Assembly: GCA_036172245.1 (NCBI GenBank)
Contig: JAYWIR010000004.1
Span: forward strand, 2,666,001-2,730,000
DNA from: Raillietiella orientalis
Taxonomy: Eukaryota
Direction of reading: 5' to 3'
Length of the DNA: 64,000 bases
In this document: positions 1 through 64,000 of the stretch, in pieces
Layout: each line of letters starts with the position of its first letter
How positions within the stretch are numbered: the first letter of the stretch is position 1
Translations under genes and position numbers: made by a program
Notes under the pieces: generated by a model
The model's database searches: none
The model's input: the letters and a program-made list of their open reading frames with translations, nothing else
What the model was told of the DNA's origin: nothing

Positions 1-118
1 GAGAGAAACGGAATCCGAATCCCTCCTGGATTCATAAGGCAGACCCCTCCCGGGGTACTCTCTATCTTGAAGAAATTACCCACCCTTAGGTGGCGTGGAA
101 CCGTGTCGAAGAACTGCA
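1..118 (-). mobile_element. Partial copy (putative 5' end) of a dispersed repeat family also present at ~10.1-10.4 kb and ~20.3-20.7 kb
   Basis: Shares CTGGATTCATA(A/G)GG ... CTA(T/A)CTTGAAGA ... CGTGGA ... GTGTCGAAGA with 10332-10419, and the first blocks with the reverse complement of ~20270-20365. Confidence 0.7.
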
Positions 119-429
119 AAGATAGAAAAGAAAGGATTTCCATCATCCGTGCATCACCATTTCCAATGATCGCAAAAGCAGATGTCGCAGGGAGGCAAAG
201 ATTCTCCACACGCATTTCTGGAATGCAGACCAGGACTCAAAAGCCTCCTGCAGCCGGGCATTCAAATTCGATGGGCAGCTGGAGATCGACGCTTGGAGTG
301 CCACTAGAGGTACCCTAAGTGCCCTAAGATAATCGGGTGAAAACGGTGACTGAATTTCGTGACAGTAAGGCTTATGTGACCTCTTACAAGTGGATCGTAT
401 AAACGCATTACCACCAATCAGCTGATGAC

Positions 430-860
430 GAAAGCTGCCATTCAAGTGATTCTAACGTATGCATCTTTTTGATTGCAAAGTCACTTTAGGTGATCTTCGG
501 GGCAGCAAAGGCACCTGGGGTCATGATCATGATCCTTCAGAATTACTGGAGAGCTAGCCATTGTCCTTATGCTCGGGCACTCTGCATTTTATGTGCTGAA
601 AGGATACCTGAATATCCAGGAAATCTAACCTCTACCAGATTTCGAAGGTAGTCTGGCTTTAGATGCGAGAATGACCCAACATGCACCCATGGGCATTCTG
701 TATGACTTCGGATATGCACAGTTGACCAAATTTCAACTTAACATCCAGGAAATATCAGCCTTAGCATGAAGGGAGCTGAACAAAGAAATAGGTCTGGGCA
801 TCATATCGGGACGAGATCTTTCACCGGACAACTGGACAAAAGTGCCCCTTGCGGGGCAGC
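430..860 (-). mobile_element. Highly decayed LINE reverse-transcriptase relic
   Basis: Minus-strand peptides RPISLFSS (cf. RT 'RPISLL') and LVEVRFPGY (cf. 'L..GFP..F'), with many stops. Confidence 0.3.
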
Positions 861-998
861 GCTCATCGGAAAGCGCCCCTGAATTTGGAGTTAAAAAAAA
901 GTCAAAATGAGTTCTTTCATACATCTCAACAGTGCAAAACATCCGAAAGCCAAAAATACTCACCAGCATCTGAATTTGCCGTCTGTTGTTTAATTTTC

Positions 999-1140
999 AT
1001 ACTTTAAGTTTAGAATACTTAAAGTTTAGAATGGATTCAGTTTCATCAAAAAGACTGCTGTTTAGAATACTTGGTTTGAAATGGATTTTTAAAATACAAG
1101 GTTTGGAAAGGATTCAGCTTCATTATCTTTGTAGAATACG
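999..1140. repeat. Degenerate short tandem repeat (GTTTAGAATAC/GTTTAGAATGGATTC-like units)
   Basis: atactttaagtttaga atacttaaagtttaga atggattcagtttcat ... gtttagaatacttggtttgaaatggatt ... gtttggaaaggattcagcttcat. Confidence 0.6.
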
Positions 1141-2150
1141 TTCTCTCTTGGTATCTTGAACAGTAGAAATTTCCATTGAATCTTCTAAAAAGCCAATTTT
1201 CAAATCTACAGTTTGCAATTTTGAAATCTGCCAATGGACAAATTTGTTTTTGCGGCTGAATTGATTGATTTGCCCAACAAAGGTACTTTCGTTTCAGGAA
1301 GCGGAAGTAGTTTCACACTGCTTTTGCTCTCACTGCCTTTCAAATCAAATATTCTTCTAAATGATCCCTTTTTTACACCAATCAGCAGTTGCATTCGATT
1401 TGCCAGTCCCGGAACAAGCATTTTCAACCAAAGGGATCATTGTCCACCGTTCCCTGTCCTGACAAATTTGCTCTCTACAGATGAGATTCGACTGCGAGCG
1501 AAATGAGGCAACTGGAACAAACAACCTGATGCGGTGTTTATAATGAAATTTAAGTTTGCAAAAGTGAGGAATACATCTTTCACAATCGAAAGCCAAGAAC
1601 TCACTAAACTGCGTTCAAGTCTTACATGCCTGCGGGATAAAAACCACCGGAAATCTTAACGATTTGTACTTTCTTATGTGAAAATCCAGGACCCGAATCA
1701 AGAATGCATCCAGCAGATTCATCCAACGGATCTGGCAGCACAATCTGGATTTTCAAAAAATGCTGTTGCTAACGGCAACAGTGAGCCACTCAAACGGATC
1801 CGGAGCGAGCGCACTGAATGCGGACCACTTCAGGGATTCCATTCAGGCGTCCACATGTATCCTGGGGGTCACAACTCGGCACACCATTTAGTACTTTCCA
1901 CTTGGCATCATGGGCAAACGTTCTCACGAAAATTCTCACTGCTGTACCTTCAATTCCAAAAGAAAACTTAGCATGGCTGGTTTAGTGCGAGCCTCTCATT
2001 CTTCATCACAAATTTCACATGTTACGGAAGGATGGACCCGAACAACGACACCGGGGAAACAGAATGAATCCTTGAAAATTTATTCGAACTGAGAAAGAGC
2101 AATCTGGTTTCTGTGATGTTACTGTCGTATCTCCCCTTGGTCATCATGTG

Positions 2151-2237
2151 CAAGGACAAGCCGATCGGATTGGGCCTGTAGGGAGCTCTTGTTGAGAACA
2201 ACCCTATTCTACCGCCACGCAGTCGGGGAGGAGCCAC
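2151..2237 (-). pseudogene. TRMO: Fragment of tRNA (adenine(37)-N6)-methyltransferase TRMO/TsaA (YaeB family)
   Basis: VAPPRLRGGRIGLFSTRAPYRPNPIGLSL matches the TsaA/TRMO signature (V.PPRL.G...G.F.TRSP.RPN.IGL.L). It has no usable splice acceptor or donor, and I found no other TRMO segments in the window. Confidence 0.8.
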
Positions 2238-2263
2238 TATTGTTTCTATGACTTCCATTTTCT

Positions 2264-3750
2264 TTGCTTCTGCACTATTCGCACTTTTTCCGATGCCTGA
2301 GGCATGACTTCACACAGATCAATGCAGGAGAGCTTACAAAAAGAAGCATCGGCAACCACGTGGCAGAGAGGTTGCGTGGAATGGCCACAACCTGTGGAGT
2401 GGCTCACTGGTTCCATCAGACTTATTTGGACCTGTGGCAAGGATCTTCTCTCCTGTTCAACGTGTCTTTCGAGCTGTTCCTCCGCAAGATCAGGACCATG
2501 TACGGAAACCGTGCTTCGTTCCTCGTTTATTTGGACGATCCCCTTCCGTTCGTTGGCCGAGTCGCCATCCAGACTGCAGGAGCAACTCAACTTCAAGATC
2601 CATGAGAGAATACCTGTATGACCGTCAATCAGCGCTAATGAGCTAAACTCTTCAATGGAGCAACAACACTCCTTGAGGCATGCCAGCAACATCACTATCC
2701 ATAAATCACTCGATAATTCTCTGAACTGGCACATCTTAAGCACGTAAGCATCTGAGCAACTCGTTCAGGTTCGATCCACTCGGAGCAAATACAAGAAAAG
2801 AGCAGATGGTAGCTATGCAGGAGAATCCTGATGGACTGTGGGTATCTCTCCGGCAGAAAATGAAGCAGCGAACATATCCTTCTTTCCAGCTTCAACTCAT
2901 CTCCAGCGGCTTGCCATCTTCTCTAGGAGCGTTCATCGATCTCAAGACAACTCATAAGCGCTACTTCAACCCAGATAGACGAGCATTATAGGGGAAAAGC
3001 ACAAAGAGATGCCTCCCCCTGAGCAAGTTAGCAGATGACGCAGATCTCTTCGTGGCAGACAGCTGTTTTAGACTGTTGATATCCTCCGATCTCTTCGTCT
3101 CAGACCCATTCAAATCCACGTTGTGGGAGCAAGAAAATTTTAGCATCACTCCCAGACGATTACCTGAGTAGATACATGTCCCGGAAGACATCAACGAAGA
3201 TGACCCGATTCATCAACAATGCAGAGGCATCAAGAATGGGGAGTGTCGGAAGACAGGCTCCCGGCAGAATGAACATTCTCTGGTCCCTCACGGAGCAACC
3301 TCAGTTTGTCATCGGAGGGTCAATGTATGACAGAAACATCAGGAAGATGATTGCGTCCGGCGTGCGAATGTTCCTAAGCATGATGATTCAAGAATACCCA
3401 ACCAAAAAGAGGACTATGTCCTATGTGAGACCTCATTGTGCTTCAAGTTACTTCTTGTTTTCTGGTGAGTTTCTTATTCTTGGACTAACAAATCCTGCAT
3501 AAGACCCAACTGAACCTTCTGACCAGAGGAGGAGCATCCAGGAGACAAGATAAAGATCAAAAGATGCATCGCGTTTGACGAAACACTGCGCCATCTCCTC
3601 AATCATTGTATGCAGCATTCTCATTTCTTCGTGCAACAGCACGACGCAGTCGTCGACTGCGTCACGGAAGCATCAAGAGGGGAAACGGGAGATTATCGCC
3701 AGAGATCAATTGGTTCCAGACGTTAATTGGTGTCTCTAAGTCTTGATTTT
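2264..3750 (+). mobile_element. 5'-truncated, decayed LINE (3' half of ORF2)
   Basis: ORF 2264-2605 contains WQGSSLLFNVSFELFLRKI...FLVYLDD (RT 'QG.PLSPLLF' and 'YADD' motifs). The downstream frames are broken; the right boundary is approximate. Confidence 0.65.
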
Positions 3751-6509
3751 GTTCTCAGAGAGAAAACAAAGCCATAGTTCTGATCGCGGGATGACTCTTC
3801 GACAAATTCCCGAAAAAATTCAGAATAACGCGAAAATTTAAGGAGAACAAATATCGCCAAATCTCTTCCCAGCTCTCCTCCAAGGGGATTGTAATATATC
3901 TTCACGCATTCTTCTTGATGGATCACTAGGATCCTGGCATCTAGACAGCGAGCAAGTGATTCAGCACCTGCAGATTCCTCTTCGATACGCAGATTGCGTG
4001 AGGAAAAACATGGTTTCCTCTGAACTGAATTCAGAGAAGTACACTAAAATACAACGATGTCGCAAGGGATTCTCCAGCAGAAGAAGAGGAACAATCAGTA
4101 GTAGCGTGAGGTTCCCACCATAACGAACAACTAGCGACAGTGAACCATAGTGATATGGCCTATCGATCCCGGCGCAGATGCGAAAGGTGGGGAAACTCGG
4201 CCAGCAAATCCCGGAAGGAACGAAGAGATGCAAAGAATGCTCCACATGGAGATCCGGTTTGTTATTTCTCTCATTTCGCTTATAAAAGCAGGTGTTTCCC
4301 CAGAAACGTTTGTGGCGGTAAAAGCTGCTTGAAAAGATGCACTGCTCGAAGCCGCCTGTAGCTCGGCAACGTCGTGAATCTGCTTAGCCACAGCTGACTG
4401 ACATCAGGAAATTACAGCCTAGATCTCGGACAAAGTCCCTGAACGACTGGCGGACTGGATTGAAAAATGGTATCCAAGCTTGGGAAGCGTGGCGAAAGAC
4501 ACGCTTTTCTACTTCTGCAACGACGTCCAATGAAAACAGGGATGAAGTACACTGAGCTTGGAACCCGACCTTCTTGTTGCAACTTCTCCAAACATCAAAC
4601 CCATATTTTCAAACATCACGAAACGGCGCCAGTCACAGCGATGGATTAAATTGTATGGAGGAGTGTGCCTTTCTTTCGTCATCCTGTCTACATCGTTAAT
4701 CTCCTAGTAAACACCGAAAGGATGTACATACATGATGATGCCTATGAGGTGAATGTGTTATTTACTTTGGTATGCATGACGACATCCGCGTGAAGCTTGG
4801 AGACCATTGCTGGAGATCTCCATTAGGCACTCCGCGTATCTGTTCTCTCTGTCTCCCCCTAGTAGTAGTTGACCCCTGGTGGAAAACGCTAGCTAAGCAT
4901 GCGCTGCCTCCATCCGCTTGTCTTCAGATCACAAGACTTGCCGATCCATCCATCAACGAAGGTGATGCCTCAAACTTATTTTCATCTTTCACAAAGTACC
5001 GTGGATGCCGTTCTTGCACGTATGGAAAGCAGGACAACCCTGATGCCGCAAAACTCTCTGCTGTGTGTTGATGGAGTCGAGTAAAAACGGTATCCAAAGT
5101 GTCCCGGAATGGTAAGAAGACGTCGCTCAAGCCACACTCACTTCCACCAAGATGTATCGGCAAGATGAAAATAAGCGGTCGCCGAATTCGGAAGAGTCAC
5201 TACAGTCATTATCAATCTCAGTGAATAAGAAGATGCAACGTAATTAATGTTCTGGAGGTGTGATTGATAACGGATACAACAATAAATGGGGGACAGTACA
5301 GCATCACGAACACACAAGATGTGTGGGGAAACAAACGATCCCTTTGCACCTCAAAATTGAAGAGATTATAATAATTATATAGAATTTGACCAACATGTGA
5401 CGAAATTTAATTCGTGTTTCGATTTGCCTTAGTGGTCGGTTTGGCAGTTGATTGGGTGTTCCCTCGAGGAAAGCTGACCATCTGAACGGCCGGATAGACT
5501 AGATGAACCTACTGGGCAAAACGCCACGAAAATATCAAGATGCTGGTCTGACAATCATCCGTTGCAGCCTACTACCGAATGGAAATAGCCTCAACACCGC
5601 AGGATAGTGATCATAATAGGAAGAAGAATCCGGTTTCAATCTCCAAGTACCAAAAATGCTGAAGCACATGATGAAACTGACACATCCCTCACTGCCCTTA
5701 TATGAACCGTGCTACAATCACGACTTCTGTGGATCTCTGTGGATTTGAAGTCTTACTTCCCTTTGTTACAGACATCACAAGTGGATGACATTCGGTTACG
5801 AACCGAACCCAAAGACTGCCGTGCGGGCGTCAAACATCCGAAAGAAGTAACGGTAGTCCCCTGTTGAATACACCTTCTGTTTAAAGCATGCAATTACGAT
5901 GATTCTTTTTGTGTATGAAATGAGACATCATCGGTTCTCGCAAATGAAGTGCCATTTACGCGAAACAGTCTGCCAAATTCAGCCGTGCACCATAAATTCC
6001 TAAAACAACATATGAAGAAGGAAGGCCTCAAGAAGTAGAGGACTACGAGGAATGCAGCAGTGTGTTTTTGAAAGTACACGGTAAACTTCCAATGCATGTA
6101 TATAGAGTCGAAGGAAGGCAATAAAATTGGCATCCCTGATTAAAACAAACGTCCCCTTCACATTAGGAAACAGTTCGTGGGAGTTTGCAAAATGCAAGCG
6201 GAGCAGCCAATCCGGTGAAAACACAGCAACATGACGAACGCAGGAAAATGTTCTGGACCAAACAGTAAATTAACACACAGCTAGATCGTGGAGAGCAAAG
6301 CACCAGCAGAATGCAGTGAGTTCGATCTTCTCACGGAGGACTGTGACGAGGTACGCACGACGAGGATGCGTGGAATGAATTCATGCTTTCGGTAATAACA
6401 TGAGCCACAGTAATTGGGTCATCAGCAACCTCCCAAAAAGGAGCCAAGACCACTAACACCGCAGATCGAAATGATGCATGGTAATATTGCCAGAAAAGAT
6501 GCAAGCATT

Positions 6510-6800
6510 AACAACCTCACCTATCCACGTAATCAAGGAAGCGTTTTTCGGTGCACTGTGCTGTGTGGCTGAGTAGGAAGAGCTTTGCGATGCGATCCGT
6601 GTCATTCTGGCCCAATTCGCATGCCAATGATCTTGGGGGTTTCAGCGCTCGTGGCCCCGATCCCAAGAAACAGTGAACAGAGGCTTCTTCGGCATTAAAT
6701 TTTTCACATTCCTGATTAGAGATCACTATGTGAACATCTCATGTGCAGAGCAACTCTGCCACCTGATCGGCAGAATGCAAGACACGAAACTCGGGGCGCA
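6510..6800 (+). mobile_element. Ty3/Gypsy LTR-retrotransposon pol relic (RT C-terminus/connection)
   Basis: KSFAMRSVSFW...GPDPKK followed by RGFFGIKFFTFLIRDHYVNI resembles Gypsy 'KC.F....V.FLG....G..PDP.K...LR.FLGL.N.YRRFI..YA.I'. Confidence 0.45.
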
Positions 6801-8779
6801 TCAAATACTGAAAAATGTAGTTGCTTGGAAACGAAATTCGATCTCAAGTATGATCGTGCATCTAGGAAACAGATCTCTGGAGCTATGGGAGCGTGAAAGT
6901 GGCGGGAAGGTACGCGAATCAGGCAATCTTCAGGAACAGTAGTCGAACGCGCGCCATCTTTACAAATTCACGTTGGCTGCCTTTGACAAAAAGCACGCGT
7001 CCCGCGTGCGTGTTGGAGCCCATTTGCTCACGTTCGCGTGCGCAGGTGTCCTCCGCGTAGGTGTTTGCGATTTGTAAACCCAAACGGATGGAAGCTGGAA
7101 CGAGTGCTGACAAGCAGCAAATTCGGCTCACCCCTGTCCTCAATGCTCATCCGACCAAATTTCCAAAAACGGCTGCCGGCCCTTCCTCTATGGAGCTTTT
7201 CAAAAGCTCAGATCGTTTTGCTCCTGACTCCTTGACGTTCTTTGCCAGCACCACCAACTGAGTCAGGTAGAAAAAAAAAAAAAAAAAAAAAGAAGAAAGC
7301 AGCGTGCCACCGTTACGCGCGAGCTCTTGAAGAAAAGAGGATCCAAAATTTAATGGATTTTGATTGCCGTCGCGTTCGGACAGTTTCGTGGGTCAGACAA
7401 CATGTTTATAAACTTTTTCAAAGTCCGTGTCCTCGTGTTTGTATTTTTCTGAACATCTCCAGCATCACAGCATTCGAGTGTCTTCGTTGGTGGTACACGT
7501 GATCATAGCATGCGCGGTTTCCATACAGAAACTTCCAAGTGGCTTTCAGGAGGTTGATCGTTTCGAAAAGTAGAGACCTCAGCTGGGCTGATACAGGACG
7601 CGAGATGGATGGAGACTGAGGATGCGAGCTGAATTCGATTTATGCCAAGTAACAAATGAGAGAAAATCATTTCTTTCTGTTGTTCTTATATCCTTCGCCT
7701 CACAATATCCTTTTGTTTGTGTCTTTTTTTTCCCCCTCTGTATATAAAATTCACCGTGGCCTCTGTTCTAACTGCTGGAGTAATTCGGCACATTCACAGA
7801 GCAGCAGCGTCCGCGGTTTTCTCCATCAGCCACACACAGCTTTTCCGAATTCGCCCTTCGTTCTGATATAAGGAGGGGCACGCGCTTTCATCTTGGAAAC
7901 GAAATCAACACCACGACTGCATCCCAAGTGTGTATTTTTTCGAAGACTAGAAAACGGGGAGAGAGGACGGTGGGGGGGGATCATCACGACGAAACTTGAT
8001 CATGTGTGATTTGGGAACTAAAGTGCAAGGAGGCTGAGATTTCGTGAGACTGAAATTGCATGAGAAACGTGATCAAGGCACAACGTCATCGCGCTGAATC
8101 ACGAATTCTGGTGAGAAGCTGTGTGGATGAAATCAGTGAAGGGAATGCAACCGCTCCTCGGTAAGTCTGTCCGTTTGAAGACTCGAATCCTCAAGGAGCA
8201 CAGACTCTGGCGTTCCGTGTGGAGCGAAGACTGTCCCACTGTTCGGATAGATCACGCGGCTGTGTTTTCTGTCGGGTAAGGTGCACTGGCCTGCTGAAAC
8301 TTCCGGATTTCATTACAAGGAGCTCCTCCATCCAGGATACCCGGGAAACTCCAAAGGGGGCGGCGGTTCGACTGCTGCCTGGCTTTCCGAGCTGTTGTGT
8401 TCCGGCGGGAGCATTCATTCTCGTCCACCTGCTGCAATGAGGGCACTCTCGAAGACGTCCTCCTCCTCTTCTTCCTCTTCCTCCCGCATCGAATTCGGAA
8501 AGCAATCGAGGGATGGGGGAAAAAAGGATCCCTCATGCACCCGCGGCGGTCTGCGGAGGACAGTGGGAACACGACACTCCTCATCAAGCGAGCGGGGTCA
8601 CTTGCTCTTCCACGTACCAATGCGCGCCACATCCCCATTGTGGTCCAACTGGTGATTCCCTCTCGGGCACCGCGATTTCTGCAACTCATCACACAACACA
8701 GCACACTTCAGTTTCTCCCCATTGAAAAATTTATAGATTCTTCCGTAGACACACGGACTGCGTTGGCAGCCCGCGCGTG

Positions 8780-10430
8780 GCACAAAGCGTTGCGTGTTCG
8801 AATCCCTATGTGGACGATCGACACCGAGAACGGGGGGTGCGTCGTGGGTTTCCAGTCTTCCCCGCAGGATGATTCTGGTTGGCCTGTAGGCTTCGGGTGC
8901 GGTATCGGTGGGAGACGGAGACGGATGCCCCCGTCGACTAGCCGGGTTTGGAAGCGGACTACCGGTGTCCTTCTAGTGGAGTCTCTTCGCGGCCAGCAAG
9001 AAGCTGCTGCGGCCTCTCGGCCTCCCCTTTTGTGGGGCTTCCAGGATCAACAGGAAGGCCAATATCCGACTACACGAGGCTCTCCGTGCGCCGCCTGCCG
9101 TCCTCAGGCCGACCAGTCCTTCAGGTCACGGATATCTTGCCCGCGGCTTCCGCTCCTCCGCATTCTGGCCGGAGAGGCGGCGGTCGGCCTCTTCCTGCTG
9201 CCTTCCGAGACGAGTGACCCCGTCGAGGTCGCCGTCACAGCGGCCAAAGAGGTTCCGGAAGGGGGAACGTTGGACGAGCTGGATTAGGGGTTGTCCGCCT
9301 GCTAGCGAGCCCGGTGTGGTGGCACGTGGGGAACAGCGCCCTGGGTGCCATGATCATGGACTGAAGGACGCACGGCATGGTCGCCGTCGGGAGAGGGACC
9401 CGAATGAGGAGCGTCATCCGGGTGTCCAGGATAGTCCTGTAGCATACCGAGCACTCGCCGCTCGTCGGGGAGAAGGCGGCGCCGTCCGCCGCGCGGACCC
9501 GGTCGTCCCACTCCCGGAGGGACGCGAATGCCAACACAGCTTCTGTGTTGGTAGTTGCGAGAGACTGCCCAGAGAACGGTCCTCCAGCCCCCCTCTTCCA
9601 GAAAGCGACGCCCGACCTTCTCTCCCACTGCGGACCCTACAGTTTGCGCTCAGCTACGTCCCTCTGGGAGGGGACACCCGGGACACCATCGGCATGATCG
9701 TCACGGACTCGGGGTGATGATGGGGTAAAGAATCGCCGTCCACCAACGGGACGAAGTTCAAGATCCCCAGAAGAGTCGGCGACTCCCCCGTTCCCGGATC
9801 GGGGGCGTACGTGGACCGGGACGTCGTAGCGGCCGCTACTAGGGCGTAAGGGGACGTCCTCGTGTGCACTTCGTTCCCAGGTAACGCGTCCGGCGGATGC
9901 CGGTGCATCTCTGAGGTAACCAGCCCCGCAGTTTCGTCGCCGCGGAGATGATGATACCCAACGCCCCCGAGGCTGCCCGCAGAACCCTCGCGCGCATCTC
10001 CAGGAATTAAGGAGCCGGCTCCCTTCGGGGCTCCCCTCCGGTTGTGAAAATGGAGCCGTACCGTCGCGTACCATGGAGTTCGTTGATACCACCCCCCTAG
10101 GGGTTACTTCTCCAGAGTGTAAGGAACTCCCTTCTCCCCTCGAGAAGTGCCCTTCAGGAAAATTGGGAAACCTCCCCTTCGGGGTTCTCTCCAGAAGAGC
10201 TGTTCCCTTGCGGGGGATCCTTCCGGGAAGAAATGAGTGGCCTCCTCCGAGGAAAATAAGGAAGAGGTGGTTTCTTTCGGGGTTCCCTCCCAAGCGTAAG
10301 AAGGGAACGGACTCCTTCCTCAGGGGCCTTTCTGGATTCATAGGGTGGTCCCTGCGGGGTCACCCCCTAACTTGAAGAGTTGATACGTACCCCCGGGTGA
10401 CGTGGACAGTGTCGAAGAGCTTTTTTAAAG
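8780..10430 (-). mobile_element. Putative 5' UTR plus decayed ORF1 (gag-like) of a Tx1-type LINE, antisense
   Basis: 10100-10425 is homologous to the reverse complement of ~20270-20710 and to 1-118. The minus ORF 9235-9537 has RTILDTRMTLLIRVPLP...RALFPTCHHTGLASR, resembling a decayed Tx1 ORF1 zinc-knuckle region. Confidence 0.5.
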
Positions 10431-10559
10431 GTGGACCTCCCTTAAAGGAGTCGGACGGTTCTTCAGCACCAAAGAAAAAGAACAAAAAAGGAAACCAGAG
10501 GGAAAGCAGTGAAAACAGAAGAACCCAAAAGGATTACCCTCATCAGAAATATGCAATTC

Positions 10560-13540
10560 TCCCTCCCAAGCCTGGAGCCTGCCAGGGGACTGGTCGAAGC
10601 TTGCGGGAGCAGCGGAGCATCTCCGCGCATTCCTGCGAGGGTTCGAACTGCGGGCGCTCGAGGACTGGGACGAAATGAAGAGTTCAGTCCGAGAGTTCTG
10701 CGACCGGTTCCCACTGGAGCGTCTTCCACCAGGTTTTGGAGAGGGATTGAAGAACGAGCGGAGTACCTCCACTCCCGTCGCTACTGCAGGAATCCGACGT
10801 CCGACGCCTGGCGGAATACAAAGCTGGGGTCGAGAGACAAGCCTGGCAATCCGGGTCGGCCAGCTTGCTGGACGACCAGGATCAGGAACATGTGGACCCG
10901 GTTCAGGTAAGCTAAATCTTGAGAAACTTTTGCTCCTTCCTTCCTGTACGCGAAGGTATCCCCAGAGGGTATCTCCACCAACGGAAAGCACTAGGAGAGG
11001 ACGGCCTATCTGCGGAGTTCTAACGAGACTTCGAGGCAGATCTTGCCCTCCTGGTGCATTCCTATGCATGCTGATCCGCGAACGGGGCGAGGTACCCGCC
11101 TCGTTCTGGTTAGCAAGAGTACATCTCCCACCTAAAACAGGAGACTTGCGCGATGTTGGCAACTGGCGCCCGATCACTGTGGTGAACACCGACGCCAAGT
11201 TGCTTGCCAAACTGTGGGCGGGGCGGCTGGGATGGGTGGTCGGATCCGTGATCAGTCCGGAACAGATGTACGCTGTTTCTGGACGGACCGTGGAGGTCAG
11301 CCTGTTCCTCGCGAGCACATGGTGGCAGTTGCAACAGCAGGTTGTGCCAACGGGTCACGAAATCCTGAATTCTCCTCTGACCAGGGAGAGGAAGGCCACC
11401 AAGGATCAGACGCGCCTGGAGTCCTTGAGGTCGCGGTCGATCTGCGCCAAACTTTTAACTGAGTCGGCCAGGAACTATTTCTGGAGGGATCTCCAGGAAC
11501 GCTTGGGATTCCCGTCTGTTTTCCTGGCCTATCTGCACTCCTGCTGGCTCAATGCAATTATTAACATCTTTTTTAGCGGTTGGCTCTCGTATGGCGTGCC
11601 CGTTCGCCGCGGCATTAGGCAGGGTGACTGCCTCAGTCCCCTACTCTTCTGCATCTACTTCGAGTTGGTGCTGAGAGCATACAGGGAGACTCTGGCAACC
11701 CTGCCGGGATCGTGTCCGGGAACGCCTGCCGTCTCGGCTTATGCTGACGATCTTGCTCCCCATGTTCACCCCGGCGTCTGCACTCGAAGAAGCCCTCGGG
11801 CTTCTTCGAATTGCTCAGTCGTGGGATCGGAATTGAGGTGAACAGGGCGAAGTCGTCCATAGTTCAGATGGGTACGACGTGAGCCTACGGCCGGACTGGA
11901 TCCGCTTGATGATCCCCACGGGCAGGTACTTCAAGTACCTTGGCGTTCCGTTGGTGGACTTCTGCATAGCAGAAACCTGGTCCGACCGTCATTAAAAGGT
12001 GGGGATGGCGCTCGGCCCGTTCCTGAACGGCAGGTTTTGCTTACTGGAGGGATCGCGGTGTAGAATTCGTTTGCGGCTCCTCCTCCCCCTGCTTTTTGTT
12101 TGCCCCGCCTCACCTGACGTCAAAGGGAAGACCAAGGACCTCCTGAGGAAGGCCTTGTTGGGCACAGGGGTCCAGAGTCCGACTCAAAGACTTGTGTTCT
12201 CCTCTTAAGGATGATGGACTGGGCCTCCTTAAGCTGGAGAGAGTGGAGCTCCAATTCAGAAGACTCGCCCTCGCGTAGAGATTATGGACCTCGCCCTGGT
12301 GCGCACCAGCACGGCTCCTCGAGAAGACAGCATCCGGCTGCGAAAGACTCACACCCATCCTCGTCGCTCGTGAGAGATTGCTGAGGCATTGCGGATAACA
12401 ACTCTGCCAGATGGTTGCTATGGTGGAGGAGAAAACCTGGATCTTCTGCCTTCCCGCGAACTGCATTGCCTTGCTTCAGGAGTCGGTCTTCGCCTAGGGA
12501 AAGTTCCACGGCGCGAACGAGGGTTGACTCCTGCCTGCAGCGAGGAGTCAACCCTCGCATGTCGTTGAAACAGATCGTCCGCAACCCACAGAAGATGCAT
12601 CTATCCCTCTTGCTCTAGTGCTGTCCTCCCTAAGGGACGCAAGGGACAGCGTAATTCCGGCAAGGTGGAAAGTGACTTGCTGCATAGCGGCAAAGAAGAA
12701 ATTTTGGGGAACTGGACAACTCGGGAAGTGACGGGACTCGTACGCTGGTTTAGTCTGCCGACATCCTTTTGGATGAGGTGAGATGGCCTCCAGAGTGCTG
12801 AAACAGTGGCGCTCTCCCCCTCGAGTGGCAGGAGTCAGCATTGCTCGTGTTGCATGGGGGAATCCTGTGTGAAGCACGCCTTCACCACTGGACACCTTTG
12901 AGCGTGGGTGCTCCGTGCTACAGGTGCGGGCAGAAGGAGACCCTCTCATACCTGCTGTTGGGCTGTGCTACCCTCTGACCCCTTTGGTATCACCTCGCAA
13001 CGATCCTAGTAATCCCGGCGGGAGGCCCCAGGGACATTTTTAAACGCCTCTTCGTGCACGGTGCCGCACTGCCACCAGCCGCGTTCCTCGCAGTTCTCCT
13101 CTGTCCCGTTCGCGGGATCGTAGCAGTCTGGAAGGCAGGAAGAGGCCGAAATGGCAAGGACGCCATCCATTGGGCGCGGATCTCCTGACGGCTGCCTCGA
13201 GGTGGCCCCACCTGGACGTTATCCGCACGGAACTTGCCGGCACTCTGAACAAGATGCAGAGGACCCCTGACAGCGTACCGTGATCCCTTCCTCGGTCCCC
13301 CCCCGCTTCCCGTGTTAATTTCTCCTCCCCTGTTTTGTTTGTTTATTTTTTTTGTTTTTGTTTCCCCCCTTCCCCCACTCTGCCAAAGCGGACCTCGCCG
13401 GTCTGCGCACCAGTCTTTGGGGGGTTCATTGTGCGTGGTTCTACCACACCTATGTATTTTTATTACCTTATATAAATGCATCGGCATAACTGAGTGACAA
13501 TCATCAGAAATACATGCATTAAATGTAAAAAAAAATTTTT
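10560..13540 (+). mobile_element. L1-Tx1 clade LINE, ORF2 (linker, RT, C-terminal Cys-rich motif) and 3' UTR; frameshifted and inactive
   Basis: Motifs seen: WDEMKSSVREFC; KTGDLRDVGNWRPITVVNTDAKLLAK; RRGIRQGDCLSPLLF; SAYADD; KYLGVP (~11933); DGLGL (~12215); CYRCGQKETLSYLLLGC (12916-12966). A T-rich 3' UTR and short A tract follow near 13530. Confidence 0.93.
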
Positions 13541-15499
13541 TTTATAAGGAATCAGCATAATTCCATATGGGAGATTCCAAAATCACTTTTCCGCTTCCAA
13601 AAACAATTAGAGATCACTTGTAAAACGGGCAGTTACAAGAACGCAAGGATGTTTTCCCCCATCTGTCGGTGGTTGTTCAATAGCAAGAATCATCTTCCAG
13701 ATTTTGTATGATTTCTTTTGCTGCATGCCCCGAAAGACGCGAAATCTGGGAGACAGCAGAGTAGAATGCTGAACACTGCATCCTTAGAGTAGTGGATACA
13801 GAAAGAGAAGCTGACAGTAGCATACCGGATCGCTCAGGAAGGAAAGGAAATCAGATTACCGTCCACATTACTTTGTGATCACCTCAGCTTGCGCCGATCG
13901 CGTCGAAATCTGTTTTCCAAAGCTAAAGAGTCTTCGGGGGTGGCTGCGGTCACCAAAAAGGAGCAAAACCTGTTTCGCTCCATGGAAAAATCCTGGATGC
14001 ATTGGAAACGTCCGCGCCTGCTTCACCTTCACGTCGTTCGCGAAGTGGATTTTGCATCTCAGAGAGGAAAGGTCAGATGAATTTCATTCCTTTTAAAGCC
14101 GTTTATCTGGCCTGGGATGCCTAATCCTAAATCATTGGACTTGAATTCGCATACATCAGGAATTCATCGGAAGGTAACGCATGTGATGAGCATCATTATA
14201 CTTGCGCTCTTCTGATTGGCTGTTGTCATCCACCACCGCTGGTGAAGACTGATCGCATCTGTTTTCCTGCATAAATATGCAAACACGATCCAATTGAGGA
14301 GCATTGGATGTACCAAATGCGGTGGTGCATCACGCGATGACAATGTGAGAAAAGGGAATCGATGATAATGAGAAACACCATGAGAAACACAGCGCGGAGT
14401 AGGAGGCCCTCTTCAAGCGAATGTTTGATATAAATGGAAGAACCATACAAATCTAGAAAATGCGCCGGGAAAATCCGTACAAATGACGTGTTTTCCTTCT
14501 TGATAAAGTACTCTGCACGAATCCGACGACAACGCGCTTCGTATTCCTCGCTAAGAAAGGATCCATTCGCGACATCCGGTCATGATCTACTGAAACAGGC
14601 ACAACTTATTCCAATGCTTGGGGGCTTCAATTCCTCCCACCCAAACGCTTAACACACACTCATCACAAATAGTGGGATCCTAGAACTATGCTCGTTTTTC
14701 TGTCTGCCTTATAAGGACGCACTCTGACCATTGTGTGACGATCATTCTTTCTTTGGATGTGATGCAAAAGAAGACAAAAGGCACGTAGAGTATGTAATCT
14801 GCTGAATCGCCAAAGGTGTTTCTGTTTTCAATGCAAAACCACGTCAGCATCATGAAGAGCTAGAAAAAAAAAATACTTCTCCAATGATCTTTGCCGCATG
14901 GTAGGACCTCGTGCACTCTGTTTAGTAATCCAAGATTCTTCGACAGATCAACCAAATGCATTGCAACTCACGAATCTCTCAGAACGGCCTTACGTCTGGA
15001 GGAAAAGGGATGAGAATAGGTAAGAAGATTGAGTTTTAAAAACTGCTAGTAGATGTTTTCCAGGTTACATTTTCAGGCTACGGCGCATTTGAAAATTTCA
15101 CGCGATAGCGGCATAAAAAGCTGAGGGCGAATATCCCGTTTACCCATCATCAAGCTGAAAATGGGAAAAGGATCTCGGTAGCCATTCCTAAATCCACGAG
15201 GGAATAAAACGGAACTTTATTTTCTTGTATTCGAAACGCTTTCTCTTTCAAAGTGATCAACATGTTACAAAAACCCACGGTATGTTCTTTAAGGATGCAG
15301 CTTTAGGTCGTAGCTACAGCAACCACTTGATTGGTGCTAGTCTTTTTCCATCCGAACGCAGCTGCTTCTCAATTTCTCATGGAAAAAGAGTTTGAGTATG
15401 GGCCTTCCTTCCTGAAAACTATAGGCCAGAAGACCTAGTAGTAGTCGAACTGCATCCGGAAAACACCTAATGGCATCAAGAAAAGGGAAGAAGAAAAAA

Positions 15500-16450
15500 A
15501 GCTCGTAAATCAGTGACTCAGTTCATGATACATTCCCCTGTGAATGAGAAAAATCACCAAGCTACTCATTGGAATCGTCATGATGATAAACGCGTGTAAG
15601 CGTGCAGCTACTCAGATGTAACCTAAAAAAAAAAAAAAAGACGATATAAATCATTCAGGGTTTCTTTTTAACTACTAAGGAAAAGGTATCAGCCAACCTT
15701 GGTTGATCTTTTCCTCTTGGAACATTGGACCTCCCTAATTCCCAAATCAATTTGTCCGCATCGATACCAGATTTAGCAGCCGAAAATCCTCCTAAATTGC
15801 TTTTACCAAGACTTGAGGCAGTCACAGAGAACTGCAGAAAAGAAGCGAAGCACAAAAAAAGACCAACTCTTTGATACTTATCCACTCTGAGCTACACAGG
15901 GTCCATCCTCTCGCGGAACTGCGAGCAACTAAGAAACCGAAGAGCAGAAGAAACATCCGTCTTTTTTGTCTTTTTTTACCCGCTTCCTAATCGCCAATGG
16001 AAAACCAAAATCACCTCCAAGCATCCATCTTTGTCTTTTAGCAAGCATCATAGCTGTGAGACGCGCATCCGTGTTCTGCACACCAGATATCCGCGGACCA
16101 ACTTTCGTTTTCCTGAACGTGTGGTATGCACGGTTTATGACGAATTTCCTCCCGCGATTGCTCTCGCAGAGATGGGACCAATAGCAGAATTGGGACTGCC
16201 ATCAATCCTTACGGTTTTATTGGGTTTTCCTCCTCTTCCTTCGTGGAATTCAGATTTGCTGATCTCTTCCCTTTGAGCATTCTTCGATCTAATCTTCCGT
16301 ACCGGGGCGCACATCATCGTTCTCTTTGCTTCGAAGTTGAATTTTGTGACCCTCCACTGTACCATGCCCGGTCGCAAGCCGAAGTTGCTTGAATCACACA
16401 CTTCGGAACAGTGTATCTTTTTTCTTCGTGCTTACGAGCATGCGGGTGCT
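15500..16450 (-). mobile_element. Decayed L1-type LINE ORF2 relic
   Basis: Minus-strand GKPNKTVRIDGSP (cf. 'K.PGPDG.P'), VQNTDARLTAMMLAKR (cf. 'LLNTD.K..AK.LA.R') and DKLIWE...PR. Confidence 0.55.
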
Positions 16451-17410
16451 TGGGTTTCTCGGATGAAGGGTAGGTTGAGAAGCTCCATTAGAACGTCGTG
16501 TGGATCATTCAACTGTTTTCCTCGTGCGACTGCCAACCGATCTTCTCTCTCTGAAGAAATCCCACTCTAACGAAATGTGTGGTCCACGTGACCCCGTAAA
16601 ATATGTGACAGTCAACGACTTTGTTAACGATGAATTGGTGAACAAGACTCCCTCGTAAATGCCGAATCGTGTGTGTGTGTGTGTGTGTTTTCCATACGTA
16701 AATATCCCATAGCAGAGTAGTCTATCCGAGTGAGAACACTATTTCATCAAAACAGGGACCTGATTCCTATTAGGCTGCGAACTCACGTAGAAGATGAGAC
16801 TTTTTCTCTAAATCCACGCTCGTTTACAGGGTTCTCAATAGCGAAGTTTGCTCTATCGAAAATCATAAGCGGGCACGGCTTTTTTTTTTTTTTTTGTATT
16901 TTAATTGATAGCGCGCTTCACGCCGTAAAGACATCTCTAATCAGTATTGTGCTTCTATCTCTTCAGCATGTGCAAATTGGGGTGCAAATCATGATGCAAA
17001 TTTATATTTCCTTCCATTTAGAGCTGTCTCGCTGCTACGCCTGGAGATTTCATCGCGCAGGGTAGTCCACGGTGCTCCCCCCCTCCCTTCCCCCAAATTT
17101 CATGTGCGAGGGAACCCGCACCAAAGCAGGCGACTCTTGAGATGACCGGAAAGGAAACGAAAGTGCGCTTCCCTTGCACGGATTTGGCTGCTGTCTCCCA
17201 CCACCTGGTCTGTTCCTGACGTCCGCGTGAGCGTTTGTGCTCGTTCAGCAGGTCACAACGGGCCCATCGGGTCGCATTGGCAGATCACACGCACACCCTT
17301 CGTGAATGGCAGTCCCCTGCAGCGCACGCACCGATACTCTACCAGGATGGCACTAATTATTAAAGCATGCAAAGCCGGAGGTGAGGGTTCCTCCTCCCTT
17401 TCGGTCATGC

Positions 17411-17413
<3 letters not shown>

Positions 17414-17441
<28 letters not shown>
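17414..17441. repeat. (TG)n microsatellite
   Basis: Direct sequence. Similar (CA/TG)n tracts occur at ~16669, ~47199, ~52127 and ~57093. Confidence 0.95.
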
Positions 17442-17899
17442 ACCCGGAAGTGTCTCTAATTGCAAGCGCCTGCCACGTAGCCATCTTTTTTTTCTCGGCC
17501 AAATGAACATTTGTCTAGCTCTCGTGCGGTTCTCTTCTGAGGGACTTTGCACGCTTTTCCGGATGATTTATACCCCTTCAAGTCCGTGTCGAGAGGTCCG
17601 ACAATCAGTCGAAGCCGCCGCAGATTCCAAAAGAGCGAGTTGGGCCGCTCACCCTGGAAACCGGTAAATCAAACGAATGTCCCTCAAGGGCGGAATTCCC
17701 GTGTTCCGTGTTTTGCAGCGAGGAAAGCTGAGCCCTTCCGAAAGGCGCCCTTTAGGAGGGATCCTGGTGTCGGATAGGAGGAAAAAAAAAATGGGGAAGC
17801 GGACGACGCGCGTGACAACGATCCCATTCGATGCCCGAGCCACAACCGCTCCGGGATGAAAATTCACGACGTGGAAATGGTAGAGACACATCGGCAAAA

Positions 17900-19560
17900 A
17901 GCACGGAATTGTGGGTTTTCCGGATGAAACACTCAGAAAGACAAATCAGCACTCCCACCGGGCATGTCCCGGTCACTTTGAAACTGACTGATGAAACATC
18001 CGTGAGAGTCGCAGAGCAATTGTCTTGCGTTTCTGAGAGCGGGAAGGCATTGTCCCGGGGCAATAACTCTGCAGATAATCGATCCGCCACCAGAAAGCTT
18101 GGTGAAGACACAGGACTGGCGGAGGGGACCCACACCAACGCGCACTCACGACTTGGGCGCGTGCGTGCGACGGCCCAGGACGCAAGGCATCCCTCCGACA
18201 CCGCCTACGAAAATCTCCTGCGAGTGCCCTTCGCAGTGGACGGACGGCATTTGCGTAGGCCGTTCTGACGCCGGCGCAGGGCACGTACCCACCTCCACTC
18301 ATCTGGGATGTTCCAGAACCCAGTCCCCGTCTCGCGAGCACCGAAGCGGGGCTGCGTCCCCAGTGTGGGTTGCCGAGGTGGGAGAGAACTCGGACCTTCC
18401 CCAGAAGCGCTATAAGAAATGGTGCAGGGGGTCGTGAGCAGAATCGAAAGGCTAAGGAAAAGAATGGGAACGCAAGGCGGTATCAGGGAATGAGGGGGCG
18501 GTTGAAATATGACCCTTCTTGAGCAGAGCCTGGGCGAGAGCTTCGTTCCTCTTTAGGCGATTACTTGCAAGTTTGACCTTAACCTTGACCCCAAGAAGTG
18601 GGCACGCGCCACCGCCACTCCTTTAGCCGCAGCACTATCTCCCCCCCGTGGAGCACTAAGATTCGCCTGTTAGGTGAAAGAGCTCTCCTGCAGTGTGGCA
18701 TGAGTCAGTAAACCGATAAGACCCCGCCTCGTTCTGAAGTCTGGCAAATAGCTGGTCGGGTCGGGAACTTTAGAACTCCGTAACACCGAGCGTTCGCGCT
18801 CAAAAAGCTGCACCGGTGGACAATCTCGACATCCCCCAGGACGCGCTGGTGGTCCCCGTTGGTTCGGTGCTCGCCCTTTGGTGGCAGCACGCGGCGGCAC
18901 TTTTCTCTCTCTGGAGCTTCCCGCGCAGCCAATGGCGACAACCACGGGTCGGCAGGAAACGCGTCTTGCCCGAAGTGTGCCAGGTGCGCGGGGCTGCTGC
19001 TGAACCGCCCCGCACCTGCTTCCGGACCGCCACAGCGGAAGGCAGCGGACGACAGCAGCCCTTCTGAGACCGGGGTAACTCCTTCGACTGCTTCTGTGGC
19101 GGTCCTTTGTGCTACAAGGCTTCGGCCGCTGGCGACGCCGCGCTGCACCGTCCGAGCAGCCGTCTCGAATCGCCACTTGGTGGGACGACGGAAGCGCCAG
19201 AGGACGGCCAGTCGCATCATCCCGTCCGTGATGCAGAGGGTGGCAAGATGGCCTCACCTCCGTCCCGAAATCCAAGGGGACGCTCCCCCGGCTTGCGGGA
19301 AGGCTCTAAGGAAGACGTCGCATGGAAACCCGGTGACCCTCTTTACTCCATGAGCCTCCATCCCGTAGACAATAAACCTTTGCTCACGGCGTTTCCCCGT
19401 TTCGTGTGTCTCTCGCTTTCCTATTTCATTTATTTTGTTCCTTTCCCCGTGACCCGCTCAACTCCGTCTTGCTGTGAGCGTTTTCCTCTTAGCTACTGAC
19501 CTAAGTGTTGGCGCCCCTTGATTCGTGCCCCCAAGGTCTCGTTAATGCATGTTCATTTCA
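17900..19560 (+). mobile_element. Decayed 3' half of a Tx1-type LINE
   Basis: LTDETSVRVAEQLSCVSESGKAL (post-YADD region), LIWDVPEPSPRL...GLP (cf. 'FIW...R...GGLGLP') and SCPKC, followed by a T-rich tail at ~19420 like the one at ~13330. Confidence 0.45.
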
Positions 19561-20259
19561 TCTGAGTAAACGTCCCAGGGTGAGCCCGTTTAAAACGTTT
19601 GTTTGGAAACGTTTTAGACGCCTGGATTTCCATTTTGCAATTTGACTGGAATTTGGTTCGCTCTCAAGTAGAAATTTCAACCTGTTGACTACAGTCGATT
19701 TGCAAAATGGGAGGTGACGAATCAGATGGAAGAAATATCAGGAAAGAAACAAGTGTGCGGCAGCTTTCTGCGTCCATCTAACAGAAAGCAGAAAGTGTTT
19801 CAGTCCTTTGTGCGAAAACTCGTGTTGGCAATCCTCATGGACTATCTGGCGCTTTCGCTAGCACTGCCACAAATGGACCTGAAAAATAAACCTACCCGTC
19901 CATGTCACAAGAGCTTGTTCTGGAGACCTCCACAGATCGATCAAGCCGGGCAACCCTTTATCCCATTAGTATATGAAATGTGTACCTCTACCCATCTTAC
20001 TTCGCCCAAAATCCAGGAACACCGAATTCAGCTCATGTCTTCTTACTCCGTGCCTATCTTTCCGGGGGAAAAGCATTCTTGAAAGACCAAGATGAACGTC
20101 TGGAGACGAATTCTTCTTCTTGCAGTCATTTTCATCCTGTCCGCTCTGAGTCCGGGACTAGCTGCGCTTTTCCGTCTCAAGAGTTTCAGGCTCTAAGTAC
20201 CTCAGAGCCGGTCGCGTGCCTCGCGGCGCACGTGGCTCTTTTTTTTTAAACATTAAACA

Positions 20260-21150
20260 CACTGTTTTGTTTCCACGCCCCTCCGCCCGCAGCAACCCGC
20301 AGGGGGGCGTGTAATTCTTCAGGATAGGGGGCATTCCGGGATGGAGGTCCGCCCTATGAATCCAGGAAGGGCTCGGAGTCCGTTCCTCTCACGCTTGGGG
20401 AGGAATCCCCCCGAACGGGGGGATCGCACCTCCAACCCTTGTTGTCTCCGAAGGGGGACCCCGAAGGGAATCTCCTTCCTCATTCTCTCCGGAGGGACAC
20501 CTCCTGGGAGGAAGTGGTCCCTTCCATTTCAACTTCTCCGAAGGGAACCTGGAAAGGATCCGCTTGTAGGAATTTCTTCTCCGGAGGGAACCGCTCCTGT
20601 TCACTCCTCTGAAGAGAACCCCGAAGGGACGCTTCCGAAACTCAGAAGGGGCGCTGCAGCTTCCCGCAGGGAATCGCCCTCGCTTGCTTCCTTGCACTCT
20701 GTGAAGAGGCGACGACTCGGAGGGTCTACTCCGCAACAGGGAGGTCTGCTCTCCTTTGAACAACTGGAGAGGTGCCCGTGAGGGCTCCTGCCCCATCTTG
20801 GAGCCGGAGGGGTCCCCCAGTGGGAAGAGTCCGCTCTCCGTTGCACTATCGGAGAGGGAACTCCCCACTCCTTGATTCCTGGGAGGACCCGAAGGTCGAC
20901 TCCCATTGTTCCGGCCTTCATCGGGGGCCTCCGGCTTAATCCACTGCCGGTGCCATGCCCGAATGTCTCGGCCAACCAGCGCCATTGCAGGAGAAACTCG
21001 CAACTCGACGACGCAGTGGCGTCAGAGTTTCTGCAGAAGTATTCGAACCCGCGACCCATGTTACCACACGCGGAAGCCTTAACCACAAGGCCTCCGACGC
21101 GAGAGTTTCAAGCTCCATGCCTGACCATGTTGTCCAGAGTAAGTAGTTGC
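20260..21150 (+). mobile_element. Third copy of the dispersed repeat (putative structured 5' UTR plus ORF1 start of a Tx1-type LINE)
   Basis: Nucleotide similarity to the reverse complement of 10100-10425. The peptides MNPGRARSPFLSRLGRNPPER and MNPERPLRKESVPFLRLGGNPER align. Confidence 0.7.
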
Positions 21151-21749
21151 TCACGACTGTGCATGCAATTTGTAATTACTGCAATTGTGTTGCATCCTTG
21201 CCTCAGACGCGCCACCCATTCATCAGAAGATGGAAATCGATGTTAAGGAGCTGGCGTGCCAAGTTAAGAAAGAAAGCAGGAAACAACAGATTATCTTCAA
21301 AAGGTGCAAAACAAGTTTTTAGTTGAGATGCCAGAAAGAAGAGTGAACGTTCTTGGATGTGATCATATTCACAAATGAAGCAGTTATACATGAATCAGAT
21401 TCAACTGTTTGTTTCTCTCCTTTTGCAATAATGCTTTTGCCATTGGTCAAAGATCATGTTGTTTACACACTGAACGTTAGTATAGACTGTTTTAGATTAT
21501 TGTGAATCTAACGATGTTCTGTTGGGTACATCGTTATTTGCTACAATTATCAAGGAAAATGGGAATCCCAGTTTATGTCACTGGTCAGTAATTCTCGTAT
21601 TCTGTTAACACTGTCTCCAGCACCTTTCAAACATTTTTAGATAACGGTAAACTCAAACGGAAAGTAAACTGAGACTATAGCTCCAAGGAAAGCGGAAGTC
21701 TCGCTTTCTGATGAGCCAGAAGGAAGGGCCAACACTAAAGTGATGTCAA

Positions 21750-23400
21750 GCTAAAAAGAAAGAGTGAGGCCTTATACCTTCAGCGCCAGTTCTGCAGCTG
21801 TTGACCGGGAAACCAGGATGTGGACCGACTCCAGAGATCCGTTCTGCTCCTTGGGCGACGCCTTCGCTGGGGATTCGGTAGGGTGGCCGCGATCAAAGTG
21901 TCGCCGGACCTGAAAATCTGCGTGAACGCAAGGGGTTGTGTTTCCAGTATAGCATCCTCTTCTTAACTGCTGTATCTGGCACTTGTTCGTGCTCTGGTGA
22001 GTGAGTCCTTTGCGCACTGCCGGCATGAGAAAGTTGTGATTCCAACCTCAAACCGGCATACTTCTTGGATCGAAACCTTTCTCGTGCTAAACCCTTCGAA
22101 GCAGAAAAGAGAAGCATTTTGCAGAGTCGCTTCTGCAGTGAGTAGTTCTGTACTATTTCTGGCACCAAGACAATGCTTGGTACATTTACCGATCAACATT
22201 CTTTAGGCTGAGATCGAACTCTCCTTACAGGAATTATTCCTCCTGCCATCCCAGATCCCCTAGCTGCATGCTCCCTGAACTTTCACATCTAATCGTTTAG
22301 AAGAAACCCTACAGGCATGCTTGAACCAAGGAAGCATCATCACAGAAAATAGCAGCGGCATTATCTTTGGAAAGCGTTCCGGTGTCGTGCCATCGTCTTT
22401 TAAGTGTTCCCTAATTGAACCGAATGCCCTCAAATTTCCCAACCAGTGTTTTGGATTAGAAGAAACCAAGAAGACTGAAGATCAGGTCAATGTACGCCTG
22501 GAGAGCGTCCGGATCAGAAAAAATTTCAATACTTGAAAAAGTGGATGTACATTTCGGTTTCTTATTTTACTAGTGGTGCACCGCGCATTCGGTACAGAAA
22601 CGAAAATGGAATTGAGCCGAATTCTCTTTCCGAAGTCGACAAGTACAAAAAATGCATAGGTCTGTTTCCCGTAAATACCAATTGTCTGTACCAATCGAGG
22701 AAGTCTTTTGTGCACACGTAAACTCTCGACTGTTTTGATCTCTGAACCGAATAGATGACTGCAGATTTTCACAATAGCTAGTAGGAGTGGTCGTGGTGAT
22801 TACTACTTACGGACTGGCTCTGATCACCGTTGTCCTTACGAGCAAAATGTCCAGCGTGTCGAATGTCGTCGAACCGGCTTGTAAAGTCAAATTCGAAACT
22901 GCTTGAAAGCAGCTTCCCTGCCATGGAACAACGTCATGAAGCCGTCCGAAGAAACTTTCCCCGACAAACCGACTCTTTCCAGCTGCATCGAATCGTTGAG
23001 GATTTCGTGCAATCCTCTTGCTATTCGGGAAAAATTTTTTTGTTTGCGATTCAAGATTTAAACGGAACAAACATTCAACCGATTCAAGTTCAATGAATTT
23101 CAGAAATCCTGTTGTACGCGTTTTTCCGAAGCTGTACTTATATATAGGATGCAAGGGCGTATATGTATCTTTCATCACTTGGTATTTCATGGGAACAACT
23201 GAATGTAACTTCACTTGGAGTTCCAGATTCACGTACGAAGTGTATCAGCTTTATTTGATCGGAGTTTCGAATAGATGTTGCAATCAGTCTAATTTAACTG
23301 TTCACTCTGACCCAGAGATGCAGTTTTTGGAAAAAACGTTTTTGCAAAAGTAAAAAGGAACCGTAAAATCACTACCAGATTTCACAACACGGGAAAAGAA
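21750..23400 (-). mobile_element. Decayed L1-type LINE ORF2 (endonuclease end through RT)
   Basis: MKDTYTPLHPIYKYSF (cf. APE 'D.YR.LHP...YTF'), CLFRLNLES (cf. 'W.LN.S') and FFVLVDFGKR (cf. 'LDFEKAFD'), in collinear order on the minus strand. Confidence 0.6.
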
Positions 23401-25350
23401 TAGATTTTCAGGCTTCAATGATTCCCCTCCATTTCGGCATACCTTCTCAACTCATAAGGGCATTATGTACACAACAGTCACTAGCAGCAGGATAATAAGG
23501 GCATGGTAAAGTAAATATTCAGAAATATTTGACGCATTGCAAACAAAATCAACGTTTTCTTTGGTACAAAGTACAAGAACTGCAAGCAAAAACTACCAGA
23601 GACTACAGGATAACAGAAAAAGAGTGTAAGGTTCAATCCAAATGCATTTGCACTGTTGTGGCAGCTATTGTATAGTGACTCATTATCATGAAAAACATCA
23701 CCTGCTTGAAGCATTTAGCAGCATGGGGATTTGGAAAGCTTGCAAGTCACATGAAAACACCTTCAGGCTAGAAATAATGGCTTCTGATTAAGCAATTAGC
23801 TTAAAGAAAGGATTTTGAAATCCAAGCCATCAAAGGGCATGCGAGAACTGGATTAGAAAATGTTTTCTTCTAAAAGAGGAGGCAAAGCATGCAAAATAGA
23901 ATTAGTAGAACATGCCATCATTTTCTTTTTTCTTGAAAGTTCCATTGTAGAATTCAACTTCTTTGTAGACATGCTTTTGCTTAGAAGCTTTCACATTAGA
24001 CATCTCCATTATCCCCTTAAAAAAACCAAAGCCATGCTTTCAAGGAAAATGCATAGGATGGAAGGCATGAATATACAATGACAGAGCTGTATTGGACTAA
24101 AACATAATGCATTCCTATCATTTCATGGTTCAAGATGCCAAAAGAGTGCTACTCTATGACCAAATGTTTAAATTTGTTCTCATAACAGTTAGGTGAGTCA
24201 CAAATCTTTCTTGCAGATTCTTGAAAATAAGCCAATAAATCAAATTGAAAAGAAGAGAAATGGAATGCATTTGAGTACAAAAACAAGGTAAATGTGAAAA
24301 CCAATCAATCAAGTGGAATTCAGCAAACAAGGCATTTTTTGGTCATTCCAGCTCCACAAGTTTACATAGTTGTCTGCTTTTCATGCTAATCTCAACTAAA
24401 AAGCTCAACTGATTCAATGCAGTGACTGTGTGACAACTGCAAAATAGGTAGAAGCTCTTTAGGCAGCTCCAATCTGAATAATATTGAAGAGTTCAATCCA
24501 ATGCATACTGAGCTTCCGCATGCAAAATCCTTGCAATAGCTGTGATTGCAGCAATACATGATCCCAAGAGTGGATGAGAATGTCTTAAAGTGCTTCCAAC
24601 AGCAAGTACAGAGGATGGAGGTCCTGCTGCATTACTGGATGACTCTTGGCATCAAAAAACTTCAAATCCTGGTAGCATATTATTGAGATTAGGTTGGCCT
24701 ATCAGATCTTCATTATCATCCATTTGGAATAAATCAAGTCAACAGACTTGATAGTCATTACTTGATAGACTTGATTAGCAGAAGTCAGATCTCAGCAAGA
24801 GCTGGGGTGGTAGTTGCTATGCTATTTGCATGTGCAAAAGGATCACCATCTTTGGTATTGTAAACCTTACAAAAGAACATGCTTTATTCATCTTCATTTC
24901 TTATACATAATTGCATCTTTATAACAATTGCCACAGTGAGCACTAAATACAGCACTGAATTATTGCCAATTCTGAAAATGTGACCATGAATACGATCTGC
25001 AGACTAGATAACTTAATTGTTTGAAATATTCTGTTGCAACAACCTCATAAGATAAAACCTTGCATGTTTGTTAAAGTAAGCAAATCTCAAATACTTATGC
25101 TGATGCTGATGTGAAAACCAGTGCCAATCCTCTCATATTCTTCTGCTAGACTCATATTGATAGTGCGATGTTTTAAAAAAAATGAAGTGATTCAAAAGCG
25201 CTTTATTAAGAAAAAAATTTTCAAGAAAAAAAAAAACCGAGGAAATTCTGAATGACTGATATTTTAACACACTGCCATTTCTTGGATTTCAAAATCAAAT
25301 TTTTGTGACCATAAATAATCCATTTATTACAAAAACAAATAACCCTTCAC
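23400..25350. other. AT-rich, strongly CpG-depleted block of unknown origin
   Basis: I counted only 2 CpG in 23581-24960, while TG/CA are abundant and flanking DNA has frequent CpG. Confidence 0.8.
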
Positions 25351-26288
25351 AAAACTGCTAATCTCACGGATTATTTCAAAGTTCCGTGGAATGAATGTCG
25401 TCGAGTGATGCAATTGCCTTTGTACTAAATACACACTTCACTCCAAACGAAATTGGCTGTCCGCGTTTGCTTTTAGCGCCTTCCAGCGCGTGTTCTCCGG
25501 AAAGGAAACGTCGAACTTTACAAGGAGACTTTCAACTAACCTTGTCATGGATCTAATTCCCACAAAAATAATACCAGATTGAGAGATCTGAACAGCTTAA
25601 CGTAATGCAATGACCCACAGTAGCATAATGTTGGGCAATGTGTGCCCAGTCAGTTACAACATACGATGACCACTGCTGATCCACATGGACCACGTTTATT
25701 TACCTGGGTATTTGGGGTGGTCTGCACTGGTCCAACTCTGGGCACCATAGCGGCACAACAGATCTTTTGCCCCAAATACTAAAAGTTTAAAAATCTAACG
25801 AATACAATATGCTCAACTCGTGTTTTCTCTTGGTTAGCATCACTACACCCATTTTGAGCATACCAAAATCCCTACTCGATTCCACATCTGCCGTAAAGAC
25901 AAAGGCTCATAGAGCCTAAGAACACATTTTTCTTCGGGAAGAGGCGACGGGAAGGTGAAAGAACTCCAAAAAAACTCATGTAAAGAACGATCTAGATAGC
26001 TCACCACAAGCACTGAGCACGCAGCACGGATCACCACTTGGGCAGACAAAATTCATGCCAAAGCTGCTCATGGTGCATCCTATCTCTCTTCCTTAACCAA
26101 CATCATTCGTGAGCTTCCCAAGGATTTAAGGAATTGAGTAAAAGTGTGGAAGACCTCAGTCTTGATTTCGGATTCTTCAAGGGGAACCCCCTGCGCGGTA
26201 TAAAGGCACAAATTAACGCCAATTTCAGGATTGTAGGGATAATTAATTGGAAGGCTACCAAAATTATCGGTATCATCCACATCACGCT

Positions 26289-26320
26289 ACAGATTAACAA
26301 GAGACAGATTAACAAGAGAC
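26289..26320. repeat. 15-bp perfect tandem duplication
   Basis: acagattaacaagag acagattaacaagag ac. Confidence 0.9.
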
Positions 26321-26580
26321 CTATGAGGAATCGATAAAAGGTAATTGAATAAGCAGAAGCAATTGATGGTGATGTTCATTAAGGAAACACGTACCCTGGC
26401 CCAAGAAGAAGACGACGAGGACGAGGAACAGCAACGGTGTGAGAAGGGAAAGAGGAGAGCAGGAAAACAAAGAAACGTCTTCGGCGCTTTCACTGAGTCA
26501 TCTCTTTTCCCCACATCCTACAAGTGGAGGGGTGAATTTATGAAAACCAACTTTGAAAGCAAACAACTTTAAATCTTTCC

Positions 26581-29500
26581 CTTTTTTTTTTTTTTCTGTA
26601 CTTTCTTCATCAATAACTTCACCGTTCCTGCACCGTTCATTCCACGTCACTTTCACTTTCACAGTTGTGCATCCTTTGAAGTTTGGGTTCAGGGTGGGTG
26701 GAGGATTGTTTCTTTTGCCTGGACTCGATGGTCAATCTTTCTCAGGATGTAGCGAAACATCGAGGCGGGGACCTTTCCGCAGTTCCTGATCCCTATCTCT
26801 TTCTGCACGAGTCCTTTCAAGATTTTCTCTTTGGGATGTGTGCATCTTCGCCCTTCTTATCACAATTACTGTCATGAAAGGGCAAGCGTGGTTCGAACCA
26901 TCGGGTTGTACAGGGGGACGTTTCCGTTCCCTTGAAACAAACGCGTGAGAACCTCCATCTTTTTACTTCTCTGCAGGATGGTCACCGCCTTCATCGCCTG
27001 CCAGCTAGGACGAAGCGTGGGACAGGTGAACACGTGGAGCTGCGGTTCTTCGGCTCCACACGCCTTGCAGAGTCCACCTTGCATGTTCTCAATCCAATGT
27101 CGAAGTATGGAGCCACTCAGGATTCCTCCGTGAGAGAACAATAGGAGGTCATCTAGAGTGTCCGGAGGAAAGTCACTCCTCCAGAGTGCAGCCCCGACCG
27201 CCTGCACGTTTGCGTGCGCAAGTCTGTAGCGACTCGAGGCCGCATCGAGATACGAGCGCACCAAGCTGTTTCCAAGGCTCCCGCGTTCTGCAACTGAATC
27301 TTCCTTTCATTTCCGTGCTGAAGCGCTATAGTCGCGCATGGTGGCGATTCCCACTGGTGGCGAACTGTTCGCAATGTGCCATTTTCAGCCTTTGACCCTG
27401 GTGTAACCAAGTAAAAGTTTCCCTTGGAACAGGGATAAAGTGGGGTATCACCAAGGCTAGTTCTTCTTCCCAAATCTCTCTGCTTCTAGACAAAATCTTG
27501 AATTGATGAAGTCTCACCAGCGCCTGTTTCCTTTTCCAGGTGGGATCGATGTTCACCCACTCTCCAGTGACCCTCCAGTGTCGCCACTCCTATGAGGGCA
27601 GACATCGGACCTCTCGAGTTGTTCAGCAACTTCGAGTAGGCTCTGTGTGACGCAAAAGGCCAGTCGTTCCATTTCTCGGTGAGTTGCAGAAGCTGCCGTG
27701 AGTCCATGGTCTGCACGGAGTGTTCTAACGGCAAAATTCCTGCCCCACGTTCCCCTCGAGAGCGACACGAAAATTTGATCCTAACTCTCGGCTTGAATTC
27801 TTTCCATAAGATTTTCCTCTGGATTTTTTCCATTTCTCCACGGGTCAACTGTTCAGAAGGCGGTTCCATAGACCACCTTAAGAAGTAACTCCATTCCATA
27901 AGGTGGCCCTCCGCTTCATGTTGAAGTCGATGGTATACTTGTTTGCCTCTTAGGAATTGTCCTTAAGATTTCTTTTCGCACCTTTCGCGACGCGGAGGCG
28001 TTGCCAAGCTGGATACCAGGTACTTTACTTCTTCTGTCACTCGAAATCATTCCTCCGTTAACGTGGAGAGATCCAGGATTCCGATAGGCACCAGGTAACT
28101 TTCCGGAGCATTAATTTTCAGGCCCAATCCCTGTTTCATTCGTTCGACTACACCTAGGAACGCACGTTGCTTCCTTTCGTCCTTCAGGAAGAACAAGAGA
28201 TCTGCGTGTATCAAGTGAGTCAGTCTTTGGTCGTCGATGCAGATTCCTTGGAGGCGGCTGCCTCTTTCAACGAGCATCGACACAGCTTCCATGTATAGTG
28301 CGAACAACATCGGACTGAGAGCGTCTCCTTGACGAAATACCCTCTCCATACGAATTGCTGCCGTCTCTATACCATTGATTGAGATTTTCACTACTTCCTC
28401 AAGTATCTTCTCCACATATTGATTGAAGTATCCTGGGAAGCCCAGTTTCCGCAAGATCTTCAAGAGCATCTTGAAGTGTCGAAGTCCACGGTGTCGAATG
28501 CTTTCTCCATATCGGTGAAACCCAGCACCAGGTTTTCGTCGATGCATAGGCAGTACCCGATGGTAGCCTGGGCACACTTCACATTCGCGGACATGCAGTG
28601 CCCAGGCATCGCGCATGTCTGCGTCGGAGAAACGATCGTTGGCAAAATCTTGCTTAAGCGGTTTGCCCAAATTTTCGCCAACCACTTGGCATCCGTGTTC
28701 AGGATGGAGATGGCGCCATTGGGTGACCTTCGGCAGGTCTCCTCCTTTTGGCAGCATCCTCATCCTACCCTCGTGAAAAGATACAGGGAATCTTTGTTCT
28801 TGATGGCCAGTGTGACTTCATGGAACAGACGCAGGTAGACGTGCTGCTAGTAGAGCTGGTAATATTATCGGGCCCTGCCGCGACGTTCTTCCGTAGTCCC
28901 GCGAACGCGTTTTTTACTTCCTCTTTGGAGATTTCTTATTCAAGTATTTGCTGTTGCTCCGTGCTAAGTCTCCTTTGAAGAAGGCGCAGCACGTTCTCCT
29001 GTTCTCTCGGACACAGTTCTTGACGTCGGAAGTGCGAGGTGTAGTGGTGGTTGAAAGCCCCCGCGATTCCTTCCGACGTGTGATAAACTCGGTCCTCGTA
29101 CTGGATGCAGAAGACATCGATAACGATGTTCCTTTTTTCCAGCACACCAACTTCCCCTTTTAAGCTTTTGAAGGCGTACTGTTTCTCGTACTGCTCCCAA
29201 TGCGAGGAGGAGCGATCTTGGATATTTAGCTCCCGGTACGCTGCTAACCTCATCTTCCTGCCGCCGAACTGCAGGCTGCTGAACACATGGATGGTGCTCT
29301 TCAGCCTGTCCCAGTCGACAACTCTGTGGATGGAGTCATCCCGCAGAATCGCCTCCATGAGCTTCTCCATCAGACCTAAAAACGTAGTTATGCCCACGTC
29401 CAGAGGTCGCTCTCCCGGTTTTAGGGACTGACTCCGTTCTTGAACCCGCTACGAGGCACGTCTGCCTCCTTGCTAGCAGTCGTCGGCAGCCTGAAAACAC

Positions 29501-30330
29501 ACGCCATCACTTCTACTCCCGCAGCTCCCTCTTCTGTTGCGTTTTCTCTCCTCAGGGGCCGCCCCCTATGAGATTGGTATCATCGCTGCGGTATGAGGGG
29601 CTTCCTCTGTGCTCGCCTCCTCTGCACTCCTGCTCCTTCCTGAGTGCTGAATTCCAAGTGAAGACCACCATCATCTTCTTTTCCGGTCACTGCCATTGCC
29701 ATCATCACTGTCCATGTTCTCGGCTGCCGTAGCCGTCCTGACTTGGAATGTCTCACCATGCGCATCTGTGGTTGCTTCAGGCAATTTCCTCCCGTTCTTT
29801 TCCCATCTGGAGAGCGAACGTTTGATCTCCTCCCAGACAGGTCCTTCCTCAGAAGAGATTTTGTGACCTGGCGAGGCCAGAGGGTCCAACCACGATAAGG
29901 ATTGTCGAGTGGGTTTTCAAGGATGAGCTCCGCCTTTTCCTGGAGAGTGAGCCATTCGGCTCGAAAACTATCCGGGACAAAAATTCCAAAGCACTGCGAA
30001 AGGACAGGATCAAGATGAAGTAGAGGCTGGTGAAATGAGCTTCCAGCTGCCAGCTATCCGACTGTTTCAGCAAACGAGACGGCAGGGGGAGAGAACGGAC
30101 CGGCTCAGCACCCGGAATGAAGCGGTAGCAAGCGGAGAAATGATAGCAGCACAGTCGCCTCTCGTCCGGAGCGGGAAGGGACGGAAGAGTTTTTCGCATG
30201 TGAACCTCTGCGCTAGGCCGCTCCTGGCCGCGTAGAGGATCAATTCCCAACATGGCCGTTGGTGGACTTCTAGGAAGCGTGTCGGGGAGAAAGGGAGGGA
30301 TAGAGGGGAGGAAGGGGGGCCAGGAAGCAA
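26581..30330 (-). mobile_element. L1-Tx1 clade LINE, frameshifted (ORF1 remnant, linker, RT, C-terminal CCHC, poly-A)
   Basis: Motifs seen: DWDRLKSTI; LPKGGDLPKVTQWR; AKIWANRLSKILPTIVSPTQTCAMPG; DMEKAFDTVD; RQGDALSPMLFALYME; HADL; KILWKEFKPRV...GAGIL; CKACGAEEPQLHVFTC. A poly-T on + at ~26582-26595 corresponds to the tail. Confidence 0.93.
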
Positions 30331-30599
30331 GTTGTTTCTCATGAGGCTGTGCTACAACGGTAGTTGCATGATGCTGCCCGCTGCTGAAGACGAAACATTC
30401 GAAAGTTCCGAGCCCTCTCGTTATGGCTTGAAACGCAACGCGAGCAGCATTGCAGACTTTGCAGGCCTCTGATTGACTGTTGCATCAGATAACGAGTGGA
30501 GAAGTCTGGAATGTGACTGATGGAGGCGGATCGATAAGACGGACGCTCCCAAAACATGCTCCAAGACTGCAGTGCACCCCTAGCATTCTGGGAGAGCAC

Positions 30600-31775
30600 G
30601 CTAGGATTCACAAACATTGGCACCCTAGGTGAAATGTTGGGGACCTGCAGGCAGCACGTGGGCATCTGCGTATGTGTTTGGACGTGACCCTAGGGAAGCT
30701 CTCACAGCTGGACTTGCTGGTCATGTCGTTGGCAACAAACGACGTTGTATTCTTGTTCATCGGGGCACGCTGATCTGTCAACCGGTGGCTGAACAATGGT
30801 GGTGGAACCGAAGGAAAGAGCAGAGATGAAGGCGCGACATCTTCAGATCCAAAAAAGCAAACCCAAATGTGGATGATGTGATCGAAACATGGTGATCGTA
30901 AATATTGTGGTGGGGTACTGATTCCCAGGATTCCCTGCTCACAAGAAAAGAAGATGCACTGAATCCGTGTCGCGTGGTTCCGCTGCTGAGGTTCACTCCC
31001 AAACGGAGACACGAATCCCAGCCAGACTACGAGGGTATCCAGGAAAGAAACGTCCAAAAACGCGCTGAGTTATTTGTAGGAGCAAACAAGACACCTGCCT
31101 CCAAGAGGAAGGACCAACACCGTGCAAAGGGCAACTGGCTGCGGACATGGTGCGCTCGTATCATGCTGTGCGTCCTCATTAACGGTGAAGGGAAACGACG
31201 GCTCCCCCCGTTTAACCCCGGAGCAGAGCCGCCACGTGCAAACACGTAAAACAGAGGAAACACCGACTCCGTCTGCTGGGCGAGCAGCTTGCTGCCGCCT
31301 CTGGAAATGTACTAGGGAACAAAGAATTGTGAAATTGCCGTTCTTGTTGAACGATTCTGCGAGGAATCAAAGAGCAAGGGTGCAATGTGCCAAAGGAACT
31401 GGGTGAAGAGCAAATTAAAGGTGGGCGTTTTACTTGGCAGCCGATGGAAAGATTGAGGATGTTTTCCAGAATTCTCGACATCGCATCTCAGCAGAGCATT
31501 GGAGCACGATATATGAAGACTTATGCCGCCTATTGTTTGTGGAAAGTACCTCCGGCAACGCTCTTTCTTAGCATTTGGGATGATTTCGCTGTTGCAATCA
31601 TATGGTCGGCGAGCTGGAACCTGCATGGCCCACCGTACTGTCAGCGAAATCCAAGAGAATTCCGACAGAAGTTCAAGCTGCTCCAGGGATCCGACAAGGT
31701 TAATGATGTATACAAAGGAGGCCTTTGGCAGCAAGAAAAATACCAGAGAAGATAAAAAATATATATATATCCTTT
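30600..31775 (+). mobile_element. Decayed 3' portion of a LINE ORF2
   Basis: GVLIPRI, RVVPLLRFTPKRRHESQPD, IVKLPFLL..., VPPATLF...IIWSASWN resemble the L1/Tx1 C-terminal region. Confidence 0.4.
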
Positions 31776-31849
31776 GACGAGGCAGGGGCTGACTTTGCCT
31801 AGTTTTACAGGAGCTCACCTTTCAAGGGTAATTATCGTTCGTGTTCTCC

Positions 31850-32600
31850 GGGAAGAGGTAGATGATGCGTCTATAGGAAAGCCTCTCTTATGCGCTTAAG
31901 TGCATTGACTGTCACGTGGACACCACGTGTTCACCTGATTGCTTCCAAATACGTTACGATGAGGCATCCCATGGAGGCGGGAGCTTGAACAACTCCCCGC
32001 TTGTGGTCGTCCGCATATCTGAAGCTGCTGGAGGGGCTTTGCTTGGAACCTCAAAGGAAGAAATGTTTACAATGAATCTAAGGCAAGGTCAAGAAATTGG
32101 ATTATCCATCCATGGCTTTGCACGCCCTGATTCCTTTGCAGAGCCCGATGGCCGTCACTCCGAATGCAGCAGCACGGAGGCTCTGTTCCCACTCTGAGCT
32201 TGCTCGATTCCACCAATCGATCATGTCTCTCTCGCGCTGACAATACGAGGTGCGATGGGGATGCATCTTTGAGGATGTAGATTTCAGCAGTGTGCTCATC
32301 AAGAAAACTGCCTTGCTGAGTTCCGACGCAGAAGCAAGTTTCTCTCAGTACGACCAAGGCAGATCTTTGCTTGCTTCCACGTTACAGCTGCCCATCCTGG
32401 ATATCTCTTCCAAAGAGCTACAGCTCCTGTTTACGTCGTCTATTCATTTCCGGACTGGCTTTCTCTTGGTCATCCTCCGAGAGAGAGAAGTTCAGAGAGA
32501 AGAATTCACAGCAGTTTTCCGGCTTGAATTGGCAACACTGCATCATCGGCAGTGCAACATCATGCATCTCATTGGACGAGTTGATTTTATTTTTATTTTT
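31850..32600 (-). mobile_element. Decayed LINE ORF2 linker relic
   Basis: Minus-strand SLNFSLSEDD (cf. 'WKLN.SLL.D') and KAMDG (cf. 'K.PG.DG'). Confidence 0.3.
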
Positions 32601-32899
32601 TTTCCATTTTCCTATTCAAACTGCCCATGTATGCTCACGGCGGGGTTAATGCTCGGTACAGTACAAAGATAAAAGCTCGAGCGGTATCTACCCACGATCT
32701 GATCTACCCGTCTATCTTCATATTCTGCCCTTCTCATCGATGTGCCTTTGCAGAATCCATCTGCCTACCTGCCATCCATCCATTAATCACCTATTAATAG
32801 ATGGGCCGATGAACACTGGATATTCACCATCTATGCACTATCCATCTGCTAGCTACGTGTCTGTCCATCCATGTAGCGTGGACTCTGCAGAAGAGTCCA

Positions 32900-35100
32900 G
32901 AATCTTTCGTATCCCTGTGGCTGGGCTTGCGCCACCTCTTCAGAGCCAGCAATCTTCCCTCTTCCGAAGGATTGTCTGCGGAGCCCCTCCTGCGCCAGGC
33001 CTGCCTCAACGTGAAGGAGCGACGGAGTAACACTCCCGAGCCTTCCCCAGGTGTCTCCCAGGAACCACTGCCGTCCTCACCTTCCGGTCGCAGCCGCGTG
33101 ATGCCCGCTAAGTCACGTGGGTGCTGCACTCCTCCCCGAGTAGCTCCTTGATCTCTTCCCAGGTGTGCCCCGCCGGCGCGATCCACAGCGGTCGAAGGGT
33201 CGTGTCTCGGAAAGGGTGGAAGACCCGGGAGTCTCCGACGTACCGCGAGCGGGGGAGTCCCATTCGAGGCATCCCTGGGAGCACCTGCAGGATAGGGAAA
33301 CCCCTGCGACCGCTCCCTCAGATAGGAGGGCTCAGGATGGGGACGTCTTCGCGCCGAGAGATAGGACGGTAAGGAAAAGGCAAAACGACTCCAGAAGGCA
33401 TGCCCCGGTGACCAGGAGTCGCTTCTCCTACGAGGGCAGCGACTCCCGACCTCAGTGACCAGGAGCCTGACACCGGCGACGTCCTGTTTGCTCCCCAGAG
33501 ACCGAGAATCCCTTTCCAACCCTGCCTGAGGGCTGGAAAGGCGGCAAACAGCCCCCCCGGGTCTGACTCCAGGCTTCTAGAGATCCCGTAGTCTGGCACG
33601 CCCCCTTCGTCTCACAGAACTGAGAAGGGTCGCACCATCTCCATCGAGAGGGGAGCGATCAGCCAAAAGACCAGCGGGAGGAGGAAAAAGGATAGCTGCG
33701 CTTCCTCCTGGTAGGTCTCGCTCTCGACCACCCGGTTCACGTAGCATCTAGGGGGAGACCTTTTGGTCCGGGAGAGAGGAATCTCTCGGTCCCTCCCACA
33801 CCCCTTCCCTCCTTCCTCCTCTGCAACGCCGCCTGGCCTGGAGAACGAACGTGTCAGCGACAACCCTCGCTGCACTAAGAGGGACACTCCACGTCTTCCA
33901 GAGGGGGGAGAAAGGGGGAAGCACTGCTCTGGGATCGTCAAGGAAGAGGTCTCTGCCTCCAGCTTTGACTGCAGGGATCAGTCGCTCACCTGGGATGGGG
34001 GACGGAGCTCGCCGGAGGAAGGCGCTCTGGCTCCCCTCCTGCATCTCAGCTCGCTTGATTCTTCCCCCTCCCCTTCTTTCGCAGACGAAAGGGGGTTCTC
34101 CCTTCCCTCGAAGGACTTCCGAAGAGGAAGGAGGATGGAGGAGATGGGGGACAGAACGGGTCGGTACCGTCTCGTTGCGAAGAGCAACAGATGGGGTCAC
34201 TGCTGCGGTTTCCTGCGAGATTGTTGGCGTAGCCCCCACCCCCACCCCGAGAGGTGGCTAGCGGGACGGGCATGGGACGGACCCCATCTCGTCGTAGGTC
34301 TGCATTCTTTTCAGTGCGAATCCCGCGAGCGCAAACGCGACCTCCAAGTTCCCTTACCCCTTAAATCTCAAGGATGGCAACCCCCACCTTAGGCGTGGAC
34401 GGTGAGGAGGCGTGCGCGCGGACTTCGTGTGAGTGCCGCGAGGGAGAACGTGGCGACACTTTCAGATCCAGATGCCCCTCGGCGTTGAAGGAATGCAAGG
34501 AAAGCAGGGTGATGGCAGACAGGAAGCCCAGGTCGCGCAACTTGGGCTTCCCATTCCCCTCCTCCGTAGAAGCGTTGTCCTGGTTACCCGGCGGCTGCGG
34601 TCCATCCGCTAGTCCAGGGAGAGCTGCATCGTACCTTGAATTTGCGGGCCTTGTGTGAAGGAGGAAGACCCAGGGCGGGACTTCTATCCCTGCCCCTGCT
34701 CGCTCCACGACCCGGAAACCAGAACCCAGCGAACAGCATCTACGTCGCCTTCCCCAAGGGGAGGGCCAAGGAAGGGAAAGAGAGGAAGGGAACAGGAAAA
34801 ACGCGCGCGACCTCGACCGCCTCGGGGGGGAGAGCGTACGTGTCGCTCGCCTTTCCTGGCTGACCCTGATGGCTAGAGGGAATTCCGAGTATTTCGGGAT
34901 TCCGCTTCCGGCTGGGAGGTGCCACTGGGAAGGGGCGGGGTCTGCTTCCTCCTTCCCCCGCGGAGAGGGCGGAACCAGCGGGAACCCTGCTTGGAGTGAC
35001 ACAGCGGGAAGAGGCTGCCTCTTCAGCCCGAGGAAAAACAGCCGGGTCAGGGCGAGCGGATGCACCTGATGATGATGCTAACGGGGAAGAGAGAGTATGC
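32900..35100 (-). mobile_element. Decayed Tx1-type LINE, apurinic-endonuclease region with upstream ORF1 remnant
   Basis: SGRRGVSLLVQRGLSLTRSFSRPGG (APE 'GVAIL...D..GR') and GLFAAFPALRQGWKG (cf. 'L.DAFR.LHP....FTW'). Confidence 0.55.
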
Positions 35101-35899
35101 TCGCCTGGGGCGGCGCATTCCAGGGAACATTCGGGGGTCTGCCATGTTTTTTTTTTTTTTTTATTTACTTATTTGTTTTTTTTTTTCTTTTGGCGACAAA
35201 GGAAAACAAAAGAAACCGACAGAAGTCTCGAGCAGCTTTCAAGGTGACAGCGATGGGCACCCGTACGGTGCGCCTCGGGTGCTCCCGCGGGCGCGTTTGC
35301 TCCGTCACGTCAAGGGCGCGCGCTTCTCTAGGAGCTTCTCAGGTTCGTCGCGAGATGGCAACGCGAGCCGCTCCTCACTCGCGGAGCGTCAATCGACCGC
35401 CGCTCTCCCCTCCCCCCCCCCATCAGCAAAGCAGGGAAAAGCAGGAAGGGAGAGGGACGACCATACCTCCTCTCCCTCCTCCCGGGAATCTCCTGAGAAG
35501 AAAAGGAATCGCAGGAAGGAAGATCCGGAGCGACTACGAGAAACCACCCTAGAGAGCCCAAACCACCGCCCTCGGGCACGCGAGAGCGAGAAACCGGAGG
35601 GAAACCCTCCGTTACGTGAGGCATCCTTCTGCCCTCGTCATCGCCGGTCGCCTCGACCCCCGATCTCTCAGAGGAGGCCGGCCATCTCTCCCCCCCCCCC
35701 CACACACACATTCCCATCACCTCCAATCCGGAATTTTTCCTTTATCCTCCATCCTGCTGCCCAAAACTCGCCGCACTCGTCTCCTGGAGCCTCATTAGAG
35801 TCAGGAGAGCATTCTTCCCCGATCCCGTCGCCAAGGGATCTTCACCCCAGGGCGAGCCGCCGCGCGGCGCCATTTCCCCGGACACTGGAGGAGGGAAGG

Positions 35900-37400
35900 G
35901 GGGGGGGGGTGAAAGCGTCCCAATCGTCACCTCAAGACACCCTCCTTTTTGGAGGCGTGCCGGGGGATCTTGCCTAGGGTGCCGCCGCCCAGTCTCGCCT
36001 GCTTCTCATAAGGTGCAGTGACGGCCTCCTCCCATGGGTGGCGGACGACCACCACTGAACAGACCAGCTGACGGGGCAGCGGGGCGTCCCGCCCCCAACC
36101 CCTTCACTGCCATTCGACTGATGCGGGAGACATGCAACCACCCAACCCTCCTTCGCAGTCGGGAAGCTGCCGAGGATGGGAGGAGGAGGAGCGACAGCTG
36201 GCGAGGACTTGCGGACGCAGGAACCACTTCCGCCGCCATCTCCCCTTCCTCCTCCTCCACGAGATACGCATCCTGGCTGACGACTCCAGAAAAGGAGGAA
36301 GGCGTAGGGGCAGGGTCCAGGTGCCTCCGTCCACTCACGCCTCCTTTCCATGAGGGCGAAGCCTCTTCCCGAGAACCTTGCACGCGGGCAATATTGCTGC
36401 TGCTGAACTTAAGGAAGGCACGATTATTGCTAGTTGAAAACTTCCGGCCTCATCCAGACGGAAGGAACAAGTGCCAGGGATTTCCGGGAGGGTCGCCGCA
36501 AGGTGGCGCCACTGGCGTCTCCTCTCCTCCCGGGAGACCCAACGGCGAGGTCTGCGTGGGTCCGTGACGTGGGTGCAGCATGACGTCGGTCCCGCCCTCG
36601 TTGCTTTCCCCTAAAAGAAACCGAGCGAGCTCGCAGCGGCGGGACTCCTCCCGGCTCGGAAAAGGCGCCGGCCCCCTGCCCTCTCTCTCGACCCTTCTTT
36701 CCCCTCTCTCTCCCTCGACCTCTGACACCACCGACCGCCGGCACTTCTAGTCCTTCCACCCCAGGGGTGGAAGCCCGATCGGAGAGGCAGGGTCGCCTGG
36801 GAGCGGCCGCGAAAAGCATGGATCCCCCTGTCTCGTGGGTCCTGACTGGCGGGGCTCACCACCGATCCCTTTCCCGAGGACGCTCGGGAATCGGTCTTCC
36901 CGGTCCTCCTGCTCTCGACGTCACTGTCGTGGGAGTGCCCACGCGCGGCATCCTCCCATCCTGCTACTGCTGCTGGATCCGGGTCTGAAACAAGGGGAGG
37001 TTCGGCTGGGAGATCGCCGAGAGACGCGTAAAAGTTCCCCTGAGACGCAGGCCGCCCGCGGGTGGTTGTGTGGAGGCGTTGCCCCGGGCGAGGAGGTTGC
37101 GGGGTCAGCGCTTGGAGCGTTGCCAGGGAGAGGCGCCCCACCCGTCCAGCAGGCGGGTGGCTGCAGCCACCCGCCTGCTGGCCGCAGCCTCGGTTGCCAA
37201 CGGTTATGACGAGCGGCTCGAGGAGGGGGAGAATCGCTCAGCATCCCTGTGGACCGGGGAACGCGTCTCCGGATGCGAAGGAGAAGGAGGAAGAAGGAGA
37301 GGAAGGGAGCGGAGCGCGTCCGAATTCGGCGCGCATCGGTAAGCAGGCATGACGGACGCTGACGCACCCCGCCCGGAACGTGCGGCGACAGCCCCCCGCC
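35900..37400 (-). mobile_element. Possible GC-shifted Tx1 ORF1 relic
   Basis: SQGNFYASLGD (cf. ORF1 'SN.F..L.D'), NNRAFLKFSS and GLFSGGRPPPM (cf. 'G..SG.R...M'), in order on the minus strand. Confidence 0.3.
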
Positions 37401-40400
37401 CGGCGCGCTCGAGGCAATCCGTTGCCAGGGCGACGACACGGAAGACGGCGGCGAGAGCGGTTCCTTTGGGATGTCACGCTGGACGCGCTGGGACTCGCCG
37501 CTGCGCGCGCTCGCGCTTTTGCCCTCCCGGGATTCCCGGCAGGGAGGAGACGAGAGTGAAAGTCACGCGCTGCTGGCCCCTGGGACGCTCGAGCGCGGAG
37601 GAGGAAGCGGGGAGGGGCGGGGGCGGCGACCGGAGAGCAGAGCAGGTAGCGGCAGGGGTGCGGGGACCCCCGGTGCCGGCGACAGCAGCGAGGCGAATCG
37701 CGCCTCGGAGGGGGAAAGCGGCCTCTGGCTGCGCTGAGGCCGGCATCTCCGCGGTCACCCCTCGTCAGCCGCGGGGTACCGAGGAGCAGCAGGAAGCGGT
37801 CGGCCTCTGCGGTGCCCCCGCCGAGATGCGCTTCCAAGATCGTCCCGTCCCTCCCTATCCTCCCGGCATTCCTGGCTGGCTTCCTTCGCGAGTCGAGCCT
37901 GGAAGGCCGCCATGGAGATGGCGGGAACGTCGCCATCTCCGCAGGTTTGCCTTCGCTCCGCAGGGCGGCGCGAGGCTCGCCGTGGCCCCGCGATGCATGC
38001 GACGAGTCGTCACGAACCTCGCGCGAGGTCGCGGTGGGAGGAGGTACGAAAGGAGGAAGAGGGCTTGTTGGCCACCACCTGAGCAGCCCCCACCAGGTCG
38101 AAGGAGGGGAGTCATGGGTGACACTGCCAGCTGCTGCCACCCATGAGCCAACAGATCACTTCACGTTGGCGCGGAGGAGTCGCGGCGCCTCGGATGTCGA
38201 GGCAGGGAAAGAGCCGCGACTCTGGAGGGCGCAGCGCCCGATCCCCCGACGTCTACCTCCTGGTGGTGACCGCGGCTCCACGGTTTTTCTTGGGGCGCGC
38301 GCGCGCCGCAGCAGAAGCAGTGACGGCAGACCTCTCAGGAACGGCGAACCTGAAGGTCAAGTGCGGCATCAAAGGTCGACTCCCCCCCTCGCTCCTGCCA
38401 GAGCCGGCGGGAAGGATGGTGGGGAGGGGCACTTTGCTTCGCTTCCACACACCCACTCCCATCCCACGCCTGTCTGCCCCTCCTTGTGCAGTCGGCGTTT
38501 CCTCAGGCGTCTTCCCATGAGCCCAGCGAGAGAGCGCGCGCACGCACGAGGGGGTCCCCTTGGGACGTCGCAGAGTGGAGGAGGAAAGCGGGGATCACGT
38601 AGGCGAGTGGGCGAAAGGATGGGGGTACGCGGAGGAGGAGCGAGGACCTTCCTGCAAACCAGGAACCCAGCTGGATCGCAGCACCTTCTCCGCGCCCTCC
38701 CACCTTCTGGAAGTCGCCCCCGAAGAACCGTGGCGTCCAGAGGATCTCCAGAGCGCGCGGTCCCACGAAGAGAACGGGACGGTGGGTGGTGGTGGCCCCT
38801 GCTGCGGCGGCGGCGGGGGAGAGGGAGGCTCTCGTGGAAGGGGACGCCTCCGTCGTCCCCCCGCCCGGGCGCGCCCTTTCACGCTCCCCGTTGCCGTGGG
38901 AAACGGTCTCCTCGCCGGCGCGGAAGGGAGCAGGCGCGCCGACGACCTTCCGGTGCGAAAACGGCCTCCAGGGACAACACGGGATGACGAGAGGCCGCCG
39001 GCTCGGCGCTCCTCCCACCACTCCTTCCCAGGGGCTTTTCGCTTTGTCCGGGGCTCGCGGGAGCAGCGACAGACTCATGATTCCGTGGGCGACGGACGCG
39101 CGGATCCGCATCGGCAGGTGCGTGTAGCGCGTGGCAACGGCACGGAGGATCGCACTCGAAACCGGGAGGGGGGAAGGAGGGGAACAGAAGGAGAAGGGGG
39201 ATAGCGGAAGGCAGTTCCGGAATTCCCGACATTGACTGCCCCGGAGGCAGCAGTGACTCCCGCGACGAGGAGGAAGGGAAGAACTTGCCGTTCCTGCGGG
39301 GATGGCGCCGGTGAGTCCACCCTCTCACCAGGAGGGCGCGACAGGGGAGGGTATTCCAGGCAACGAGCGGGACTTCCGCAGCGGGAGAAGGCAAAGTGAC
39401 GAGCGAGAGAAGGATGTTGGGTGTGGCACAGAGGTGTCCTGGGGTCAACCCCCTTTGTCGGGGCTTGAGCTCCTCGATCCGGGAGGAATGGCGACGGCTC
39501 CCACAGGAGCGTCCCACGCCCCGGCACGGGTGTGCAGGAGGAGGTCTGGCTGGAACTTCCAGAGACTGCGAGTCCAAAGCGACGCCTTCGCGCAGCCTCG
39601 GATGGGGTCGCGTGGGCGGCGGTCCCGCCACGCTGCCTCCTCTGCGTGACTGCCTGACCGCAACGCCGACTGCTGCTAGCGGCTCCACTCTGACCACGAA
39701 ACTGTTGCTGATCCAACCGGCGCCATCCTCCTCCCCGCCTCGCGTTCTCTCCGCTGCGCTCTCCACGGGTTCCCGGAGGGCCGGCAGCGCCTGAGGGACA
39801 CCCCTGCGCCTGGCGGCCGACATCGTCGTCTGCAGACTGCCCCGGACCGGACCCTCCTGAAGCACCGCCTGTCTGGCGGCGACCCACGGGTGGGACAGGG
39901 AGGCGCAGCCGCCTCACCACTCCTGGACGCCTCCCTGCACCCACCCTGCGGCGCGGTCACCTGCGCCCGCAGCGGCGTTCGAGCAGGGCGGCCCGCGGAG
40001 GAGGAGGGGTCTCCAGACAGCAGTACAGAGGGTTGGTGCCGTCGCGATCAGGATGGGGAGCCGACCTCTGCGACCAGCTCTCTCCTCATCGCCGCAGGGA
40101 AGGGCTGAGAAAGGGGGCAGCTGTGGAAGCATCCCTCTCTCGCCCTCCTCCGGGTACCACTGGGAGGCAGGGAGTGGTCAGTCGGCATTGCCGCAGGACT
40201 CTCTATGGATGAGCTCTTTTCCTGGGAGGGGGTGGAGGGGGAGAGACCCGGATGGTCTCCCCTTCCCTTCTGCGACGAAGGACTCGGCAGCGCGGCTCCC
40301 AGTGGCTGCTGTCTCCCAGGAGACGACGACCCACGCCTCTTCAGACTCGGAAGGGGGGAGTCGAAACGTAAAGGGCCCGACCCTTTTCCTTCCGCGAAAG

Positions 40401-43400
40401 CTGGGCACGAGCATGGCAGACACCCTTCTCCCTTCACGTGCTGTGAGTTGCGTCCGAATGCCCCGGGCGTTCGTCCAGAGATGCGGACGCATCCAGAGGA
40501 GGAAGGAAGAGGGGTGCCGGCGTACCCCCGAGGGAGACCCCCGTGCTCACTCCGCCGTGCCTTTGTCCCCCCCCCCTTCGTCCTCCTCCAAGGTCCTCCT
40601 CGATTGCGCCTCCTCGGGGATGGGGGAGATCAAGGGGAAAGTCCGTTTCCGCGCGTCCCTTCGAAGGGAGGGGGAGAGGGCAGGAACGCAACCTGTCTCG
40701 CCGAACGGACGGACGAGTTCCCCCCCGGTGACGGTTCGCGGCTCCTCTCTCCTGCCGCCTGTTCCCAAAGCGACGGCCGCGCACCCCCCCCGGAGCGGGA
40801 TGGGTGGATTCGAGGACAGAAGGGTGGAGACGGGAGGGGAGCGGAGAAGACTCTCCGGGAGGAGGAAGAGGGTGCTCCCCTCCCCCCCGCACGCCCGCAC
40901 TGAAGGCGGCGGCAGCGGTCCTGGGGCGGCCGCGGCGGCAGGAGCTCTAGAGAGGGAGGGGGAGGGAAGCGCCTTGAGCGGGGGCGGAGGAAGGCAGCCG
41001 CCATCGCCGCCGCCACGTCGCAGGGTCCCTGCGCACCGTCGCCGCCGCATGGGGGCGTAAACAACCAACGCCCCACGGTGCTCGTCCGAAAGCAGGTTGA
41101 GAGAGATGGGGCCCCCAGGGCACCCTCCCGCCCCTTCCGCGCCGTTGCCCTCTCCGTCGCCGCCGCCGCCACCCCCTTCTTCCCCTCCTCGTCCCTGGGA
41201 GACGCGCAACCCCCCCGCTGCTGCCCGGCGCCAGGACGCCCGCGCGCGCGTCCCCGGAAACTCTCACGAGTGCCCCGGGGGCGAAAGAGGGCGGCGCTCC
41301 GAGTTTTGGAATGCCGTGCGGGTCACGCGGCCGGTCACGCCATCCGCAGGCGGCCGGGTTCCCCTCCCTCCCTGCCCCTCCTCCTCTCCCTCCCCCTCCT
41401 CCCCGTTTGGCCGCGCCCGTGGCGCGCCAGTCGTGAGGACTCCTCGTGCCGCCCGCGGTGCGCCCCTGCGGGGTTCGGTTGGGACGAAGAGGAGGGGGGG
41501 GGGTGAGCGCACGCGCCCCCGGGAGGGGAGGGGATGACAGAAGGGACGGTGGGTGGGCGTCAGGTCGTCCAGACGTCCCTGAGGGCCCGCTCCCAAGCCT
41601 CGCTGCTGGCAGCAGGCAAGTGCGGGGACCGTGTCGAGCCCGGGTGGGTCCTACAGGGACAGGAAGAGGAAGACATCGCCACCCCACACCCGTCCTGGAC
41701 CGCGGTACCGTCGGTGGAGCAACGCGGTCCACCGGCGCCTCCCGCAGCGGGCGAAGAGCGGCACCACAAGAGCAGGCTCGGACCTTCCCCCCCACCTTCG
41801 CGCCCGCCCCGGGTGCGGAATATCCCAGGACACCCGCCCTGTTGCTTCCTTCCCCGGCGGCCGCACCGCTGCATCCTCCGGCCCCGAAATGCAGGGGAAG
41901 GGGCGGCGGCCCCTCGGGGAGAAGGGATCCTCCTCTTCCCACTTTGCTGAGGGTCCTGACCCTGCGATCACCCCCCCCCCCCGCCTTCCCTCCCGCCGCC
42001 GCCGTCGCCTTGGAGAGAGCGCGCCCGCGGGTCTCCTCCTCCTCCTCCGTCGCCGCCGCCACGTTCGGAAGGGAAGCGGCCAGCCGCGGGGCGCAAAGGT
42101 CCTCCCCGCCGCGAGACGCCGCCACCTGTTTCCACGGGAACAAAAGCGCGCGTTGCTCGGCGGCGGCGGCGTCGCCGCGCTCCCGCCGCTACGTGACGCC
42201 TCCATCGCCCCGCGACAAGTGCAGGAATGCGGCCGGGCCGGCTCCGCGGTGTCTGGAGCGCACCTGGGCAGGTAGGAGCGCGGCAGCGGCGGCGGCGGCG
42301 GCGGCGGCGCGCGTGCGCGTGTGTGGCCGCCGCCGCCGCCTCGCTGCCCTCCCGTCCTCCTCCTCCCCCTCCGCCGCCGCTGCCGAGAGGGAAAGGGACC
42401 TCCTCTCCCCCCTCCCCCCTTATTTCTCGCCGCCACGCTTTCCCCGCACCCCGCACAAGTCCCGAGATGCTCCGCGCTCGCCGAGACGGGGGAGGGGCGG
42501 CAGGAAAGCAAATGGAAGGGAAGGGGGGGGGGAGGAAGAAAGCGCCGGGAGCGCGCGCCCCGCCTGCGCCCGCGCTCCTGGCGGCGGCTGCTGCTGCTGA
42601 TGCTCCTGGGCGGAGGTCACGACGGGACGCGGCGGAGGCTGTTGCCGTCTTCGCATTCCATCAGACCCTTCCCGCGGCGCCCCGCCATCTCTCGGATGCC
42701 CTGGCAGGCGTCGCCGCAGCAGCGGCGGGCCGGCAAAAAGGTTCGCGCACGGAGCGAGAGCCCGAGGGCAGACAGGCACGGGACCGCAGAGGATGAGCCT
42801 TGGAGGGGCATCTGCCTGAGTCCCCCCCCTGCCCTCGCTAACCTACGGTCTTCCCGGACGGGAGTCGCGCGCGCGCGGAGGGCGTGACCCGCCCGAGGGG
42901 GAGCCTGCGCTCGCTTTTCGTAACGGGGAATTCGGGAACGCGAGCTTCTCCGTCGGGCTGTCTGCTTTCTCTCTCCCGCCGGGATCCTCCCGGAGGAAGC
43001 CGCCGCCGCGGCATGCAACGCGTCACGTCACGTCCCTGCCACTCCCCTTCGCCCGCGGGTGACACAAACCGGGAAGGAAGGCCGCTGAGGAGTTCCAGAA
43101 GGAGTCCCCGGGGAGGGGGCGGCGGGGGGGGGGAGGAGGAGGAAGGGTGCCTGTTCGCTCGCGGCAATGGGCCGATGCCGCACCACCGGACGCCGTCCCG
43201 CGGGAGCCCGGAAGCGGACGGGAGAGGTGCACTGACTGTTTGGGCGGCGGAACCCGAGGTGGCAGCACTGGAACCGAGTGGCGGGGCTCCCGGCCACGAT
43301 GGGAGGCTGGCCGGCATCGCGGGAAGCTCGAGAGAAGGCCGGAAAGGAGGAGGGGGGGGGGGGAGAGGCTCCGTTTCCGGGATAGGAGGCGCGCGGGTCC

Positions 43401-44126
43401 CGGTCGTCGCCCGTTGCCTCGGAAACCGTTTCCGGAGAACGGGAGGGAAGCGGTTCCGCAGCGGCGGCGGTTCCGCGCGCTTGTTCCGGGATCTGCGCAG
43501 GGCGGCGGCGGCGGAGGCGGGAATGCCGGGATCGAGCGCGCCCGCGCCGGGGAGGGGCGGAGGGCAATCCACGCCCTCCCCCTCCCTCGCTGCCTTGAGG
43601 GCGTAGGCGGCGGGAAAGGCGACAGCCTTGCCATTGCCCGGACCGACCGACTGGCGCATGCGGCCACCCCTTCCGCCTCGCCGAGTATGGGGGGAGAAGG
43701 AACGTGGCACGTCGCTGTGCGGGCCGGACGCACGGGGGCTCGCCTGGTCTGGCCCGGCCTGCACGGCGGCGCTGACGGGGACCTTCGGGAGGAAGAGGAG
43801 GAGGATGGGACCCGCGCGTACCGTTGGCTGCTTCGCGGGGGGAGAGAGCCGGGGGAGGGGGGAGGAGCGGAAGCGCGGCCCGCGCCCGCGCGCGGCTTAT
43901 CAGCGTGGGAACGGACGCGGCTCGCAGCGCGGTCGCACAGGTGCGCGCGTACCTGACCGGCGAGCCCACCCAAGGATGCGGAACGTCGCCCCAGGCGGCC
44001 TACACGCCGCACCTCTCTCGCTCGCGGGAGGACGGCGGCGGCGGCGGCATTCCGCGGGGGCGGCATAGCGTCATCTCGCCGTCGCGCGACCCGCGCCGTG
44101 GGAGAGAGGAGAAGGGGAAAGAGGAC

Positions 44127-44200
44127 CGACCGGAGGCGGAAGGGGGGGGGGAAGGGGAGGGCGACCGGAGGCGGAAGGGGGGGGGGAAGGGGAGGGCGAC
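44127..44200. repeat. 35-bp perfect tandem duplication containing G10 runs
   Basis: cgaccggaggcggaa(g)10aaggggaggg occurs twice, followed by cgac. Confidence 0.9.
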
Positions 44201-45648
44201 TCGCTGGCTGGCTGGCTGCGTGCGCCGGCGCCGAGTTACCCCATTCGCCTCTTACATCCCCATCCACCCCATTCCGCCCTCCCGTTCTTACTACCCCCCC
44301 CCTCTCTCTCTCCCCCTCCACCCGAGAGCGCGCATGCTACGGCAGTGGCGTTCCCGTGGTTACGAGCGAATGGTTGTTCCGGCAGTGCCGAGAGAGAGCT
44401 CGAGGAACGCTGCGCCATTTCGCGGCCTCTCCCGGAGAGAAAACGAGAGGGGCGAGGCCGAGGTGGGTCGCTCCCCGGGCCCCGCACCCTTCCTCTCCCG
44501 TTCCATCCGAGGTCGTTCCATCATTCGCTCGCCCACGATGAGGAGCGGAAGATGAGCAGCGTCTCCAGTCCCCAACTCCCCTCAGGGCAGTCCTCGGTTC
44601 TTTCCCCCTCCCCCTTTTCTAGTCGCCCCCCCATGCCCTGCTCCTCCGCGCGTGCAATGCGATGACCACCACCGGTTCCGCTTCTTGTAGGGCGCGCGCG
44701 CACTTCGCACCGCCTCGAGGACGGGCAGATTCGCCATCTTCCTTTGTAGTTCGCCGTAGGCGCAGTCGCAGGGGCGGCCGAAGGTTGCCCAAGTGGACAC
44801 CGTGGCGAGCGTTCGCTTCCCCCCCCCCCCTTCGCCTCCGGCGCTGCTGCGGATCGCTACGGACCCGAAATTTCGGTGGGGCAGGGGAAGGAGGGAGACC
44901 CCACCCCCATCCCCTCACCCACCCCTTCCCTTTCTCCTTGTTGAAACGGAAGGGGCCGGAGTGCGCGGCTGGTGGTGGTGGTGGTGCGCGCGGCTCAACG
45001 CGAGGCGGCTGGTGTGTCGGTGTGCACCTGCTTGCTGCGGCTGCTGGAGGTCGTCGAGGTCGTCCCGGAAGGGAAGGCGAGCGGATCCTCTGGGGAAAGC
45101 GAGAGTCCTGATGCGGGCGGAGGCGAAAGGGGGAGCGTAGCCTGCCAGGTGGGGAGAAAGGAAGGGGAGAGGCGCCCGCGGAACGGTCGCGCCATCAGTC
45201 CACTGGCAGCCGGGTGCGATTCTCCTCCCGGTCCCCTCTTCCTCCTCTGAGGCACCCGGGGCCTGTCGCGGAACGGCCCGAGCCGACGGCGAGGAAGGGG
45301 GAGGGGGAGATGAGGGAAGAATCCTTCCCATCCGCCGCCACATCTCTCGGGACGGAAGGAGACAGCACGGCGCGGTCTTGGTCTTGCGTTGCCTTCCCAA
45401 GGACCCGGTGCGCGCAGCCGCCTCCGCCGTCATGCGTGCGAGAAGGTAGGGAACAGGACGAGGAAGCGGGAGGGAAGTGGGGGGAGGAGGAGGAGGAGGA
45501 GTGCGGTGATTCGCAACGCGGCGGCGCCCGCAAACGGCACGCCTCCTCCACCTCTTCCATCTTGGCGGGTTGACGACGGACACACCGCCCGCATTTCGTT
45601 CGCTCTGACGACCGGCGACGACGACCAGCCCGGAACACGTGCGCGGGT

Positions 45649-45682
<34 letters not shown>

Positions 45683-48446
45683 GCGGTGACCAACGTGACC
45701 TTGCACTTTCGTGTTCTCCTACTTCGAGATTCCGATCGAACACTTGTGCTTCGCGAGCATCCGCTTCGCGAGCGCGAGAGAACGGTCGCTCCCCTCTCCC
45801 CCTCCTTCCTTCGCGCGCGCGCACGCATGCACGCACGACGCAAGCTCCGATGCGTGTCCAGCAGGAACGGGCGACCTCGGAGACTTCCGCGTGAGGTGAG
45901 GGAGGGGTGAGGCTCGTGGTCTTGCGGGAGGGAGGAAGGAAAGAAGAAAGTTCCGCACGGGCCGCCACGTCCCCAGCAGCTTTCAGGGGCCTCTTCACCC
46001 TGGGCGGCGAAAGGCGTCCCTCTTCATCCGAGTGCCTGCGCGTCCTCCCTCTCTCTCGGTTGCGATCACCGCTGGTTCCTCACTCCCAGCTCACTCCCAT
46101 GCGCTCTCCGAAGACTCTCGGGGGAAACGACCAACTAGGCCGGGGCTGCCCAAAGTGGGAAGCGGCAGCGACACGACACGGGAATCGCGTTCCTCGTCGC
46201 GCACGCGTACCAGCGGGGTCACGTTACGTCCAACCTCGGTGGCGCTGGGCCAGAATTTCTCTAGGAAACACACCGAGCGGAACGATCCATCTCCACGCGT
46301 TGGCGATCGTTCCACCTTCGCCCCCTTCCAGATTCGGCATTTTCCCCCATTGCGCCCAAGAAACTTTTCACGCGCGTCCACCGTGGCACACCCTCTCCCC
46401 TGCTTCCTTCCGTGGCGTGCTTGGACGTGCTCGTCCAGAGAGAGGCCTATTACGTGCCTGACCACAAAAATTTAAAATGCCCAAAAGAAAAAGTGACCGT
46501 GTGTGAAGAAGAAGCATGCCCTCCTCCTCGGCTACGTTGACCACATGAGCGGGCGCTTCCCTTTTTTTTTTTTCTTCTCCCATTGATCCGGCCGTTCAGC
46601 GAAATCGCGCGCTGAGTGTATGTGTGTGTGTGTGGGGGGGGGGAGGACGCAGGGTAACGGCTCGCTTGCACCGGAGTCGTGCTGTCTGCAGCCCCCCCCC
46701 CGTCCCCCCCACCAGCTGGCCAATTCGGTGTCACCGCCGCAACAATACAAACGACAACAAAGTATCGATCGATCCGATTGACGCTGATCGGGGAGCGCGA
46801 ACCTCCCCCCCCCCTCCCCCAGGAATAAATAAATGAATACATAAAAAAATTTTGAATCGGGAAACCGCAGGGATGCTCCTCTCGATTTCCCTACTCTGAA
46901 TTCGTCCGAAACTCATCGTCAACACGCCACGCGGAAGAATAGGAACGCACCTTCCTTTTTTCCTTATTCCTTTTTCCTCCCCCCCCCCCTCCCTTCTTGC
47001 CGATCTGCTGCTGCTGCTCGTGATATTTCCATGGCGATTCCAATAGGAGCGAAATTGAGTAATAATTGTTGGCGAAGCTTGGAGCGAACGGAAGCGCATC
47101 CGGTGGGTTTTTCCCGACCGAAATTGACACTATTACAAGTCGTTTCGCGGATTTGCAAAAAAAAAAATTGCGTTTTATTGCGACTGGGGAAACACATGCA
47201 CACACACACACACACACACACAAAAAAAAAAGGAAAATCACGGGATCGTGTGTTGCATTATCATCTCCGATACGTGGTGTGTTCTCGGGCACCGGGACGC
47301 CGCGACGTCCGCAAAAGCTCCGATGGCCTGCAACGGCAAATTTGTGTGGGAAAACATCGGGTCGCGATCGGCTGCGTGAGAGAGGAGGAGGAAGCTTCTG
47401 GGAAATCCTCGGACCCTGGGAATGATGTAATATAGAATAAATAAACTTCCTCTGCGTAGAGAACAATCCGGCCGAAACGCAGATCCCCCTCCCTCTGGGC
47501 ACTGAAATGCCAGATGGAGGCATCCCGACTATGGAAAGCAGCATGCTGCGTTCCGGTTTCAATCACAGGTGCGCACGCTGCACAAAAAGAGCCAAGCCCT
47601 GCTACTCACCGTTTCCTTTACAAATTTTCCTTCTCACAATGCAAACGCAACGTGTTGCATTTAATTTGAATGTTGGCTGATTGTGAAAGGCAAACGGACT
47701 CGAACGTGGCCGGGTTTGAGGACAGCTGTAATCGGCGGTCCTGTTACTTCAGCATCTTTCTGCCTTTTCGCTCCGGATGGTGGCTTTCTGGTTTACATTT
47801 CCACGAGGGGCCCCCGAAGACTTCCAGGATTCCGAATTACCTTTCGGCTCGGACCTTCTTGTCTCACCTTATCGATTGCTTGCACAGCCGGAATCTTTAC
47901 CCGTTCCAGTGTAAAGATGAGCAGAAGGGACTCCATTCATCCGAAACGATTTCCATTTTAATGCAGGAGAAGTTAATTTTCACGAAGTGGATGCAGTGAA
48001 AGAGTTACTGAACTCGATTTCGAGTTTACTCCAAATCAAAGAAATGGCATTTTTCTTTTTTTTTTTGCTTCTTTTCGAGAATGATCTCGTTTGTACCGGA
48101 ACGTGCTAATGTGCTGATTATCTTTTGACACAACTGTTTTCCGTTCCAGATGGAAGCGGCACAAGAAATCTGTAAGTGATCTCGTGATACACAGATGCTT
48201 GAAAGCATTAATACATGCACGTATACACATATTTATTGTGTGTTGGGGACTTTCGCTGATTGAAAGCCCGGAGGGGAAAACATTCTTTTCAGCATTGCGA
48301 CGACGACGACGAGTTTCATCAAACAAGCAAGAAAGAAGCTGGGATGATAAAAACCCATTTGAAAATATTGCCCTCCTCCCCCCCCCCCCCCCCCTCTTCC
48401 TTTGCCGATCACTTCGAATCACAATAACCACTTAAAATATGACAAA

Positions 48447-48460
48447 GTTTCCATGGCGAC
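48447..48460. promoter_or_regulatory. Candidate RFX X-box ~1.6 kb upstream of the + strand HLH gene
   Basis: GTTTCCATGGCGAC versus the consensus GTTNCCATGGNAAC. Confidence 0.3.
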
Positions 48461-49990
48461 AAAATATTTTTGCGCGGGAACCACTCAAAGTCAGCTGTAC
48501 GTCCCGCTTAGCTCCGATATATAGGGTAAAACCATCACCCGCCAAAAAAGTAATTCCTGCGAATTATGTCGATGAGAAAATTATTCCATGGTCAATAAAT
48601 AGCAGATGCATTTGTAACCACTGTTGACAAATGCCATGCCACGTACATCACTCACACTGCCTGTGCATACCTGTGACCCTGATGCTGATACACATTTGTG
48701 AAAGCAAGTAATTGCTTTAAGACTTCGGTAAGGATTCGACCTTTGGAATTCGCCTGAGTAATTCGTTTCATCCGATTTCTGATGGTTTCGCTTTGGTCTT
48801 CCGGAAAGGAAAAAGAAAAGTTCGGGCAGTGCTTAAAGTACTGGATTCTCAACTAGGCCCGACACCTGAACGAGGGCATTTATTTTTCTCATCTCGTTCT
48901 TCAGTCATAGACGGAAAAACCAACCGGAGAAAGAAAAGGAACTACAGGGAATCAAGCACACACCATTTGGGGATGAAAGAAAATTCCTCAACTGTTTTTT
49001 TCCCCAGGAAAAAGTGGATACTTGGATTGCGAATTTTCCGAATTCTCTGGAAGACCCAAACAAAACAGTATTGCCAACATAAGTAAAAAAAGAAAAAAAG
49101 ACGACTCGAAAACAAACTGTCCATTCTAGCTGATTTTCATCTTTCGTTCCGCCTCTGACATTTCGTTGTATGCTTTCCACTGACTCGATATTTGCATCTT
49201 TTTATACTCGTGGATAGTTGAAAGATTTTTTGGGAGATGTTACAACAAAAAATAGGAAATTTAGTGGTTTACCTAATAGTAGCAAGAAAAAAAAAAAAAA
49301 AGACAGGACCTTTCCAAAGATGCTGTCTGCTTTCTCCCCAAATATGAGGAAATAAGCCGAATCACATGCAAGAGTCACCAAATCGTTGTCTGGCATCAAT
49401 GGAACAAAAAGGAAATGATGAACCAAAAAAAGGAAAAAAAGGAAAAAAAAAAAAAAAAAAAGGAGAGAGACTGGGTCTAGGAATCTTGTTTGCAGACACA
49501 TCCTGTCTGTGAATGAACGTATTCAACACAGCTGTTTGACGGATCTCAACACAAACGAATTCCACATTTCCATGAGAATGAAAACCACACAACTTACGAC
49601 TGCATGCAATGCAGCTTCCGGTAATGAAGTTCAAAATTAAGAATCGCAAGAGAACCTGGTCTTCTGGTGGAAAATGCCACCCCCTTGCTTTCTTGGGACT
49701 TTTGAGGAGGAGAGGGAGGGGAGGGGGCATTTCCTGTCCAGACCAAAGGTCAATTTTTTTTGGCAGGAGAAAACGGGAAAGGCGAATGCATACCCACTGA
49801 AATTGAGTAAAGCCTGCTTTGCTCACGTTCCTGGGGTAAAAAGGTTGGAACGAGCTTTTTATTCAGTACAAGTTCATGTGGTGAAAGCAAAGCACGGAGG
49901 AGCCTCCCTCCGCGTATCTCTGCATGGAATCGTCGGTCCCATTCGAATGCTCCGGAGCGCATCCCGCGGCAACGGCCAGGGAAATACGTG

Positions 49991-50060
49991 GCGCATGCGC
50001 GCTGGACGCCCTCCCTCTCTATATAAGGGGGACCCCGAGGAAGACAGCGCGGTAGTTTGC
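49991..50060 (+). promoter_or_regulatory. Core promoter of the Id-like HLH gene (NRF1/Ewg site, TATA box, Inr-like)
   Basis: GCGCATGCGC at 49991-50000, TATATAAG at 50020-50027 and TAGTT ~30 nt downstream. There is no ATG between this site and 50107. Confidence 0.7.
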
Positions 50061-50106
50061 TGCTCGGTGCCTGCGCGAGACTGGCTGCATAGCGGGAGGA
50101 AGTGAA

Positions 50107-50379
50107 ATGATAAAGATTCGGAAGCAGCGTATGTACCGTGTCAGGAGGATGTCGTCTCTCCGCAACCGCCAAGTCGACGCCTACCTGAAAAAGCTCGTAG
50201 AACTGATCCCATGCATTCCGAAACAAAAGAGACTCTCTCGCTTCGAGGTCATTCAGTTGACTATCGAGTACATATGTAAGTTGCAGCGCACGCTTCAAGA
50301 GCATCCTTTGATATCTTTAAAGGAGCAGCACAACGAGGGCTTAGAAATCTCTTCTAAGAGCAGATCATTACAGGTATAA
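50107..50379 (+). CDS. Divergent Id/emc-like helix-loop-helix protein with Arg/Lys-rich N-terminus (90 aa unspliced)
   Basis: YLKKLVELIPCIPKQKRLSRFEVIQLTIEYICKLQRTL is an Id/emc-type HLH, with 18/45 ungapped identities to the 57845-58102 protein. It has a TATA box upstream and AATAAA downstream. Confidence 0.9.
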   Translation: MIKIRKQRMYRVRRMSSLRNRQVDAYLKKLVELIPCIPKQKRLSRFEVIQLTIEYICKLQRTLQEHPLISLKEQHNEGLEISSKSRSLQV

Positions 50380-50420
50380 ACGGTTGTGCCCGGTCAGCGT
50401 AACGGTACTTTTTGTTCCAG

Positions 50421-50432
50421 CAATGTGGCTAA
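50421..50432 (+). CDS. Possible terminal mini-exon (QCG-stop) of the Id-like gene
   Basis: CAG|GTATAA at 50371-50379 and tttttgttccAG ending at 50420 define a 47-nt phase-0 intron, followed by CAA TGT GGC TAA. Confidence 0.4.
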   Translation, partial: QCG

Positions 50433-50607
50433 AACATTTTCTGCTGAAAATGATGTCTACTGAGTAACCAGTTGGTCAAGTGAGGTGCTGCTGCTGTTTA
50501 AGCAAACACAATTGCTATGACTAGTGTACAGTGGCATACATGGATTTGTTCCTGAGACCTAAAGCGATAGAATTCCATTTTATTACAACGGTGTGATTAA
50601 GTTTAGT

Positions 50608-50613
50608 AATAAA
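50608..50613 (+). terminator. Polyadenylation signal of the Id-like gene
   Basis: AATAAA ~230 nt after the stop, followed by a T/GT-rich tract (cttgtttttg at ~50634-50643). Confidence 0.7.
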
Positions 50614-53600
50614 TGCTGTGATCGAAATTTCAACTTGTTTTTGCAACGGTGCCATCAACTGCGATTGAAGAATGTCCAGCGTCTCTTTACGTGGTTAAAC
50701 AAAAATCCCCCCCCCCCCAAAAAAAAAGAAAGAAAGAAAGAAGCGGTTCAACGTTGTATTATGTGAAGACGACGGTTTCCTGAAGTATATTTCGCCCCCT
50801 TTAAAAAACCAGCGCAAAGCCGGACTGTGGAGCCATTGGTCCGAGTTAGGGTTATAGAAGGAATCCACGAGTACATCTTTTTCTCACCGACGTGGGTGCG
50901 CCGCCGGTTTCCCTGCGGGGAAAAACAGCAGCACGGGGAGGGATCGGCCGGTGGTGCTTTTTCCTCGTCTTGTAAACTCCCATTTTTGTTTGCGATGGCA
51001 GCAACGCCACGTTTCCGTGACATCAGATATTTCTGTCCCGGTTCCTTCAACCGGTCTGTTTCCAAAAGCTTCCGTGTGTGCGAAAGATACGTAGGGTTGG
51101 GTTTCCAGCCTTCTTCCCCATTTCCTTTTTTTCGTTTTGCCCCGTCTGCGTCTCCTTGCGCACCAGCCGTCGAAAAACGTCGGAAATCAATCGGAGCGAT
51201 CGCAACGGTGTTCCCGTTAAGAGAGTGCTACTTGTTTTTTTTTTTTTTTTTTGGGGGGGGGGGGGCAACGGGATGGAACGGGCCGTCCCACGGGCCTGTT
51301 TTTTTCCCGAGTGGTGCAGCAGCAGCAGCTCGTCTGTTTAATGCTACGGTTGCGCTGGGAGTTTCGAATCGTGGGAGGCACCTCCTCCTGTGCCCTCGCA
51401 GGCCATCCTGAGGGGCTGCTGGAGCGGAAGAGAGAGTGGTGGGATGCGTGCGCGCGTCTCTCTGTGCACGCCAGGAGTGGAGGCGGCTGCCTTTCGGAGG
51501 ACCCCGGTTTGCCAGTCTTCGGTTGTGGGAAAGGGCAAGCCACCTTCTTTGACCACCTTCACCTGACACGTTTGGAAAATTCCCAGCGCTTGCAGACAAC
51601 GTCGATTCGATTCCAGGGGAAGAAGGAAGGAACTGCTAAGGAACGCAGGAAGCGGAACAGCGCTTTCCGTTACAGCAACCTGCTCTCTCGATTCCTAATT
51701 TATTCGTTTCGTGCACGAAAGTGTATCCGCAAGCATGGGCCCTCTTCCTCCGGGAAACCAATCCCTGCGTGGTCAAGAAGTTGCGGGAAAAAAAAAAAGG
51801 AAAAAATCAGGTGATAAAATGAAGAGAGGAGGAGCGTTTACAGTAACTGAGGATCAGTCAGTTGCCTAGATCAACGACCGGCCGTCGGTTTTGCCTGCGT
51901 TTCCTAATCGCTCGCATTATGAAATGGCTTCGCTGGAACAGATAACTCCGCCAGGTTTCCCTTGGCGATAATCATTGGAATCTGAATGCGGTGACTGGTG
52001 AGGCTGGTCACTTGGCATTTCATGCAAGTGTTACAGGCGTGTGTGTCTATTGCGTCATGTTCTTGTCGCCATTTTGCTCGGCTCGCCGTGTCACGACATT
52101 CTTGGAGGTGCAATTGCACTGCCTTGCACACACACACACACACACACACACACACCAGGTGTACGTGGATGGCGCTGGCCGGGGAGCGAGGTGTCCGCAC
52201 ATACATCCGTGCATGTGTGTGCGCGTGTGCATTTGTCGGTTTCAGCTCGTCCGATCGTATCTGCCCAGGGCACGCGAATATTTCCCGAGTTTGGGCAGTG
52301 ATTTTTCCGGTGGGGGGATTGCACAACGCTCTTTCGCTGCTGTTGGTGCAGAATCTCCTTGACCGAAAAGGCTAATCATCCGAGTTAGGAAACGAGTGAT
52401 ATCGATGTGGCAACGCGCGGATTTCGCGAGCTGCTGCAGGACCTACGGAATTCCTCCGTAGGGTTATTGCCGTTTGTTCCAAACGACGGGTTTAGGCAGC
52501 ACGCCTTCTTCCCAGCTCGGACTCAAAAAAAAAAAAAAAAAGGGGAGGGGGGGGTGGACGATGGTGGTGCGCGTTCACCGGGGTCAGTTTATCCGATGGA
52601 AAACGTTCGGCGGTTGTGCGAAGAATATGGGATCGATTTGACACGTCCCAATCAATGATAGACATAATTGAATAATGGCGGCGAGTACTGCGCATCCTGC
52701 ATTTAAATAAGACTTCCTTGCTACCCCCCCCCCCTCCCCTCAGCAGAAAAGAAAAATGAGAGGGTGGTGAAGAAAGGAATCGTTTTTATTCGAGGATGGC
52801 GGTTTGAAAAGAAGAGAAAGAAGAGAGGAGGAAAAAAAAAGAAAAAAAAAAAAAAGAAGAAATCTCGGGAAACACGCGCAGACTTTTTCTCGGTTGGGAA
52901 GAAACGATTTCCCTTCCCGGAATGGCGACGAAACTGCTGGACGAGAAACTGGGAAAATTGGGCACCGTTCGAACACGCGATGAACTGTCAAAGATCCTCC
53001 GTCCCCCGAAAGCGAGCACTCCGATTTCCCAAAGCGGTCTCTGATTTTCTCACGATGCCCATCTGGTCCACGAGGTATGCCGGAGAGAGTGCGAAATGAT
53101 GCAGGTGCATTTTTCCTTAGGCTCTCATTACAGTATCTGAAAAACGGTGACTTTCTCACCTTCCAGTCATGTTTGCATCCGAGACAATCGGAGCAGTCTC
53201 AGGTGAGAGGCTCGCAGTGTGTGTGCTTTACGCACCCTTCGGCAGCCATGGGAACGGAAAGCCACACCGAAGCGGTGACACCGGAGAGCGCGCGACCGAG
53301 CCGCCGAGCGCAGTTGCATAAATTCGGGAAGACGGGAGGAGGAGAGGGGAGGGGGGGGGGGGGGTGAGAGAGACAAGTGCCCGCTGAGGAAGAAAGGACA
53401 GCTCGTGGAGAGCGGCCGAGAATGTTTCCATTTCCCGTGGCGAGTTTTTATCCTGATTTTTCTCCAAGGTCCACTTTCGTTTCGGTCCTTCCTTTCTGTT
53501 GCAACGGATACCGTTCGATGGAAAGATCTCTTGTCACGGCGGAGGACCTTCTCGAAAAGCACGCGAGGCAGGATTTTCTTCTTCTTCTCCTTCTTCTGCT

Positions 53601-53840
53601 GCTGCAAACTCATCGATCTGTCGTCTGAAGGCAAACCGAACGCTCTCGGCCGCTCGCCGGCGCTCTCCGTAACTGCCGAAAACGCAGGGGCGCCCGCCTG
53701 CCATGTGATCCCTCGACTTCGCATCCAGAGTTGAATCGGGACGGCTCGCATGATCTTCGCAGGCGATCCTCAAACGGGTGGGGCTCGGGATGTGTATATC
53801 CCCCCGCTCTTGTTGGTTTGGCACGCTGCGATGCGTGGCG

Positions 53841-53886
53841 GGAGAAAAGCCGTGGGTGCGCGCGCGCGCACCCACGGCTTCTCTCC
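53841..53886. repeat. 46-bp near-perfect palindrome with (GC)n centre
   Basis: ggagaaaagccgtgggtgcgcgc|gcgcgcacccacggcttctctcc: 22 of 23 pairs match and there is no spacer. Confidence 0.95.
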
Positions 53887-55276
53887 TGCTGCCGCCGCAT
53901 CAGTCGCATCCGTCGATCTTCGAGGTGCAATGGGGACTCGGGCGTGCGGATCTGCAAACGACCTTGCGCCTCCAGGATCGAGCCGAAAGCGCCTTCCTCC
54001 CCCTCCCCTTCCGCAATTTATTCGAGAGTGCACTGCCAGAGAAAAATGGCTGCGTGGAGATCGGGCGGGAGTGCCACCGCAGTCTCTCCCTCCCCCTTTC
54101 CTCCCCAGTCCCGCTTCCGGACCGGGGGAGCCTTCTCGTGCCGAACCAATCCATCCAGAAGGACACCCGCGGGTGCGCGCGAGGACCGAGGGAGGGGCTG
54201 CATCCCGAAACGCCTCGCCTGGTCCGCCGCAACTCGCCTCCTCCTCCCTCTGTTCCCCTCTGGCGCTCCGCCACCTTTGCTCACGCCTTGGTGCCCATGC
54301 GGGAAACCCACCGCGCTGGACCCGGTGGCTCTTTGCGCGCAGGCGCTTGCACACTCCCGCCCAAGTTCGCGCGCGACCCCGCTGGGGCATCCGACCGACC
54401 GCTCTTGGCAAAGAGACGGAAGAGGACCGTGGGTGTCGGCGGCAGGACGCCGATCTGGGTGGCGGGAAGCTGCGGGGACGTCCGCCCCCGCGGTGGCCAG
54501 TGGAGAGAAGCGCTTCCCGCGGGAGAGAGGGGAGGGGAACAATGCCCTGCTCGCCTTGGTGCTCTGCGCTCGTGTGCTGGCTTCTGCCTCCCGAAAACAG
54601 AAGTATAAAATTACCGGAGTCTTTTTTCTCTTTTTTGCTTCGCCCCTTGCGCGCGCCGAGCCGAACGCCGCAGAGATGTCGGTTAGACAAAAAACGTCCG
54701 CTGGCTCATGCGCAGCAAGCAGCAGCGGGAGGATGCGCTCCTTTCCAGGACCTTTCCTTCCTTTCCTTTTTTTTTTTTTATCCTCGCTCTGGGATTTCCG
54801 ACGGACGCGAGGAGGGTCGGGTTGGTCGGCTTTTTGGATCAAGCCGGGCGATCATCTCTTTTCCTCTCCATTTCCCGACTGTGCTCGTGCCGCCTCGACG
54901 GGCTGTTCCGGGGAGGGGAGCGGCGGTCCCGCTGCTTGGCACACCGGGAAGAGGCCGCCACCACCGCCATCAGCGGAAGCTGCAAAACGCGAGCGATGTC
55001 GACAAGCCGTTGAAAAGTGCTGGGCGCGGCGCGCGCCTCCCTCATCCGTCCTGTAGTCTGGCGGCTGCCTTCCTCTCCTTTTCCTGTTTCGCCCTGCTTT
55101 GCTTTCCACCTCCTCCTCTTTTACTTTTTGCCTTTGCTCGGCTCGGTCACGTTGTTTGCGCAGATGACCGCTGCGCGGACTACGCAGTCACCACCTGACA
55201 GCCCGAGCAATCCAAAGGAATGTTAATTCGAAGGAATCTCGAAGAGCGGTAATCGGACAATCCGCAGAGTTAACAC

Positions 55277-55303
55277 ACGCACGCACGCACGCACGCACGC
55301 ACG
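55277..55303. repeat. (GCAC)n microsatellite; (GCA)n tract nearby at ~55425-55448
   Basis: Direct sequence. Confidence 0.9.
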
Positions 55304-56360
55304 CGGAGAGAGAAGAGCCTCGCTGTGTTTGGTTTGTGGGAGTTGCTGGCACCGTGCGCTCCGCACGCCGACAAGCGGCACTCAGCTTTTCTCTCGCGTT
55401 GCTGCAAGCCTTACAAGTAACGCCAGCAGCAGCAGCAGCAGCAGCAGCGGCGGCGGAGGAGGCTGAGGAGGAGGCGTCTGCACCGCTGTTTACTTTTTCT
55501 TTTTCATTCTGGGGCTCACGGCGTGAAAAACGTGCTGTTGCGCGCATGACATTTATCGAAAAATCTGCGCATCCTCCATTGTACTTCCCACTGGCGCGGG
55601 ACCATTATCGGCCACAGCAGGCTGACTGCATCCGAAGACGACCCCACGAGCCGGCTCGGAACGGAACGGTCAGGCGGGGATCAAAGTCTTCCGGCAGAAG
55701 GAGAGAGGGTCAGGCAGCAGCAGAAACCACGCGGCGGCCGCAGCAGCGAGAGGGGGGAGAGATCTCAAGTCCGTCCCGCAAAGATGACACCGGGGGGGGG
55801 GGGGGGGGAAGACGGGATAAGGAAATGTCGCGCGCGCGAGATGATGCTTCCTGACAACTCCGGTCTGCCCACGCACACCGTTCGTATTGTCTTCTCTCCG
55901 CGAGGCAGCTTTTCGACACTTTTTTTTTTTTTTTTTCTGCTGATGCTACGGGATGCGCGCGCAAGCACGCACACTTCGCCACATGACAAATACCACACAC
56001 ACTACATGCAGCACACATGCTCACCGTACGGACGCGCACACGCACATAGTACACACACACAATAGATAAAACGAGGCCATCGGCGGTGCTACGCGACGAT
56101 TCTCGCACGGCTGCAAAGGACGTTAAGCCCACCAGCGCTCCCGATCCCCATTTTCGCATGGGGGCCGGCCGTTTTTTTCCCAGGCGCAAAAAGATGCTTC
56201 CCTCCTACCCCCCCCCTCCTTCCTTCCCCCCTTCCCCCCACCTGTTACCCGCTTTCGCGAAAAAAGTTCCTGCCTCCTTGATACTGGAAACCATGGCTAC
56301 TGCCGTGATGAATCTGGAATGATCACCGTGTGTGAATCCAACCGATTCTATAATCGATGC

Positions 56361-56495
56361 CATGGGAAACAGCCCGGCTGCACGTGGCCAATGGAACTAC
56401 CCCTCATGGAGCAGTCGTGGGAACATACGAAGAAAAGAAATAACACACGTGGCTTCCCATTGCTTGCCATATGCCATGCTTAAACCGTGGGATAC
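56361..56495. promoter_or_regulatory. Candidate Notch-responsive enhancer (Su(H)/CSL plus CACGTG cluster)
   Basis: CGTGGGAA at 56416-56423 is flanked by two CACGTGGC (56381, 56446), with ATGGGAA (56362), TTCCCAT (56454) and CGTGGGAT (56486) nearby. Confidence 0.4.
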
Positions 56496-57844
56496 TGGCA
56501 GCATACCTACCACACCTTAACAACACACAAACACACACAAAGCGTGTCTACGAAAGGGGGGTGTCCTTTTTGGAGGACACGAATCCGTCTGCGTTATCTT
56601 GTGAAATCCATCACTTTTGAGACAGAAGTTCCTCTTTTTTTTTTTTTTTTCCTTCTTCTTTCGCTACCGATGCGCGGGAGCTCGACAGGCTTTCCATGCG
56701 TCGCAGTTCTAATTACTTCCTGCTTACCTTTTCTTGGTCACGGACTGAGATTCACACAAGAAAGCGACTTTCTACGTGAAAAATTATCAATTGAGGGCGC
56801 TGGAAGAACTGCGCGCTACACCTGGTCCTCTAGACACCTGGATGGAATACGAAAGTATGCGGCAGAAATTTGCTCGCGAAGAAAACCGAGAGAAGGAGAG
56901 GGCGAGAGAACGAGAGGGAGGGAGGGGGGGGGGAAGGGAAAGGAAAAAAAAAAAAAAAAAAAGGAAAAAAAAAAAAAAAAAAGCAGCAGCAGTCTCGATT
57001 CTTTGCTCTTGGACGATGACGTGGCGACAGCGCTTACATGGAACAGGCGACTGCAACTGAAAGTAAAGCTACCAACCCCTCCCCCCCCCCAAACACACAC
57101 ACACACACACACAAATCGTGGAAGGAAAAAAAAATAAAAATGGCGGGCGAGCGGTGTGGTGGAAGAATTCCCTGCAGTCCTCGAGTCGGGTGTTCGACAG
57201 GCCTGACGCGTCGAAATGGAATCCAAAAAAAAAAAAAAAAAGTCTCTATAAGAAAGGAGTTCAATCATCTTTTCACACGCTGGAGCATACAATTTCTTTC
57301 TTTTAAAAGGGGAAAAATAAAAAAAAAAAACATGCTGGCCAGTTGTTTTCTTTTTTTTTTTTTTTTTTTTTTAATGAACAGAGAGTTGTTACTGAGACTT
57401 CCTTCAGTCGACATGCCGTTATGGAACGACACCAGCACGCGCGAAGACATTTTGCAGACTCGTTCACTTTCTGCACGGCAGACTCGCAGCGAAATGGCTT
57501 GCTTCAAACATCGATCGATAGCACGCATCGCAACATCCCTCGTCGAGGACCGGAGTGTTCACCAAAAAGGAAGGAAGGAAGGAAGGAGGGGAAAAAAAAG
57601 GGGGGGGGCGGGGGGGGGGAATGCAGCAGCAGAGACGCACAGTGCGTGCACATGACGTGTTTTCGGAGCACACGGTGCGCTGCTGCTGCTTCGGTGCCAC
57701 TGCCGTGGCTCCCGTTGCAGCTTCCCAATGGCAGCATCCTTGGGGATCGAAATCTACGAAATCACGACGCCTCGTGGGCTGCGACGGGGGGGGAAGCGCA
57801 ATTTCGCTCGCTCGCCGAGAAGAGTCTTTTCGGAACCATGAATT

Positions 57845-58102
57845 TCACGAGCACACATTGCAAATGGATGGAACGTGCGGAAGCTGCAGTGTATCTTCCA
57901 GGTCATAGATATAGTCAATCACGTACTGTATCAACTCTAACTTGCTCACTTTTTTGTCCTTAGGAACGGATGGGACGATGTCTTTCAGCTTCGTGAAGTA
58001 TTCCTTGATCTGAACACTCTCGCAATCACTCTGTCTCTTGAGTATCTTGCCATCCTTGACAGGATCCTTGCAAGGTACCTTCGTGACGGGAAGAGACTTC
58101 AT
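57845..58102 (-). CDS. emc: Id/extramacrochaetae (inhibitor of DNA binding) HLH protein, 85 aa
   Basis: MKS start, GKILK motif and ESVQIKEYFTKLKDIVPSVPKDKKVSKLELIQYVIDYIYDLEDTL form a classic group-D HLH with no basic region. Confidence 0.96.
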   Translation of the reverse strand: MKSLPVTKVPCKDPVKDGKILKRQSDCESVQIKEYFTKLKDIVPSVPKDKKVSKLELIQYVIDYIYDLEDTLQLPHVPSICNVCS

Positions 58103-58199
58103 AGCCGTGCGTGTGTGCGTGAGCTTTCACTGAGACGGAGGATCGCGCCACCACGGGATGCAGCAGCACCACTACACGACGGGCGCACTTCACACGCCC

Positions 58200-58249
58200 A
58201 ACTGCGAAACCTTAAGGCCGTGCTACTCCGCGTCGCAACTGCTTTTATA
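58200..58249 (-). promoter_or_regulatory. TATA-box core promoter of emc/Id
   Basis: TATAAAAG on the minus strand at 58249-58242, ~140 nt upstream of the ATG, with no intervening ATG. Confidence 0.7.
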
Positions 58250-58413
58250 CGCGCACGAGCCGGGCTCGGAGCAGATGCACCCCACTGCCATCTACGGTCG
58301 CGTGCCCGTACTTCCGCCTGACACACATTTCAGACGTTCGATAGAATGCACGCCTTTTGCAGAAATGCGTTCCCGCTTCAGTGACCGTGGTGTAAGCAGC
58401 TTGCCAAGTGATA

Positions 58414-58449
58414 GCTGCTGTCCGGCGCCAGCCTGGCGCGCTGCTGTCC
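58414..58449. promoter_or_regulatory. Candidate BMP/Smad response element upstream of emc/Id
   Basis: GGCGCC-AGCCT-GGCG (58424-58438) fits GGCGYC(N5)GNCV. It overlaps the palindrome GCGCCAG-C-CTGGCGC, which is flanked by GCTGCTGTCC direct repeats. Confidence 0.6.
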
Positions 58450-60999
58450 ACGCACGCACGCACGAGTTCCGTGGTGGTCGTTGGACTGCTGCTGCCGCAG
58501 ACTCCGGATCCGTCCCTGCGATGGCACCGCTTTCCGAACTGGAATCTGCCGAGCGGCCACCCGAATCATCGCCAGGATGACTTGCGGGAGGGAGAACGGG
58601 AAGAGGGCAAAAGACACGCTCCCACGCGCACGAAAAGTGCACCTTTCGGGAAAGGGAAACCCTTTTGTCGACCCCATTGTTCGAGGTACTTCCCTGAAAC
58701 CTGAGGTGCATTTCGCTAGCGCTGGAGCCGCAGAAAACCTCGGAGATGGCCCTGCGTTCCGTCGGCTGCCGCCGCTGCTGCTGCTGCTTCGCGCCCGCTG
58801 TGCCTTGCGAGCCGGGAGTTGGTGCTGGCGAAGTTCGTCGTCGCGCCGCCCGTCCTCGTGCAGAGGGCGCGGGCGGCACATCACCGCGATTCGCCGAGCG
58901 GTTCGCAGCGTCTTCAATCGTTCGCCGTTTCCGGATTCCGAGCGGCTCCGACAGAGCTCGCAGGGTTTTTTTTCCCCCCCCCCCCTCCTCCGCGAAGCGC
59001 TCCTCCCCCTCCTCCGGTCCTCCGACTGCCCGGCCAGATTCTTCGCCACCGCGCCGGCGCGGAAGTCCTGTGCGCGTGCACTCGATCTCACTCGGTCCCT
59101 GCCGCAACTTCATGATGCGCCCGAAAGGAAAAGAAGTGAAATCTGGGCGTTGGCTGATTGATGCTGGGCGGGCCGTCCGGATTCCCGCGAGGTCACCGCG
59201 AGGGCGCGTAGCGCCCGCATCGTGATCTTTCGCTAGGTTACCCGGGAGGTGGCTGAGGGAGCGGACCGCGCTGCCAGGCCAGAGGGATGGCCGGCAGAGG
59301 TACCACCAGCCCGGGTTTCGCGAGGGCCGCCCTCGTGACCCTTCGGTCTCCATACGGTCCGGAGAGGAGGGGGGCGGAAAATCAACTCTGGGATAGCAGT
59401 CATCCGGAGGAAGGTCCCTCGCAGCTAGGAGGAAGGACGATGCCTGCGTAACAGATGCGTGTCTGCGGTCGTGTCTCCCAGGCAGGAGGAGCGGCGCGCT
59501 TTCCTATTCTTCCGCTCCCAGAAGTCTTTCCTGCCTGCTGCTGTCGTGCCGCGGTTCCGGGATGGTGCGCGCCACGGAGAAGTCGCCGGCGCCGCCGCGT
59601 TTTCCGCGCACGCGCGCTGACGGATGGAGGAGCGAGCACGCCTACTTGCCAGCGGAGGAAAACGGAGATGCGGCAACGAGGTCACGCACGCACGCACGCA
59701 CGCACTCGCGCGAACGCGTGCGTGCGTGCGTTCACCCCGTGTGCACGTGTGCGGCGTTCGCCAGAAGGGAATCGAGGAATCACCCCGGAAGGCCAGGGGG
59801 CCCGGGAATCACCATCGTCTTTCAATGTCACTTTCGCAGAAGCGACCTCTCCGGAGTTCTTCGCCTGGAGGAGGATGCGTTATTTCCCCCCTTTTGGGAT
59901 ACGGGCGCTCCTCTTGAGACGACGATGGCGACGGTGCTCTTCCTTTCCCGAGAAAAAAAGGGATTGGTGGTGGGTGGGGGGAAGGAGAACAGTTCCGATG
60001 AGGTGCTCGGGAGAAGGAAAGAACGGAACGGGGAGGTGCGTGGGCGCCCTCTGCCGGCGTCCACCTGAACGAAGAAGGCGCGGGCCGTCATCGCGTCAAC
60101 CCCCGGGCCCTCTTCCGTGACCCGGGGCGGGTCGCACGTGCCGTCGATCGCGGAGGGGAGAGCGGGCGCGCCCCTCTGGGAAGGAGGAGGGAAAAAACCG
60201 TTACATTCGAGCCTGGGATGTCCACCCCATCTGTCGTCATCTCCATCTGTTGCGACATTCCAGCTGCCCCGCCACCAGCGCGAAAACAGATTAATATTTT
60301 ATAAAGCGCAATTACCTCCGACCTTGAGATCAGCACGGTCGCCCACCGACGGTCAACACATTGTTGAGTCTCCCGCCGGTGAGCGGACCCGGTCCCGGGG
60401 CGACCGCGCCTGCGCGCGCGCGCCACCGTTCCCCCCCATTTTTCTCCCGCGCGGGCAGCTGGTGCCGCCGCCTCTGTCCTCGCGCTCCTCGTCGCCGTGG
60501 TGATCGAACGGACTTATCGGAAATGCGCGCCGGGCATCTGTCCTTCCAGTGAAAAGGAAAGCGAGGGCGCGCGGGAGGGAAACAGGGAGGAAGGGGGAGG
60601 AGGAGGAAAGAGGAGGAGGAGAGCGCTTGCCCATTCATCGCTTAATAAGGAGAGGAATGCAGGTGAAGAGGGAGGGCGTCAGGCAGTGAAAGTGACGACA
60701 GGTCACGAAGGCTGACCCGTTCCCTCTCCCCCCGCAAGGGTGGGATAATGAAGGATCAGCGCAGGCTGCCACCGCGCCGCTGACGTCGCCGACTTCCCCC
60801 CCGCTCCCAACCCTTTCACTTTCTATGGGAATTACGCGTGACAACATCTGCCCACGGTTGTTGAGATTCCCATTGTTGCGAAGCCGCGATAATCGCCGGG
60901 CTGCCGACGTCCCCCCTCCCCCCACCCCACCACCGCTTCCAGGAGAGTAGCTCTCGACTGCTGCAGGGCGACGACCAGGACTCCAGCCCGCTTCTTCGG

Positions 61000-63900
61000 C
61001 GACCGCTTTCCCTTTCTTTTGCTCCCCCTTCCTCTTTCAGCATTCCTCCTCCTCCTTACCCGCCGCTGCTGCAGCCGCTGCGCGTCCCCATTTCGAGGCG
61101 CAGGATGTCCCTGTTTCTCCGGGGGGGAGGGCGCCGAAGTTCGGTCATCGCCACAGAGGGGAGTTCCTCCTCCGGGTCGACCTCCGCGCGGAGGACCGGT
61201 ATTTCTCTTCGGGACGCTGAGGTTCGGGGAGACCAGCCGCGACGAACCCCGAGCAAGGGGAGCGACTGGTAAGGAGGGGGATCCGGAAGGGGCGCGCAAG
61301 AGGGCCGAAAAATGGGTCTCGCAGAGAAAGGCTCTCCGGCGAGAGCGCGCAGGAGGGGGGGAGAGAAGAAGTTCCTCCCTTCCCCCTCCCCCGTTCCTTC
61401 GGGAAGTGCTGCCATCTGCAGCTGCTGCTGCTTCCGCTTGCGCGTCTCTCCGAACGGCGGTTTCCCCGGATGGCGAGCCTCTCCTGGACTTCCGCCCGGC
61501 ACGCAAGGAGGGAGGGAACGGGGAGGAGGAGGAGGATGGAACAGATGCTCGCGCCATCTCCAGGCGCCTTGGCGACATCTGCCACCGGATGAAGGATCGC
61601 AGCCACAGGAGCGTCGAACCCCCCGATCCCTTCCTTCCCCCCGAGGAATTTGGAAGCCGCCCAAGAACGCGGGTGCGCCCCCTCGGCGCGCTTTTCAGGA
61701 GGCACGCCGTTCCCCCCGGAAGAATATGGACGAAGAAGATGCTGCTTCCGTCGCGGAATGGACCGGTGCGCTCCCAGGTGCTCCTCTCCCCTTACGGCAG
61801 CGGCGGAGGGATAGCAGTCAGTCCCGGCTGCCCCCGGTGGGAGACCCCCCCGTCGTGGAGGGGGAGGAGGCAGAAGCAGCTCCCCCTTCTCCCCGCTTAC
61901 TCCCCTCCCCCACGGAGCCCTCCCCATCCTGGGCGCTGCGGAAAGGATGCTGGGCTTTCGATCCTTCCGATGGAACAGCGGCTGGGACGCGGGAGCCACG
62001 AGGCGAGGAGGGGAGGACCAGGAGAAGTTTTCGGGGGTCGCGCTTTTCCCGACCCAGATAGGGAGGCGTCCCCCAGCCCCCTTTTCTCCTGCTCCCCCCT
62101 CTCTGCGCTGGCTAGGTGTGGGAGTGGGGGTCATGACGCGGAGGCAGGGGATCCGTCAATTCCCATCCTCCTCCTCCCCTGCAGCCGCCGCATTCGGAAG
62201 GTCCCCAGATGGGTGCGAGAGCGGCCTCGTTGCAGGCGAGAGGAGGAGGAGAGGCAGATCAGGGGCAAAAGAGACCCCATTTGCTGCCTTCTCTCACCCT
62301 ACCTCACCACCGCTACCACCCGCAGCTGTGGGGGTGTCAGTAAGCGGGGCAAGGAGGGAGGGCTTCCTTCCTCTTCCCGGTGCTTGATTGCCGCCCGCCC
62401 CCGTCTTACTTTGCACTGAGAGGCATCCTCAGGGCGACCTCTCCGGCTGCCCGGTGGGCCCGGTCCGCGGAGCCTCCTGCAAGCGCCTCCTCCCTCCCTT
62501 CTCCCCCTTCCACCAAGGCGCACCCCCGGGACCCGAGCGCGTTCACTCCGGAAGGGGCCTCCCCGCCCTTCTCAAGACCGTCTGGCGCGGGCCGGGGAGG
62601 GCCTGGCTGCGGTTGGGCGGCGAGTGGGGACGCACCCGTCCGTTTGGCGCGCCACTCCTCGCCCACCGGGCGGATCCCCGCGTCCGCGCGCCGCAGGTGT
62701 GGCGGTTGCAAACGCCTTGCTTCGCGGGGGGTGCGCGGAGAGGGGAAGGGAAGGACTTTTCTGCTCCGGGACGATCCTTCCGGCCCTCCTTCCGGGTCCC
62801 GCCTCTTTACCTCGTCTTCCCGTCGCTTCCAGGGTCGTCACCAGGTGATCCTCCGCTCTCGACGGGGGACAGATGAAGGGATTGAAGGCGAGGCAGTGGA
62901 GGGCACTTCCTTCGGGGCTTCGGAAAGGAGGGGTCACGCCACGGATCCCGGATCGCAGGGATCCTCGCCCCTCCCCCCTCCTCACGTTCCTTCTCCCGGT
63001 CGGTCGGTCGGTCGCCCTCCTTCTGGAGGACGGTGCCCGGCGGCGGTGGTGCGCTCGTCGGCCTTCGCCGGGGGGTGAGGCGAGAAAAAAGGGCGGAGGA
63101 GGGGGAGGGGGGGGGGAAGAGAGAAGCCCACCCGATCGCGACCGACGGGTGGCGCACGCTGGCGCGCGAACCACTTCCCTGCCGGTCCGATGGGGGCGGA
63201 GGACCACGATAATCGCCGGGAGTGTTCGAGGCGGACCCGGAGGAGAACGCTCGCTTTCGCTCAAGATCGGTCGCGAGGGAGCGCTTCGGGGTCACTCCGA
63301 GGGGTTTTCCGGCGGGGAAGGAGGGACGCCGGGATGAGTCAGGGAGTCTGCGTCCGCCTCTCCCTCGAGAGCATCGTCCGCTCGCGAAAGCATCGAGGAG
63401 GAGGAGGGAGGAAGCTGTGCGATCGGACGCTGCTCTTGCGTCGGTCTCGGCGGCTCCACCCAGGCAGCGGGGAAAGGAGGAGGTGCCCTGGGACCTTGGG
63501 AGGGGCGAAGAGCGGAAAGCCCTCCAAGAGGGAAGATTGCCGGAAAAGGGGGGAGGGGAATGTGCGGGCGCTGCTTCACGTGTCGCCCCGCCGCATGATC
63601 GCTTCCCCTCGCCTCGGGAGTCAGGAGGAAGAGGAGGAGGAGGTCCGCTTCCTCCCCCTCGTCCTTCAAAAGGCTCCCGAGAAAGGTAGCAGGATCCATC
63701 CCTGCCTCCGACGCGCCTTACGCAAAGGAGGTCCCTGGACCGCGCCGCGAGTCGGCCATCACCGTCTCCGTCTCCTCGGCAACAAGCGGCAAAAAGTCGC
63801 CGCGGATACCGGTGCAAGAAGAACCCAGAGAGGAATCTGCGAGCAGCGCATCCTGGATTCGGAGGATCGGTCGCGGACTGCGGACGGACGGAGACGGCCC

Positions 63901-64000
63901 GGACCGACTTTCCTTGCCCTCGACCCCACGCCCCGCTCAGGGCAGCAGCAACGCGCTCTCCCTTCCGTTCTGACCGATCCTGACCGACCGCAGAGGAGGC
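61000..64000 (+). mobile_element. GC-shifted, decayed Tx1-type LINE (endonuclease region ~62150-62750)
   Basis: Collinear APE-like motifs across frames: GAKETPF ('QETH'), VGVSV, QGDLS ('GDFN'), KAHPRDPSAFT...FSRP ('HP....FT...SR.D'), PQVWRLQTP ('G.W.LN.S'). The outer limits are uncertain. Confidence 0.5.

Follow-up and report, generated by a model that had tools for sequence, protein, structure and literature searches.

A predicted Emc/Id-type HLH protein with a cationic, acid-free flank in Raillietiella orientalis

Introduction

Id and Emc proteins are the textbook transcription-factor family that acts through the absence of a DNA-binding part. What, then, should be made of a family member in which an arginine-rich peptide stands where the DNA-binding part of a bHLH protein would be? 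This question is raised by a short open reading frame, here called gene A, in a 64,000-nucleotide stretch of the Raillietiella orientalis genome (assembly GCA_036172245.1, contig JAYWIR010000004.1, positions 2,666,001 to 2,730,000 of the forward strand), which we refer to as the window. An initial annotation offered two explanations: a lineage intermediate between bHLH and Id proteins, or an Id protein that had regained a basic segment. We have compared gene A with its family, with its neighbour and with predicted structures, and we weigh these explanations together with others below.

Results

Gene A has the layout of a compact gene, with the following elements.

50020..50026, forward strand: TATATAA box, 81 bp 5' of the ATG, read directly from the sequence
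50107..50379, forward strand: gene A coding sequence (P0001), Emc/Id-type HLH protein, 90 codons plus a TAA stop, with sense codons at 50107-50376
50374..50420, forward strand: putative 47-nt intron (CAG/GTATAA ... TTGTTCCAG/CAA), read directly
50608..50613, forward strand: candidate polyadenylation signal AATAAA, read directly

From stop to stop the frame comprises 107 codons, and position 50107 is the first ATG 3' of the TATATAA box, with G at -3. Further in-frame ATGs lie at codon 9 (C at -3) and codon 15 (A at -3); the initiator would thus be M1, M9 or M15, and initiation at M15 would strip the protein of most of its charge. A possible splice donor, CAG/GTATAA, begins within the codon that precedes the stop, and a good acceptor lies 47 nt downstream. 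If spliced, the putative intron would replace the C-terminus ...SLQV with ...SLQ-QCG and alter only the last residues. At 90 residues the protein is short (the family median is 168), and it has neither the MK(A/S) start nor the GRV block nor the RQPL tail motif of arthropod Emc; a search for a downstream exon carrying the Emc RQPL/SRPVSC tail gave no credible candidate. A low-complexity run, C10 A9 (GAAA)n, occupies 50700-50735 on the forward strand, a few hundred bases past gene A.

The family of the encoded protein is indicated by its HLH domain.

50164..50286, forward strand: HLH domain, gene A residues 20-60 (Pfam PF00010, profile positions 13-53 of 53)

Judged by its sequence, gene A is a group D (Emc/Id) HLH protein, class V, because the results from Pfam, the PDB, phmmer, the ESM Atlas and Foldseek agree. 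The domain matches PF00010 at E 2.8e-6 (27.5 bits, cut-off 20.7). Of 17 PDB sequences at E<=1, ID-2 (4aya; E 8.6e-7) ranks first, ahead of ID-1, NeuroD1 (0.0019), TAL1 (0.003), ID-3, ASCL1 and Twist1 (0.19). When 1.84 billion representatives were searched exhaustively with phmmer, 185 matched at E<=1e-3, of which one reached E<=1e-10 and none E<=1e-30, and there is thus no close relative of gene A in that library. When 20 of the matches were looked up, 14 clusters carried names, and all 14 were arthropod or nematode Emc/Id/bHLH records: 'protein extra-macrochaetae(-like)', 'emc', 'DNA-binding protein inhibitor ID-2' or 'BHLH domain-containing / unnamed / hypothetical protein', drawn from insects, springtails, crustaceans, a barnacle and one nematode. 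A feature search of the ESM Atlas placed 28 of its 30 matches in the Id set, with a score of 0.93. Foldseek, run on the AF2 model against the PDB, ranked the ID2 homodimer first at E 9.7e-3 and gave nothing at E<=1e-3. Within an 80-member alignment, gene A keeps every one of the seven family-invariant columns (L30, P35, P38, I53, Y55, I56 and L59) and, by our own reading, six of the eight near-invariant ones. It shares with Emc/Id proteins the signature L-x-x-L-[VI]-P-x-x-P ... S-[KR]-x-E-V-I-Q ... I-[DE]-Y-I-C-x-L-Q ... H-P, the small size and the absence of Glu-9, Arg-10 and Arg-13. An orthologue of gene A was found neither by word-index search, nor among the 1.84 billion representatives, nor in a metagenome scan for close relatives, where 329 pattern matches yielded no confirmed case; word-index homologue searches with gene A, and with the neighbouring gene described below, gave nothing useful.

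The stretch that sets gene A apart lies immediately N-terminal to this domain.

50113..50169, forward strand: cationic flank KIRKQRMYRVRRMSSLRNR, gene A residues 3-21, in which S16, S17, L18, R19 and N20 correspond to bHLH positions 9-13

As the initial annotation had described, this basic peptide directly precedes an Id-like HLH; it runs straight into the PF00010 domain. We compared it with 152 family members in an ungapped register anchored on the loop proline P35, which we take to be bHLH position 28 in the numbering of the bHLH literature. In this register gene A reads S-S-L-R at the E-R-x-R positions, which bears out the earlier description: the E-box glutamate is replaced by serine and the second arginine alone is kept. 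The gapped HMMER alignment to NeuroD1 (2ql2_B) instead sets L-R-N-R of gene A opposite E-R-N-R, at the cost of a two-residue gap or deletion in helix 1. The E-box glutamate is missing from gene A in both registers.

Over the 22 residues N-terminal to helix 1, gene A has nine K/R, no D/E and no P/G, and its net charge of +9 ranks first of 152. At positions 1-15 the net charge is +6 with no acidic residue; only 6 of the 152 members are free of acidic residues in this segment, where the most frequent net charge is 0 (59/152). The charge of the gene A flank exceeds chance for the Emc/Id family, whose flanks have a mode of 0 and three to four acidic residues. Family members typically carry D at position 10 (54/152), E at 12 (85), N at 13 (58), E at 14 (66) and E at 15 (119), with R at 9 also typical; gene A has S9, S10, R12, N13, R14 and Q15. 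On these alignments its hallmark is the full loss of the acidic cluster at positions 10, 12, 14 and 15 and not the presence of basic residues as such. With seven K/R in the 17-residue window that plant bHLH surveys use, gene A is fourth of 141 proteins, and at least six K/R occur in 11 of the 141, including annotated Emc proteins of Orchesella cincta and a Notodromas protein. The premise that Id and Emc proteins lack a basic region therefore needs to be softened: it holds approximately for the family, but three to five K/R in this window are common in arthropod Emc proteins, in addition to the 11 with at least six.

Three proteins resemble gene A in the flank. P0038, the Orchesella cincta Emc (P0071) and a Notodromas monacha bHLH protein (P0022) have eight to nine K/R in the 17-residue window and no Glu-9, and P0038 also lacks Pro and Gly in the flank and carries a net charge of +8 over 22 residues, the rank next after gene A. 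However, each of the three has one or two acidic residues in the flank, and the tree places none of them with gene A. P0038 is itself Id-like, with nine K/R of 17 and a long acidic tail; a word-index search with it returned only itself and no relatives. A limited, non-exhaustive literature search found no description of an Emc/Id paralogue with such a cationic flank.

Classical nuclear localisation patterns (PSORT-type pat4, pat7 and bipartite) do not occur in the flank. The sole match in gene A is PKQKR, in the loop, which is the site where a review lists an 'NLS-like' stretch of Id1 and Id2. A mitochondrial presequence was also considered, given the Arg/Ser/Leu-rich and acid-free N-terminus, and is unlikely for an HLH protein.

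AF2 models of gene A and of its neighbour, gene B, were built from the same 80-row alignment. In gene A the flank and helix 1 form one helix (residues 5-33), followed by a loop and a second helix (45-64); the pLDDT per ten residues is 57, 76, 94, 87, 92 and 96, and is 87-96 over residues 21-60. In gene B, helix 1 spans residues 23-42 only, with pLDDT of 51-65 before it, and relative to the loop proline the modelled helix 1 of gene A begins nine residues earlier. With moderate confidence, this agrees with a flank that is free of Pro and Gly and able to prolong helix 1 in the manner of a bHLH basic region. The helix is rich in basic residues (seven K/R of 17) and modelled as continuous over residues 5-33, but its pLDDT is just 57-76 before residue 21, and AF2 favours helices in basic segments.

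Gene B is the second HLH gene of the window.

57845..58102, reverse strand: gene B (P0157), canonical Emc-like paralogue, 85 codons plus TGA, with sense codons at 57848-58102
58243..58249, reverse strand: TATAAAA box of gene B, read directly

It was recovered by an HMM built from the gene A matches (frame 57848-58126, reverse strand; E 9.4e-25), for which gene A was in the training set and gene B was not. The two genes are convergent, lie about 7.5 kb apart and show 40% identity in a 53-residue alignment (E 8e-14). They share the family, a small single-exon-like layout and a TATA box, although no similarity between the two promoters was seen; both are far shorter than arthropod Emc proteins usually are, and the RQPL tail motif is missing from gene B as it is from gene A. 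In contrast to gene A, gene B has kept the MKS start and an acidic flank, SDCESVQIKEY (D10, E12), its 17-residue window holds four rather than seven K/R, and helix 1 as modelled is shorter by nine residues at the N-terminal end. The neighbour mentioned in the initial annotation is another Id/Emc-type gene and not a Twist-type bHLH: no canonical or Twist-type bHLH was found in the window, where three regular expressions applied to 1481 frames of at least 25 residues detected only helix 2 of gene B, and the HMM detected only A and B.

The window is eukaryotic, and its GC content varies in patches from 37% to 74%. The stretches at 34000-47000 and 58000-64000 are very GC-rich (61-74%); they contain runs of GGC/GCC, and open reading frames occur in every one of the six frames. 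Pfam matched none of their 20 or so longest frames, which were among 30 scanned, and no tandem repeat scored at least 200 between 34 and 64 kb. Rfam gave no match over the window. Fragments of reverse transcriptase (RVT_1) occur at 10513-11838 (forward) and at 28050-28817 and 28463-28759 (both reverse), and since the copy at 28 kb is split across two frames, we regard the RVT_1 fragments as decayed retrotransposons. A frame at 2025-2309 on the reverse strand matches TrmO_N, the N-terminal domain of tRNA methyltransferase O (E 1.2e-8), and is probably a single exon of a TRMO-like gene. Like gene A, gene B is followed at a distance of a few hundred bases by low-complexity sequence made up of homopolymers and a tetranucleotide repeat: 57560-57625 on the reverse strand holds C-runs, a T-run and (CCTT)n.

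A quick maximum-likelihood tree was computed from 151 rows and 66 columns, leaving out P0148, a true bHLH protein. None of the 151 rows has a longer terminal branch than gene A, at 1.29 substitutions per column against a median of 0.12; gene B stands at 0.52. Left unconstrained, the tree sets gene A close to Emc-like proteins of crustaceans and locust, with support of 68-87. A tree constrained to unite A and B improves on the quick free search by 80 lnL units. The AU test (p 0.987) does not reject a clade of A and B. A local duplication is thus not rejected and is, if anything, the favoured reading, although this sister relation may partly reflect long-branch attraction, as both branches are long. 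Since all seven invariant columns survive so long a branch, we infer that the fold of gene A is under selection. Most likely, on this phylogenetic evidence, gene A is a derived, lineage-specific and fast-evolving Emc/Id paralogue.

Discussion

Based on these observations, we propose that gene A is a fast-evolving Emc/Id duplicate whose product would dimerise without reading the E-box, and whose cationic flank would alter its localisation or its electrostatics. We put the probability of this reading at roughly 0.6. In our model, gene A would be a short, TATA-driven Emc/Id paralogue, probably derived from an old local duplication of an ancestor common to A and B. Because its HLH core is intact, gene A most likely still heterodimerises with class I/II bHLH proteins of the Daughterless/E-protein type. 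The predicted dimers would be unable to read CANNTG, since the equivalents of Glu-9, Arg-10 and Arg-13 are Ser, Ser and Asn. The pre-helix stretch lines up column for column with the Emc flank, with N13, Y19 and L20 common to both; the acidic D, E, E and E at positions 10, 12, 14 and 15 would have become S, R, R and Q, and extra K/R would have been added N-terminally. The outcome is an Arg-rich segment of 21 residues that contains no Pro or Gly and may extend helix 1.

We believe that this segment would alter where, or with whom, the gene A inhibitor acts. One option is nuclear or chromatin retention independent of a partner, in which the cationic segment could free the inhibitor from a carrier; the failure of the flank to match any pat4, pat7 or bipartite pattern speaks against this option. 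Another is a change in electrostatics towards the basic region of the partner. Engineered dominant negatives with acidic extensions offer a model for the pairing of an acidic cluster with a basic region. By analogy, the acidic cluster of Emc may pair with the basic region of its partner, in which case a charge swap would shift partner affinity or choice. We do not suppose sequence-specific DNA reading to have been restored. The earlier suggestion of an Id protein that regained a basic segment fits this model, given the Emc/Id-type HLH, the longest branch of the tree, the adjoining canonical paralogue and the failure of our searches to find an orthologue.

It could be argued that the basic residues serve no function under selection: gene A may be a relaxed or decaying duplicate, or may be initiated at Met15, and the charge would then be a by-product of drift. 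The longest branch in the tree, the lack of an orthologue in the word-index, phmmer and metagenome searches, the length of 90 residues against a median of 168, the missing MK(A/S) start and RQPL tail, and the retrotransposon-littered surroundings are all consistent with such a history. However, the frame is open, lies between a TATA box and an AATAAA signal and has a first ATG preceded by G at -3, and the seven invariant core columns have survived heavy divergence, which points to selection on the fold. Furthermore, the change in charge is directional, as all four acidic positions have become neutral or basic and no acidic residue is left in 22. We therefore regard drift as an unlikely, though serious, explanation of the flank.

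A second alternative is that gene A has been re-armed, such that, in a homodimer or as one half of a heterodimer, an Arg-rich extension of the helix touches a non-E-box site or the backbone of DNA, and the protein acts on chromatin rather than solely sequestering its partners. Seven K/R in the 17-residue window, an arginine at position 12, the freedom from Pro, Gly and acidic residues and a modelled helix that, unlike that of gene B, is continuous would suit such a role. In bHLH-DNA structures, positions 2, 5, 6, 9, 10, 12 and 13 face the DNA. Of these positions, however, only R6 and R12 are basic in gene A, and 9, 10 and 13 are S, S and N. A rule of thumb for plant bHLH families assigns proteins that have at least six basic residues and lack Glu-13/Arg-16 to the 'non-E-box DNA binders' (Niu et al., 2017; PMC5558667), and it would class gene A as a possible DNA binder and gene B, with four K/R, as non-binding. 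Gene A does resemble these atypical plant proteins in having at least six basic residues and no E-box Glu/Arg pair, but they belong to an unrelated lineage, and their class is a prediction scheme and not a demonstrated mechanism. Being heuristic in kind, the rule was at no point validated for group D, and it is also passed by 11 of the 141 family members, annotated Emc proteins among them. For these reasons we think it rather improbable that gene A is a DNA-contacting HLH protein of this kind.

More speculative still is a version in which inhibition and nucleic-acid contact are combined: an uninterrupted Arg-rich helix might regain contact with the DNA or RNA backbone without reading the E-box, and heterodimers with a bHLH partner would stay at half-sites on chromatin and not be drawn away from it. 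Although we give this idea little weight, it would, if true, be a reversal of the family's defining loss and a natural 'tethered inhibitor' mode that is undescribed for group D.

Finally, gene A might descend from an old lineage between bHLH and Id, such as Pearl, and retain part of the ancestral basic region. The Pearl family was reportedly treated by Gyoja and colleagues in 2012. The initial annotation named both Pearl and Peridot as relatives of group D. For Pearl this is found in print, as one analysis puts it in group D with a K/R-rich flank that lacks Glu-9, but Peridot is not placed in group D in the part of that paper available (Bao and Shimeld, 2017; PMC5381572). Compared by eye with seven rows from the supplement of that paper, and with no computed alignment, gene A shares with Pearl a K/R-rich lead-in without the E-box Glu and a loop of equal length. 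The likeness ends at helix 2, where these Pearl rows read KVTVIEEA[IV]KYI[DE]ELH and have Ala for the second loop Pro, whereas gene A is Emc-like at both: in helix 2 (EVIQLTIEYICKLQ) as in the second loop Pro it agrees with Emc/Id, and the Pearl signature V-T-V-I-E-E-A-x-K-Y-I is absent, again by eye. Identities counted in the same way are about 20 of 34 between gene A and the Emc protein P0010 and about 12 of 34 between gene A and the oyster Pearl row of the supplement, and the Pearl helix-2 motif occurs in none of the 150 matches listed. As gene A is of Emc/Id type in every search, sits on the longest terminal branch, shows no deep relatives in the phmmer search or the tree, and adjoins a canonical paralogue, the intermediate lineage offered as one option at the outset finds no support, and we consider it highly implausible.

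Gene A is an orphan, and its value is as a lead. As a probable fast-evolving Emc/Id duplicate beside gene B, it amounts to a natural charge-swap experiment that comes with its own control. It could reveal the role of the little-studied Emc flank, be it in partner electrostatics, localisation or turnover, and it could show whether group D proteins can return towards contact with nucleic acids.
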